Source: Leptogorgia sarmentosa (lineage: Eukaryota). From it: DNA of 64,000 nt. Numbering within the stretch: position 1 is the first letter of the stretch; every line of letters begins with the position of its first letter. A program made the translations under genes and the position numbers. Positions 1 to 64,000 of this stretch are shown piece by piece. The stretch lies in NCBI GenBank assembly GCA_964658305.1, contig OZ210884.1:1054001-1118000 (forward strand), in the 5' to 3' direction. The notes beneath the pieces are model-generated. The model worked only from the letters and a program-made list of their open reading frames with translations, did no database searches and was not told the origin of the DNA.

Positions 1-469
1 GAGTTAAAACCAGAAGCAAATCGCAACAAGACAAAACCATTATCATGAAATAACACAATTTCTTTCGGAGTTTCACTGACCACCAAAAACTGATTACGAC
101 CAAGGAATTTGAACAAATTCCTGAGGAAAAGAACAACACGTTCAAAACAAAGATGAATAATAGGTTGATGAAATGACTGAGCTCCATACTTATCACTTAT
201 GCGCCATAATGACGTCGGAATGATTGAACACAACATACAGTTATAGAGCAGATGATCATAATTTAAGTTATAGGTAGCACTTCAGGATAACGAACAAGAG
301 CAGCAACCAGTGGCGGCGCCAGGGGGGGGGGCAAGGGGGGGCAAATGCCCCCCCCCCCCCCAAATTATTTTCTGCCCCCCATTTTGCCCCCCTAAATTAT
401 TAGTGACTGAGAGCGACTAAAGGCTACACAAGCCTGCATCCATGCGACCAAGTCGGATCTAAATTTGCG

Positions 470-754
470 GAATTTTTAAATCCTTTAAACTTAGCATTTT
501 CGGAACTCTGTAAAGCTGTCAAAATTGCTATGACCCTTCCGGTTAGTACTGCGGGATGGGAAAGAACATTTAGCAAATTAAAAATAATCAAAAACCATTT
601 AAGAACCAGAATGTCCAACTCTAGGTTAATATTCTTAACAGTAATCAGCATTTACAGAAAAAGACCACTAAGTATTGATTTGGAAAAGGTTGTGGATAGG
701 TTTATTCAAAAGTTTCCGAGGTGCCGAATTATACACTTGTCTAAATGGCATTAA
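470..754 (+). pseudogene. hAT transposase C-terminal dimerisation-domain remnant
   Basis: TLPVSTAGWERTFSKLKIIKNHLRTRMSNSRL resembles the hATC consensus P-x-S/T-x-x-x-ER-x-FS-x-L-x-x-IK-x-x-LR. Confidence 0.8.
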
Positions 755-1023
755 AATTTGTTATACACTATAGCCGTAAAAGTGTATTTAAAAATGTTAA
801 GTTTACATTATGTTTGTTCACATTGTTGACTAATAACTGTAACGAAGTTGATATCTGTTAAAATAATAAAAATTATGCATAAAAGAACGATTATTTTGTG
901 TCATCATACATATTTAATAACGGCATGGGCAAATAACAGTACCATTAAAAATTCTATTTTGCCCCCCCAAAATATGACTTTGCCCCTCAAATGCCCCCCC
1001 AAATTCTGAGGCCTGGCGCCGCT

Positions 1024-1867
1024 GCAATTTTCCGTTTCGTAAACCGCCAGGGTCACCAGTTACAATCAGTGTCACCACTTTTAACATACGTCACATCCGG
1101 CTTTAAATTTAGTAATACATGAAGTCAATTTATTCTTATAAATTAAACTAAACCCAAACGCTAAAGCTAAGCCTAACCTTATAACAGTCTAACTCTAAAC
1201 ACTAAAAGCAGTTTAGAGTTTTAAAAAAATAGGCACGCACGATGCGTGCATGCGTCTACGTTGATGCCTTGCATTTGAAATTTGCCGCATTCATGATCAG
1301 TATAATACAAATATAATACAAGTATAATCCCACGAAATCAGCTGCAAGTAAGGATGATTAGCACACATCACTTACACATATCACTTACTAAATAGTAAAT
1401 GAAAACCCCGTTTAGAAATCGCTTTACAGAAGCATGGAAATTAGTCCTTCGAATGAACGCACACTTGCGAACCACGCCACAGTAAATCGCATACGTCACG
1501 AGTTAATTTGCTGAAAGTTCGATACATCATTGGTAAAGATAACAACGTTTGCGTGTTAGTGTTTAGCTTGAGAGCTCGTGACGTCAAAATACGTCATATT
1601 AGTTGTTGAAACATAGCCAACCAGAAATTTTACGCTTACATAGTCTCTACGTAGCTCCACTTTAGCTACGTCGAGTACAGCACGCATACCAAACACGCTA
1701 GCAGTTTGCTCGCTAAAAATCGGCTAAAGAGCGGTTATTTATAAGAATAAATGGACTTCATGTATTACTAAGTTTTTTATCCGGCTTTAGCCGGATGTGA
1801 CGTATGTTAAAAGTGGTGACACTGATTGTAACTGGTGACCCTGGCGGTTTACGAAACGGAAAATTGC
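1024..1867. mobile_element. MITE with ~80-bp TIRs inserted in the right TIR of the hAT element
   Basis: GCAATTTTCCGTTTCGTAAACCGCCAGGGTCACC...ACATCCGGCT at the left end and its reverse complement at ~1789-1867; GGCGCCGC is duplicated at 1015-1022 and 1868-1875. Confidence 0.85.
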
Positions 1868-3635
1868 GGCGCCGCCACTGGCAGCAACGATAATCTCACT
1901 GCCTAAACGAAAAAACAGATTCGACGTTTCGACCTAATAAACCTACTAATTCCCGACGAAGGCCCTTCGATCGAAACGTCGAATCTGTTTTATCGTTTAG
2001 GTAGTGAGATTATTCTTCCTGCTCTTGTTCATAATAATGAACTCGTTCCCTGTATCATTTGCAACAGAGTTAGAAAGTAGAACGTCCCCAAAATTAAATC
2101 TAAGCATACATATGCATGCGCCAAAAAGAATGTGATCCAAATTAATTTTCTGACGATTTCAAGATTTCGTTAGAGGCTCGACTCGAAATACATGTAGGGC
2201 TGTTTTTGTGCTTCGATTCAAGGCCCAGGTGTTTACTCGAAGTCGATAACACAGAATATGGCACCCGAGACACCGGCCTTCAAAGTATGTATCTAACAAA
2301 GATCGATACTTACAAATTTAATATATCATTTTTATTCCTTGCGCTATGATTATCATAAAAAGAAGTATTAAGCATTTTCCGTGTTAACATGTATGTATAG
2401 TTATGCCAACACTTGAGGAAATTGGAGAAACTGGAAATTGCGTGAAAAACTGCGCTCTTCATAATTCCTAAATATAAACACCCGCCCCAAAAAGAAAGTT
2501 CCCCTCGAAATTGATCGGCTTGCACAAGTGCTCACCACTCTTCTCACACAAGCATTGTTTATTGTTTGTCTATTGCATAATTGAAATTTGGCAGGAAATT
2601 TCGAGCACATATCATAGACTCACTTCTTGACGGAATGTATTAAAATTTGTCGTTCTTAACTTCTAAAACATTATTTTTGGGTTGAATAATTACCTCCATG
2701 AGCACCCCAGTAGCTATTGCCCTATTTCGCTTGATATTCTGGGCATGATTTAAAACGCTTCACCCGATTTCTGTACAATTTTGGGTTTACCAACGAATGG
2801 TGAATGAGACTGATCACATTCAACATTTTAATTCTGCAATTGGGTATTTTTGTATTCAATGTCATTCTTTCAAGCATGTGTGAACATATCCTTCACACGC
2901 CAGTTCTATTATTTATTATTAGTTCTCGGAACTTATTCTGCTTTATTTCTGAGGTCCATCACCGATTTCGTCTTGTGTTAATTTGCTAAACGTGTCTAAC
3001 ATGAAAGCTTACTCTTTTATACAATAAGGGATTAACAATGAAAATCAAAAGTTTCTTGTGAATTCTCGCACAGGGATGCATTTTCCCAGTATTGTAGAGT
3101 GCTGGTTGTGTATAAAGTGCACTAATTTCTCAATTTCTTTAAAGCTTATGTTACACCGAATAATTTTGAACGACAATTCGCACCGCAACGAGATGCCAAG
3201 CCAATCAGATTTCATACAACTTCATTTGCATTGCGAATTGTCGTTGAAAATTGGCCAGTGTAACATCAGGTTGAATGCGTGGACATGATACTATACACCA
3301 TATTCTGTGTTGTCAGGTTGTATTCTTTTTACCAATATGTGCATACTGGAAATGATTATAATTTATAAATGATTACAAACATTTAAATTAATGAAGATTA
3401 CGATTTATTGTCTTTTTCAAATACATCAAGATGCATGCTAGTTTAAGGAAGTTGATATGAAGATGATATGCTCGTAGCCATTCTTTTAAAGCAAAAGTTC
3501 TTTTTCTAATGACTATAAACAAGAAAAGAGATTGATTTTGTAAATAATGAGCAAGATTAATATTTCGAGGACTTATAATGTGTGGGTATACACTGAAACT
3601 CCATGCCAGTATAGATGCATGTATAAATATTGTTG

Positions 3636-3963
3636 TTATATAGCAATGACGTAATGGTAATTGTGATTGGCTATTTTGCGGTCACATGACCCTAATTAAA
3701 TGCAATGTTGCTCGGGGGGCTATATGTAAACAACAATTGTTGCCCTCCCGAAAACAAAATGGCGGCTTTTAACTTGCAAGTTTATAAATGTTTAAAATTT
3801 TCTAAAGACAGCAGAATCTAAAAGAGTCGAAAAATACACAGCAGGCGACATAAAATGCTGTAGAAATCCTCTAGGGAAGATTTTAAATTTTAAATTGTTC
3901 ACCTTGGATTGTTTTTGTATGAATATTTTTCTATTTTTATTTCGTGGCCATGGCTATATATAA
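3636..3963. mobile_element. Small TATATAG...CTATATA-bounded non-coding element (putative YR-mobilised, Crypton-like)
   Basis: Ends TTATATAGCAATGAC and GGCCATGGCTATATA; subterminal TGATTGG...GGTCACATGA motif. Confidence 0.5.
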
Positions 3964-4166
3964 CAAAACATTTAATGTTTGTTCTCTCGGGAATAGTTAG
4001 CCTTGCATCGCAGAATACTTGAAATGTACCAAATATATGGACTAAAATATACAGGAATCTTGCATGAGGAGGTGCTAAACTCAGTCTTTTATCCAAAATC
4101 CATTATAAATATTATGTTACAGTTTAATACACATGAATGGCAGATTAATAAACTTACCTCGTTCAC

Positions 4167-7100
4167 CTAAAATAGAGGCAAGGTGATTACTTTGGAAATA
4201 ATACTTGGTCCTTGATATCGTCGCCGTTGAACCTATATTTGAAAAAGTTATAAACTTAACAGCCGCATTGAAGCATATAGAAGGAAGTGATATAGCTAAC
4301 TCCTTAATTGAACCTACTTTTTATTCTGACTACAATTATCACTTATTTACTGAGACCGAGGGAAACATTGTGTTTTGTGGCCCCGAGACCGCCGTTGTAG
4401 GCCGAGGCGAAGTGTTTTGTTATATAGTTTAGTGTCAAAATATGAATGAATTCACCGGTTTAATACTGGAGTGAACTTTGAAACCAAAAAACAGACATTA
4501 AATGGGACGCTTTACGCCATCAAAATATCGTACAAAAATTTCAAAACATCGTGCGATTGAATGAACTTTGGACTTTACGGTTGACGCGCATGCGTAATGT
4601 GCCCATTTAATTGTTGCCCGGTCAATAATTTTTTGATTTTTGACCGGTTGGCGAACATGACGTTTTGTGGACCGGCACGTGATACGGTTTTGTCCAATCA
4701 GCAAACAGGAAAATTGAACTTTGACACCAACTATATAACAATATACTTTTGGCCTGACTTCACAAGGAAAAGGTTAAGTTGGAAAATTTATTTACTAGTT
4801 TATATACCTTACATGCACCATCATCTATACAAATATCTCATCTGTAGTTACATATATCATATGAACAGGTTAATCACCTTAATGGACGTAAATATTGTCC
4901 ATTTATATTATCATTTGGGGATTTAAAGAACACTTTAACATGGGGCAGTCTCATCAATCATAATCAAAGCCAATTAAAGCAAATCGTTATAAACAATTTT
5001 CAAACTAAACTTTGTAATGCTCATTGAAAGAAATAAAGCAGGACTATAGAAAAAATTAGTGTGATAGTTCTATAGAATCAAACAGGCCTGGAATTAACTA
5101 TATTGCGCGTAGTAAATCGCTTATTCGTACATTTGTACTCAGCATACGCATATAAATTTCTTTTATGATCGATTGCTCTTAACGTGCGTGAAGGCGAATA
5201 TACGACTATGCCCCCTTAATTATGCAGGGTGTCGCAAAAATAAGGAAACACTGGAAAATATTTATGTAGTCATTAAAAATGAAATCTCTTTCTGTCTTAC
5301 AGTACTTTTATCCGGTTTTGCTTTTACTTATACTGTACACAAAATATGAAATCCCAGAGGCACAGAAATATCAAGGTTGCCAATCTAAGGTGAATAATAA
5401 TTACATTAATGTGGATTAAATTTCATCGGATGCCTACAGTTCCGGTTTTTTTGGACACTCTGTAGATCTGACTACGCCACATTAACAAGTTGCTGAAGCA
5501 GCGGATACTGACAAAGCTGAATGTTCTTGTTTGTGCATTCTATCAAATTTGAACGATAAGTTTTGCGCTAACAAAATCGAGAAATTGAGCCTAATTTGCA
5601 TGCATATATTAAGTTATAAGTCATTGTTCTATATTTAGCGATACCTGTGTGACCGCATCTAGCTTCCCGTGTCCTGACCAACCAAGGAGTGCGTACGACG
5701 ACCGCAACTTCTTCCTAATTTGATTGTGTGCGCCAAATCTTCTTAAAGCGTTGTAAGCCAGATTAGACATTCTATAGGACCCTTCATCTTGGATGGCAAC
5801 TAACACCAGCTTTCTACAACGTATTTGCACATATTTATGTATCATATCTTGTTTAATAATGCAAATGCACGTTTTCGTTTTTGTTCCTCGTCAATCTCCT
5901 GCCACCCTCCCACCATCAGTGGCGGAAATTCAGGTAGGGCGAAGGGGCGACCGCCCCCCATCCCCCACCGTCGGTAAAATAGGCAATTTGTCGGAAATTT
6001 TCGGTTCTGTCGGGAATTTGAAAGGAATTGAATATACAGAAATTAGTAGAAAAAGTTACTGGAGGGAGCGTGAGGCAATTCATACGTAGACCTGATTATC
6101 TTTAAGCTATTTTCTAGTTATATGCTCGCTGTTGTCATAGTCATATGTTCCCTATTCCCTAATCGATCTTTGAAGACCGGTAAATGACAAAATTTGTGGA
6201 ATTTTGTGGAAAATAAAGGAATTTTCTGAAATAAAGGAATAAAGAAATAAAGGAAGAGCGGAAGAAAGAACCTATTTGTCTAATTGTCTGATATGTTGTG
6301 TTTGTAAATTTATTTTTGCCATTTCCCTACTTGTCCATGATGTTTATCAAAAAAGAAAAAAGTATGAACAATTAAAGCAAATTTGTCGGATATTCGCGAA
6401 GCTTCCCCCCCCCCCCCTGAACTGAATTTCCGCATTTCCGCCACTGCCCACCATTTCCAATCTTCTACTGAGATTAAAAATGGTGTTTGTTGCATGTGAT
6501 TTGGGGCTATAGCGTAATTCCTCGGCAATAGTACTTCAATATATTTTTACGTAATATAATAAATTAAATAATTATTATGTTACAATAATACAGTATCTGA
6601 GAAGAAAAGGTTTTGACAAATTTTAATTATATCTCCCAGCATTATTTCCCAGTACTTATCATATAATAAAAACGACGTATGTATAAGTCATATGAAGTGG
6701 GTATAGAAATACGCAATATTGGTGTTTGATGTGCAATTTCCAGCTGCAGTGACGAGGAGTAGGTTAAAGAGATTGCTGAAAACAAGAAAATGCTTCAAAA
6801 TGGCATCCGTGAGTGTGTCTTACTCTTACCCTGGCCCTATTTTCTTCAAATGATAAATCAAGCCGTGTTGGGCATGAGGTAGTCCATAAGTATCGAATGA
6901 CGTGCTGGATTCAACCCATCCTAAACCAGAAGATTATAATTATATAATATATCGAAATGTGTCAGTGCAGCTGTATCTCTTTTTGATGATAATTATAAGT
7001 AACAGAGTATCGACTAAATCCTGTAACTATGAATTATGAAGAGCTTACGAATGAAGGTTTCTATATACGCCACCTATGGTTCCAACTTCCGGGACGAAAC

Positions 7101-9327
7101 AGGGCAACTCAACATTTCTGGTTTTCTACTTTAGAAGTAAAACATTCCCTAATATATAATATACAGTTCTAACTGTGTTTTTTTTAAGATTTTAGTGACA
7201 TCCTTCAGTTTTAATTTTTACTAAAGATTGTTCATATTTTCTTGCTAACTTATTAGCTTCACCCTTCTTCTTGATGCGTTTTTACTATCCCTTGAAAAAA
7301 CGACGACAGGCGCGTATTTATCTGAGATTTTGCGTTAATGTTTCTACATTTCCACATTACATGAATACATGAATACATGAATACATGAATACATGAATAC
7401 ATGAATACATGAATACATGAATACATGAATACATGAATACATGAATACATGAATACATGAATACATGAATACATGAATACATGAATACATGAATACATGA
7501 ATACATGAATACATGAATACATGAATACATGAATACATGAATACATGAATACATGAATACATGAATACATGAATACATGAATACATGAATACATGAATAC
7601 ATGAATACGTCATGAATACATGAATACATGAATACATGAATACATGAATACATGAATACATGAATACATGAAACATGAATACATGAATACATGAATACAT
7701 GAATACATGAATACATGAATACATGAATACATGAATACATGAATACATGAATACATGAATACATGAATACATGAATACATGAATACATGAATACATGAAT
7801 ACATGAATACATGAATACATGAATACATGAATACATGAATACATGAATACATGAATACATGAATACATGAATACATGAATACATGAATACATGAATACAT
7901 GAATACATGAATACATGAATACATGAATACATGAATACATGAATACATGAATACATGAATACATGAATACATGAATACATGAATACATGAATACATGAAT
8001 ACATGAATACATGAATACATGAATACATGAATACATGAATACATGAATACATGAATACATGAATACATGAATACATGAATACATGAATACATGAATACAT
8101 GAATACATGAATACATGAATACATGAATACATGAATACATGAATACATGAATACATGAATACATGAATACATGAATACATGAATACATGAATACATGAAT
8201 ACATGAATACATGAATACATGAATACATGAATACATGAATACATGAATACATGAATACATGAATACATGAATACATGAATACATGAATACATGAATACAT
8301 GAATACATGAATACATGAATACATGAATACATGAATACATGAATACATGAATACATGAATACATGAATACATGAATACATGAATACATGAATACATGAAT
8401 ACATGAATACCTGTCCTTCCATTGACAACAACAACATTGTAACCACGTCTGTGCTTGGAGTAGTCTTTACCGTTGACTCTAATAGTTGCATGGCCACATC
8501 CTGAAATACCTGGGTCATTACAGCCTTCACTTTTTATGTAAATTTGAAGGATCTTGCTTGCTACAAAATTATGTGAATAAAGCCTCAAGTCAGACATTTA
8601 GCAAAGTTATTAATTTCTATATTCATGCATTCCTTATATGTGTCCCGGTATAGTTTTGAACTCAGCCGTATTCAAAACTTTTTAAAAATACAGCTTTCGC
8701 TCTCAGTATTTTTTCGGCAATTTTTGAAAGTCGTTATAAGAATTTGCATTGTATAGATTAGTACAACTAATCAATATCTAGTGACTTTGTCATTAAAAAT
8801 AAGTCGACTTGTATGTAGGTTCTAACAATGAAATGAGTGCAGGAAATCTGCTAGACCAACTGATGACGGCTTAATGTTTGTAGCTCACTTTTATGAAATG
8901 ACAATTTTTTAGGAAAATGCCTGAGAGCAATAAGCTTTGATGTTAGGTAAGAAATCGTCGCCAACTGATTCATTACGCTCTCTTTACACGCCTTATCCTC
9001 CTGAAAATAGAACGGTTCTGATGCCAAAATTGTTAAGATGGCATAATTGAAACAAAACCAAAATCAAAGCACATGTAGAAAACCGTAGAAAAGTTTTCAA
9101 ATTCGAATTTATAGATTCGAAGTAGTTAACCTGGGAGTAAAAGCAAAGGCTTTTGACCAACTGTATGTAGAGTACTCATTTCACAGTAGAAGAAAACAAC
9201 GGTACACAATTGTGTTCTACTTTAACTTTAATGTCTACTCGATTTTAAAAATCGTACCTGCTTGTCCTTGATAAACAAAACAAGCCAAGAATGCAAAAGG
9301 CAAGAGGAGATTCAAAGTGATTTTCAT
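4167..9327 (-). CDS. Secreted ILEI/PANDER (FAM3-like) domain protein, 181 aa; exons 9258-9327, 8411-8560, 6830-6920, 5645-5813, 4167-4232
   Basis: All introns GT-AG with matching phases (546 nt, no internal stop). Signal peptide MKITLNLLLPFAFLACFVYQGQA; ILEI motifs RGYNVVVVN, SFDTY, LVLVAIQDEGS, RSSYALLG. Confidence 0.88.
4420..4738. mobile_element. Small TATATAG...CTATATA-bounded non-coding element
   Basis: TTATATAGTTTAGTGTCAAA and TTTGACACCAACTATATAA form an imperfect inverted pair; subterminal CCAATCA. Confidence 0.5.
5917..6446. mobile_element. hAT-type MITE in an intron of the ILEI gene
   Basis: TIRs CAGTGGCGGAAAT and ATTTCCGCCACTG; exact 8-bp TSD CCCACCAT. Confidence 0.85.
7358..8410. 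repeat. 8-bp tandem array (ACATGAAT)n, ~130 copies, intronic
   Basis: Directly visible, with only two small interruptions near 7610 and 7671. Confidence 0.98.
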
Positions 9328-11523
9328 GCTGTAAAAATGAATTAAATAGAGGCAATAAAAACTTTAACAATAATTATAAAAGAAAGGGGCATTTTCATGG
9401 CAGAATGGTAAATGCGCAGTCACAAAAGTTTTAACGCTCAACTGAATCGTCAAAACATATTCTTTAATTATTTTTTGCACCAAATAATAAAATGCAAACA
9501 GAAAATCCCAATGACGTCAAATACGCCACGATTTTGAGCACACTTATCAGTTGAGAGCAAAGTCTGGAGATACAGTGTGTTGTATAGTTTTGTGTCTACT
9601 ATAGTTGCCTGTTTTCTTGAATCGAGCTTTACTTTTCAGCGGTGTCTTGCATTTGATATTACTTGTTGTTTGTTATAATTAAGGGATTTTTTGATATAAT
9701 TGGAAGGTTGAGTAGAAATAACTTAATTATAATGACTGTGTACATGTTTCCTCTTATAACTTATTTACTCTTGGTGTAATAATTTGTTGCAATTGTTACT
9801 AGAATAAACCCTCGCAAACACCGCTGTCAAACGTTTGCGCATGCGCAAAGTATTGGGAAAGCGCGGTAAAAATAAAGGCAACTTGTATCGTATACAAAGG
9901 AGAGCAGCCTGTGAAAAAACAGAAATTATAACAAAACGCCTGGAAATATACGGTAGATGTCTTCCTTGTATTGAAAGAATGTGTTTGTGTGTTTACCAAC
10001 TCGTAATTTTGATTATAGCTACGTATACCCTTTTTTCTATAGAGCTTCATGAAATAGGTCAATACCGCAATAAAAATAATACTATTATAAGAAGTCCAAA
10101 TTGATTATTATTGACATTTAATTTCCAGTAAAATGACAGAACTAAGGTGCAATCATCATTAAGGTTGGGTTTGGCATAGAGAATATTGCTCAACATTTTC
10201 TTAAAATACCAATATGCATCCGAGGGACCATGTGATGCTAAATAATGAGTGCATGCATATTATATGAAGAGTTCTGGTGCACATTAATAAGGCCTTCGAT
10301 TCACAAAAACAAGATCCCTGAACAAATTTAAAATGCATGATTAGGAATGGGTATGAAGTTGATAAGGGCGGAAACGACCATCCTTGAAAGCCGAGCTCGA
10401 GTACGTAAAGAGAGTTTGTTTGCAAAAGCTATTCTTTTACATGTGCAAAAACCGCACCTCTTGCGCGCACAAGACGGAAATATGATTTACAACGGTTAAC
10501 TCCTCGTACACGGAGTTCTCCATGTTGGAGGTATCTGTATTGATAAATTAATGATAAGGTGTTATCGTGCATGCTTTTGCTGAATGAAGGAAATAATGAG
10601 CAATGAACCGATTGTTAAACTCTGTTTCAGGAAGGAGGCAACATATAAACAATTAGAGATTACGAGCCCGAGATTTCTATAAATTGATAATTGATCAAGT
10701 AATATTACGTTGAAATAGAGCCAGCCAGAAGACATTTTCTTTGACAAATGCACTTGGCAGCTTTCTATCTAGAGCAACATAGCGACTACAGTTGCCAATC
10801 AAATACCATGCAGCATTTGCAATAGAGTACTAGTATGATTGTACAAATAACGGTTACTAGATTATGTTGCTATTAACGTTTGAACGGGAAAGTAGTAGTC
10901 AATTCAGGATGTTGGAGACTGGCAATGGGCAGGGTTTGGATAACAAAATTTTACGGAATGATTCAGCTGCCTGCTGTGTATAGCAATCATTACATGCACT
11001 TAAAAATTAGGTCAATTCGTCAAAAAAAATCTCCAAGTATTCGTGCAAGCGCCAGTGAGAGGAATCACCAAAAGAAAAAAATCCGCTTTGGAAATGACAA
11101 TTAAAGTTGTAGATAAGATAACATTAATGTTGTCGTATATTTTAAACGAAATGTATACTGACCTGAAAGATATCCAAAAAGATGCTGGAGAATAAATTCT
11201 GGTGCCGCGTTCTGGTACAAGTTGTGTGAACTTATGAACCTATGTTTCTTATCTTCAGTTATTAAATGCACGAATCCGACCTTGATCGATCTAACTTGCA
11301 TGCGAAGTGACATGAGATTTTTTGTTTAGTTTGAGAACAGGATTTCCTTGCCTCTTCAACTGGCGCGCCAAAAGTGACAAAAAATCTATATTACACGAGA
11401 AACCTTTAAACTTTTATTAATTACATTATTTTCAAAAATCCATGTTGCTCTAGAAAATGAATAAATTTTTGCAAACTTGTCTCCAGCTTCAGCTTTTTTA
11501 GAATTGTAATGCAAGCGAATACC

Positions 11524-14500
11524 TGAAAAGATCCCATTAGCTGGTAGCTAATTAGCCGTTAGCTGGTAAATATCCAGTTAATGTGTATATACCATCTTTT
11601 TGATACGCCCTTTTCGACACCATTACTATAAAATTCTCAATGTAATTTTCTAGGGATAAGTAACATTTTTATTTTACAAGAAAATGATAATACTACAAAT
11701 GCTTTGAGGGAAGTGTGTATACGTTATAACGTTTTTAAAAAGTCTTTGTATAATAACCCAGGAAGAGAAACAAAGTACTTGATATTGGTGTCGAGTAGTT
11801 GCGTAAAATTAGTATACTCTAATTGTTAATACTCATTGACATGATATTATAGCCTTCAATTTTCTCAACTTGCCCATGCAACGATTATTTTAAAAGTCGT
11901 GTCATGATCGAAAGTGTATACCAAGATTACAAGCTAGCCAAGCAAATTAAATAATTTCCTTTTTTGTCCACACATTTACCAAACACTCGCGCAACTGGAA
12001 TTAATAAATTTCCCAACTGTTTCTCCAAAAGTATTTATATGATAATTCACAAAGAGAAAAACCAAAAAATGTCGACAACAGGAAATAACGTTAACGTTGT
12101 TTGTTATGCAAGGAAATTGTATAGCTAACTTTTGTTCTTCACAAAGTTCTAACTTGCTCTAGTTCTTGCAAATTCTTGATCACTCTTCAAAACTTCTTCG
12201 TGTAATAATTGAAGAAGAGAAAAAGAAAGTACTTTATATTGGTGTAAAGGAGTTGTGTAAATGAACTTAGTGTATTACTGTTGTTTATTACACGACAATG
12301 ACATCATTTTACCATATATGGGCACAACAGAGTGCAGATACCCAGCCGTATTGCACTCGCCTTATTACACTCTAATATACTGGTTTGAAACCGGTTCGTA
12401 GCGCGCGCTGCACGACAATTTAGGAAAATATAAGTTATTTAATCTAATAACTGTTAAATTGTCAGAAATACAGTTGTGTGTCGTACAGTGTGTCTCGTTT
12501 CTCGCATTTTTCTCGTCCTTCGGGCTCGGAAAAATACTTACGAAAAGTGTAAAATACCAGGCCGTATTGCCTGTCAAACCATTCAAGCTAACCTTGGATT
12601 TTGCACAACCATTACATGAATGGTCATGATACGTACGGGAGTGTGTACCAAAATTACTACCAATGTAATTTCGTTTATTGTGATATGGAAGTGGAAGTGT
12701 ATACCTGAATTGCTAGCAATGCTATTTCGTTTCTCGTTCACATATTGTTTTAAATCAAATCAGTTAAGTTTAATGACATTAGGGTGACATATATTCTGCA
12801 AGTTAAAAAACTGTCAATAAAAACCCCGGTAAAACCCATATTTATGCTATTATTTCCTGATTTTTAAAAAATACACCGAAAAATATATGAATTATTGAAA
12901 AGATCCCATTAGCTGGTAGCTAATTAGTCGTTAGCTGGTATATATCCAGTTAATGTGTATATAATTATATACCATCTACCGCCCTTTTCGACACCATTAC
13001 CATAAAATTCTCAATGTAACTTTCTAGGGATAACATTTTTATTTTACAAGAAAATGATAATACTACAAAAGCTTTGAGGGAAGTGTGTATATGTTATAGC
13101 GTTTTTAAAAAGTCTTTGTATAATAACCCAGGAAGAGAAACAAAGTACTTGATATTGGTGTCGAGTAGTTGCGTAAAATTAGTATACTCTAATTGTTAAT
13201 ACTCATTGACATGATATTATAGCCTTCAATTTTCTCAACTTGCCCATTCAACGATTATTTTAAAAGTCGTGTCATGATCGAAAGTGTATACCAAGATTAC
13301 AAGCTAGCCAAGCAGAATAATTTCCTTTTTTGTCCACACATTTACCAAACACTCGCAACTGGAATTAATCGCAGAAGGAAATTTGCCAACTGTTTCTCCA
13401 AAAGGTCTTTATATGGTAATTCACAAAGAGAAAAACAAAAAAATGTCGACAACAGGAAATAAAGTTAACGTTGTTTGTTATGCAAGGAAATTGTATAGCT
13501 AATTTTTGTTCTTCACAAAGTTCTTGCTCTAGTTCTTGCAAATTCTTGATCACTCTTCAAAACTTCTTTGTGTAATAGTTGAAGAGGAGAAAAAGAAAGT
13601 ACTTTATATTGGTGGAAAGGAGCTGTGTAAATGAACTTAGTGCATTACTGTTGTTTATTATACGACAATAACATCATTTTACCTATATGAGCAAAACAGA
13701 GTGCAGATACCCAGCCGTATTGCACTCGCCTTATTACACTCTAATATACTGGTTTGAAACCGGTTCGTAGCGCGCGCTGCACGACAATTTAGGAAAATAT
13801 AAGTTATTTAATCTAATGAATGTTAAATTGTCAGAAATACAGTTGTGTGTCGTACAGTGTGTCTCGTTTCTCGCATTTTTCCTCGCCCTTCGGGCTCGGA
13901 GAAATACTTACGAAAACTGTAAAATACCAGGCCGTATTGCATGTCAAACCATTCAAGCTAACCTTGGATTTTGCACAACCATTACATGAATGGTCATGAT
14001 ACATACGGGAGTGTATACCAAAATTACTACCAATGTAATTTCGTTTATCGTGATATGGAAGTGGAAGTGTATACCTGAATTGCTAGCAATGCTATTTCGT
14101 TTCTCGTTCACATATTGTTTTAAATCAAATTTAAGTTTAATGACATTAGGGTGACATATATTCTGCAAGTTAAAAAACTGTCAATAAAAACCCCGGTAAA
14201 ACCCATATTTATGCTATTATTTCCTGATTTTTAAAAAATACACCGAAAAATATATGAATTATTGAAAAGATCCCATTAGCTGGTAGCTAATTATTCGTTA
14301 GCTGGTATATATCCAGTTAATGTGTATATAATTATATACCATCTACCGCCCTTTTCGACACCATTACCATAAAATTCTCAATGTAATTTTCTAGGGATAA
14401 CATTTTTATTTTACAAGAAAATGATAATACTACAAATGCTTTGAGGGAAGTGTGTATATGTTAACGTTTTTAAAAAGTCTTTGTATAATAATCCAGGAAG

Positions 14501-15227
14501 AGAAACAAAGTACTTGATATTGGTGTCGAGTAGTTGCGTAAAATTAGTATACTCTAATTGTTAATACTCATTGACATGATATTATAGCCTTCAATTTTCT
14601 CAACTTGCCCATTCAACGATTATTTTAAAAGTCGTGTCATGATCGAAAGTGTATACCAAGATTACAAGCTAGCCAAGCAAAATAATTTCCTTTTTTGTCC
14701 GCACATTTACCAAACACTCGCAACTGGAATTAATCGCAGAAGGAAATTTCCCAACTGTTTCTCCAAAAGTCTTTATATGGTAATTCACAAAGAGAGAAAC
14801 AAAAAAATGTCGACAACAGGAAATAACGTTAACGTTGTTTGTTATGCAAGGAAATTGTAATGTAAAATACTTACGAAAAGTGTAAAAGACCAGGCCGTAT
14901 TGCCTGTCAAACCATTCAAGCTAACCTTGGATTTTGCACAACCATTACATGAATGGTCATGATACGTATGGAAGTGTGTACCAAAATTACTACCAATGTA
15001 ATTTCGTTTATTGTGATATGGAAGTGGAAGTGTATACCTGAATTGCTAGCAATGCTATTTCGTTTCTCGTTCACATATTGACGATGATATTGTTTTAAAT
15101 CAAATTTAAGTTTAATGACATATATTCTGCAAGTTAAAAAACTGTCAATAAAAACCCCGGTAAAACCCATATTTATGCTATTATTTCCTGATTTTTAAAA
15201 AATAGGCCGAAAAATATATGAATTATT
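11524..15227. repeat. Tandem triplication of a ~1.37-kb unit; third copy internally deleted
   Basis: Units begin TGAAAAGATCCCATTAGCTGG at 11524, 12896 and 14263; copy 3 jumps from GGAAATTGTA to AAAATACTTACG near 14860. Confidence 0.92.
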
Positions 15228-15269
15228 ATAACAATATCATGGTTGCACTGAGCTGAATGTAGTCTTGCT

Positions 15270-15437
15270 CAGGGCCGTCGGAGGGGAGGGGGGGGTGCAT
15301 ATTCATATTTTGGCGTTCTGCCGACTGATTTCTTTTGAAATCAGTTGTTTATGAATTAATTTCTAAAGAAATCAGTCGGCAGAACGCCAAAATATGAATA
15401 TGCACCCCCCCCAATTAACGTTCTGGCGACGGCCCTG
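15270..15437. mobile_element. Palindromic hAT-type MITE
   Basis: TIRs CAGGGCCGTCG and CGACGGCCCTG, long internal inverted repeat, 8-bp TSD GTCTTGCT. Confidence 0.88.
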
Positions 15438-16666
15438 GTCTTGCTAGGTTAGTAAGGCGCGAGCGAGGGCTTACTGCATGTGTGTATTTAATGTGCCGTA
15501 ACTTGTTTGCTGACACCCTTATCACGGTGATTTAAGGGTAATATTACATTTATTAATATAATATACAATGAAATTATTAATCCATTGCTAACAACAAATC
15601 AATTTATAATTGATGAAAAGTTTTTTTTTGCAGAATCAATCAATGAACGAAACAAAACACAAATTTATATCACATAATAATTTACATATAAAAACTTAAC
15701 ATTTGAATCTCTCGGGCTCAACTTAGATAAAGAATACTTGTACACTTTACCACTTACTTATACGAGTGATCGTGCTGTAGCGAATGAATATAGCCTACCT
15801 GCAAAATCGAGCTAGACAAGGCCAGTTTGTATATCTGAATACCACAGAGACGTGAATAAATGAAGAAAAAACTAAGTAGCCTAATTCATGATAATTAGGG
15901 GTATGCAAAAGGGTATGCAAAAACTTGCAGTGTAATAAAGATTCTTGTTCCCAATTATCATAAAACATGAATTTTGAGTCCCTCGCGATCGTTCAAGGTA
16001 TTTTTGTGGTATATTTTTTAAGAGCAATGAAACCATAATATACACAGTAAACTATTAAGCTTCGATAACATTACAATTATTTTTTTGCTTAAACAATGAA
16101 ATTTTGGGTTAATTGCTAACAAGGAAGCTTGTATTCTCGTTTCAAAATCTTCATGTTAGTTAGATAACTAGATAAGCCAATATCATAAAAATAAGTGTAT
16201 ATTTGGGCAACTATGGTTTGGCCGCAATTTTGGTTCGTCGTCGAAGGTCGTCGCGTAGCCGCATTTAATCTATTCACGGTTCAATTCCAGAGTATAGGTT
16301 TATAGGTTTTTCAAATGCAAGACTTCGCAAAATATTTACAAACTTCATCCTAAAAGAACACGAGCAAACTCGATTTGCTGGAAGTTATTTCATATTTTGA
16401 ATATTAGAAGACTGACTCATAATTAATAAAGCACGGATAACAAATGGTTCTTCAAATTAAAAAAAATACCAATAAAACCAAGATAAAAGCTGATATTTTG
16501 ACTGTTTTCAAAAAAATCATAGGTAGCCCAAATATACATTTATTTTTACGATATTTAACTTAAAAATCATTAAGAACCCCCGCAAATGTATCTTTGAATG
16601 TCGTAGTCTGTCATTTCAGGCGTTGCTTATTGTGCCTGTCATCAACTATGCGCTCACCGACTCTCA

Positions 16667-16731
16667 CGCACGCAGTTCGCACGCAGTTCGCACGCAGTTC
16701 GCACGCAGTTCGCACGCAGTTCGCACGCAGT
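16667..16731. repeat. 11-bp minisatellite (CGCACGCAGTT) x ~6
   Basis: Directly visible. Confidence 0.85.
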
Positions 16732-17498
16732 CATTGCATCTATATATTAAGATTACCCTAAGGTTGCAACTTCATCACAAATAAGCCATCATTTAGAAAT
16801 AAAGAAATACGAATTTCCGATCGTGTTGTCATGACAACAACTTCCGGCCGCTTTAGAGTATTTCATGTTCCAAAAATATAGTTGCATTTTTGGCTAAGTA
16901 AGGCGAGGGGTTGCTGCATGCATAAATGTATTTCTAGTATTGCAGTAAATAAATGAGCATTCACCATAATAATATGATTGTTAGCAAAGTAATATTTCAA
17001 TAACCGTGATAGGTGCTGGTGGTGATAGATGCATTTACAATATATGTCAAAGCAAAGCAAACCACCACCTCAAAAGTCAAAGACGAAGACTTTTTATAAC
17101 ACAAATATGGGGTTAATATGAACTGGGAAACACATCGCAGATTTGTACACAAACATATAAAAGTTTATATACATAATTAATTAGTCATCACTGAGGATCG
17201 CAGCCCGTTATGTAAAACTATAGTTCTGTTCACATGGCATTTCAACTTGTCCCGGGGTGAACTGCCGCGGGTGACTCGAGGGACACTCGCCCTACCGAGA
17301 CAAACTCACCGCATGTGAACGCAACATACTTTCATCCCGGGACAAACTCAAATATTTTCAAAGGTTGTTTTGACGCAGATACAACAGCAAATGAAATTTT
17401 GCTGCAGTAGAGCGGCAACTGGGTCTAAATCAGCTAAAACAGCGCAAAACAAAGCGATATTTGCATTGACTAACATACTTTAATTGCATATTTCTTAA

Positions 17499-17717
17499 GG
17501 CCTGATTCCACGAGCGATATTTCTTGGCGAAATGCGAAAATTTTCGCGCGAAATAATTGCACGCATGCGTCATAAAGGCAAATAAGATTTCTCGAGAAAA
17601 AATTTCGCTTCGCCAGTGAGTAGAAGTCAGTTCTACTCACTGCGAAAGCGAAAAATGTGGGAGAATTCAATAGAATCGTTCATGTCGCGAAAGATTTCGC
17701 CGTCGTGGAATCAGGCC
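17499..17717. mobile_element. MITE, possibly PIF/Harbinger-type
   Basis: TIRs GGCCTGATTCCACGA and TCGTGGAATCAGGCC; TSD imperfect. Confidence 0.6.
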
Positions 17718-18413
17718 TTTAGACTTTCAAATCGCTTCCGCTTAGCGCTAAACTGTACTATACATAACTCTCGCAAATTATTGAATATTCGTCCCGAGAT
17801 ATGTACTGACACAAAAAATCTCACAACTCATTGTCCCGAGCTTATGTGAAGAAGCCCTGATGGGAACCCACGGCAAGTTGTAAGAGTGGGGAAAATAGCA
17901 CGAAAAACAAGCACAAGTCGGATAATTTTAAGGGGTATCTATAAACAAAGAAATGTTTTACAAAAATAGCAACAACGAGCGCTATTATCTAGTCTTGCAA
18001 GTTTTATTTAAAGTTAAAATGATAAATTTTTGCACGGGACATAATCCCACAAAAGCAAATAGTATTTATATTGCTACTTTAACAACAAATCTAAGGACCT
18101 GTTTAAATGATTCCCACTTACATGGATTCAATAGAGCGTAAATTGATTTTGAGCTATTGAAATGAGTCGTAATTTATGATTTGAAGAAATGTTAAACTGC
18201 TGGTTGTTCAAGATTTTGTTCTGCTGAAATATCACAGAGACAAAATGTTTTTGGGCATCGATTTTTGTAAAATATATCTTTTTTGTTGATCAGTACTAGA
18301 AGTGTCCTAACTTTGGTTGTTTCGTTTTATAAACATGACTCATTTAAATTAATACCTCAAGATCATTTGACGCGAATCCCGGTTAAGCGAGATCATATAA
18401 CCATGCAAAATTA

Positions 18414-19175
18414 TCATATGAAAGGTTGTGCAGGCTCATAATGGTTGGCCTGAAGACTAAACTTAACACAATTGACATATTGTTGAGTGACGTGATCATA
18501 GTTATGTGTCGCGCCTTCAGTGAACCAATTTTCACCATACGTTCGGCGCAGATATTCGTCAGCATTGGCAGGACAGTTAAGTTCGATATCCCCGAATAAT
18601 CTCTTTTCCATTTTATCTAAATCTTTGTTCTGATAATATTCTTCCGGCCATAAACTTCTGCCTGACCCGGCAGCAATATGAGATATCATTGCTTTTCTCT
18701 TCATAATAAAAATATCACAAAAGGGGTAACGATGCTGATGGTATTCATTTGGTAATTTGTCGGAATCGGTTCTATGATACACTCGATAACCAAATGTCGG
18801 CACTTCAGTGATTTCGCAGCCATTTTCTGACAACATAAGTTTGAAAGAACCTTTAATCTTGGTTTCATCTTTTTTGTGCACACAAAAATCAAGGTCATCA
18901 TCCCATGGTATCAAACCTCGATGTCGAACACAGCCGAGCAGAGTTCCACCGCTGGCCCAAGAAACAATGCCCAACGCATCAAAACATTTTTGTAGGATTC
19001 GTGCAAGCGCATACAATCGTATAACAACCGTTGTGTTGGTATAGACTAGCTGATTCGTTCTCGACCATTTTGTTTGTTGTTGACCACAGGTCTCCGATGT
19101 TGTTTCGTGTAACCAATTGGGTATCAATTCATCGTTATCATCTTCTGTAACTTCAGCAACAGCGGGTTTTTCCAT
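18414..19175 (-). CDS. LicD/fukutin-family nucleotidyltransferase-fold protein, ~253 aa
   Basis: Signature WASGGTLLGCVRHRGLIPWDDDLDF, plus CDIF and P-x(5)-YL-x(3)-YGENW; AG acceptor just upstream of the ATG of MEKPAV, so an upstream exon is possible. Confidence 0.9.
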   Translation of the reverse strand: MEKPAVAEVTEDDNDELIPNWLHETTSETCGQQQTKWSRTNQLVYTNTTVVIRLYALARILQKCFDALGIVSWASGGTLLGCVRHRGLIPWDDDLDFCVHKKDETKIKGSFKLMLSENGCEITEVPTFGYRVYHRTDSDKLPNEYHQHRYPFCDIFIMKRKAMISHIAAGSGRSLWPEEYYQNKDLDKMEKRLFGDIELNCPANADEYLRRTYGENWFTEGATHNYDHVTQQYVNCVKFSLQANHYEPAQPFI

Positions 19176-21214
19176 CAGCCTAAAATCATCCAACATAAAA
19201 ATCAAGAAAAAAATTTGATTGATACAAATTCATGTACAATAAATTGACGACAAAACCCATTGTTGTTGTTTGTCATGCTTTTCATAATTTTACAACAAAT
19301 CGTATAGGAAACTGTTATCATTATTAAAGTGCTAAGTTGGCCATTCATGTGAATACAGAAGAATTCAACAATATTTTAATCAACAATAGTAAATAATATT
19401 TTTGATCCTGAACTGAGTGTAACAATGTTGGACAGTATTGTCGACAACTACATATGAACAATGCAGGCAGCCAAATATTTTAGTATTAGGCAATGATTGT
19501 AATAGAGCTATAATTTCTTTCCACTAAGAGAAAAAATTAAAAATTCTTGTTCTTGAAATATAGGGATATCACAGGACATGGTGTACAAATCAAAGTAGAC
19601 ATAAAAATTAGGCCATTGGGTAAAAATGCAATAAATATAAAGTTAACATATTCACCATGATATCACTAATGTTAGTTTTCTCTAAAGCTATGGTCTTCCT
19701 ATGGCTAGGTAGATTACCACCCTCTGGTACATCTAGCACTGAGTTTATTTAAAAATATATCTTTTTTGGAAATTTGTTGTTGGAAGAAAATGGCTTGCAC
19801 ACAAAAACTAACCTTTTTTAACGGCATTTGATATAATCGAGTCAAAATATGGAGATGACATGTTGTACAAGTTATTGAAGTTTTGTGAAATTTGGTGCCC
19901 GCAGAGTCAACAGAAATATGTCCGAAAACTGGATTTTGCGTTCTTTCCTGCGTGATTACCGATTAATTTATGCATAATTGTTGGATATTTGCATTAATTA
20001 CCAATGCAAATTGCAAGCTAATTCCCAAACTTAACATCGCACGTTCGTCTCAGCGTGCACCAAATTCCTCAAAACTTGAATAGCTTGTATATCATGCTCC
20101 ATATTTTCGTCAGATTAAACAATTTGTGTGAAGAAAACTTATTTTTTGCGCGCAAGCCGTTTTTAATGGAACCACATGTCCCATTCTAAAAAAGTTTGTT
20201 TTTAAAATAAAGTTAGTGCTAGATATACCAGAGGGTGTTAACCCTTTGCTGCATAAATTAATTTTTGAAATATTTCGATTCCTCAGATTATCCCAAAAGA
20301 TAATTAACTGTGTCTTTGATATTTACCACAAAGACATTAAGTTATATATTAAAACAAAGCTTGAATACCATAGATTGTAAATGTGGAATTTATTTGCACA
20401 CATAATAGTTTCCGTAGCAACAGGGCACACTAATTGCCTTGGCAACAGTAATCGGTATGCAAGAGGTTAAGATTCTTTGCCCAATAAACTCAACATACCT
20501 CACCCCAGAAATTATTTTGTCCACTGTGATAAGTACATGCATTATTGGGCTATCTATTTGTATATAGCTTTATCACATAAGAATTTTGCTATGTCGGAAC
20601 TGATTGATATATATGCTGCCCATTGTTATGCAACAGCAGCCAAATATAGTTTGGTTGACATATTCATGTACTTTGAAGCTCCATTTCTCCCTTTACCAAT
20701 TTCCATTTTGGGTTGAAATATCTTAGGGTATACTCTAGATGCACTTTCTCTTGTATAAGATCCAATATTTACATTTTCTAAGCCATTTTCCCATTCATCA
20801 GGTAACTGGAAATTTCCTCATCAATTTACTTGACACTTTATTGTTCAAAACAGCTAGATCAACATCCAATATGTTGCTCGGGGTACTCCAATAAAATATG
20901 TCAGCCTCCCCCATCCAACAAGATGTCAAAATTTAGATATAAATAACGAAATATTTCACGCAATATATGATTATTCCTGCAATACATCCATTGTTTACTC
21001 ACGTTTCAGCCATAATTTAAAGGGACAAGTCCTCATTCTTTCATAAAAGTCGTTTCAAAAGGCATAAATACGAAAATTTTGTATCAAAATGATCGCCATT
21101 ACAATGCGAAAACGATAATATAACATGAAGTATACTACGGCTAGCCACAGAAGCTTCAGCGTGTCAAAATGACCAGAGGCTCAAGGCGTCCGATATATCG
21201 GACGCTGTGCGTTA

Positions 21215-22230
21215 ATTAAGAAATAGATAACGAGTCGCGTGCCATTATTTAAGAAATAGATAACGAGTCGCATGCCATTATGCTGTTATAATGCACGAGG
21301 GAAATGTTGGGAGAATACGAGAGAATCGCGTAAAACACGAGGCGTAGCCGAGTGTTTTACGCGATTCTCGAGTATTCTCACAACATTGCTCGAGTGAATT
21401 ATAACAGCATAATGGCACGCGACGAGTTTTTCTATTTCTTTTATAATATAAGAGAATATTAGCGCAACAAATAACTTCGTTAGGAAGATCAAAATTACAA
21501 TTCTCTTTACATGTAATCAAGCGTGTTCTCAAATGTTGCCAAGCAGCAACACAGCTTTATTCCTTTAGCTGAGCGAAAGCAAACAATTCAAGCGTTTTTT
21601 ATGGATGTATTTTTAGTATATATGTATTTTTATTGTCTTTTTGTCAAACCAAAGAGTCGCGGGAGAAATTTAATAGCTAGATGCGTGCATTACGCTGTTA
21701 TAATGCACGCTCATTAGCCAATCACGTTGCAGATTTTACCCTACTTATATTATAAGCTGTTATAATGCACGAGGGAAATGTTGGGAGAATACGAGAGAAT
21801 CGCGTAAAACACGAGGCGTAGCCGAGTGTTTTACGCGATTCTCGAGTATTCTCACAACATTGCCCGAGTGCAATTATAACAGCATAATGGCACGCGACGA
21901 GTTTTTCTATTTCTTTTATAATATAAGAGAATATTAGCGCAACAAATAACTTCGTTAGGAAGATCAAAATTACAATTCTCTTTACATGTAATCAAGCGTG
22001 TTCTCAAATGTTGCCAAGCAGCAACACAGCTTTATTCCTTTAGCTGAGCGAAAGCAAACAATTCAAGCGTTTTTTATGGATGTATTTTTAGTATATATGT
22101 ATTTTTATTGTCTTTTTGTCAAACCAAAGAGTCGCGGGAGAAATTTAATAGCTAGATGCGTGCATTACGCTGTTATAATGCACGCTCATTAGCCAATCAC
22201 GTTGCAGATTTTACCCTACTTATATTATAA
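21215..22230. repeat. Head-to-tail dimer (475-bp period) of a palindrome-containing small element
   Basis: Identical ORF text at 21523 and 21998; each unit has a ~170-bp hairpin plus a module bounded by TTATAATATAAG...CTTATATTATAA with CCAATCA. Confidence 0.85.
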
Positions 22231-23669
22231 AGGGTTATTAAACTACCCATGCTAACCGAACGTTTTTGAACGTTTTGAGTGCTCGTAATAAATAGAGAAT
22301 GTTTTTCATCAGTAAACGTTTTTTTGATACACCCTGTAGTAACCATACTATACTAACTAGATCGAATAAAAATACAAAATTCAAGAACAATGTATCAAAT
22401 TTTTTATACGATTGGCATGTCTTGTACGTATACCCTGAAAGTCCAGAAACCGTTCATCCAATAATTCCCCTTCATGCATGATGACAATATATTGAATATA
22501 CCAAGGAGTTTACTGCATTTTAATTCCCCAATGACCCCGTTTTCATGCGGTGATTTGTTCATGGTTTTTGTGTGCTACAATTTCTACAATAGAGCTACAA
22601 TTTCTTTCCACTAAGTGAAAAAATTAAAAATTCTTGTTAGGATGATTAATGTACATGTTCCACAAACTGTTTGTGTATTAAATATAGCTAACTTGTTCTA
22701 AATAACTCCCTAATGAAACCAAAATTCAGCATGCCTGAAACGTTTTGATTTAAACTCTCGGCCGTCACCTTGTTCTGTACATCTGACAAAGCACTCTGTT
22801 CATGGAGGTTTTAAATCGTACATACGTACATAACTAATATTACAAATTGCATTTTTTTAGTAAAGCATGCATTTCTATAGTAAAGCATCCATTTCTCCTT
22901 ACAAATTGACTACAATTTGCCATATTAGCATATATAGGACATCCGCAGTACAACGACTTTGTTGTACCTCGAGCTCGAGCCGCTTCGTTAGAGCTTCACT
23001 GATGAAACATTTTGTACTGACATGCCGACGACTGAATCACAGGCAGGCCGCATATTCTCGATTCTCCACAGCGCATTTCTGGTTAGGTTTGAAAATTGCA
23101 TGTACTGTATGATACCTCTTTTGCTCGTCATGATCATTTCATCAAGCAAAATATACGGTGTCTATATATATATATTTGGCCGGGTTCGTGCAGTTCCGAG
23201 CATACCGTGAGAGCACAACGTAAAATCGTGCAAATTTTACATCACACGAACCTATTCTTCCAGGTAGCATATCAAAATAATTGTTAAATGAACACGAATT
23301 CGAACTGTTCTCTGTCGCATTTAGGGACAGTTTATTAGTTGTATGCGTACCTTTGTGGGTCGCCATTATAGTGAAGCAAAGGAGTAGTTGGCAAAAATAA
23401 AATTGCAGCTCAATAGCGAAACAAATTTCCACCATTCACTCTACCGCGATAACATCAGCTAAAGATGATGATTCATGTTAATGCCTCACACCTTTTCAAC
23501 TGAGGCTTTTCACAATGACGATATCATATGATTTGTTAGTGGTAATGACTTTAAGTTTTGCCCACGCAAGTGGTCGCCTGCTTGATTAGTTCACACGCCT
23601 TTGTTGCGCCTGGTTTATACATCGTGCTATGAGATCGTTGCATGAGCACGCTGTATGAATCAAATTATA

Positions 23670-23905
23670 CAGGGTGTCGCAAAAAAAGTGACCTCTATAG
23701 AAATCACTCTTTTGTTGTTAATCTCGGGTTATTGCACCTCTGGAAATTTAAATTAGCTTCTGACGAACAGCAACAAAAACACGTGCTGTTATAAATACTT
23801 CTGTCGTTCATGAGCCATTCAATTATATTCGCGAAGGCATATAGGAACGCACGTTTGACAACAAAAGAGCTGATTTCTATAGATGTCACTTTTTGGGACA
23901 CCCTG
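23670..23905. mobile_element. Tc1/mariner-type MITE
   Basis: TA-flanked TIRs CAGGGTGTC...GACACCCTG, extended by ~40 bp of inverted match. Confidence 0.85.
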
Positions 23906-23907
23906 TA

Positions 23908-24493
23908 CAGGGTGTCTCAAAAAAAAGGTAATCGAACTTTGGCATGCCATTGTGCGTTAATTACTGGGTGTACGAACGTGATTTTTGCATGGTCATAAAG
24001 ATCAAGGTCTTAGCAGTTGAATGACATATTTCTTGTACGATATGGAAGAAAATCAGGCAAATGCGAGCGTGTTGAAAAATCTCGGTGAAAAACGCATTCT
24101 TTCACCTCTGCGCCTAATTAAAGCAGTGCATAACAAAAGAAAAATGCAATTCATCACGAATGTGTCATGGTAACAAAGATTTTATCAGGATTATTAATAA
24201 TTATGCATAATCGGGTCGATTGTTGAAGGGAAGGTCGTCATCTTCGAGTCCCAGAGGGAGTTAATTTTGAATAAGTTTAGCTGCAATTCTCAGAGGTGAA
24301 AGAATGCGTTTTTCACCGAGATTTTTCAACACGCTCGCATTTGCCTGATTTTCTTCCATATCGTACAAGAAATATGTCATTTAACTGCTAAGACCTTGAT
24401 CTTTATGACCATGCAAAAATCACGTTCGTACACCCAGTAATTAACGCACAATGGCATGCCAAAGTTGGATTACCTTTTTTTTGAGACACCCTG
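23908..24493. mobile_element. Tc1/mariner-type foldback MITE (family copy 1)
   Basis: TA-flanked CAGGGTGTCTCAAAAAAAAGGTAATC with ~200-bp TIRs; near-identical copy at 59284-59866. Confidence 0.92.
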
Positions 24494-24509
24494 TATAATA
24501 CCTAAATAA

Positions 24510-24702
24510 AACTGGAAGGCTACTTCCGGCCGGAAATTTGAAGCCAAAATATGCAATATCGGCCCCAATCTTCTCACGCAATGTAAACACGGCCAAAAAA
24601 ATCATTCTTTGTTTTCCGAACAAGCGAGAATGTCACGCAGCTGAACTCGATTTTTGGCTTCAATTTTTGCTCTGTCGTTAATATTAAGGTAGCCCTCCAG
24701 TT
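24510..24702. mobile_element. Small MITE abutting the left end of the helicase/YR element
   Basis: AACTGGAAGGCTAC...GAAGCCAAAA versus TTTTGGCTTC...GTAGCCCTCCAGTT. Confidence 0.6.
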
Positions 24703-24889
24703 ATATATAGTTCAACGATAATACCTCATTACATTCAGGTTGTTTGATTGGTGAATTATGGTCACGTGATATTGAATAGGAAGTTCCATTTCCCAAGAGT
24801 GCAATAGTACGAATACTACTGCACTCTGTTTTTTCAGTAACTCCCATCCTTCAAAACGCTCTTCGGACAGTGATCGCAGTAATATAAAA

Positions 24890-25132
24890 TGTGGTTAGAA
24901 ATCGTGGTTATAAAACGTGGTTATAAACCGTGGTTATAAAACGTCGTTATAAACCGTGGTTATAGAACGTGGTTATAAATCGTGGTTATAAAACGTGGTT
25001 ATAATTCGTGGTTATAGCCAAGTGGTTATAAACCGTGGTTATAGAACGTGGTTATAAACAGTGGTTATAAAACGTGGTTATAAACCGTTGTTGTAAACCG
25101 TGGTTATAAAACGTGGTTGTAAACCGTGGTTA
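24890..25132 (+). repeat. 13-bp tandem array (AAAACGTGGTTAT) x ~19
   Basis: Directly visible, with CGTGGTT core. Confidence 0.95.
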
Positions 25133-25356
25133 AGACCCAAGTACTAAATGTTGTTCCTTTTCTGTTCAAATGCAAATTTCGTACATGAAAACGCTTAAAA
25201 AGCGAACGCGATTTACACTTTGCCCATAAACATTGCACCGTTCGCCGAGTGTTCAGAAAAGTTATTAGGGAAGAAAAGAAAAGGAAAGTAAAGAAAAGGA
25301 AAGCAAGGAAAGGACAGTGAAGAAAAGGGAAGGAAAGTGAAGAAAAGTGAACAGAA

Positions 25357-28100
25357 ATGCCTCCGCCAAAACCACGGAAAGAGTTAGACTCAAAGCGACT
25401 ACAAAACTCGCTTAGAGCCAACATTTTGAGCTTGGTAAGTACATGCAAGTATTCCCTTGTCTTCCTGCAAATGAATGCACGTACTGTAGCTTCAAATAAA
25501 CTTCCCTATTTTACGTTCATTAGATTAGACCCAAACAGCGAGCAGTGGCGTGTCGCGCTATTTGGCGAGTTAGCCCTGCAGATATAGAGCTGGCCAGGCT
25601 ACAGATCGCCTCTAAGAGGCTCCTCCTCAACGATGCCATCGCTTCCATCGAAGGTGTCATGTTTTACTTTTCATGCATATCGAGCGTATGTTCCAATCCG
25701 AACACCAGCAAAGGTCAACGGAGCAACGCCAATGTTGGAGAAACCAGCTATCCTTGCGTGTCGTTTTTTATCGTCTACCAGCCAAATGAGAAATGCGACG
25801 ACGACACATTCTTTGCGGCCTTACATAACCAGGACGTTGAGCCGGAAATTAGACCCATCCGTGTGAGAAACGGCGGGAATCACGATATGGAAAGTGCGGC
25901 GCGCCAACTCTTCCAAACCGTCAAGGACCATGACAACGGTTCAATGCAGCAGATGGTGGACGCCTCCAACCAGTACTGCTATGACAACGCGCCGCATTCG
26001 TCAGGTGAAAGCGACGACGAAGATGAAGGGGAGGCCGAGCAATTCCATCCAACCCACTTTCCCACGCATCCTTGTTCTTTCGTGCTTGTCAGCCATTGTG
26101 GAGACGTGGAAGAATTGAAGGAGGCCCTAAGAAAATTGGAATCCGACGGGCTAGTCTTGGACGCCCAAGTACGCGATGAATGTGATAAAGGCCCATCGAA
26201 TACAGCATGCGACGACACCATTGCCACCATACGTAAAATTGAACGCGTCATGGCGTTGTGTAATCACGCGTTGTACCGAGGTGAGATCTACGGAAGACCC
26301 GATGGAGCCCGAATCAGTTACGTACGCTTGATGGATGTGTCCAGCTACCTGAACAAGCTGCTTGCGAACGATGCGCTGAACGAGAACCTTGCGAAAAACT
26401 TCATCACCATCCAAAGATTCCTTGCCCATCCAGCCTGCGAGATTGTGGAACAAATCCGCTTCGACCTTAATCTGATAGAAGTGTCGAACGGCTTCTGCTT
26501 CTCAATCTCCGACAGAGCATTCCTCCCCGATCCCATCCACGAATCGATGATTGGCAAGGTATCCCCGAGAGCGTACGTCCCGTACGAATGTTCAGCGGCC
26601 CCTCAACCTCACCACTTTCGCGAAGGCATCCTCAATTCCTTCCCCGAACGGCTTGTTCGTGTCCAATTTCTGAATAAGTTCTATCAGTGTTTGCTGGCTC
26701 ACAAAATGCCGCAGAAGACGAGAAAATTGGTTGTCACCGGCCCACGTGACTCTGGCAAGACATCTTGGGCGAGTATCTTTCGGCGCATCATCCCCGAAGA
26801 ATACATCGCGTCCATAACCAACGAACGGCAATTCTCCGCAGCCATGATAACGAACGACACGCAACTCGTCTTCATCGACGAATGGTCAGAGAACACCATG
26901 AGCGCCGAACTCGCGAAAAAGGTTCTGCAAGGTGGCTGGATGGTCACCGCCGTCAAGCATTCCCAGCCCAGACGTGTGAACTCACACAGCCCGTTCTATA
27001 TCAACACCAACCAAGTGCCTGACTTCGGTGCAGAAGCTGAGAATGTGGAACGTCGCATTCACATATTCCCAACGCAATCCCTGCCAACTCCAACACCTGG
27101 GATCGACCAATGGCTGTTCGAGAATGCTATGCATTGCATCGCGTGGATGGCAGACCAAATTAACACACATCGAGATTTCATCCCAGCAGCCGAGCTGTGG
27201 TATGAAGACGACGAGAATGTGAGGCATATGGTTCCATCACACAACATCGCCGCGCAGTGGACGAGAACGGACATTGTCAAGATAACCGAGGCAGATATGG
27301 AACCGGAACGACAGCATGTGAATATGGGAGGACCCGACGTAGCCATACATCCTGACTTTCTAGCGGAAGCCAGATCAAGACGTCTCGCCAGAAAGCGTCG
27401 GCGTGCACGCCCTTTAAGCGATAGTTCCTCGCCCGAAAATAGCAGCGAAAACGTGGCGCAAGAAATGGAAACGTACCCATCACACGCAAGTCAGCCGCCC
27501 CGATCGCACACAACGGAAGAACACGCTTCCCAAACGCCAGACGAAGAAAACGCTTCCCAAACGCCAGACGAAGAAGACGCTTCCCAAACGCCAGACGAAG
27601 AAAACGCTTCCCAAACGCCAGACGAAGAAGACGCTTCCCAAACGCCAGACGAAGAAAACGCTTCCCAAACGCCAGACGAAGAAAACGCTTCCCAAACGCC
27701 AGACGAAGAAGACGCTTCCCAAACGCCAGACGAAGAAAACGCTTCCCAAACGCCAGACGAAGAAGACGCTTCCCAAACGCCAGACGAAGAAAACGCTTCC
27801 CAAACGCCAGACGAAGAAGACGCTTCCCAAACGCCAGACGAAGAAAACGCTTCCCAAACGCCAGACGAAGAAGACGCTTCCCAAACGCCAGACGAAGAAA
27901 ACGCTTCCCAAACGCCAGACGAAGAACACGGTTCGAAAACGCCAGACGAAGAACACGGTTCGCAAACGCCAGACGAAGAAGACGCGTTCCAAACCCCAGA
28001 AGCAATCGCATTGCCCTTGAATGAAGAGCCATCGACCTCAACAGGTATCACTCACCCTCCGCCGACGATTTGGAGCAGAATAAAAAATTGGTGGCGTTGA
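25357..28100 (+). CDS. Superfamily 3 (D5/NS1/E1-like) helicase with acidic repeat tail; exons 25357-25434 and 25524-28100
   Basis: Walker A GPRDSGKT, Walker B LVFIDEW, motif C YINTN, arginine-finger-like VERRI; D5_N-like LIEVSNGFCFSI. Phase-0 GTAAGT...TAG intron joins MPPPKPRK... in frame to the 851-aa ORF. Confidence 0.85.
27522..28000 (+). repeat. Coding 30-bp minisatellite (ASQTPDEE[N/D]) x ~16 in the helicase C-terminus
   Basis: Directly visible repeat ACGCTTCCCAAACGCCAGACGAAGAA(A/G). Confidence 0.9.
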
Positions 28101-28350
28101 TTTACATATACATACATATATCGAGTGAAATATAATTAACAGCGTGAACACATGGAACGGACGCAATGAAAGATGAAAACGATCCGATAACAATGTTTAA
28201 AAAATATGATAAAAATATATGCGTCCTTTATTTCTATGAGGTTTCATTATGTCATTATTTCGTTGAGTTGTGCTATTACAGTCTATTAATTACTGTTGGC
28301 TTTTCTTACAACTGTCACATAGAAATTGGTTAGCGTTACAGTACGTAAGA

Positions 28351-28568
28351 AGAAATAGGTTAGGGTCAGACTACGGTTTGGGTTCGGGTTAGTAATTAAT
28401 AACCCCAACCCGGCCCGTAATCTGGCCCTAACCTACTTCTTGATAGGTTAGGGTTAGAGTAAGGTTTGGGTGCGGATTATTTATTAATAACCCTAACCCA
28501 AACCGTAGTCTGACCCTAACCTATCGAGAAATAAGGGCCGGGTTGGGGTTATTAATAATATATATATC

Positions 28569-28607
<39 letters not shown>

Positions 28608-29700
28608 CCCCAACCCGGCCCGTAATCTGACCCTAACCAAGCTTCCAAATACTCATCAAAAGTACTTGAAAGAAAATGTTTGCTTTTATCAAGACTGTCA
28701 CAAAGAAATAGTACACTATCCGGTTGCATTTTTTTTCTAAGTGTCGACTTGATATTTAGTTTGGTGAGAATTCGACCGGCTACCGGCTAACAATACAAAT
28801 CCCTATTAAATGGACCGGCTAACGACCGGCTAAAAGCCAAAATGACCGGCTAACTCCAACACTAGCCGGTTGCATATTTTTTCTAAGTGTCGTAGCAAAG
28901 TAAGTGAAGACGACACTTAGAAAAAATATGCAACCGGCTAGTGTTGGAGTTAGCCGGTCATTTTGTATGTTAGCCGGTCGTTAGCCGGTCGAATTAATAG
29001 GGATTTGTATTGTTAGCCGGTAGCCGGTCCAATTCTCAGCAAACTAAATATCAAGTCGACACTTAGAAAAAATATGCAACCGGCTAGTGTACTATTTCTT
29101 TGTGACAGTCTTGATAAAAGCAAACATTTTCTTTCAAGTAGTTTTTCGTAGGAAAGTAAGTGAAGACGACACTTAGAAAAAATATGCAACCGGCTAGTGT
29201 TGGAGTTAGCCGGTCATTTTGGGTGTTAGCCGGTCGTTAGCCGGTCGAATTAATAGGGATTTGTATTGTTAGCCGGTAGAATTCTCACCAAACTAAATAT
29301 CAAGTCGACACTTAGAAAAAAAATGCAACCGGATAGTGTACTATTTCTTTGTGACAGTATTAATAAAAAAAAACATTTTCTTTCAAGCAGTTTTTCGTAG
29401 GAAAGTAAGTGAAGACGACACTTAGAAAAAATATGCAACCGGCTAGTGTTGGAGTTAGCCGGTCATTTTGTATGTTAGCCGGTCGTTAGCCGGTCCATTT
29501 AATAGGGATTTGTATTGTTAGCCGGTAGCCGGTCGAATTCTCACCAAACTAAATATCAAGTCGACACTTAGAAAAAATATGCAACCGGCTAGTGTACTAT
29601 TTCTTTGTGACAGTCTTGATAAAAGCAAACATTTTCTTTCAAGTACTTTTGATGAGTATTTGGAAGCTTGGTTAGGGTCAGATTACGGGCCGGGTTGGGG

Positions 29701-29746
<46 letters not shown>

Positions 29747-29925
29747 TATATAAATATAATTAAATATAATTGGGGTTATTTATTAGTTATTAATAAATAA
29801 CCCCAACCCGGCCCGTAGTCTGACCCTAACCTATTTCTTGACAGGTTAGGGTCAGATTACGGGCCGGGTTGGGGTTATTAATAAATAATCCACACCCAAA
29901 CCTCACTCTAACGCTAACCTATTTC
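28351..29925. repeat. Complex ~1.55-kb palindrome: one inverted plus three direct ~250-bp units, (TA)n tracts and TTAGGG/TAACCC-like arms
   Basis: ~28570-28893 is the reverse complement of ~29415-29740; symmetry centre loop 28894-28909; direct units start at 28910, 29166 and 29415. Confidence 0.93.
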
Positions 29926-30221
29926 TTTCTCACAGTCTTGATAAAAGCAAACATTATTTGTTCTGTCAGTTGTCATAATTAGGCTTTCTTGTCATTTCTG
30001 GAGTCATGCAATACAAGCAAAAGGATGATGCAAAGTGAATGTATTTAATGTCACAGATTTTTGTATTGTTCCTTTCCACGACTATTATATTATAAGGAGT
30101 GTTGGAAAAAGAATAACACATAGGCAGGTGTAGATTGATTTTTGTATTTCTCTTTACAACATTTTCCCCATGTAATTCACACTAATAATACCAACAATTA
30201 TTTAAGGTTTACACGCAATCA

Positions 30222-31862
30222 TTACACTAATTTCAAGGCTTCCGCCCTCTTTCTTAAAGTATTTGCCACTCTACATGCATGAAAGTTATATTCTGGATGG
30301 CGTAATATCCTTGTCCAACAAAAACCGAACTTTGCAATGCCCAAGCGTAAGGCGTTATCTTCCTCACCTGTGAAGCGAGGGCCTCGAGTACATTTGGCTT
30401 TTTTCGGGCTGGAAACGATGGGCGTGTCTTCGCCAACATGTGTGGGGCCAGACGAGGGCTGTTGTTCATGCTCATCTTCTCTCTGTGAACTATTACTTCT
30501 CTCAATTAATTTTTTCATGCACTCACGTCCTCTCATGGCCACTTCACGGGATCTTTTCTTCTGATAATGTACACGGGCAACGTTGGAGCTATGCTTTTGG
30601 TCTTCAGATATCCACTGCTGTTCGTTTGGCAGGAGAACTTGCGCACTTTCTGTTTCGATGATCTGTCTGTACCTAGTTGGATGAATGTATTTTCCTATTG
30701 CTTCAAACACCAATACACTCAAAAGATTAGAAAGTTTTTGGAACTGTTTACCGTTTCGATTCACCAACACATAGTCGCAAGTAGGTGTGAGAAGGGGCCT
30801 TACATACGCTATATACTTTTCCAGTAACTGGATGCTGCATTCGTCAAAGTAAACACTGTCAAACCCATACGTTTTAGCGGTCTTGAATACTTTCTGATCC
30901 ACTATTCCTTCGTTTCTTTTCGCACATTCAAACATTCGCAAGGTGAGATGTTGGTAGGTCATTGGGCGGCAACCTTTCACTTTGAGGAACATGTAAGCTG
31001 CAACGAATCTGGTGGCAAATGTCACGTCCCCTGTTTTGACTGTAGAAGGTGATATCATACAATTTTCTAATACAGATTTATAACGGTCCTCGTGAAATGG
31101 AATGACGGATTGTATTTCGGAAATACTTGCCCAACTTCTACGGGATTCGAGGGTTTCTATACCCAGTTCGGTGGTCCAATTTGATCTCATGTCTTTGGCT
31201 AAATACCTTCGCGCTCTCTTTACATACACTTCGGTAACTGCGAAGTTTTGAAGCACCGTTGCAGGGGGACGATTGAATTTGCGAAAATCTAGTAAATCAG
31301 AAATACTTGCGACATACCCAATTTGTCCTGAGTGTCCAATACACCACTTCTCTTTGAGAGCGTCCACAAACTTTGTTACTAGTTGTGGAGACCCCAAGGC
31401 GTAATCGATGAGATTAGGTGCATTGAGCACGTCTTCTTCGCCCTCGCCATTCTCGTCACAACAAAACTTTATGAACTTCAATGCTCGGTTAACCGAAACG
31501 TCCGATTGTGTGGCAGATTTGCCGCCGCCACAGCTGCTTTGAAGCCATTTTGAAAACGATCTAGCAAAGTCATTATCTGTGGAACAGCCCGGGACTGCTT
31601 TACCAGATCTTCGCTGCGTTTCGGTGATTGCAAGCGGCGAAAGGCACACTTCGGGCTTTTTGTCAAAATAGTAATACCATGCATGTATACTTTTAACATG
31701 TTTACGACAGCCTCTTTGACTGCCAAATCCTGAATGTTCACAAGCTATTACTGGACAATGATGTAAGCCATCGCTGCCTTTCACCAAATGCAATCGCCTC
31801 GGTTTTGTAAACGCCCCGTCTACAGACTTCCAATCTATTTGAGCTTTTCTACGTGCAAACAT
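30222..31862 (-). CDS. Tyrosine recombinase with N-terminal C2H2 zinc finger and C-terminal Myb/SANT (telobox-like) domain, ~546 aa
   Basis: Catalytic set R (KGCRP), K (FKTAK), HxxR-like (HPTRYR), H...Y (KHSSNVARVHY); CPVIAC...HVKSIH finger; RFTGEEDNALRLGIAKFGFCWTRIL Myb repeat. Start at MFARRK is inferred (ORF open to 32054). Confidence 0.88.
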   Translation of the reverse strand: MFARRKAQIDWKSVDGAFTKPRRLHLVKGSDGLHHCPVIACEHSGFGSQRGCRKHVKSIHAWYYYFDKKPEVCLSPLAITETQRRSGKAVPGCSTDNDFARSFSKWLQSSCGGGKSATQSDVSVNRALKFIKFCCDENGEGEEDVLNAPNLIDYALGSPQLVTKFVDALKEKWCIGHSGQIGYVASISDLLDFRKFNRPPATVLQNFAVTEVYVKRARRYLAKDMRSNWTTELGIETLESRRSWASISEIQSVIPFHEDRYKSVLENCMISPSTVKTGDVTFATRFVAAYMFLKVKGCRPMTYQHLTLRMFECAKRNEGIVDQKVFKTAKTYGFDSVYFDECSIQLLEKYIAYVRPLLTPTCDYVLVNRNGKQFQKLSNLLSVLVFEAIGKYIHPTRYRQIIETESAQVLLPNEQQWISEDQKHSSNVARVHYQKKRSREVAMRGRECMKKLIERSNSSQREDEHEQQPSSGPTHVGEDTPIVSSPKKAKCTRGPRFTGEEDNALRLGIAKFGFCWTRILRHPEYNFHACRVANTLRKRAEALKLV

Positions 31863-32005
31863 ATAAACGATAAAATGTTTGCGAGCAAAAGTACCTTGGC
31901 TTTTATAACAACAACTTATGCAAACTGCATAAATTGAATTTCTTATTAACAGCCTAAGGCACTGCATTGTGAGAGATGTATTGTTCATGACATTGCTTCC
32001 TTCAC

Positions 32006-32292
32006 AAGGGAACAATAAAAGGGAACAACCAAAGGGAACAATAAAAGGGAACAAGAAAAGGGAACAAATCGTTCCACTTTAACACCTATTATATGTGCAA
32101 GAGCGGAACGTTTTGTTCCTAAATAAAGGAACTCCAATTATTATTGTTCCTTAATCAACATTTGTTAAAGCGCTCCGAATTTCGGAACATAGGCGGTGCG
32201 GAACAACTTCAATTGAAACGGAACAATGTGTTCCGTTTAAATAGCTGTTCCTTTTCAAAAGGGGAACTCCCCCTTCATTTACATGTGTTCCT
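32006..32292. repeat. GGAAC/GTTCC motif cluster upstream of the YR gene, including five ~13-bp AGGGAACAA units
   Basis: Tandem units at 32007-32070, followed by dispersed copies in both orientations. Confidence 0.75.
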
Positions 32293-32509
32293 AATATGAT
32301 GTTTTAATATATTCATAGATGATAGTGAAAGATTTTCACTTCTCCTACCACGTATTTGCAAATTTCAATTATTTTTTCGCTTCATTGACCATGCGTATAA
32401 TGTTGTGGTTTGGCCCAATAACGGTTATATGCGCAGCGGACCGTGAATCATGCGAAATTGACCTTTAAATGGCATTGTTAAAGGAACAATATTTAGGGAT
32501 ACGTATTAA

Positions 32510-32657
32510 GAGTATCGTGGGTGAGCATCGTGGTTGAAGTCCGTGGTTGATAATCGTGGTTGAAGTTCGTGGTTGAGTATCGTGGTTGAAGTCCGTGGTT
32601 GCATGATGTACTTCAACCACGATACTGAGTATCGTGGCTGAGTATCGTGGCTGAGTA
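32510..32657 (+). repeat. 13-bp tandem array (GAGTATCGTGGTT) x ~9 plus one inverted copy
   Basis: Directly visible; includes hairpin CCACGATAC-TGA-GTATCGTGG. Confidence 0.92.
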
Positions 32658-32667
32658 ATTCAACCAA

Positions 32668-32870
32668 CGAACTTTTTCCCGAGCACGAAGAAGGACTTAA
32701 CGAGATCATATTCGAAGATGATCACAGAACAGGATTGATAAAATGTGTGGCGGACAAATACCTTACATTGCGGTTGTTTACTTATGGGAAGAGTACACAA
32801 AAGAAATTGCAAACCAAGGCAATCAGACATAGATATTTTGTTAGACATAAGTTATTTTGTTTAAAAACCA
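32668..32870 (+). pseudogene. Possible P-element/THAP9-like transposase C-terminal remnant
   Basis: Hand translation ELFPEHEEGLNEIIFEDDHRTGLIKCVADKYLTLRLFTYGK resembles the H...LIK...YL..RL...K tail of P-type transposases. Confidence 0.5.
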
Positions 32871-33467
32871 ATAAGCATTTGAATTTCATGTTTGAATGAT
32901 TTGATAAATGTTTCAGTAATAAATAAATCTGAGTCTCTGAAAATCTCTGATCTATGTCGTTTGTGTGCATATTCAGGTAGAACAAAAATATCTTCTTTCA
33001 TTTCCCTGATTCACGAATCGAAAGGACGTTGAAGAAGTTGTGATTCGCACTTTTTTGAATGGAAATTCAACCGGTTATAAACTTCCAAAACATTAAAATA
33101 GCACATGGCAGCTGCCTCTTCGGTACCACGCAAAAAACGCGCTAGCACGCGAGTAACCCACGAATTTTACCTCCAGACACGCGTGTCTTCGGGCAAGACT
33201 TTTGGCTTCAGGCAAGTTCAGGCCTGTTCCTGCACAGTCAGCAATCCATATATTTTAGTTCAATGGTGTTATCTGTATAATATCCGTGCTTCCGGTCCAG
33301 GTTTCCCGGAAACTGCTTGATTTCCATGTAACAAACTTTCGATTTGATCACAATCGATTTGGCAATTTTGATGAGAAAAGGTTCACATAGATTGTATACG
33401 AAACGTTGTTACGAATATTGTTTAAAATGTAAGCCGCATTTTTTTATACAAAGCTAAATTTGCTCGT

Positions 33468-36400
33468 ATGGAGGGCGAAAGGGAAGAAACTTGCATAAAC
33501 ACCGAGCAACAAGGCGAAAATATCGCTTCTGCGTTGAGGGATGGGCAAGGAACTGACACTGCGTTGAATTCTACACCTGAATGCCACGGAAAACCGATCG
33601 AGAGCAACGAAGGGGCTTTCAATGGTAGGTGTTTTGTAGAGAAGACTCAGTAATAATACAATTAATGCACAGCCACAGAATATATGCGCACTCGCATTTT
33701 GCATTCCGGCGATCAGATTCTCCAGTTGCCTTGTTCTGGTACGATGCTCATATACTGTAACTATATATCCTGAATTTTCACGGTGTCTGGAGTTCTCAAG
33801 TTAAGATCGAGTTGAGTTTTAATTTATGGCGAATTCTCTTTAGAATTACTTAATTGTGAGTTAAATTCCTTGCATGAGATATAGTGCTGCATCACAGCGT
33901 ATAATGATCAGTATTTGTTCGGGGGGATTAGACATGACTCTAACCCTGTGTCATCCATTATCTCTGCCTGTTGTTACGTGAACAATCTGCGCATTACTTG
34001 CGGATTTAAATATTTGGAAGCACTTTTGCCTTGACATTGAGAAAAATAATCTGGAGAAATTCACTAGTCAAATGTAAGCCCCCTTCACTGCACTTCCCTG
34101 GAGAGCTAGGTATTCAACTTTTGCCATATGTTGTATATTACATGCTTTTGCAAACTGAAGAAATGATCAAAGTCCTAAATAACCTACAATCAGTACCATA
34201 TGGTACTCATGCACGAGTAAAAAATTACCATGATTTGGTAATTTCAATATTGGCCAGTGCCGGATTAACTTTTCCATCCTTCAGACTGGGGCAAAAATAC
34301 TATAGCACTAGCATTGGGGAGTTTAAAACATAGTCAATTTGGAATCTTGCTAAGGCAAGTTACCCATTTGTGCCATGTAAACATTTCACTGGAAACCTAT
34401 AATTTTCTGAAGTGGGTTACCCGGCAAAGCGAGTTACTCGGTCAACAGGCCCTTACCCTTATCCAGAGTAGGGTAATTGTAATTAGCTATTTCCTAATTG
34501 AGCAAAACACTAGGTTTAGTCGATCTGTGGAGGGACAACAAATTATAGTGAACAGACTGAACATATGAATTATAATTGTTGCATTTTTGGCTGCACAGAG
34601 AACTTTAGGGAATCAGGAAAACTTCCTAGTTTCAATATATTTGGTATATTGTTCATTTTTTGTCACTTCTAAACAAGCAATGGAAGTGAGTCTAGCATTT
34701 CATTTTGTGTTCAGTCACTTGAGTGTTAACGTAGGCCGGGGTTTAAAATCTTGTTCACAGATGCAGATTTGATAGGGAATAATTACATTTTATAATTAAT
34801 AATATTTCTGCAAATCATTGAGGTTCATCCACCATTGTCTTCAATTTTACCATTATAAAACTTCGATCTTAATGCAAAAGTCAACTAGCATTGTTAATCT
34901 TTTCTTCATAGAGGATTAAGAATTGTTACAGTGGTACCAAGTAGTGACTAGTGCAAACTTATAAGTATGAATAAGGTAAAATATTTTTGGTTTTTGTGAT
35001 ACTGTATATTCTCTCTATTATTCTTTTGAGGGGGGGGGGGGGGCTTATTTGGGTGAGGAGCTTATTTAAGAGGGGATGCTAGTTTCTTTGTAAAATTATA
35101 TGATAATTTCCCTCCAGCATAAAGTGATTATTTCACTAATAGTAATTATTTTAATAATAGAGAGAATACGGTATCACAAAAACCAAAAATATTTTACCTT
35201 ATTCATACTTAAGTTTGCACTAGTCACTAGTTGGTATCACTGTAACAATTCTCAGTAATCCTCTATGAAGAAAAGATTAACAATGCTAGTTGACTTTGGC
35301 ATTAAGAAGTTTTATAATGGTAAAATTAAAGACAATGGTGGGTGAACCTCAGTGATTTGCAGAAATATTATTAATTATAAAATGCTTAATTTATTCTTGA
35401 ATCTCATTTGCATATGCTCGTATCTTATTTGCATATGCAAATTTGGCAATTAGACACGCAAAAGGCGAATTATTCCAAAAAATGCGCGGCGTTTTGAAGG
35501 GCTTAAACTCAAGCATTTTTTCTGAAATTTTGAACGGAAATACAAAACCTGACAAAGTTTCCGTCCATCAACTAAAAATTGCTTTTGAGCCTTTAAATTT
35601 CGTGCGCAAGACATTTTCTATCGGTTGGAAAAAACACTCCCCCCGGGTTTTTGAAAATTCAAATTACAAAATGTTTTCGTTTATTCTACATTATTAGTAC
35701 TCAACCAATCCACATAAACCGAAAACTTTGTACCCCGAGTCCCTTTGCGAAGTTAAGAGCGATTTAAAATCTGTTCACTTTTTTTTGATACACCCTGTAT
35801 ATATTGAGAGCATAGTTGATGAGAGGCACAATAAGCAACGCCTGGAAAGACAGACTACGACATTCAAAGATAATTTTTAAGTTAAATATCATAAAAATAA
35901 GTGTATATTTTGGCTACCTACTGTATGTTTCGAGCTAAGAGCGGGTTAGTAACGCTATCGATATCTTCACTAGTTAAGATATGGAAAATATCTCACTGTG
36001 TATTTTGAGGCTTTTTATATCTCACTGTTTGCTATATAATAAATTGAAAATATGTCCAGCAGTGCGAAGATATGGCGATTGAGAGTTTGAAAAAAATCTA
36101 TTTTCAGTAACAAAATGGCGGAATTTGGAAACTAGGTAGGTGGTGCCTAAATAGGTCATTAATCAGTTAGAGATGCCCAGTATTTTAATAGAGTAACTTG
36201 TTACTTGTGAGTGATTTCCAGTAATGTAAATTCTACTGATATTGCAAATCATTGTAGTTTCACATTCCATACTAATGTTATGCATTACACATCATACCCT
36301 TATTCAAGATGTAAAATGTAATACATTTTCCGGACATTTTCTGTGTTTGCATTGACATTATAGCAACACGTCTCATAGCCAATCAGCGTTCAGAATGTAG

Positions 36401-39400
36401 GAATGCTATATCGTAAATATTAATATTCTACTACCTTTCATTCTATCTTGCTAAACCATCCATCTTTTAAAAAGAGATTTAAAATGTCTTTATTAGCTTT
36501 TACAATGTCTTTAATACATCGATTTTACTCGTAGTTGCCCTGACTCTACGCCATTCCAAACCACCACTGCATCTGAGAGATCGTGCTCACATTTTCATGT
36601 CACAGTGACAACTGCTGCGAAATTTGTTTGAGCATGCGCGAATTAGATTGCATGGAGCGCGGGGAAATTGCGTGTGCTCGCGGGAATTTTCAAAATCTAT
36701 AATGGTGGCTTTTGGGTGCAATCGACCACGCCCTAACTACGACGTTTTGTTGACTCGATAATTCATAGAAAAGAACAAAGAAAATCACTACTTTATCGCT
36801 AACGTTGATTTTCTCTGTCGAAATTCCGTAAAATACTTGTAAAATTTCTCCGTTAATAAAGATATAAACCATTAAAAACACTCACAGTCCGTGCTTCATC
36901 GGATCATAAACTCTTGACTTTCGCCTCGAGATTTATATGTGATTGAAATTGCTAAAATCTATAAATTTACAAAAACAAAATTGGCTCAAGTTACTCGTGT
37001 GATGATGTGCAAATGCACGTTATTGACGTGTAAGAACAGAACTACTTAACTTCTTCACCTGTACATTTCTAGACACCCATCTTTCTGACAGGCATGTGTC
37101 CGAAAGTCTCAACGGTGGGACTGTTGTCGTGAAGGACGAAAACCTAAAAGACGAAAACGTGAAGAGCAAGGACCTGAATGACGAAAATGTGGAGGGCCAG
37201 GACCTGAACAACAAAAACGTGAAGGGCCAGGACCTGAAAGATAAAAACGTGAAGAGCAAGGACGTGGAGGGCAAGGATGTGAAGGGCAAGGACCTGAAAG
37301 ACAAGAACGTGAAGAGCAAGGACGTGGAGGACAAGGATGTGAAGGGCAAGGACCTGAAAGACAAAAACGTGAAGAGCAAGGACGTGGAGGACAAGGATGT
37401 GAAGAGCAAGGACCTGAAAGCCGAAAACGTGAAGAGCAAGGACCTGAAAGACAAAAACGTGAAGAGCAAGGACGTGGAGGACAAGGATGTGAAGGACCAG
37501 GACCTGAAAGACAAAAACGTGAAGAGCAAGGACGTGGAGGACAAGGATGTCAAGAGCAAGGACCTGAAAGCCGAAAAAGTGAAGAACAAGGACCTGAAAG
37601 CCGAAAACGTGAAGAGCAAGGACCTGAAAGCCGAAAACGTGAAGAGCAAGGACCTGAAAGACAAAAACGTGAAGAGCAAGGACCTGAAAGACAAAAACGT
37701 GAAGAGCAAGGACGTGGAGGGCAAGGATGTGAAGGGCAAGGACCTGAAAGCCGAAAACGTGAAGAGCAAGGACCTGAAAGCCGAAAACGTGAAGAGCAAG
37801 GACCTGAAAGCCGAAAACGTGAAGAGCAAGGACCTGAAAGCCGAAAACGTGAAGAGCAAGGACCAGAAAGCCGAAAACGTGAAGAGCAAGGACCTGAAAG
37901 ACGAAAACGTGAAGAGCAAGGACCTGAAAGCCGAAAACGTGAAGAGCAAGGACCTGAAAGCCGAAAACGTGAAGAGCAAGGACCTGAAAGACGAAAACGT
38001 GAAGAGCAAGGACTTGAAAGACGAAAACGGGAAGAGCAAGGACGTGGAGGGCAAGGATGTGACGAGCAAGGACCTGAAAGCCGAAAACGTGAAGAGCAAG
38101 GACCTGAAAGACGAAAACGTGAAGAGCAAGGACCTGAAAGACGAAAACGTGAAGAGCAAGGACGTGGAGGACAAGGATGTGAAGGACCAGGACCTGAAAG
38201 ACAAAAACGTGAAGAGCAAGGACGTGGAGGACAAGGATGTGAAGGACCAGGACCTGAAAGACAAAAACGTGAAGAGCAAGGACGTGGAGGACAAGGATGT
38301 GAAGAGCAAGGACCTGAAAGCCGAAAAAGTGAAGAGCAAGGACCTGAAAAACAAACACGTGAAGAGCAAGGACGTGGAGGGCAAGGATGTGAAGGGCAAG
38401 GACCTGAAAGACAAAAACGTGAAGGGCCAGGACCTGAAAGACAAAAACGTGAAGAGCAAGGACGTGGAGGGCAAGGATGTGAAGAGCAAGGACCTGAAAG
38501 ACGAAAACGTGAAGAGCAAGGACCTGAAAGCCGAAAACGTGAAGAGCAAGGACCTGAAAGCCGAAAACGTGAAGAGCAAGGACCTGAAAGCCGAAAACGT
38601 GAAGAGCAAGGACCTGAAAGACAAAAACGTGAAGAGCAAGGACCTGAAAGACGAAAACGGGAAGAGCAAGGACGTGGAGGCCAAGGGTGTGAAGAGCAAG
38701 GACCTGAAAGACAAAAACTTGAAGAGCAAGGACCTGAAAGACAAAAACTTGAAGAGCAAGGACCTGAAAGACGAAAACGCGAAGAGCAAGGTCTTGAAAG
38801 ACGAAAACGGGAAGAGCAAGGACGTGGAGGGCAAGGATGTGAAGAGCAAGGACCTGAAAGCCGAAAACGTGAAGAGCAAGGACCTGAAAGACGAAAACGT
38901 GAAGAGCAAGGACTTGAAAGACGAAAACGGGAAGAGCAAGGACGTGGAGGGCAAGGATGTGAAGAGCAAGGACCTGAAAGACCAAAACAGGGAGAGCAAG
39001 GAGGTGGAGGACAAGGATGTGAAGAGCAAGGACCTGAAAGACCAAAACGTGAAGAGCAAAGACCTGAAAGACCAAAACGTGAAGGGCCAGGACCTGAAAG
39101 ACCAAAACGTGAAGAGCGAGGACCTGAAAGACCAAAACGTGAAGAGCAAGGACCTGAAAGACCAAAACGTGAAGGGCAAGGACCTGAAAGACCAAAACGT
39201 GAAGGGCAGGGACGTGGAGGGCAAGGGCGTGAAGAGCAAGGACCTGAAAGACCAAAACGTGAAGGGCCAGGACCTGAAAGACCAAAACGTGAAGAGCGAG
39301 GACCTGAAAGACCAAAACGTGAAGAGCAAGGACCTGAAAGACCAAAACGTGAAGGGCAAGGACCTGAAAGACCAAAACGTGAAGGGCAAGGACCTGAAAG

Positions 39401-42400
39401 ACCAAAACGTGAAGGGCAGGGACGTGGAGGGCAAGGGCGTGGAGGGCAAGGACCTGAAAGACCAAAACGTGAAGGGCAAGGACCTGAAAGACCAAAACGT
39501 GAAGGGCAAGGACCTGAAAGACCAAAACGTGAAGGGCAGGGACGTGGAGGGCAAGGGCGTGGAGGGCAAGGACCTGAAAGACAAGAACGTGAAGGGCAAG
39601 GACGTGGAGGACAAGGATGTGAAGAGCAAGGACCTGAAAGACGAAAACGTGAAGAGCAAGGACCTGAAAGACGAAAACGTGAAGAGCAAGGACCTGAAAG
39701 ACGAAAACTTGAAGAGCAAGGACCTGAAAGACAAAAACTTGAAGAGCAAGGACCTGAAAGACGAAAACGCGAAGAGCAAGGTCTTGAAAGACGAAAACGG
39801 GAAGAGCAAGGACGTGGAGGGCAAGGATGTGAAGAGCAAGGACCTGAAAGACCAAAACAGGGAGAGCAAGGAGGTGGAGGACAAGGATGTGAAGAGCAAG
39901 GACCTGAAAGACCAAAACGTGAAGAGCAAGTACCTGAAAGACCAAAACGTGAAGGGCCAGGACCTGAAAGACCAAAACGTGAAGAGCGAGGACCTGAAAG
40001 ACCAAAACGTGAAGAGCAAGGACCTGAAAGACCAAAACGTGAAGGGCAAGGACCTGAAAGACCAAAACGTGAAGGGCAAGGACCTGAAAGACCAAAACGT
40101 GAAGGGCAGGGACGTGGAGGGCAAGGGCGTGGAGGGCAAGGACCTGAAAGACCAAAACGTGAAGGGCAAGGACCTGAAAGACCAAAACGTGAAGGGCAAG
40201 GACCTGAAAGACCAAAACGTGAAGGGCAGGGACGTGGAGGGCAAGGGCGTGGTGGGCAAGGACCTGAAAGACAAGAACGTGAAGGGCAAGGACGTGGAGG
40301 ACAAGGATGTGAAGAGCAAGGACCTGAAAGACGAAAACGTGAAGAGCAAGGACCTGAAAGACGAAAACGTGAAGAGCAAGGACCTGAAAGACGAAAACGT
40401 GAAGAGCAAGGACCTGAAAGACAAAAACGTGAAGAGCAAGGACGTGGAGGGCAAGGATGTGATGGGCAAGAACCTGAAAGACCAAAACGTGAAGGGCAAG
40501 GACGTGGAGGGCAAGGATGTGAAGAGCAAGGACCTGAAAAACAAAAACGTGAAGAGCAAGGACGTGGAGGGCAAGGATGTGAAGGGCAAGGACCTGAAAG
40601 ACCAAAACGTGAAGGGCAGGGACGTGGAGGGCAAGGACGTGGAGAACAAGGACGGAAGAAACAAAGAAGGAAAGGATGATAACAAGAAGAAAACGGGTGA
40701 AGAAACAGAGAGCTATTGGAGACACGGTGAATCTAGCAAAAGAAGAAACACAAGATCCTCTTCCTCTGCTCAGGTATGTTTTGCATTGAAAAAGAAAAAA
40801 TAAACTTACCATTGAGGTGTTGATGACAGCAAATTCAATTCTTTCATTGTAATAAGAAAAGCAGAAATGTTATGGTAAAAACCCAAATCTTATTCGAGCG
40901 TCGTGTTTTAACCCGAATTACTACTGACTTGTACTTCGATGGGTTTACTGAATTTACCAGGATTATAAAAAATTGGGCCAATGTACTTAAGTCATTCATT
41001 TACTTTAATGAGTGAACTTCGTTATTTTCGAGTCCTAGAAGGAGTAATTTCCAATAAGTTTAGTCTTAATTCTCAACGGCGAAAATATGCGATTTCGAAT
41101 GGCAATATTTTTTAGGCTCATACTTGCTTCGCTTATAAATAGAGAGTACTTCATATTTGGCGAGTGCTTACGATTTTATTTTATCAGTTTACGATGGATC
41201 GCCAAACAAACGAGTGAGCGCAGCGAAGGAGTGAGCCAACTGTGAAGTAATTTGTTTATTATATGAGTATAAAAAAGAAGCGATATTGACATACAACGAT
41301 TACAAACGCGACATGAGCGAAATATTTTAATATAAAATTTCTTACGACTTATTGCTTTGTTTCTTTGCATAAAATGCAAGCAGGAGCTATTTTTCAAGTT
41401 AATGAATCCATAAATGTTTTCTTTATTACCTTACGTTTTAATGAAGATTGGTGAAAGTGCCATAAATGTCTCTCCCAAAATCGGACTCCATGTAGCTTTA
41501 CACTGGCCTGCGAACAGGTAGAGGCAAGAGAACGCTGCTCTACGCACGTAAATTTCTATACTCATATAATAATGAATTTTTTAATGAAATTTTATAATAC
41601 ATTTTTAATTAGATTAAGAAAAAATTATGCTAAATCATTACAGCAGTTTTGAGTGATTCGCGACCACCTAACACGAAATATTTGACAGCAATTATTGTTG
41701 GTATGGCATTCAATAACTTCATGACCAGAAAGCGGCCAAATGCGAATTGAGAGTAATAAACAGTTCATAGTAAGCAAATGAGTAACAAAATCCCATGCAT
41801 TTTACCCCAAACAAGCAGAAACTAGGCCTTATTGTCGATTAATTAGAAAAGTCAAAAACAACAATTGCTGTCAAATATTTTGTGTTAGGTGGTCGCTAAT
41901 CACTCGAAACTTCTGTAATAAGAAATTTTTTTTTCATACGCGTGATGTTCTTCCATCTTACAAACTTCGGGTACACTTTATTCTTCGGGTATACACTTGA
42001 TCAAGAAATTTTCTGTTGATAGAATTTTCTCGAAAATTTGACATTTTATTAACTTTCTTTGCCAACATTAGAAAATTTTCAAAGGTTTACAATAATTTAA
42101 CAAGGAAAAAGTAAAAATTTGGGTCTGATTTTGAAACATTTTCCACTGTGACGACATGTATGGTTTCGAGCGCAATTTGGAATTAACATGCACCAGTGAG
42201 TTTTCCAGACCTCAAAATAGGTCTGTGGAAAAAATCACGAGTTTATGTGCACGAGAAACCATACTATCACTTGTTAATAGTTTGTATAAAAGTGAAGAGA
42301 ATTGTAGTGTTAACTTAAGTCTCAAAGCGAAATTTCACCGGCAGAGTTTTCTTGCTTAGTTTATTTCACATTTTACAGCGAGAACGGGGTCAAAAATTCA

Positions 42401-45400
42401 CCCAAGCACGTAACTTTTGTTAGTCTTGTTTGAGATAAAGTTTTTTCCGTCATAAGAAAAAGGTAAAAGCTCTTTGACCCGAAGACAATTTTCACTTTGT
42501 TTTGCGCGGCCTCCATGTTTGTTTTCAATGGTTTTGAAGCAATCTGTAGCTTGAGCTCTAATTTGATTGGCTCAAGGATCAAGACCCTGGGTACGAGGTT
42601 GTGTGTTTCGGAAAATTGCACTGTGATTACAGAAAATTGCACTTGATAACAGAAAATTGCACTGTGATAACACAAAATTGCACTGTGGTTACAGAAAATT
42701 GCACTGTGATAACACAAAATTGCACAGTGATTACAGAAAATTGAACTGTGATTTGGGATTAACTACACTGAAACGAACTAATCGCAGTCGAGTAATACTT
42801 TGATGTATATTATTAACTGACCCAAATAACAGTGCAATTTTCTGTTATCACCGTGCAATTTTCTGTTATAACTTTGAACCAATGGAAGTACAGCTCGAGC
42901 GACTGATTGCCTTGAAAACAAAACAAACATGACGGCCGCGCTAGACAAAGTAAACATTTCTTCCGGTCGCAAATATAGCTTTTATCTTTTTGTTGTGACG
43001 GAAAAGATTTTATCTCAAACAAGACTAAGAAAAGTTATGTGCTTGGGGGAATTTTTGAAACTGTTTTCGTTGTAAAATGTGAAAAAAAACTAAGCAGGAA
43101 CTCTTGCAATTTTGTGGTCTTTGAAAAACTCACTCATGCGTATTATCTTCAAATTGAACTCGAAACCATGCTGTTGCCTATAATTATACTAATATTGTCA
43201 CACTAGTTCAGTCGAGTGCACGTTGATTTTACCAGGACAATTACTGGCGAAATGATTCTCAATTGAAATGTTACAAGCCATTTTTAAAAAATTTTCGTGT
43301 TCTAAACGCCCGACAAACACGACCAAATTGTTTGTTTTTATGCATTTAGTATTTGCTTTGTGTTGAACAGGAAAATGGAAATGGAGATGGTTACTATTAC
43401 AGAAAGCCACCGTTGGATGATTCAAGACATAAACAGAACAATAGGAAAGCGAAAAGCACAATTCTAAAGTATGTTTATAAATTAGGTTAAATCATTGTTT
43501 CATAAACAACTCGTTAGCGCACGTGATTATGCTTGCACTTTGGAATGAACCTTTTCCCTTTTAGGCGAACTTTTGAAATTGGGTAGTGTTTCCACGAAAT
43601 TTCTCGTATCTCCCAAACGTTCACGCGTGTTTCCATAACTATAGAAACACAGAAAATGTTTTCTATTTCTTAAGAATTACGTACGGCAAATAATTTCGAA
43701 TGTGACTATCACTTCCGTGCGTACATAATACAAAAGTATAGAAAATTGGCAAATTTTAAATGACTGGTTTTTCCACTTTACACGTCATTTTGTATAAACC
43801 AAACTTCACAATTTAGTAAATTGATGCATGATGTTTTCGCTCACTACAAATTTGCTCACTGAAGACGACGTGAAAACCACCTGAATGACGTCCTAAAATG
43901 ACGAAGATGACCTACTAGACTGAATCGAAATTAAAATTGAAGATTTTGCAAGGGCGCGAAGCGCCCGCAGTAAAGTCAAGATTATATGAGAACACAGAAG
44001 TGAGATATAACAATGCTTTATTCTCCAAACTCACATTACACAGCTGATGAAGCCTAGGTACTAAAGTAAAACGTCATAACTTGGTAACCTAGCCTTATAA
44101 CTTCAGTTCGAAATCAGCGAGCAGCTAAGAAGCTAACAATATTAAACAATCTAACAATATCTGAATATCTAACAATATCCTAGAACAGTAGAACTAAACT
44201 CCAAAAGGTACCACACGATCATCCACGTCCAAAGCGTCCACCTTACAAGAGAAAAAAGATATGTGTGATCCCGCAGGGCGGGAGGGTGGGATTGTTATAT
44301 CTCACTTCTGTGTTCTCATATAATCTTGACTTTACTGCGGGCGCTTCGCGCCCTTGCAAAATCTTCAATTATATTTCAAACACAGAAGCTCGATATAACA
44401 ATGCTTGTTCAACGCTATAAACCCAAGATCAAAATAGGTCGCAAAACCCTTCGCACAAGCCCAATCACGCGGAAATCGCCAAAACCGTCCTCGCATAAAC
44501 GCCATCGAAGGCTGGTCGGTAGTAAAATCTAGCAAAGGTGGTCGTCCCTGACCAGTCAGCCATTTTAAGGACTTCCTCCAGGGGTACCCCCCCGGCCCTT
44601 GCCTTGGATGTCGAAGCTGACCGCGTTGAATGGCCTTTAAAAACTGCTGTATCTATCCCTGCGCTACTGAGGATTGACCGAATCCAACGAGCAATGGAGC
44701 ACGATTTCACCGGGCGGTGGGGTCTGTGGAAACTAATCAAGAGCTGGTTTGGGGTGGTAGGCCCCATGACTGGTCGAAATGAAGCCGTGCGCGCAATATA
44801 GCACTGTAAGCAGCGAACCACGCAGAGGTTTTCACACTCCCCGTACTTGGCAAAGAAAACTGACGTCACCACAGAAGATGTCTTGGTTAGCCCTGGTAGT
44901 TTAAACTCAACCCCCTCCGGCAAGGTACGCATATAGCGGAGGTCGAGGAGTTTAAGCTCGGAAGAGCGCTTGGGAGCGGTTAGGGCGAGCAAAATAGCTA
45001 GCTTTTGCGTAAGCAATTTCAACGACAAATCCTCGTTTCGGGGAAGTGAGCGCAAATACATCAGGACCGCATCCACGCTCCATGACTGCTGATAACGCGG
45101 CAAAGCTGGGCGCAGGTTAAGGACGCCCCTGAGCAAACGAATAACAAGTGGGTGCTGGCCCACAGGAAAACCATCAATCGGCGGAAGGACACCCGACAAA
45201 GCGGAACGATACGTGTTGATTGTTCTGTATTCCAAACCCTCTTCGAACGAATGAGCCAGAAAGCTAGTTATATCGGCCAAAGTGGGGCAAAATGGATCAG
45301 TTTCCCGTCTGAGACACCAGCTATGCCATTTTTTCCAGGCGGAGTTATAAACTGCGCTTGTGCCCGGCCGCCAAGCTGCCAAGATGAGTTTGGAAGCATC

Positions 45401-48400
45401 CGAACGAATGCCTTCCGAGCGCAACGATCGCTGGATACATGCCACGCGGCTAGCTGAAGAGACTGGTTCGCAAGTAGGGGGTGTATTTCCCCCTGGGGAC
45501 CGAGCAAGAGAGTCTGGCTGAACGGAAGGAGAACCGGTGGGGACATTGACAGGTCCAGCAGGCTGGGATACCAGGCTTGTGTGGGCCATAGTGGGGCAAC
45601 CAAAATTAACTCGCCCCCTTGTTCCCGCAGTTTTGCCAGTGAGCGCATTATCAGGCAAAAGGGGGGAAAGGCGTAATTCCTCCCCTTCGACCAATCTTGT
45701 TGTAGGGCATCGAATGCTATCGCCATTGGATCTGGTTTCCAACTGAAAAACCGGGGCAATTGGGTATTCAGTCTGTCCGCGAACAGATCCAGGGCACAAG
45801 GCCCACGGATCTGCATGAGGGCCCGGAACACTTCCGGGCACAGCCGCCAATTGCTCGAATCGTCGAAGTGTCGAGATTGCCAATCTGCCGTGGCATTGAG
45901 GCGGCCAGCGAGGTGCTCGGCACTCAGGATAATATTCCGGTTGAGGGCCCATTCCCATAGAGCTAACGCCAGGTTGGCTAGGACTAGGGAGTGAGTCCCC
46001 CCTAGACGGTTCACATAAGCTATTGCCGAAGTGTTGTCCATGCGCAGCCTCACGTGGGCACATAACCGACCCTTGGTGAAACTCTTGACTGCGAAAGAGC
46101 CCGCAAGGAGCTCCAGGCAATTTATGTGAAGCTTTTGCTCCATCTGAGACCACAGCCCCCCCGTCTTTACGCCTTGGCACACAGCGCCCCAACCCGCTCT
46201 CGACGCGTCCGTTTCGATTATCAGGTCTGGAGAAGGGTGGAGGAGAGCCCGCCCGTTCCAAGCATTCAGGTGGGCTAGCCACCAGTGTAGTTCGTCTGTC
46301 GCCTCTGGCGACAGGGCAATAGTCGCGTCGTAGCCCTTCTGTTGGGCCAGTGCTCGGTGTTTCAAGTGTTGGAGATGGCGGTAGTGCAAAGGGGCCGGAA
46401 AAATGGCCTGTATTGAAGCAGTTAGTTTCCCGATTAACTGAGAGAGCTCCCTGACGGACACCTCGCGGCGGACCAATAGGCTGTTGCAGTCCGCTTTGAT
46501 CGCTTCCACCTTGTAATCGGGCAGGTGCAGAGTCATATCCCGAGTGTTGACTAGAAACCCTAGAAACTCCAGTACTTGAGTTGGCGCGAAACACGACTTC
46601 TCGAAATTGATCACAAACCCCAAGTTTTCGAGGAGGTACTGTGCCGTTGTCATATCTAGCTGTAGGCCTTCTCTGGACTGATTCATGAACAAAAGGTCGT
46701 CCAGATAAATTATCAGGCGTATCCCCGCTCGGCGCAGAAGAGCAACCACTGGTTTCATAACCTTCGTGAACAGACGTGGGGCAGCCGTTAACCCAAAGGG
46801 AAGGCATGCAAACTCTAGGAGTGTACTCTTCCAAACAAAGCGGAGATACTTCCTGTGATCCTTCCAAATTGGAATCACGAAATACGCGTCCTTCAGGTCG
46901 ATCTTCCCCAGCCAGTCTTGAGGCTGAAGCAGATCTCGCAGAAGGTGGGTGCCTTCCATTTTGAAGTGATCGTATTGGAGGAAAGCGTTCAAATCCCTTA
47001 AATTGATTACCGGGCGGGACTTTCCGTCCCGCTTTGGGACTAAGAAAATGTTGCTTAGGAACTGACCAGAAACCGGCTCGGCCCTGTTCAATGCTCCCTT
47101 GTTCAAAAGAGCGTCGATTTCGATGTCGATTTTTTTCGATTCGGTGTTGGAAAAACGAGGGGGAAGCCTGATTTTGTTTTGAATCGGGGGAGATGTCATC
47201 TCGAGCTTGTAACCCCGAACTGCGTCTAAAATGGCCGGATCGAGAGTAATTTGCTGCCAATTTGGCAGGAAATGTCTCAGTCGCCCCGCTAGAGCGCCTG
47301 GTGCGATTATAGACAGAAAATTTATCTGTAAACGACTTGAAATTAACGAATGAACAGGCGGAACCGGCTTCGCACCTAATTGCTCTCGTATTAAATTTTG
47401 TCGTTTTGTAATGCGATTTGGAACTGTACCTGTTAGTGTTGTTTTCCCCGACTGGGTTGGTACGATTTTCCTCTGCGAGAGAACCCGCCGCTGTACTGGC
47501 TTGTTTGATTCCACGGCCGGGAGTTGAAACCCGGGCCTTCGCTCCATGACCGGGGATTGTAGCCCGGGCCTTTCCCGGGCTGTTGACGAAAAGGCTTGAA
47601 TTGTTTACTGTTGTTTTTCCCGTTGCCATGGCGACCGCCACTCATCAAGCTGTCCATCTCTTTGGACAGTTTTAGGTCTTTAAGAAATGCTTTCTTAAAC
47701 TTTTTGCCAAACAGTTCAGAGGAACCAGGGGCAAACAACTCTGGGTCATCCACCAGATCTAAACAGTCTGGCGAAACTTTGGCCAAAAGGCCCTTTCTAC
47801 GATCTACAAGTGCACAGTGCGACGCGTTGCCGATCAAGGATATTGCCCGACGACAAGCTTCTATCGCGAGAGCCGGGTCTATGCCCGTGCCTTTTTCCTC
47901 AGCTGAAATAGCCGTCTGCCATAGCTGGGAAAGAGGGCCGATAGGGTCTAGCATTCGGCCAGCCATGTTCAACTGGCGACGATCCATGGCTGTATTGAAA
48001 TTCGCACCTCGGCGCTTCAAAAATTTTCTGATGAAATTGTCAACCTTTTTTGGCCGCAAATCCGGGTGAAACGGCACAGGGGTTTCTCCACCCATGGCCT
48101 TTCTGGCCGATTTTGACAGGCCCTGGACCACCGCTGCTGCAGCGAAGTCAATAATCGGCTCGCCAACTGGAATATCCGAGCTGGCGGGCTCTAGCATGCT
48201 CGATCCTTCATCGTCCGAAGGGCTCGAGTCCTGGCTCGAAGAAGAACTTTCAGAGCTCGAAGACGAGCTACTTGAGCTGCTCGACGAGTCGTAAGTGCGT
48301 GACTTATAGCGTCGTTTTTTTGAGGCCTTTGATTTTTTTGAGGCCGACTTTGAGGAGCGTTTCCTTTTCTTGTTCTGAACTGCTGTGCAGTTGTCAGAGA

Positions 48401-51400
48401 AATTTTTCCTCGGTGCTGACACCGGATTTTTTTCTCGCGATTTACGCGGAGCTACGTCTTCAGGGGCTAGCATTTCCCCGTCTGCCCTTGGCAGTGTCGG
48501 CTGGTCGTCCGCCGAAGCCATGGGGCTGTAAAAATAAATTAAACTCGGTGGAAAGTACAAATTCTATAAAATCTCGAAGAGCGTCAAAAAACACAACCGT
48601 GCAATGCGAGCTGATGAAGAACTGAAGTTATAAGGCTAGGTTACCAAGTTATGACGTTTTACTTTAGTACCTAGGCTTCATCAGCTGTGTAATGTGAGTT
48701 TGGAGAATAAAGCATTGTTATATCGAGCTTCTGTGTTTGAAATATAATTCTTCTTGCCACGCCATTTTCACTTTGTCGTAGAGGTCGACATCCTTGATCT
48801 AAATCTATGTATTTTAACGCCATTTCGCCAAAAATCGATCCATTTAAAAAATTTTAAGAGTTAGATACATTTCAAGTCTCGATAGATGTGTTACCATTCA
48901 GTTTATCTCGCTATAACTACTCAAAAGTGATTGCAAACAAGCAATAACACGTTGAATTGCGTAACAGCATACTCGTTGCTGTGGGTAGTCAATTGAACCA
49001 CTACTGTTATTGGGCAGTTCAGTTTATAGTAATAGAGTAATTTCTGTAGTGTCACTTTTTTGAGATACATGAATTTCTATGATGTATAATTGTAAGCGCC
49101 GGTATAAAAGCAAAAGAAGCATGCCTGTGTGACGTGTGCGTTATTATTAACGATACTATCAAAGCAAATTTGTTGCTTTAGTAGTTAGTACAAAGGTCAC
49201 ATGTTAATGCGAGCTGACACGTGTATGCGGACGCTGATTTTGTTGTTAACTGGTCAATAATATATTAGAGCCTGCTCGAGTCTGCTTGCGGAAAACTGTC
49301 GAATTTCTTGAGTTCCGCGTGACCTAGTTTCAAACATATGTTAACTTTGACACTTCGTATATATACTAACTATTTTCTTTATATTTTAGAGTTCCTGATA
49401 TAAATGTAGATGAAAAATCTCTAACCATAGTTTTCCACGCGATTTTATCAAAAAATTTTACTGTTCATGAAGGAGAGAAAATTGTGATTTGTGGAGAAAA
49501 CCCAATTTTTGCGGGTGGTTGGGAAAGAAGTATGGTCCCTGTCACTATTGAAGAGTAAGTATCAAAGTATGCCATGTTAAATGACTTGAGCGAATTGATG
49601 AACGAATGAGTTTAGAAGATTACTGTTATAGCAGCGAAATGCTTGCGGTGAAAAAACGCTTGGTTGAGCTAGGCTGTGACGAAGTTTCATAATCGGCTGT
49701 TAAACTACCATGTGTTCAGACCACTGAGCTAAAGAAATACTGGAGAGAGTGCACGGCATCAAAAAGTGAAGCCAAAATTATGGCGTGGATTCATGCTTGC
49801 CACGCCAGATCCACGCCACTGGTTCCTAATTTTCATTGGAGCACCACTGACCACAACTAACTTTGAGCCCACTAAAGACTTGTTTTGGCCAAAATATTTT
49901 GGTTTTTGCAAAGGATTTTTCGGTTTTTCTTCCTTTTTTGACATTCTGATATCATTTGCTGCCTTCAAGACGACTGAAGAAGTGGCGACATCCATTCTAG
50001 CTAGTTAAAAATTAAGCGACACAGATATTCAGAGCTCGAAAATCTCATTTGAAACTTGAAAGGTAGTCTTTTTAGAAAATATTTTATTCAATTTTTTGCA
50101 TAAAAAAGGGATTACATTTACCTTTTTGGTTGAAAAAACTCTGCTTTTTTTATAAGGATTGCGAAACCGTTTCAGCCGTGCAAAAATTCGGCCTTTTCGT
50201 CTTGATTTTTTCAATATAAAAACAAAATTTCGGCTTTTTTTTACAAAAACATCGTCGGTCGGAAACATGAGACCGCTGTTGGTCAGTGGAAATTATGTGA
50301 GAAATAGGAACCAGTGGCGTCAGCAACGGTAAAATCCGCCATGTTTTTGGCTTCACTCCTTTGTATGAAAAAAGTCGAGTGCACTCTCTCCAGTAATATT
50401 ATATCTCAGTGGTTCAGACCTTGGAATAACGCTCGACTATGAGGATCCCATAAATGACATCAGGGGGGGAGAACATCCTATTGACTTGTGCGAAAGCCTG
50501 AAATCGTCAACTATCGCCGGTTCCTGTTACAAGAACTGGAACTACGTTTCTTTTTGAGTGTGAATGAACAAAGATGTACACTCCGGTCAGTTTAATTAAT
50601 TTGGGCAATGTTTTAGATCGTTGCGTCAATAAAAAATCCAGACTTGTAGCATTGAAATAAGATGCGCTAGTGCACTCTCAGCGTTTGTTTACAACATTTT
50701 TATCGTAGGTTCGCAGCCTTGCAGTACTGGTTTGATAAAGTTTTAATGAATTATTTTTAATTTACAATTAAAATTTTTTATTTGATTGAATAAAAAACAG
50801 TTTTTGAAAAATATTGGCTCCCCCCGTCCCTGGATAATCCTGAATATTCAAAAACGTATTTGATAGCCTATACCAAGTGATCAGTAAATGGACAAGATTT
50901 TGAATTTTTTGAAGTACAACCTATTTAAGTTTGAAGTTGAAGCCGTCGAAGTTTAAGATCTTATCATTTTCCCGCACATCCATTAATTTTCTATATAATT
51001 TACTTTCTTGTCTATTCAGATTTTATAACAAACACATACGGTTACGTTGTGAGATCAAGGTTCCAGTTCAGCATGCCAACCGTGAATGTGGATACAAATA
51101 TGTGCTGTTGGACAAGGGAAATGAACCAACTTATGAAGAGATTGTTCAATTCAGGTCGTATGGTGTAGGCTCCATGAATCGATGTCTTGTTATTGATAAA
51201 GAATATACTGCAGAAAAGAGTAAGTTAGGGGAATGACTTAATGTATAGAGTATTTAATGCAAGAAGGGATGAAGGTGAAAATAATTTCGTACAATGTGTT
51301 GAATTTCGGTCTATACACTACCATGATCATGCTGCCCACCTGCGGCATCGCAGTCTATATGCATGACCATGGGAAACAATAATATTTCTTTATAACATGT

Positions 51401-54400
51401 TCAACCCTGTTAAATTCCGGAGAAATATGCAAAATTGAAAAATCCAATAATGAAGTCCGGAAACTGGCATTCACATTACTCGGTCAAAGTTATCCGCCTC
51501 AGCTTCGTGTTGGCAGACCTCATCCAATAATTGGAACATCAATGTTCACTTAAAAATGCTCTTAATTTTTATAATAGTGGTTAAGGTTCAAAAACCTGTT
51601 CGACCTCCATTTGTGTTTAGTGTTTTACCATTTTCGGAACTTTGTCGGCTTTCCTAACCATGGCCCTCAATCAGCTATGATGGAATTGAACATGTATAGG
51701 CACTGGAGAGTAGAAAGAAAGCCTTCTATATGCAAACGTATTTTCTCTACCTATCTATATATACACTTGTCGATATAGCTTGGTGTCGAAATTGCGATTA
51801 TAGTGTCGACATTAATTAATAATTCGATGAAATTAATTCAAAAAACTATCCTCTCTATATCAATTTCAAAATACCAGTGGACAGTAATGATGACATTAGG
51901 GGATTTGACTTTTGAGATGTTGACAACGGACAAAGGCTGCGGGACTACAGTCGAATGCTCTTTTAATGTATTGTTTTGACTATGAGACAGGTAATGTGTA
52001 CATATCTCCTGGAGTATACTTTTCACCGTTGTAACGTAGCTACGACATGAAAATCATATTATTGTGTTGTATAACAGTACGGTAAAACGTAACGACAAAA
52101 CCGACTACGTGGCATTTACGAGGTGGTGTAGAAAACGTCATGTTACTTTAGATAAAGGAGAGAGTGAGCACGAGGCGTAGTGAACGTTGATGGGTTGTGA
52201 GTTTACAGTTTATATTAAAAGAAAGACTATTGTCTGAAATTTGTGAGTTTAAGGAAACGTAGGGATCGAGAGTGCTACGTTTTCGACATAGTGGCGACCC
52301 CGGCAGGATTGGCGAACCTTTTGCGAGAAAGAAGAAATTTCGTCCAGTCGGCAACAAGCGCACGCGTTTCATCGGCAAAGCGAAAGTGACCTTTTACAAC
52401 GATATTTGTGAGTTTGTCCATTGACATTTTGTGAATAATCATTGAAATCCATTAGCTTGGCTTCGTTTGACATTTGGGACTTATTATCTGGGTTTCTTAA
52501 ACGATATTTTTCGAATTTATGCTATAAACTGTTGATTTTTGTGGAAATATTTATCGGTGTTGTGCCGACCGCGCATTCGCAAACACCCGGAGACCTGGGA
52601 ACGAAATACACCTCTACTTCATTTAAATAAACTATATCGTACTATAAGTTATTCGGGGCGTTTTGGTCGTAAATTTCGGGAACGTTGAGCTTTAGTAGAA
52701 CTACTCTAGCTAAAAACACCCAAATTAAGATGGATAAATCATTGGAAGAACTTTCATGCAAGATAAAAACATTAACGTTTCGGATGAACAAGACCAATGA
52801 CGTCATCGATAAAAGGGATAGGGAGGCTCTGGAGCGACAACGTTTATCAGTTGCGTCAAGTGCAACGGTAGTAAACACCATTAAAGAGACCATTGAAGAG
52901 AGCATGTTTGCGAAGGGAGAAACAGAGGAAAAGGTAAAGGAATGGTCACAGGAAGTCGAAGGGTTGTTAGCTGAGGCAGATCAATGCACCCGTTTGATCA
53001 CCAACGAACTAAAGGGTATTGAAGCAGCTGCCCAAGAGAGTGTGATCTTAAAAGAACAACAGCAGAAGCTGCAGTTTGAGAAAGAATTGACAGAGCAACG
53101 TTTACGTCAAGAGCATGAATTAATTCTAGAGAAAAGAAAACTTGACCTGGAATATCATGAAAGGTTGAAAGAGGTACAACAAAGCTCAACCCCACACGAA
53201 ACTGGGTTTGCAAAAATGCCAAAGCTGGTTATAACTAAATTTGATGGAACACCTCAAGACTGGGTCAGATTTTGGGGACAATTCCATGCACAAATCGACA
53301 AATCCAATGTGGATCCTGTCACGAAGTTTTCGTACCTCAAAGAGCTAGTGGAAATTAAGGTGCGCAAATTAATTGATGGGCTCCCGTTTACAGATGAACG
53401 ATATGAAAGGGCGAAGAGGCTCTTGGAGAAAAAATTTGGAGATTCGAGTGAAGTAGTTGGTGCATATGTGAGAAGTATACTGGAGTTACCGACCATACGA
53501 GAAAGAGACGTGGTGAAAATACACAACTTTTATGAAACACTGTTATATAATCCAGGTGATCTCAATGCACGGAAAAGGACTGGGACTAGCTCTCAGATAG
53601 AAATCCATTTTTCGATTGAAACAACTGAATATCTCCCATAATATACTTTATTTCGATTTCATATTTTTGTCAGAGCTATAGTTCTCATAAGCAAACATAA
53701 TTACAAAATTTCAACTAGTTTCATAAAGAATAACGAAAGATATAATCGAGTGAATACAGCAAAATGGATTTCTATTCGGACAACCCTTTCTGAGCGCTGA
53801 TTGGCTGAAACACGAACACGAGATCACCTGGATGTGGAGTCTTTACAAACATTGGACAGTCTTGGTAAGCTGGATGCGGCAGTTAGATTCACCGTTGACA
53901 AATTAGATGCGATTAAGAGCGAGTTAGCGATGACTAACGAAGACTGGAACAAATGGACCTTTGAACAATTTGTTGAAGCTCTTGGAAAGTGGACGAAAAA
54001 CAATCCAGTAAAGGATAGTCAATAGAAGAAGTTTCCAAGAGAAAGGGGTAGATCGTTTTTTGCAAATAGAGACAATGGTAATCACACGAGAGGCTGTCTC
54101 TTCTGTTCTAATGAAAACCACAAGGCTCTTAACTGTGACAAAGTTGTTCGATGTGAAGACCAGAAGAAAATCTTCGCAGAAAAGCATCTGTGCTTCAACT
54201 GTGCGGGGGGCAAACACAGAGCTGCGGATTGCAAAAGCAAAGGTAGATGCCAGACCTGCGGCGGAAAGCATCACACTACGATTTGTGACAAGAATATGGA
54301 ACGTAAAGAACCTGGTATGACCGCCAATCACGTCGGCCGAAACAAAGTGGTACATCCAGTGGTAGTTGTGCGCATCAATGGTTACAAATTTCGAGCCTTA

Positions 54401-57400
54401 CTGGATAGTGGGGCCAGTCATTCTTACGCGTCGACAACCGCCATTGATCTTAGTGGTGCTAAGGTGAAATCTACTAGCCGTCGTCAAATTGCTATGCTAA
54501 CGGGAATCACCACCAGAACCATGCAAGTGTATAACGTTCAAGTCAGTTCCTTAGCCAACGATTTTAGCTTGAATGTAAATCTCACGAAGATTGAGAACAG
54601 GGAACTTTTGTCATTGGAGAACCCCCGCTACAGCACACTCATTGAAGAATACGAGCATCTTAAGGTAGTACATATGGATGATGATGATCCCAAGGATCTC
54701 CTTCCAATTCACCTCATACTTGGCGCAAACGACTACGCGAAGATACGCACCGGAGAGAAACTACTCGTGGGTCGCATTGGGGAGCCTGTGGCAGAACCTA
54801 CAAGATTCGGTTGGGCTATGATGTCACCGGGCACGGAACAAGAAACAACGGTTGGTTGCTTGGCCGTTAATTCGACAAGCGACTACGATAACCTTTGTTC
54901 ATTGGATGTACTTGGACTGGCGGATACTCTCGATCACAAGGAGCAATTCATGGACGAGTTTAAAGAACAGCTGACAAGGAGTGAGGATGGACGATTTGAG
55001 ACCTCTTTACCCTGGAAGCCTAATCACGAACTACTGTACAACAACTGCGACGGAAGTTTACGAAGAACAAACGGACTTGTACGCAAGCTAAGGCGAACGA
55101 ACATGCTTGATGAGTATGACGCTGTGATTCGAGATCAACTTAGCGAAGGGATTGTCGAAAGGGCGCCACAAGAGGTAACTGGCAAAGAATTTTATCTTCC
55201 CCATAGAGCGGTTATTAGAGAAAACGCTGAATCCACCAAGATTCGTGTCGTGTATGATGCGTCAGCCCGTCCTAGTGAAACCTCTCCCTCCTTGAATGAC
55301 TGCCTACTTACTGGCCCTCCGCTGCATAACCAACTTTGGTCAGTCCTCGTTAGAAATCGTTTCAACCTAGTGGCACTCACAGGTGATCTTCGAAAGGCCT
55401 TCCTTCAAATCGTGATTCGTGAAGCTGATCGAGACGCCCTTCGCTTTCATTGGATCCGTGATTTACACTCCACCGAGATGGAAGTACTTCGTTTTACTCG
55501 TGTCGTTTTTGGCTTGACGTCGTCGCCCTTCCTACTGAATGGAGTCATCGCTCAACACCTAGAATCTATAGAGCCCAGATTTCCCGAGAGTGTTGCGGAA
55601 ATTCGTAAGAATCTGTACGTCGACGACCTCATATCTGGTGGACCCACAACCGAGAAAGTTGCGAACCTTAAACGTGATGCGGTTGAGATATTCGAAGATG
55701 CCCAGTTCCATTTGCACAAATGGCATTCTAATGCTACCGAACTTGAGTCCGACTTGAACGATGGCGAACTCACCTTCGCAAAACAGCAACTGAATGCCGA
55801 CCACATGGTTAACCAATGTAAACTCCTCGGTATGAAATGGAACAAACAAAGGGATGTTCTTCAGGTTGAATTTCCGACTGTACCCGCTGTCTTAACGAAA
55901 CGTGGTGTGTTAGCGTATCTTGCCAAAATCTACGACCCCCTGGGGGTAATCTCGCCAATGTTACTCGAAGGAAAGCTAGTCTTCCGAGAAATTTGTGAAG
56001 CCAAGATTGGATGGGACGGAGCTATTCCAGACGAATTGCGAAAGCATTGGTCCAAATGGGAGAGTGGTCTACCAAAAGTCGTGTCGCTTCCTCGTTGCAT
56101 CCCAATCTATCGTGAAACGCTAACTGAAATTCGATTACATTCCTTTGGGGACGCTAGCAAGAAGGGAGTCTGTGCAGCTGTTTACGCGGTGATCCAGCAA
56201 GAATCCGGCAGTGCACAAGCTTTGGTGACAGCAAAATCCCGACTAGCTAAGACAAACCTAACGATCCCAAGACTTGAACTGGTAGCAGGGCACATGGCTG
56301 TGAACCTCGCCGTCAATGTCAGAAATGCCCTTCAAGGTTTCAAGATAGCAGATGAGCTCTACTGCTGGCTCGATAGTACGGTCGCATTGCATTGGTTGAA
56401 CCATGACGGGGAGTATCGGCAGTTCGTTGAAAATCGGGTCACGAAAAAGAAAAGTCATCAAAACGTGATCTGGCGACATGTACCCACGGCTGAAAACCCC
56501 GCGGACTTGGGGAGCCGTGGCGGTAGCGTCGAGGAGAATGATCTTTGGTGGAACGGACCTACCTGGTTGGCGGACTCGGACCGATGGCCACCCAATCTTG
56601 TGACGAAAGCGAGCGAAACGAGTGAGGCCGAAAGGAAAGTCCGACGCGAACTGTTCGCGGTTGGTGTCGAAAGAGAAAACAGTCTCATCGATCGAGTACT
56701 GGAGAGGTTCGATTTGCGTAAGTCGTTGAGAATTCTTGGGTGGATTTCGCGATTCGCCCATAACTGTCGTCACCCGGCGGAGAAGATCACCGGAGCGATG
56801 ACTACAAACGAGATTCTGGTACAAGAGAAGATATTAGTTAAAGGAACGCAGCAAGAGTTCCTGGAGTCCGAGAAATTCAAAGAGGACAAGGATCAACTGA
56901 ATTTGCAACTGAATGTTGATGGAGTCTGGGAATGCCATGGAAGAATTCGCGGCGAGTACCCGATCTACTTACCGGATCAAGCTCTCTTTACTTCCAAGCT
57001 TGTGGAGAGAGCCCACTATCACACTCTGCATGGAGGAGTTGGACTGGTTATGTCAAACCTTGGCGAACGGTATTGGATCCCGCGCCTCCGTAAGCTGGTG
57101 AAGAAAGTCATCCGTACGTGTTGGGGGTGCAAACGGTTTCGGGTTGTTCCGGCGAAAGCTCCACCCCCAGGCCCGCTGCCAGAAACGAGAACAATTCCAT
57201 CAAGCCCGTTCAACATCATCGGGGTCGACTTCGCTGGTCCGATCAAATACCAGAAGAACGGAAGGGAGACGAAAGCGTATATTGTTTTGTACACTTGTAG
57301 CTTAACTCGAGCCGTTTTCCTGGACTTGTTGCCGAGTTTAGAAACGAGGGAATTTATCAAGAGTTTCAAACGATTGGTAGCCAGACGAGGGAGACCGTCA

Positions 57401-60400
57401 ATTATTTATTCCGACAACGGGTCTACTTTCGTTGCGGCTGCAAAGTGGTTAAAGTCTGTCCGTAAGGATGAAGAGCTAAACGAGTTTCTGTGTGAGCTTT
57501 CTATATCGTGGAGATTCAATCTCAGCAGGGCCCCCTGGTGGGGAGGCCAATTTGAAAGACTGATAGGTGTCATGAAAGGCTGTTTCTACAAAACGGTGGG
57601 AAATGGATTGTTGTCGTGGGATGAACTGACCGAAGTGCTGCTCGATATTGAGATTGCAATGAATAACAGACCATTGTGTTACATGGAGGAAGACGAACAG
57701 CAACCGACCTTAACGCCAAATGCTATGTTGCTTGCCAATCCTAACTTTTTACCGGAATTAAAACCGTATCATGAGGAAGAAAATTTGCGAAAACGAGTGA
57801 AGTATTTGAAGAAGACAAAGGAAGATATGTGGCGGCGTTGGACCAACGAATATATGAGAGCCTTGAGGGAACGTCACAGGTTGAAACACAATTCTCGAGG
57901 ACCAAACCTCTCGGTTGGCGACGTTGTGCTGATTAAGTCGAGCGAACGAAACAGAAATCGCTGGCCAATGGGAATTGTCAAAGAGCTCATTAAAGGCAAG
58001 GACGGAGTCGTTCGTGTAGCAAAACTGAAAAGCGGCCGTGATTGTTTAGAACGTACGCCACAACATCTGTACCCTCTTGAATTAAGCTGCGACACCTTTA
58101 AACGGACGGACGGGGAGAATGTTATCGCCCAGAAGCCAGTTGAGTTGAATCCAAATGCGCTCAGATTCATGCCGAAAAGACATGCTGCTGTCGAGGCTCG
58201 GAAACGGGCTTACGAACAATTGCGCGATGAACAGACCCTTGATTAATGATCTTATCTCTGAACATAACATTAACATAATCGAACTCTATAGGTCGAACAG
58301 TTACTGTTGAGTTTTCTTTTGTTATACATGCATATGATTTGCAACAATATGCATGGGGGAGTGTGTAGAAAACGTCATGTTACTTTAGATAAAGGAGAGA
58401 GTGAGCACGAGGCGTAGTGAACGTTGATGGGTTGTGAGTTTACAGTTTATATTAAAAGAAAGACTATTGTCTGAAATTTGTGAGTTTAAGGAAACGTAGG
58501 GATCGAGAGTGCTACGTTTTCGACAGTGGAGAATATTTCTGGAAACAACTGATAGAATTCATAGTTGAAACCTACACAACAAAAAAGCGGATCATTTGGA
58601 AAGAATTTGCCTTAATATATGTAAATCCAGCTCAGCTAGTATGCAAACAAATGAACAAAAATATCTCAAACGTAGTCGGTAGCCCGATCTTAAACTCCTC
58701 ATTCCTATGTTTTTGGACACCCGCAAGTAGATATGTAACTAATATTGCAATGCTTGCCGAATAAATTGTTTTTCTTGTTTTAGAAATCTTACACAAATAT
58801 GATGGATTTGTATATCCAGAACCAGGTTTAGTGACAAAGATTGTGAATTGGGTTTCCACTAGATCGCTGTTGAATGACAGAATAGCTTTCATCGAAGAAT
58901 TCTTCCCAAAATGGAACGGATTTTGTGTTGGTTCCTTTGATTCCGAGATTACACCATTGCAAGCGTTGGAACAGCTCCGTTGTTTAGTTCAGGATATTTC
59001 CAATGTCTGGACGGTCGATAAAACTGAAAGACCTTATTGTTTTTCCGTTCGTAACGACCTTAACATTTCCGAGGTAAGTCTGGCTATCGATAACGAACAA
59101 ACGACGCACGCACACGCGACACGCGTGAGGTAAAAAACGTGATCTATAGTGCATGCGTGTGACTTAAACTTGTGATTTGGAACTCGATTACAAATTGTGT
59201 TGTTTATATATTGTTTTGTGTGACTGTGAAATATTTGACTATTTACTACATAGTGACCAAACAAACTTTTTCCAAACATTGTACAGGGTGTCTTAAAAAA
59301 AAGGTAATCGAATTTGGCATGCCATTGTGCGTTAATTACTGGGTGTACGAACGTGATTTTTGCATGGTCATAAAGATCAAGGTCTTAGCAGTTGAATGAC
59401 ATATTTCTTGTACGATATGGAAGAAAATCAGGCAAATGCGAGCGTGTTGAAAAATCTCGGTGAAAAACGCATTCTTTCACCTCTGTGCCTAATTAAAGCA
59501 GTGCATAACAAAAGAAAAATGCAATTCATCACGAATGTGTCATGGTAACAAAGATTTTATCGGGATTATTAATAATTATGCATAATCAGGTCGATTGTTG
59601 AAGGGAAGGTCATCATCTTCGAGTCCCAGAGGGAGTTAATTTTGAATAAGTTTAGCTGCAATTCTCAGAGGTGAAAGAATGCGTTTTCCACCGAGATTTT
59701 TCAACACGCTCGCATTTGCCTGATTTTCTTCAATATCGTACAAGAAATATGTCATTCAACTGCTAAGACCTTGATCTTTATGACCATGAAAATCACGTTC
59801 GTACACCCAGTAATTAACGCACAATGGCATGCCAAAGTTGGATTACCTTTTTTTTGAGACACCCTGTATATGAGATTACCTTCAGCTGATCGATTTAAAA
59901 TTCAAACCATCGTGCATGTACTTCGGACATATATCGTGATGGTAGCTATGAGCTCAAATTAAGTATACAGAATCCCGACGTACATGATTCTCTTCTTTAA
60001 GATTTATCTTCTGATTATTGATAACCCCATATTAAAAGCCCGCAAAAATCTTCTACTAAGTCGCCTTGAAATATAGGTTGCTGTGTACAAAATAAAAATA
60101 AGTCTCAGTGTTTTTCTCTTAGGTTTTTATGACAATTTTGATACCAAAACTGCAGGAAAATGCGAATGTTTTAGAAAGTCAAACGAAGGACGCGAAATCT
60201 AAAGTTCAAGCGGTGCTTTCATCTGTGATAATCGCTTATGTGTTCACCAATTATGATGTTAAACTGAAGCTCGAGCACAATGAAATTCTATTGACATGCC
60301 TCAAGCTACCTCCAGATAGGGAAATATGTGCCCAGGTGATGAAGATTATCAATGACTTTGACGACAACTCTTTAAGGTAACTTAATTAGAGAGTGATCAC

Positions 60401-62404
60401 GTATAGGAGAAAATTCCGGCGCGATTAGTTACTGCACTAGCAAGATGACACTGGCAAAATAGATAGTCTTGGCGTAGGGTTTAGTATAAATTGGCATAGC
60501 AACGTAGCTTTTGTGCGTACCGTTTCACTAGTAAATCTGAAACAATTAACATAATGTTTGATTGGCATATGTAATTCGAGTTGAAAGGTATAGGATTTGC
60601 ATGGTTGCTTTTTGAATGCGCCAAAACGTTTCTTCTTCATTTTTTCCTGCCAAGCACAATATCCAGATACTTTTTTTTCCTAATATTCAATGAAAAAAGG
60701 ATTCCAAATTTATTTATATATGGGCCATATTTCCGGGTTTTCGATCGACTAGAGTTTTCCAACCGATACGTTTTAGAAATACTGTAGTTTGTCGATAGAC
60801 CAAAATTTATCCAGCCGTTGAACAAAGACCTCAACGGGTAGTACCCAATATTTCTCAATTGAGAACACGGGTAATGCCCACGCTGGACTATCGCCTAAGA
60901 TTGCTGGTCGGCGTTTCAGTATTACTATTGATGTAGTTATATTAGTGTTAGATATAAACCATTTTTCTATATACTAAGAATTTCCTTAATCCCAACCCAA
61001 ACCCTAGAATCCTAACCGTGACCATTGTGGTCAGATAAATATTGAGGAAAAAAACGTTTTCATCACTAACGCTGAAAAAATGTGTCGAACCGGGGCTTGA
61101 ACTATAAGACTGCAACGCACGCCCACTTGAGCTAAATCGAGCTCGCTGCTCACCACTCTGGCCTGGCTAAATTCATCTGATTACAGACCCGGGCAATCAC
61201 TGTTCATAATTTACCAGGCCAGGCTACTTAGACGATAGTCTAGCGTGGGCATTACCCATGTTCTCAATTGAGAAATATCGAGTACTACCTGTTGAGGTCT
61301 TTGTTTAACGGGTGATTTATCAGGGTAGAATATTAGCCATGTTGAAAAACTGCAACACGAAAGGAATCGTGAATGGAACCGACTGAAAACGTGATGGATT
61401 TTGAATTCCTAGACCTTGTTTATAATGAATATACGATAAATATTCCCATTTAATTCGTTTTAATCTCGGTGAATGTTTTACAACTGATTATTCGCGATTA
61501 TGATATCCACTGTATCTTTGAGCTAATTCTCCAATTCTATATTATTTATTTTATTATCGGAATCACTGTTTATCAGTTCATACACCCGACAGCGGATAGC
61601 GATAAATGAAATGGTGGAGCAAAGACTGAAAACTAGAAAGAAATTAAAGGGAATTATTATACATTTAATATGTATTCTCGTTCCTCATTGGTCAAAAAGC
61701 ACAGGCTATTTAACAATTAGACAACGAAGCCGAGCTCAGCTTCGCTTCGGCAGATAAGACTGTTCATGGTCTGAATAATTCTTGAAGTCATGCCTGACCT
61801 CATTCAATAATTGTTTATTGTTCGCTTAAGATCTATTCAAACAGTGAAAAATACTCTGCAAACAGGTTAGCGAACATATTTATTAAGAAGGGACTAATTT
61901 AAATTGCTATAAGGTTTTTATCATAAATTAAAGCACAAGGGGTAGCGAAAAACCCTTGAAAACATGTTTCAAATTCGTTGAAACTCTTTATACGACAAGT
62001 CAGCCGGAGTATCTTGATTTTGCTGGGAACTGTGCTTAAGCCTAAATTTTATTAGTTTAGTTATGAGCGAAAACATTAGATTGCATGAATGGCGAAGTGT
62101 AATTTCTTGCGAAAATGCATAGACGAATTATGAGTAGTGACTTGTATTGTAGTGATGATAGCATATATCTCTTTACATGTAGCTCCTTCAACAAGATAAT
62201 CTTTAAGTGTTATCTTAAAATGTCATTGGGAAAATCACTGTTTCGTAAATGGCTTACGGCCTTGCCCTTGTTGCATTTTCTTCGACGAGAATCGAAGCCA
62301 TATGAAGACGTGATTTGGGAAGAAACCATTCGTTTCACCACCTGGAAATGGTGGGGATTGGGAGAATTACCAGGAAAAGTTCTTCGCTCTTATTTGCCAA
62401 CGAG
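33468..62404 (+). CDS. RNF213: RNF213 (mysterin)-like E3 ligase, 5' part; exons 33468-33624, 37073-40773, 43371-43468, 49390-49554, 51020-51219, 58784-59073, 60123-60376, 62183-62404; continues beyond the window
   Basis: All seven introns GT-AG with concordant phases (1,0,2,2,1,0,2). Motifs LTIVFHAILSKNF...GGW, YKY...YE...NRCL, HKYDG, WL.ALPLLHFL match my recollection of the RNF213 N-arm (CBM20-like region); AAA/RING parts are not in the window. Confidence 0.75.
34786..35385. repeat. Foldback element with ~230-bp inverted arms
   Basis: ~34786-35022 is the reverse complement of ~35153-35385. Confidence 0.85.
37138..40650 (+). repeat. Coding 30-bp minisatellite, ~117 units of DLKDxNVKSK / DVEGKDVKSK
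   Basis: Strict 30-bp period with no frameshift, inside a spliced exon. Confidence 0.97.
42160..43170. mobile_element. Degenerate foldback element with internal 22-bp tandem repeats (ACAGAAAATTGCACTGTGATA-like)
   Basis: Diverged inverted arms at ~42350-42530 and ~42930-43100; repeats at 42610-42750 and inverted at 42826-42870. Confidence 0.6.
44465..47641 (-). CDS. DIRS tyrosine recombinase ORF (YR domain in the last ~320 aa, long overlap with RT ORF)
   Basis: KRSSEL, HSTRSAS, ADW...TFARFY; start codon uncertain. Confidence 0.88.
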   Translation of the reverse strand: MAVAMATGKTTVNNSSLFVNSPGKARATIPGHGAKARVSTPGRGIKQASTAAGSLAEENRTNPVGENNTNRYSSKSHYKTTKFNTRAIRCEAGSACSFVNFKSFTDKFSVYNRTRRSSGATETFPAKLAANYSRSGHFRRSSGLQARDDISPDSKQNQASPSFFQHRIEKNRHRNRRSFEQGSIEQGRAGFWSVPKQHFLSPKAGRKVPPGNQFKGFERFPPIRSLQNGRHPPSARSASASRLAGEDRPEGRVFRDSNLEGSQEVSPLCLEEYTPRVCMPSLWVNGCPTSVHEGYETSGCSSAPSGDTPDNLSGRPFVHESVQRRPTARYDNGTVPPRKLGVCDQFREVVFRANSSTGVSRVSSQHSGYDSAPARLQGGSDQSGLQQPIGPPRGVRQGALSVNRETNCFNTGHFSGPFALPPSPTLETPSTGPTEGLRRDYCPVARGDRRTTLVASPPECLERAGSPPPFSRPDNRNGRVESGLGRCVPRRKDGGAVVSDGAKASHKLPGAPCGLFRSQEFHQGSVMCPREAAHGQHFGNSLCEPSRGDSLPSPSQPGVSSMGMGPQPEYYPECRAPRWPPQCHGRLAISTLRRFEQLAAVPGSVPGPHADPWALCPGSVRGQTEYPIAPVFQLETRSNGDSIRCPTTRLVEGEELRLSPLLPDNALTGKTAGTRGRVNFGCPTMAHTSLVSQPAGPVNVPTGSPSVQPDSLARSPGGNTPPTCEPVSSASRVACIQRSLRSEGIRSDASKLILAAWRPGTSAVYNSAWKKWHSWCLRRETDPFCPTLADITSFLAHSFEEGLEYRTINTYRSALSGVLPPIDGFPVGQHPLVIRLLRGVLNLRPALPRYQQSWSVDAVLMYLRSLPRNEDLSLKLLTQKLAILLALTAPKRSSELKLLDLRYMRTLPEGVEFKLPGLTKTSSVVTSVFFAKYGECENLCVVRCLQCYIARTASFRPVMGPTTPNQLLISFHRPHRPVKSCSIARWIRSILSSAGIDTAVFKGHSTRSASTSKARAGGVPLEEVLKMADWSGTTTFARFYYRPAFDGVYARTVLAISA
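45268..47547 (-). CDS. DIRS reverse transcriptase / RNase H / methyltransferase-like ORF
   Basis: IDLKDAYF, LPFGL, YLDDLL, IETDAS, HINCLEL, DLFA, YAFPPF. Confidence 0.95.
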   Translation of the reverse strand: MERRPGFQLPAVESNKPVQRRVLSQRKIVPTQSGKTTLTGTVPNRITKRQNLIREQLGAKPVPPVHSLISSRLQINFLSIIAPGALAGRLRHFLPNWQQITLDPAILDAVRGYKLEMTSPPIQNKIRLPPRFSNTESKKIDIEIDALLNKGALNRAEPVSGQFLSNIFLVPKRDGKSRPVINLRDLNAFLQYDHFKMEGTHLLRDLLQPQDWLGKIDLKDAYFVIPIWKDHRKYLRFVWKSTLLEFACLPFGLTAAPRLFTKVMKPVVALLRRAGIRLIIYLDDLLFMNQSREGLQLDMTTAQYLLENLGFVINFEKSCFAPTQVLEFLGFLVNTRDMTLHLPDYKVEAIKADCNSLLVRREVSVRELSQLIGKLTASIQAIFPAPLHYRHLQHLKHRALAQQKGYDATIALSPEATDELHWWLAHLNAWNGRALLHPSPDLIIETDASRAGWGAVCQGVKTGGLWSQMEQKLHINCLELLAGSFAVKSFTKGRLCAHVRLRMDNTSAIAYVNRLGGTHSLVLANLALALWEWALNRNIILSAEHLAGRLNATADWQSRHFDDSSNWRLCPEVFRALMQIRGPCALDLFADRLNTQLPRFFSWKPDPMAIAFDALQQDWSKGRNYAFPPFCLIMRSLAKLREQGGELILVAPLWPTQAWYPSLLDLSMSPPVLLPFSQTLLLGPQGEIHPLLANQSLQLAAWHVSSDRCARKAFVRMLPNSSWQLGGRAQAQFITPPGKNGIAGVSDGKLIHFAPLWPI
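47433..48521 (-). CDS. DIRS gag-like ORF1
   Basis: First ORF of the element; Ser/Lys-rich N-terminus and ELFGKKF motif. Confidence 0.8.
   Translation of the reverse strand: MASADDQPTLPRADGEMLAPEDVAPRKSREKNPVSAPRKNFSDNCTAVQNKKRKRSSKSASKKSKASKKRRYKSRTYDSSSSSSSSSSSSESSSSSQDSSPSDDEGSSMLEPASSDIPVGEPIIDFAAAAVVQGLSKSARKAMGGETPVPFHPDLRPKKVDNFIRKFLKRRGANFNTAMDRRQLNMAGRMLDPIGPLSQLWQTAISAEEKGTGIDPALAIEACRRAISLIGNASHCALVDRRKGLLAKVSPDCLDLVDDPELFAPGSSELFGKKFKKAFLKDLKLSKEMDSLMSGGRHGNGKNNSKQFKPFRQQPGKGPGYNPRSWSEGPGFNSRPWNQTSQYSGGFSRRGKSYQPSRGKQH
49722..50411. mobile_element. MITE with 8-bp TSD (hAT or P type)
   Basis: CACTGAG...TACTGGAGAGAGTGCAC and GTGCACTCTCTCCAGTA...CTCAGTG; TSD GTTCAGAC. Confidence 0.85.
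52730..58246 (+). pseudogene. BEL/Pao gag-pol polyprotein, disrupted by a 282-bp insertion and a TAG at 54023-54025
   Basis: DUF1759-like gag, three Cys/His knuckles, LLDSGA protease, YVDD RT, FGDAS RNase H, VDFAGP/SDNG integrase; one reading frame once the lesions are removed. Confidence 0.92.
53549..53830. mobile_element. Small non-coding element inserted in BEL gag without a clear TSD
   Basis: Inverted ends ATCCAGGTGATCTC and GAGATCACCTGGAT, preceded by TTATATA; subterminal TGATTGG; removing it restores ...LLY-DVESLQ. Confidence 0.85.
59284..59866. mobile_element. Tc1/mariner-type foldback MITE (family copy 2)
   Basis: Near-identical to 23908-24493, TA-flanked. Confidence 0.92.
60815..61311. 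mobile_element. MITE with ~85-bp imperfect TIRs
   Basis: CCGTTGAACAAAGACCTCAAC...CTATCGCCTAAG and its reverse complement at ~61227-61311. Confidence 0.75.
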
Positions 62405-64000
62405 GTAAGCTTTAACATTGTTAAAATTTCTTCCGTCATTTACGAGGAAAATGGAACTAAAGGAAGTCCTGTGAAAAAAATATTTGTAATCGGAGAAAAA
62501 TGCGTTCTTTAACCAATTATACTGCATGGCAAGTCGTTTAGTAAAACCTGCATGGTTACCGCATGCATTTGCGTGGATAAGAGGTGTCCCATATGTCGTT
62601 TATCTGGCTGGAAATTTCGCTTTTTAATTTTCAATAAAATTTACAGACAAAAATTTCAAACAACCAAACTGTATTTTATATGCATGTCTACTGTATAATA
62701 TAAGTGAAACTGATGATAGCCGATTTAATTCACGCGAAAAGCATATGCTCAAAACTCGATTCAGCCATATAATATACGGATTATTGACCTCGCTTGTTCG
62801 GTCTGTACTGTGAAATATCAGACCTCAGTCTTTTGCATTGACTAATACTAAAGAACCTCGGTCTGATATTTCACAGTACAGACCTCACACTCAGTCAATA
62901 ACCCTTTAATATTAGGAATTAGCTATTAAAAAGAGGGTTTGATGAATAATGGAATATTGAAATTTCCAGATGTTGAAGATCAACTAAACTCTGCTGGCAT
63001 AGTCAAACCACAATGAACGACTGTTACATGGGATTTACCCACCCATGACAAGTCGTACCGGACCTGGCCATTGAATTAAAAATATCTGCAACGATAAGTC
63101 AGGGGGGGGGGGGGTGTTGAGGCCGTGCTTGAAGCTGTTTTTGTAGGTAGACCCAATATTTTTTAAAATTTTTGTTTTGAAATGTGCACATTTTTAATCA
63201 GATAAATCTTGCCTCTAAATAGTAGTTATACCACTAAAAATCTAAATCAGCAAAATGAACAAATCACGAATTAGCAAAAAAAATAAGGAAAAACCGACTA
63301 TAAAGATGGACGACCCAAAAAACCGCGCGTTTTGGTTACTTTTTCTGAGTTATTGAAAGTTTGTCAGACGTCAAACCTCACAGGAGTTATTGAACCCTAT
63401 GTAAAATACATCTGTATGCCAGATCTCGTGAAGATTGAAGGTTCACGGTACAAAATAAATGCATTTAAAAATTGACAAAAATATTCTTTATTCAAATTGC
63501 CCACGGAGAATGCGAGGCCGCAAATAATACCATTCGGAAAACGTCGATTTATTCATATTTTGAATTAGATAAAGCGGACAATAAAAAGTTTAACATGAAG
63601 AAAAATACCCGACGTTTATTGCAAAATAGGTGAGGTTTTTTTTTGTTTTGTTGAAGAGCGAAGTTTTTTTGAAACATCAGAACATTTGTCATTTTTCGAA
63701 ATAAAAGTAAAAATCCTCAACTTTTTGCGGCAGAAGGACGTATAATTAACAGTCGGAACTAAACAAGTAACCTAGTGTGAAACCAAAACATTGATGTCTT
63801 TCTACTAAAAACCGTGCATTTCTTGTCAATTTTAGCTCAAAGACATGTGAAAAATTCCTTCGAATTCTCCTTAGTCTATTTGAATGTTAATTTTCCTGCG
63901 CGCCAGCTTCAGCCAATCATAGAGCTAAATCATAGGAGTTATCGTTCCAGTTAATTTTAGTTCACTGGACCTGGCTGAACTATAGTGGTGGGCTGTGTGC

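What the first reader, a model, noticed from the sequence alone, without database searches (positions are those of the whole stretch)
24703..32660. Candidate new mobile element: SF3 helicase + Myb-tailed tyrosine recombinase around a giant palindrome
Seen: two intact convergent genes (SF3 helicase, YR), a 1.55-kb palindrome between them, related 13-bp arrays at both ends, and no RT, DDE transposase, HUH Rep, pPolB or capsid ORF. Known: Cryptons encode a YR but no helicase, DIRS need RT, Helitrons use HUH plus SF1 helicase, and YR + D5/SF3 pairs occur in Polinton-like viruses and phage satellites, normally with more genes. Inference: a minimal two-gene integrate-and-replicate element (plasmid- or satellite-like) in an animal genome.
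Basis: partly seen in the sequence, partly recalled or inferred. Interest (0 to 1): 0.93.

Follow-up and report, generated by a model that had tools for sequence, protein, structure and literature searches.

The report
Repeat-seeking coral transposon with viral helicase
This is a 7.4-kb jumping gene, likely from a soft coral, that sits between two tandem-repeat arrays and carries genes for a DNA cut-and-rejoin enzyme and a virus-type helicase; it likely loops out as a circle that the helicase would help to copy, which could explain how this little-studied kind of transposon multiplies.

Summary
The two-gene element is real, and its ends can be defined: 25130-32511, each end carrying the same 6-bp core (TTAAGA) beside an inverted 14-bp arm.

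One gene encodes a zinc finger-tyrosine recombinase-Myb protein with an intact R-K-H-R-H-Y pattern. The other, with an intron, encodes a D5-like SF3 helicase. A related locus shows the right end joined to the left end with exactly the predicted spacing. A distant coral contig holds a helicase remnant between the same kind of ends next to a recombinase unit, inserted in a microsatellite.

The 13-bp arrays lie outside the ends and are likely the host target. The 'palindrome' is an imperfect inverted repeat with a 521-bp spacer. This copy's helicase lacks a conserved ~150-aa C-terminal domain.

The element works like CryptonV (repeat-targeting cnidarian Cryptons, Repbase 2012). I found no helicase-bearing Crypton in the searchable papers, but could not read Repbase. 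No capsid, primase or polymerase was found, and replication is inferred, not shown. Verdict: new variant of a known kind.

The parts
24883..25129 (+). Left flanking 13-bp minisatellite (TATAAAACGTGGT units); outside the element, likely host target
   Evidence: element-type contig starts at 25134 (X3 record 9); relatives have other repeats at this place
25130..25135 (+). Left 6-bp core TTAAGA (direct repeat, predicted crossover spacer)
   Evidence: L012 junction fits best with one core counted
25136..25157 (+). Left terminus with arm CTAAATGTTGTTCC (25144-25157), inverted to the right arm; predicted YR binding site
   Evidence: same motif and spacing in L004, L005, L006, L008, L012; weaker in L007
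25357..25434 (+). Helicase gene exon 1 (26 codons), followed by an 89-nt GT-AG intron 25435-25523
   Evidence: matches the start of the annotated Dendronephthya protein P0134
25524..28100 (+). Helicase gene exon 2: unknown alpha/beta N-terminal domain, D5-like collar and SF3 ATPase (Walker A GPRDSGKT, Walker B FIDEW), acidic linker; conserved C-terminal domain missing
27516..28000 (+). 27-bp in-frame tandem repeat (18 copies) in the helicase linker
28350..29927 (.). Imperfect foldback: arms 28350-28893 and 29415-29927, two extra 256-bp units between; ACCGGCTA repeats and GGTTAGGG hairpins; candidate origin or an old resident MITE
   Evidence: related unit downstream of the helicase in L006, remnant in L008
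30222..31859 (-). Tyrosine recombinase, 545 aa: N-terminal C2H2-like finger, core-binding and catalytic domains (R298, K326, H393, R396, H423, Y432), C-terminal TRF1-like Myb
32006..32300 (.). Subterminal cluster of GGAAC/GTTCC words upstream of the YR (18 in 32001-32500 against a window mean of 0.74 per 500 nt); the same clustering occurs in L001
32483..32505 (+). Right terminus with arm GGAACAATATTTAG (32483-32496)
   Evidence: contigs of three runs end at 32502-32508
32506..32511 (+). Right 6-bp core TTAAGA
32512..32657 (+). Right flanking 13-bp minisatellite (GAGTATCGTGGTT-type units); outside the element, likely host target

Best explanation
This is a 7.4-kb two-gene element bounded by a 6-bp direct repeat with inverted arms and lying between two 13-bp tandem-repeat arrays; it is likely a CryptonV-like transposon whose tyrosine recombinase would join its two ends into a circle and reinsert it into tandem repeats, and whose D5-like helicase is predicted to let that circle be copied by host polymerases. 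Shown: the ends, the genes, their folds, an end-to-end junction in a relative, repeat flanks in relatives, and helicase-less derivatives. Inferred: excision as a circle, origin binding and unwinding by the helicase (an E1/large-T-like role, since no primase or polymerase gene was found), target recognition through the Myb domain, and the foldback as origin. This copy's helicase lacks a conserved C-terminal domain and may be defective.
For: Ends: TTAAGA lies at both junctions, with 13/14-matching inverted arms. Contigs of X3, X5 and X6 end at 32502-32508 and an X3 contig begins at 25134. Junction: a 60-nt stretch of L012 matches the in-silico circularised element at the junction at 47/60; the next best place gives 32/60, the best place in the linear window 36/60, and other core lengths 31-36. 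Targets: 6 of 13 metagenome helicase loci reach the left end; 5 of the 6 have a different simple or tandem repeat directly outside it and the sixth (L012) has the opposite end. Linkage in a distant lineage: L001 (YR 46% identical) is a head-to-tail pair of units within a (TTTCTCTC)n tract. Unit 1 holds a decayed helicase (E 1.2e-8, plus two pieces at 0.005) with its 5' end towards end B, as here; unit 2 holds the YR. Five contig lengths are shared between 71 YR and 119 helicase records, one of them only 34,153 nt. YR: best Z 11.6 to XerA (rmsd 15.3, 255 aligned) and 10.4 to the XerD catalytic domain (rmsd 4.1, 162 aligned); Myb Z 8.4, rmsd 0.9 to TRF1. Catalytic-pattern motifs are present in 111-117 of 120 homologues. 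Helicase: Foldseek E 1.7e-10 to poxvirus E5; Z 15.1 to the SaPI5 primase-helicase (rmsd 6.2, 304 aligned); pN 0.20-0.36 against saturated pS 0.74-0.82; 836 clusters at E<=1e-10.
Against: No second full-length copy with both genes was seen on one contig. 0 of 13 helicase loci (1.3-4.2 kb) contain YR coding sequence, and 2 of 3 YR loci (1.6 and 2.0 kb) are too short to tell. No free circle is shown: L001's junction is a chromosomal tandem and L012's may be too. Helicase-less forms exist: an X5 contig skips 25379-26614, and L001 unit 2 has no helicase, so the helicase may be dispensable. This copy lacks the C-terminal domain seen in 7 of the 7 distinct loci whose frames were aligned there (L013 is the L011 gene). 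The left and right arrays differ in unit, and the reconstructed empty site has 10 nt between CGTGG cores instead of 8, so a clean insertion into one array is not demonstrated. The N-terminal domain has no assigned function. Foldseek E-values for the YR were only 4e-3 and above.
Confidence: 0.6

Rival explanations
1. Copy-out mechanism: the recombinase exchanges only one strand between the two ends and the helicase peels that strand off as a circle, leaving the donor in place, as bacterial strand-biased circularising elements (SEs) do.
For: It explains copy gain without an origin. [quoted passage not shown] The cores differ among L001's three junctions (TCT, CTA, TTT), as expected when a spacer is carried over from the previous site. 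The core here is not a clean copy of the array period.
Against: The helicase has the collar plus AAA+ layout of dsDNA replicative D5/E1 helicases. The passages read in the SE paper mention no helicase (0 occurrences). Active Cryptons were seen to excise cleanly (PMC9977147).
Confidence: 0.2
2. An ordinary CryptonV that captured a helicase gene from a Polinton-like or other DNA virus and carries it as a passenger not needed for movement.
For: Helicase-less derivatives are present (L001 unit 2). This copy's helicase has lost a conserved domain. An earlier unchecked note describes a 4.2-4.7 kb finger-YR-Myb element in TAG repeats and mentions no helicase (e1-9540896). PLVs carry both SF3 helicases and YRs patchily (PMC4642659).
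Against: The helicase keeps the same place and orientation relative to the ends in families 46-64% identical and in a distant coral lineage. It shows strong amino-acid constraint. It has a conserved intron. A passenger with no benefit to the element would be expected to decay.
Confidence: 0.12
3. A reduced endogenous virus or satellite (PLV- or PICI-like) that is replicated by its helicase and packaged by a helper virus.
For: The integrase plus primase-helicase pairing recalls phage satellites (best Z to the SaPI5 primase-helicase) and PLVs.
Against: No capsid, packaging ATPase or primase frame lies within the defined ends. Four scans of viral contigs found no relative of either protein. The gene has a spliceosomal intron. 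All named close homologues are cnidarian nuclear genes.
Confidence: 0.08

Closest known systems
CryptonV (Kapitonov & Jurka, Repbase Reports 2012;12:2034; not read, seen only as one sentence and a reference in PMC8869645)
   Same: YR-encoding DNA transposon from cnidarians, inserted specifically in simple repeats.
   Different: The sentence seen mentions only a YR; here a second gene encodes an SF3 helicase. The target here is a 13-bp minisatellite. Sequence-level membership, and whether any Repbase CryptonV or 'Crypton-H' entry already has a helicase, could not be checked.
Crypton superfamily in general (CryptonF, S, A, I; PMC3212892, part 1 of 7 and passages read)
   Same: Short 6-bp terminal direct repeats, YR with R-H-R-Y, proposed circular intermediate, YR sites made of inverted arms around a spacer.
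   Different: That paper has 0 occurrences of 'helicase' or 'Myb', and says animal CryptonA/I have no C-terminal domain and no terminal repeats. No member of the YR alignment hit DUF3504 among the 16 Pfam families listed.
Polinton-like viruses with OLV11-like YR and SF3 helicase (PMC4642659, passages read)
   Same: YR integrase plus SF3 helicase in a eukaryotic integrating element.
   Different: [quoted passage not shown]
D5/E5, ASFV PrimPol and SaPI primase-helicases; papillomavirus E1
   Same: Collar plus SF3 AAA+ fold with intact Walker A, Walker B, motif C and arginine-finger-like residues.
   Different: No primase or HUH domain was detected in the ~240-aa N-terminus (profile searches blank; not folded). 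A separate family-specific C-terminal domain follows a long acidic linker.
Bacterial SE elements (PMC9345347, passages read)
   Same: YR-driven circularisation with a 6-bp spacer carried along.
   Different: Bacterial, with four core genes and no helicase mentioned; only an analogy for the mechanism.

Membership tests
Crypton | Encodes a YR with catalytic R-H-R-Y residues | tested here: met
   Fold matches XerA/XerD/Cre; R298, H393, R396, Y432 conserved in 98-100% of 55 aligned sequences. Catalytic roles are assigned by pattern.
Crypton | No reverse transcriptase or DDE transposase | tested here: met
   Only two long genes lie between the ends.
Crypton | Short (4-6 bp) direct repeats at both termini | tested here: met
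   TTAAGA at 25130 and 32506; spacing confirmed by L012.
Crypton | Extrachromosomal circular intermediate | tested here: inconclusive
   End-to-end junctions in L012 and L001, but L001 is a chromosomal tandem and L012 cannot be told apart from one.
CryptonV | Cnidarian host | tested here: met
   Named homologues come from Paramuricea, Dendronephthya and Oculina; the window's own host is inferred from these.
CryptonV | Insertion in microsatellites or simple repeats | tested here: met
   Window arrays; 5 of 6 loci reaching the left end; both ends of L001.
CryptonV | YR groups with Repbase CryptonV proteins | not testable with these tools
   Repbase and Dfam sequences are not held; the 2020 review by DOI was not held.
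CryptonV | Gene content (YR only, or with a second gene) | not testable with these tools
   Original description not readable; only 3 papers in the library name CryptonV, none describing gene content in the passages read.
Polinton-like virus | [quoted passage not shown] | tested here: not met
   No further coding frame within the defined ends; L001's units also lack long frames.
Helitron / Replitron / CRESS-type Rep | HUH endonuclease domain | tested here: inconclusive
   No Pfam or PDB profile match for the N-terminal domain; it was not folded, so a divergent HUH or origin-binding fold is not excluded.
SF3 (D5-like) helicase | Walker A, Walker B and motif C in an SF3 AAA+ fold with collar domain | tested here: met
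   Invariant DSGK, W272, Y310-I311-N314; folds.
D5 primase-helicase | N-terminal AEP primase | tested here: inconclusive
   No hit; domain not modelled.

The most novel reading that the evidence does not exclude
These are the autonomous masters of the repeat-targeting cnidarian Cryptons: an undescribed, widespread group of capsid-less 'integrate and replicate' elements in which the recombinase releases a circle and a virus-derived SF3 helicase initiates its episomal replication from the internal foldback, like a papillomavirus or 2-micron-type replicon living in animal genomes. The many YR-only copies would depend on it in trans.
Probability: 0.33. Interest if true: 0.85.

Novelty: new variant of a known kind. 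Interest (0 to 1): 0.66.

Why it matters
[quoted passage not shown] A Crypton-type element that carries its own replicative-type helicase, with ends defined to the base and a predicted circle junction, makes that question directly testable by one inverse PCR and an episome assay. It would also link DNA transposons to small DNA viruses and satellites, and it offers a eukaryotic tyrosine recombinase with short defined sites and a repeat-targeting habit. Both protein families are abundant in coral genomes but are named only 'uncharacterized', 'hypothetical' or 'partial' in the records seen, and Pfam misses the recombinase domain.

Tried and rejected
No host genome was held, so copies and empty sites could not be counted directly.

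Database searches that gave nothing: viral contigs, no relative in 4 scans. A search for longer, fused helicase forms (1176-3355 aa) found none among 2690 candidates, which is weak evidence. PHROGs gave only a low-complexity hit and one weak hit. PDB sequence searches of the helicase core, N-terminal domain and C-terminal domain gave nothing convincing. The Atlas gave no usable hit for the N-terminus and did not answer otherwise. No RNA holder was listed, which says nothing about expression. Earlier scan notes had no sequence look-alikes.

Rejected ideas: (a) The arrays as terminal repeats of the element: they lie outside the cores and differ among relatives. (b) L001 as a divergent or circularly permuted arrangement, my first reading: it is a tandem of two convergent-type units. 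(c) Left and right flanks as halves of one inverted-repeat host element: only the arrays align.

Contig depths are given only as hints because the tool says they are no copy number and cannot rank genes.

Literature: nine answered full-text searches listed no paper describing a helicase-encoding Crypton; I saw listings for most and passages of twelve papers. Repbase Reports, Dfam text and subscription papers were not searchable, and no supplements were opened. 'Crypton-H' appears as an undefined label; its meaning is unknown to me.
Full report
Observation. Two long convergent frames are present: 25659-28100 (+) and 30222-31988 (-). Homologues show that the first gene starts with a 26-codon exon at 25357-25434 and an 89-nt GT-AG intron, conserved in position in six related loci, giving 884 aa. 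The second gene's homologues begin at the ATG at 31859, giving 545 aa. The intergenic 'palindrome' spans 1578 nt but consists of arms of 544 and 513 nt around 521 nt of two extra tandem 256-bp units. The 13-bp arrays exist, in the same orientation, with different unit variants left and right. No whole genome was held.

The recombinase. Pfam sees only a weak Myb match (50 of 55 aligned homologues). An AlphaFold model (pLDDT 76) gave Foldseek rows dominated by Xer, Cre and phage integrases but only at E 4e-3 and above. VIA-align gave Z 11.6 to XerA (rmsd 15.3, 255 aligned), 10.4 to the XerD catalytic domain (rmsd 4.1, 162 aligned) and 8.4 to the TRF1 Myb domain for residues 492-543 (rmsd 0.9, 49 aligned). 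R298, K326, H393, R396, H423 and Y432 are conserved in 98-100% of 55 sequences, and the four motif patterns occur in 117, 113, 111 and 111 of 120 listed homologues. The search found 894 homologues among 5037 candidates; named ones are from Paramuricea (up to 75% over the full length) and Oculina (about 47%). The host is therefore likely an octocoral (inference).

The helicase. The core model (pLDDT 89) matches poxvirus E5/D5, ASFV PrimPol and SaPI5 primase-helicase (E 1.7e-10), giant-virus and phage D5-like proteins (E 3.5e-15), and SF3 helicases generally (Z 15.1 SaPI5, rmsd 6.2, 304 aligned; 11.6 papillomavirus E1). The family is large: 162 hits among 1724 candidates, and 836 clusters at E<=1e-10. 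Constraint is strong: pN 0.20-0.36 against pS 0.74-0.82 in three pairwise comparisons. The ~240-aa N-terminal domain is conserved but matched nothing and was not folded. Relatives carry a ~150-aa C-terminal domain after the acidic linker (L004, L005, L006, L008, L010, L011, L012). The window's copy runs from the linker straight into the terminal WW motif and lacks it, so it may be defective. Two assemblies of one distant homologue (L011, L013) end in poly(A) and differ by a 151-nt GT-AG segment, which points to a spliced transcript in that relative; nothing shows expression of this copy.

The ends. Six of 13 metagenome helicase loci reach upstream far enough. All six share a motif of the form 6-bp core + CC...AAAT-TTGTTCC, ungapped in five and weaker in L007. 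In the window this puts the left end at 25130. The same arm recurs inverted at 32483-32496, and TTAAGA lies at both 25130 and 32506. Contigs from four public runs (at most four samples, two studies; one may be the window's own source) agree: contigs of X3, X5 and X6 end at 32508, 32506 and 32502, and an X3 contig starts at 25134. Summed depth over the flanking arrays is tens of times higher than over the genes, a hint only that they are genome-wide repeats. Outside the left end the relatives have different repeats: a 22-bp unit (L004), a 30-bp unit (L005), (ATC)n (L006), a short AAC run (L007) and a 21-bp unit (L008). The arrays are therefore best read as targets. The reconstructed empty site is 2 nt off the 13-bp period and the two arrays differ, which I cannot explain; a carried-over spacer or recombination between two insertions are possibilities.

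End-to-end junctions. L012 has the right-end sequence joined directly to the left end upstream of its helicase. Sixty nt of it match the circularised window element at the junction at 47/60, against 32/60 for the next best place, 36/60 for the linear window and 31-36 for other core lengths. L001, a 19-kb coral-like contig filed under a bacterial MAG, holds two units head to tail within a (TTTCTCTC)n tract. Unit 1 (3349-7298) carries a decayed helicase facing inward from end B (E 1.2e-8). Unit 2 (7302-12411) carries the YR facing inward from end A and no helicase. Both L001 and the window have a cluster of GGAAC/GTTCC words upstream of the YR. The convergent layout between paired ends is thus shared by lineages whose YRs are 46% identical. 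These junctions show end joining; they do not show a free circle.

Linkage, for and against. For: L001, L012, and five contig lengths shared between 71 YR records (the closer hits and listed cluster members; most of the 45-48% hits were left out) and 119 helicase records, including one of 34,153 nt; the other four are 0.27-1.1 Mb and say less. Against or neutral: none of the 13 helicase loci (1.3-4.2 kb) includes YR sequence, and L002 and L003 are too short. An X5 contig skips 25379-26614, a helicase-deleted form. Contig depth over the YR exceeded that over the near-identical helicase in all four runs (ratios 3-14), but the tool states that such depths are no copy number and cannot rank genes, so I take it only as consistent with many helicase-less derivatives.

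The foldback. Its ACCGGCTA and GGTTAGGG words occur almost only there in the 64-kb window. A related tandem unit lies about 530 nt downstream of the helicase in L006 (74% over 160 nt), with a remnant in L008 of the same family. Contigs run from the YR into the outer arm without differences (29859 onwards in X3). L001 has an unrelated foldback downstream of its YR. It may be a conserved cis element such as an origin, or an old MITE carried by the family.

Mechanism. Most likely the YR binds the inverted arms, recombines the two cores to release a 7376-bp circle, and integrates circles into tandem repeats or into another copy's end, giving tandems. The helicase, lacking a detectable primase, would act like papillomavirus E1 or large T antigen (established knowledge of SF3 initiators, recalled), opening an origin for host polymerases and so supplying copy gain. 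The steps after end joining are inferred. Rivals are strand-biased copy-out, passenger cargo and a helper-dependent satellite.

Comparison with known systems. PMC8869645 (passages) says some CryptonV families, a YR-encoding lineage, insert specifically in microsatellites, citing a Repbase report on cnidarian target-specific Cryptons that I could not read. PMC4455052 and PMC5753468 only list the name (passages). PMC3212892 (part 1 of 7 and passages) gives the 4-6 bp direct repeats and the circle model, and has no mention of helicase or Myb. PMC4642659 (passages) defines PLVs by capsid and ATPase genes, absent here. PMC9977147 (passages) records Crypton copy gain despite clean excision. PMC13465017, PMC13465315, PMC12130899, PMC8502044, PMC11118728 and PMC9345347 were searched by term only. 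Nine full-text searches listed no helicase-encoding Crypton; supplements and Repbase were not seen. The element works like CryptonV; membership by sequence is untested; the SF3 helicase partner is the part that appears undescribed.

Verdict. Real element, ends defined, first reading partly supported. New variant of a known kind; interest 0.66, limited by the unread Repbase description, the lack of a second full-length linked copy and the untested replication step.

Noticed in passing
window 43991-48737: DIRS-like retrotransposon: overlapping gag-like, RT/RNase H and YR frames (44465-48563) between 128-bp inverted repeats; its YR is unrelated to the one studied (no tblastn hit).
   Followed up: no
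window 52126-58525: BEL/Pao-type LTR retrotransposon with 163-bp identical LTRs and a 1406-aa pol frame; looks recent.
   Followed up: no
window 37027-40803: 1258-aa open frame made of a 30/60-bp repeat (KDLKDKNVKS-type), open in several frames; function unknown.
   Followed up: no
window 23904-24497 and 59280-59870: Two 98%-identical copies of a ~594-bp MITE with 205-bp inverted repeats.
   Followed up: no
window 18414-19229: Single-exon frame resembling a LicD-type nucleotidyltransferase (motif recalled, not searched).
   Followed up: no
window 7358-8410 and 11524-15227: An 8-bp satellite (131 copies) next to an ILEI/PANDER-like exon (recalled), and a 1.37-kb tandem duplication.
   Followed up: no
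L001, L002, L003: Contigs filed under bacterial MAGs in genome contigs carry this cnidarian-type YR (75-90% to an Oculina protein in L001) with microsatellites and tRNA-like repeats; probably animal DNA contaminating the bins.
   Followed up: partly
L001 3349-12411: The three junctions of the tandem insertion have different 3-nt cores (TCT, CTA, TTT), as if a spacer is carried over from the previous site.
   Followed up: partly
L011 2507-2657 versus L013: Poly(A)-ended assemblies of a distant helicase homologue differ by one GT-AG segment, suggesting a spliced transcript.
   Followed up: partly
window 25508-27504 (contigs): Contigs about 10% different from the helicase gene occur in all four runs, indicating further diverged subfamilies in the same hosts.
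   Followed up: no
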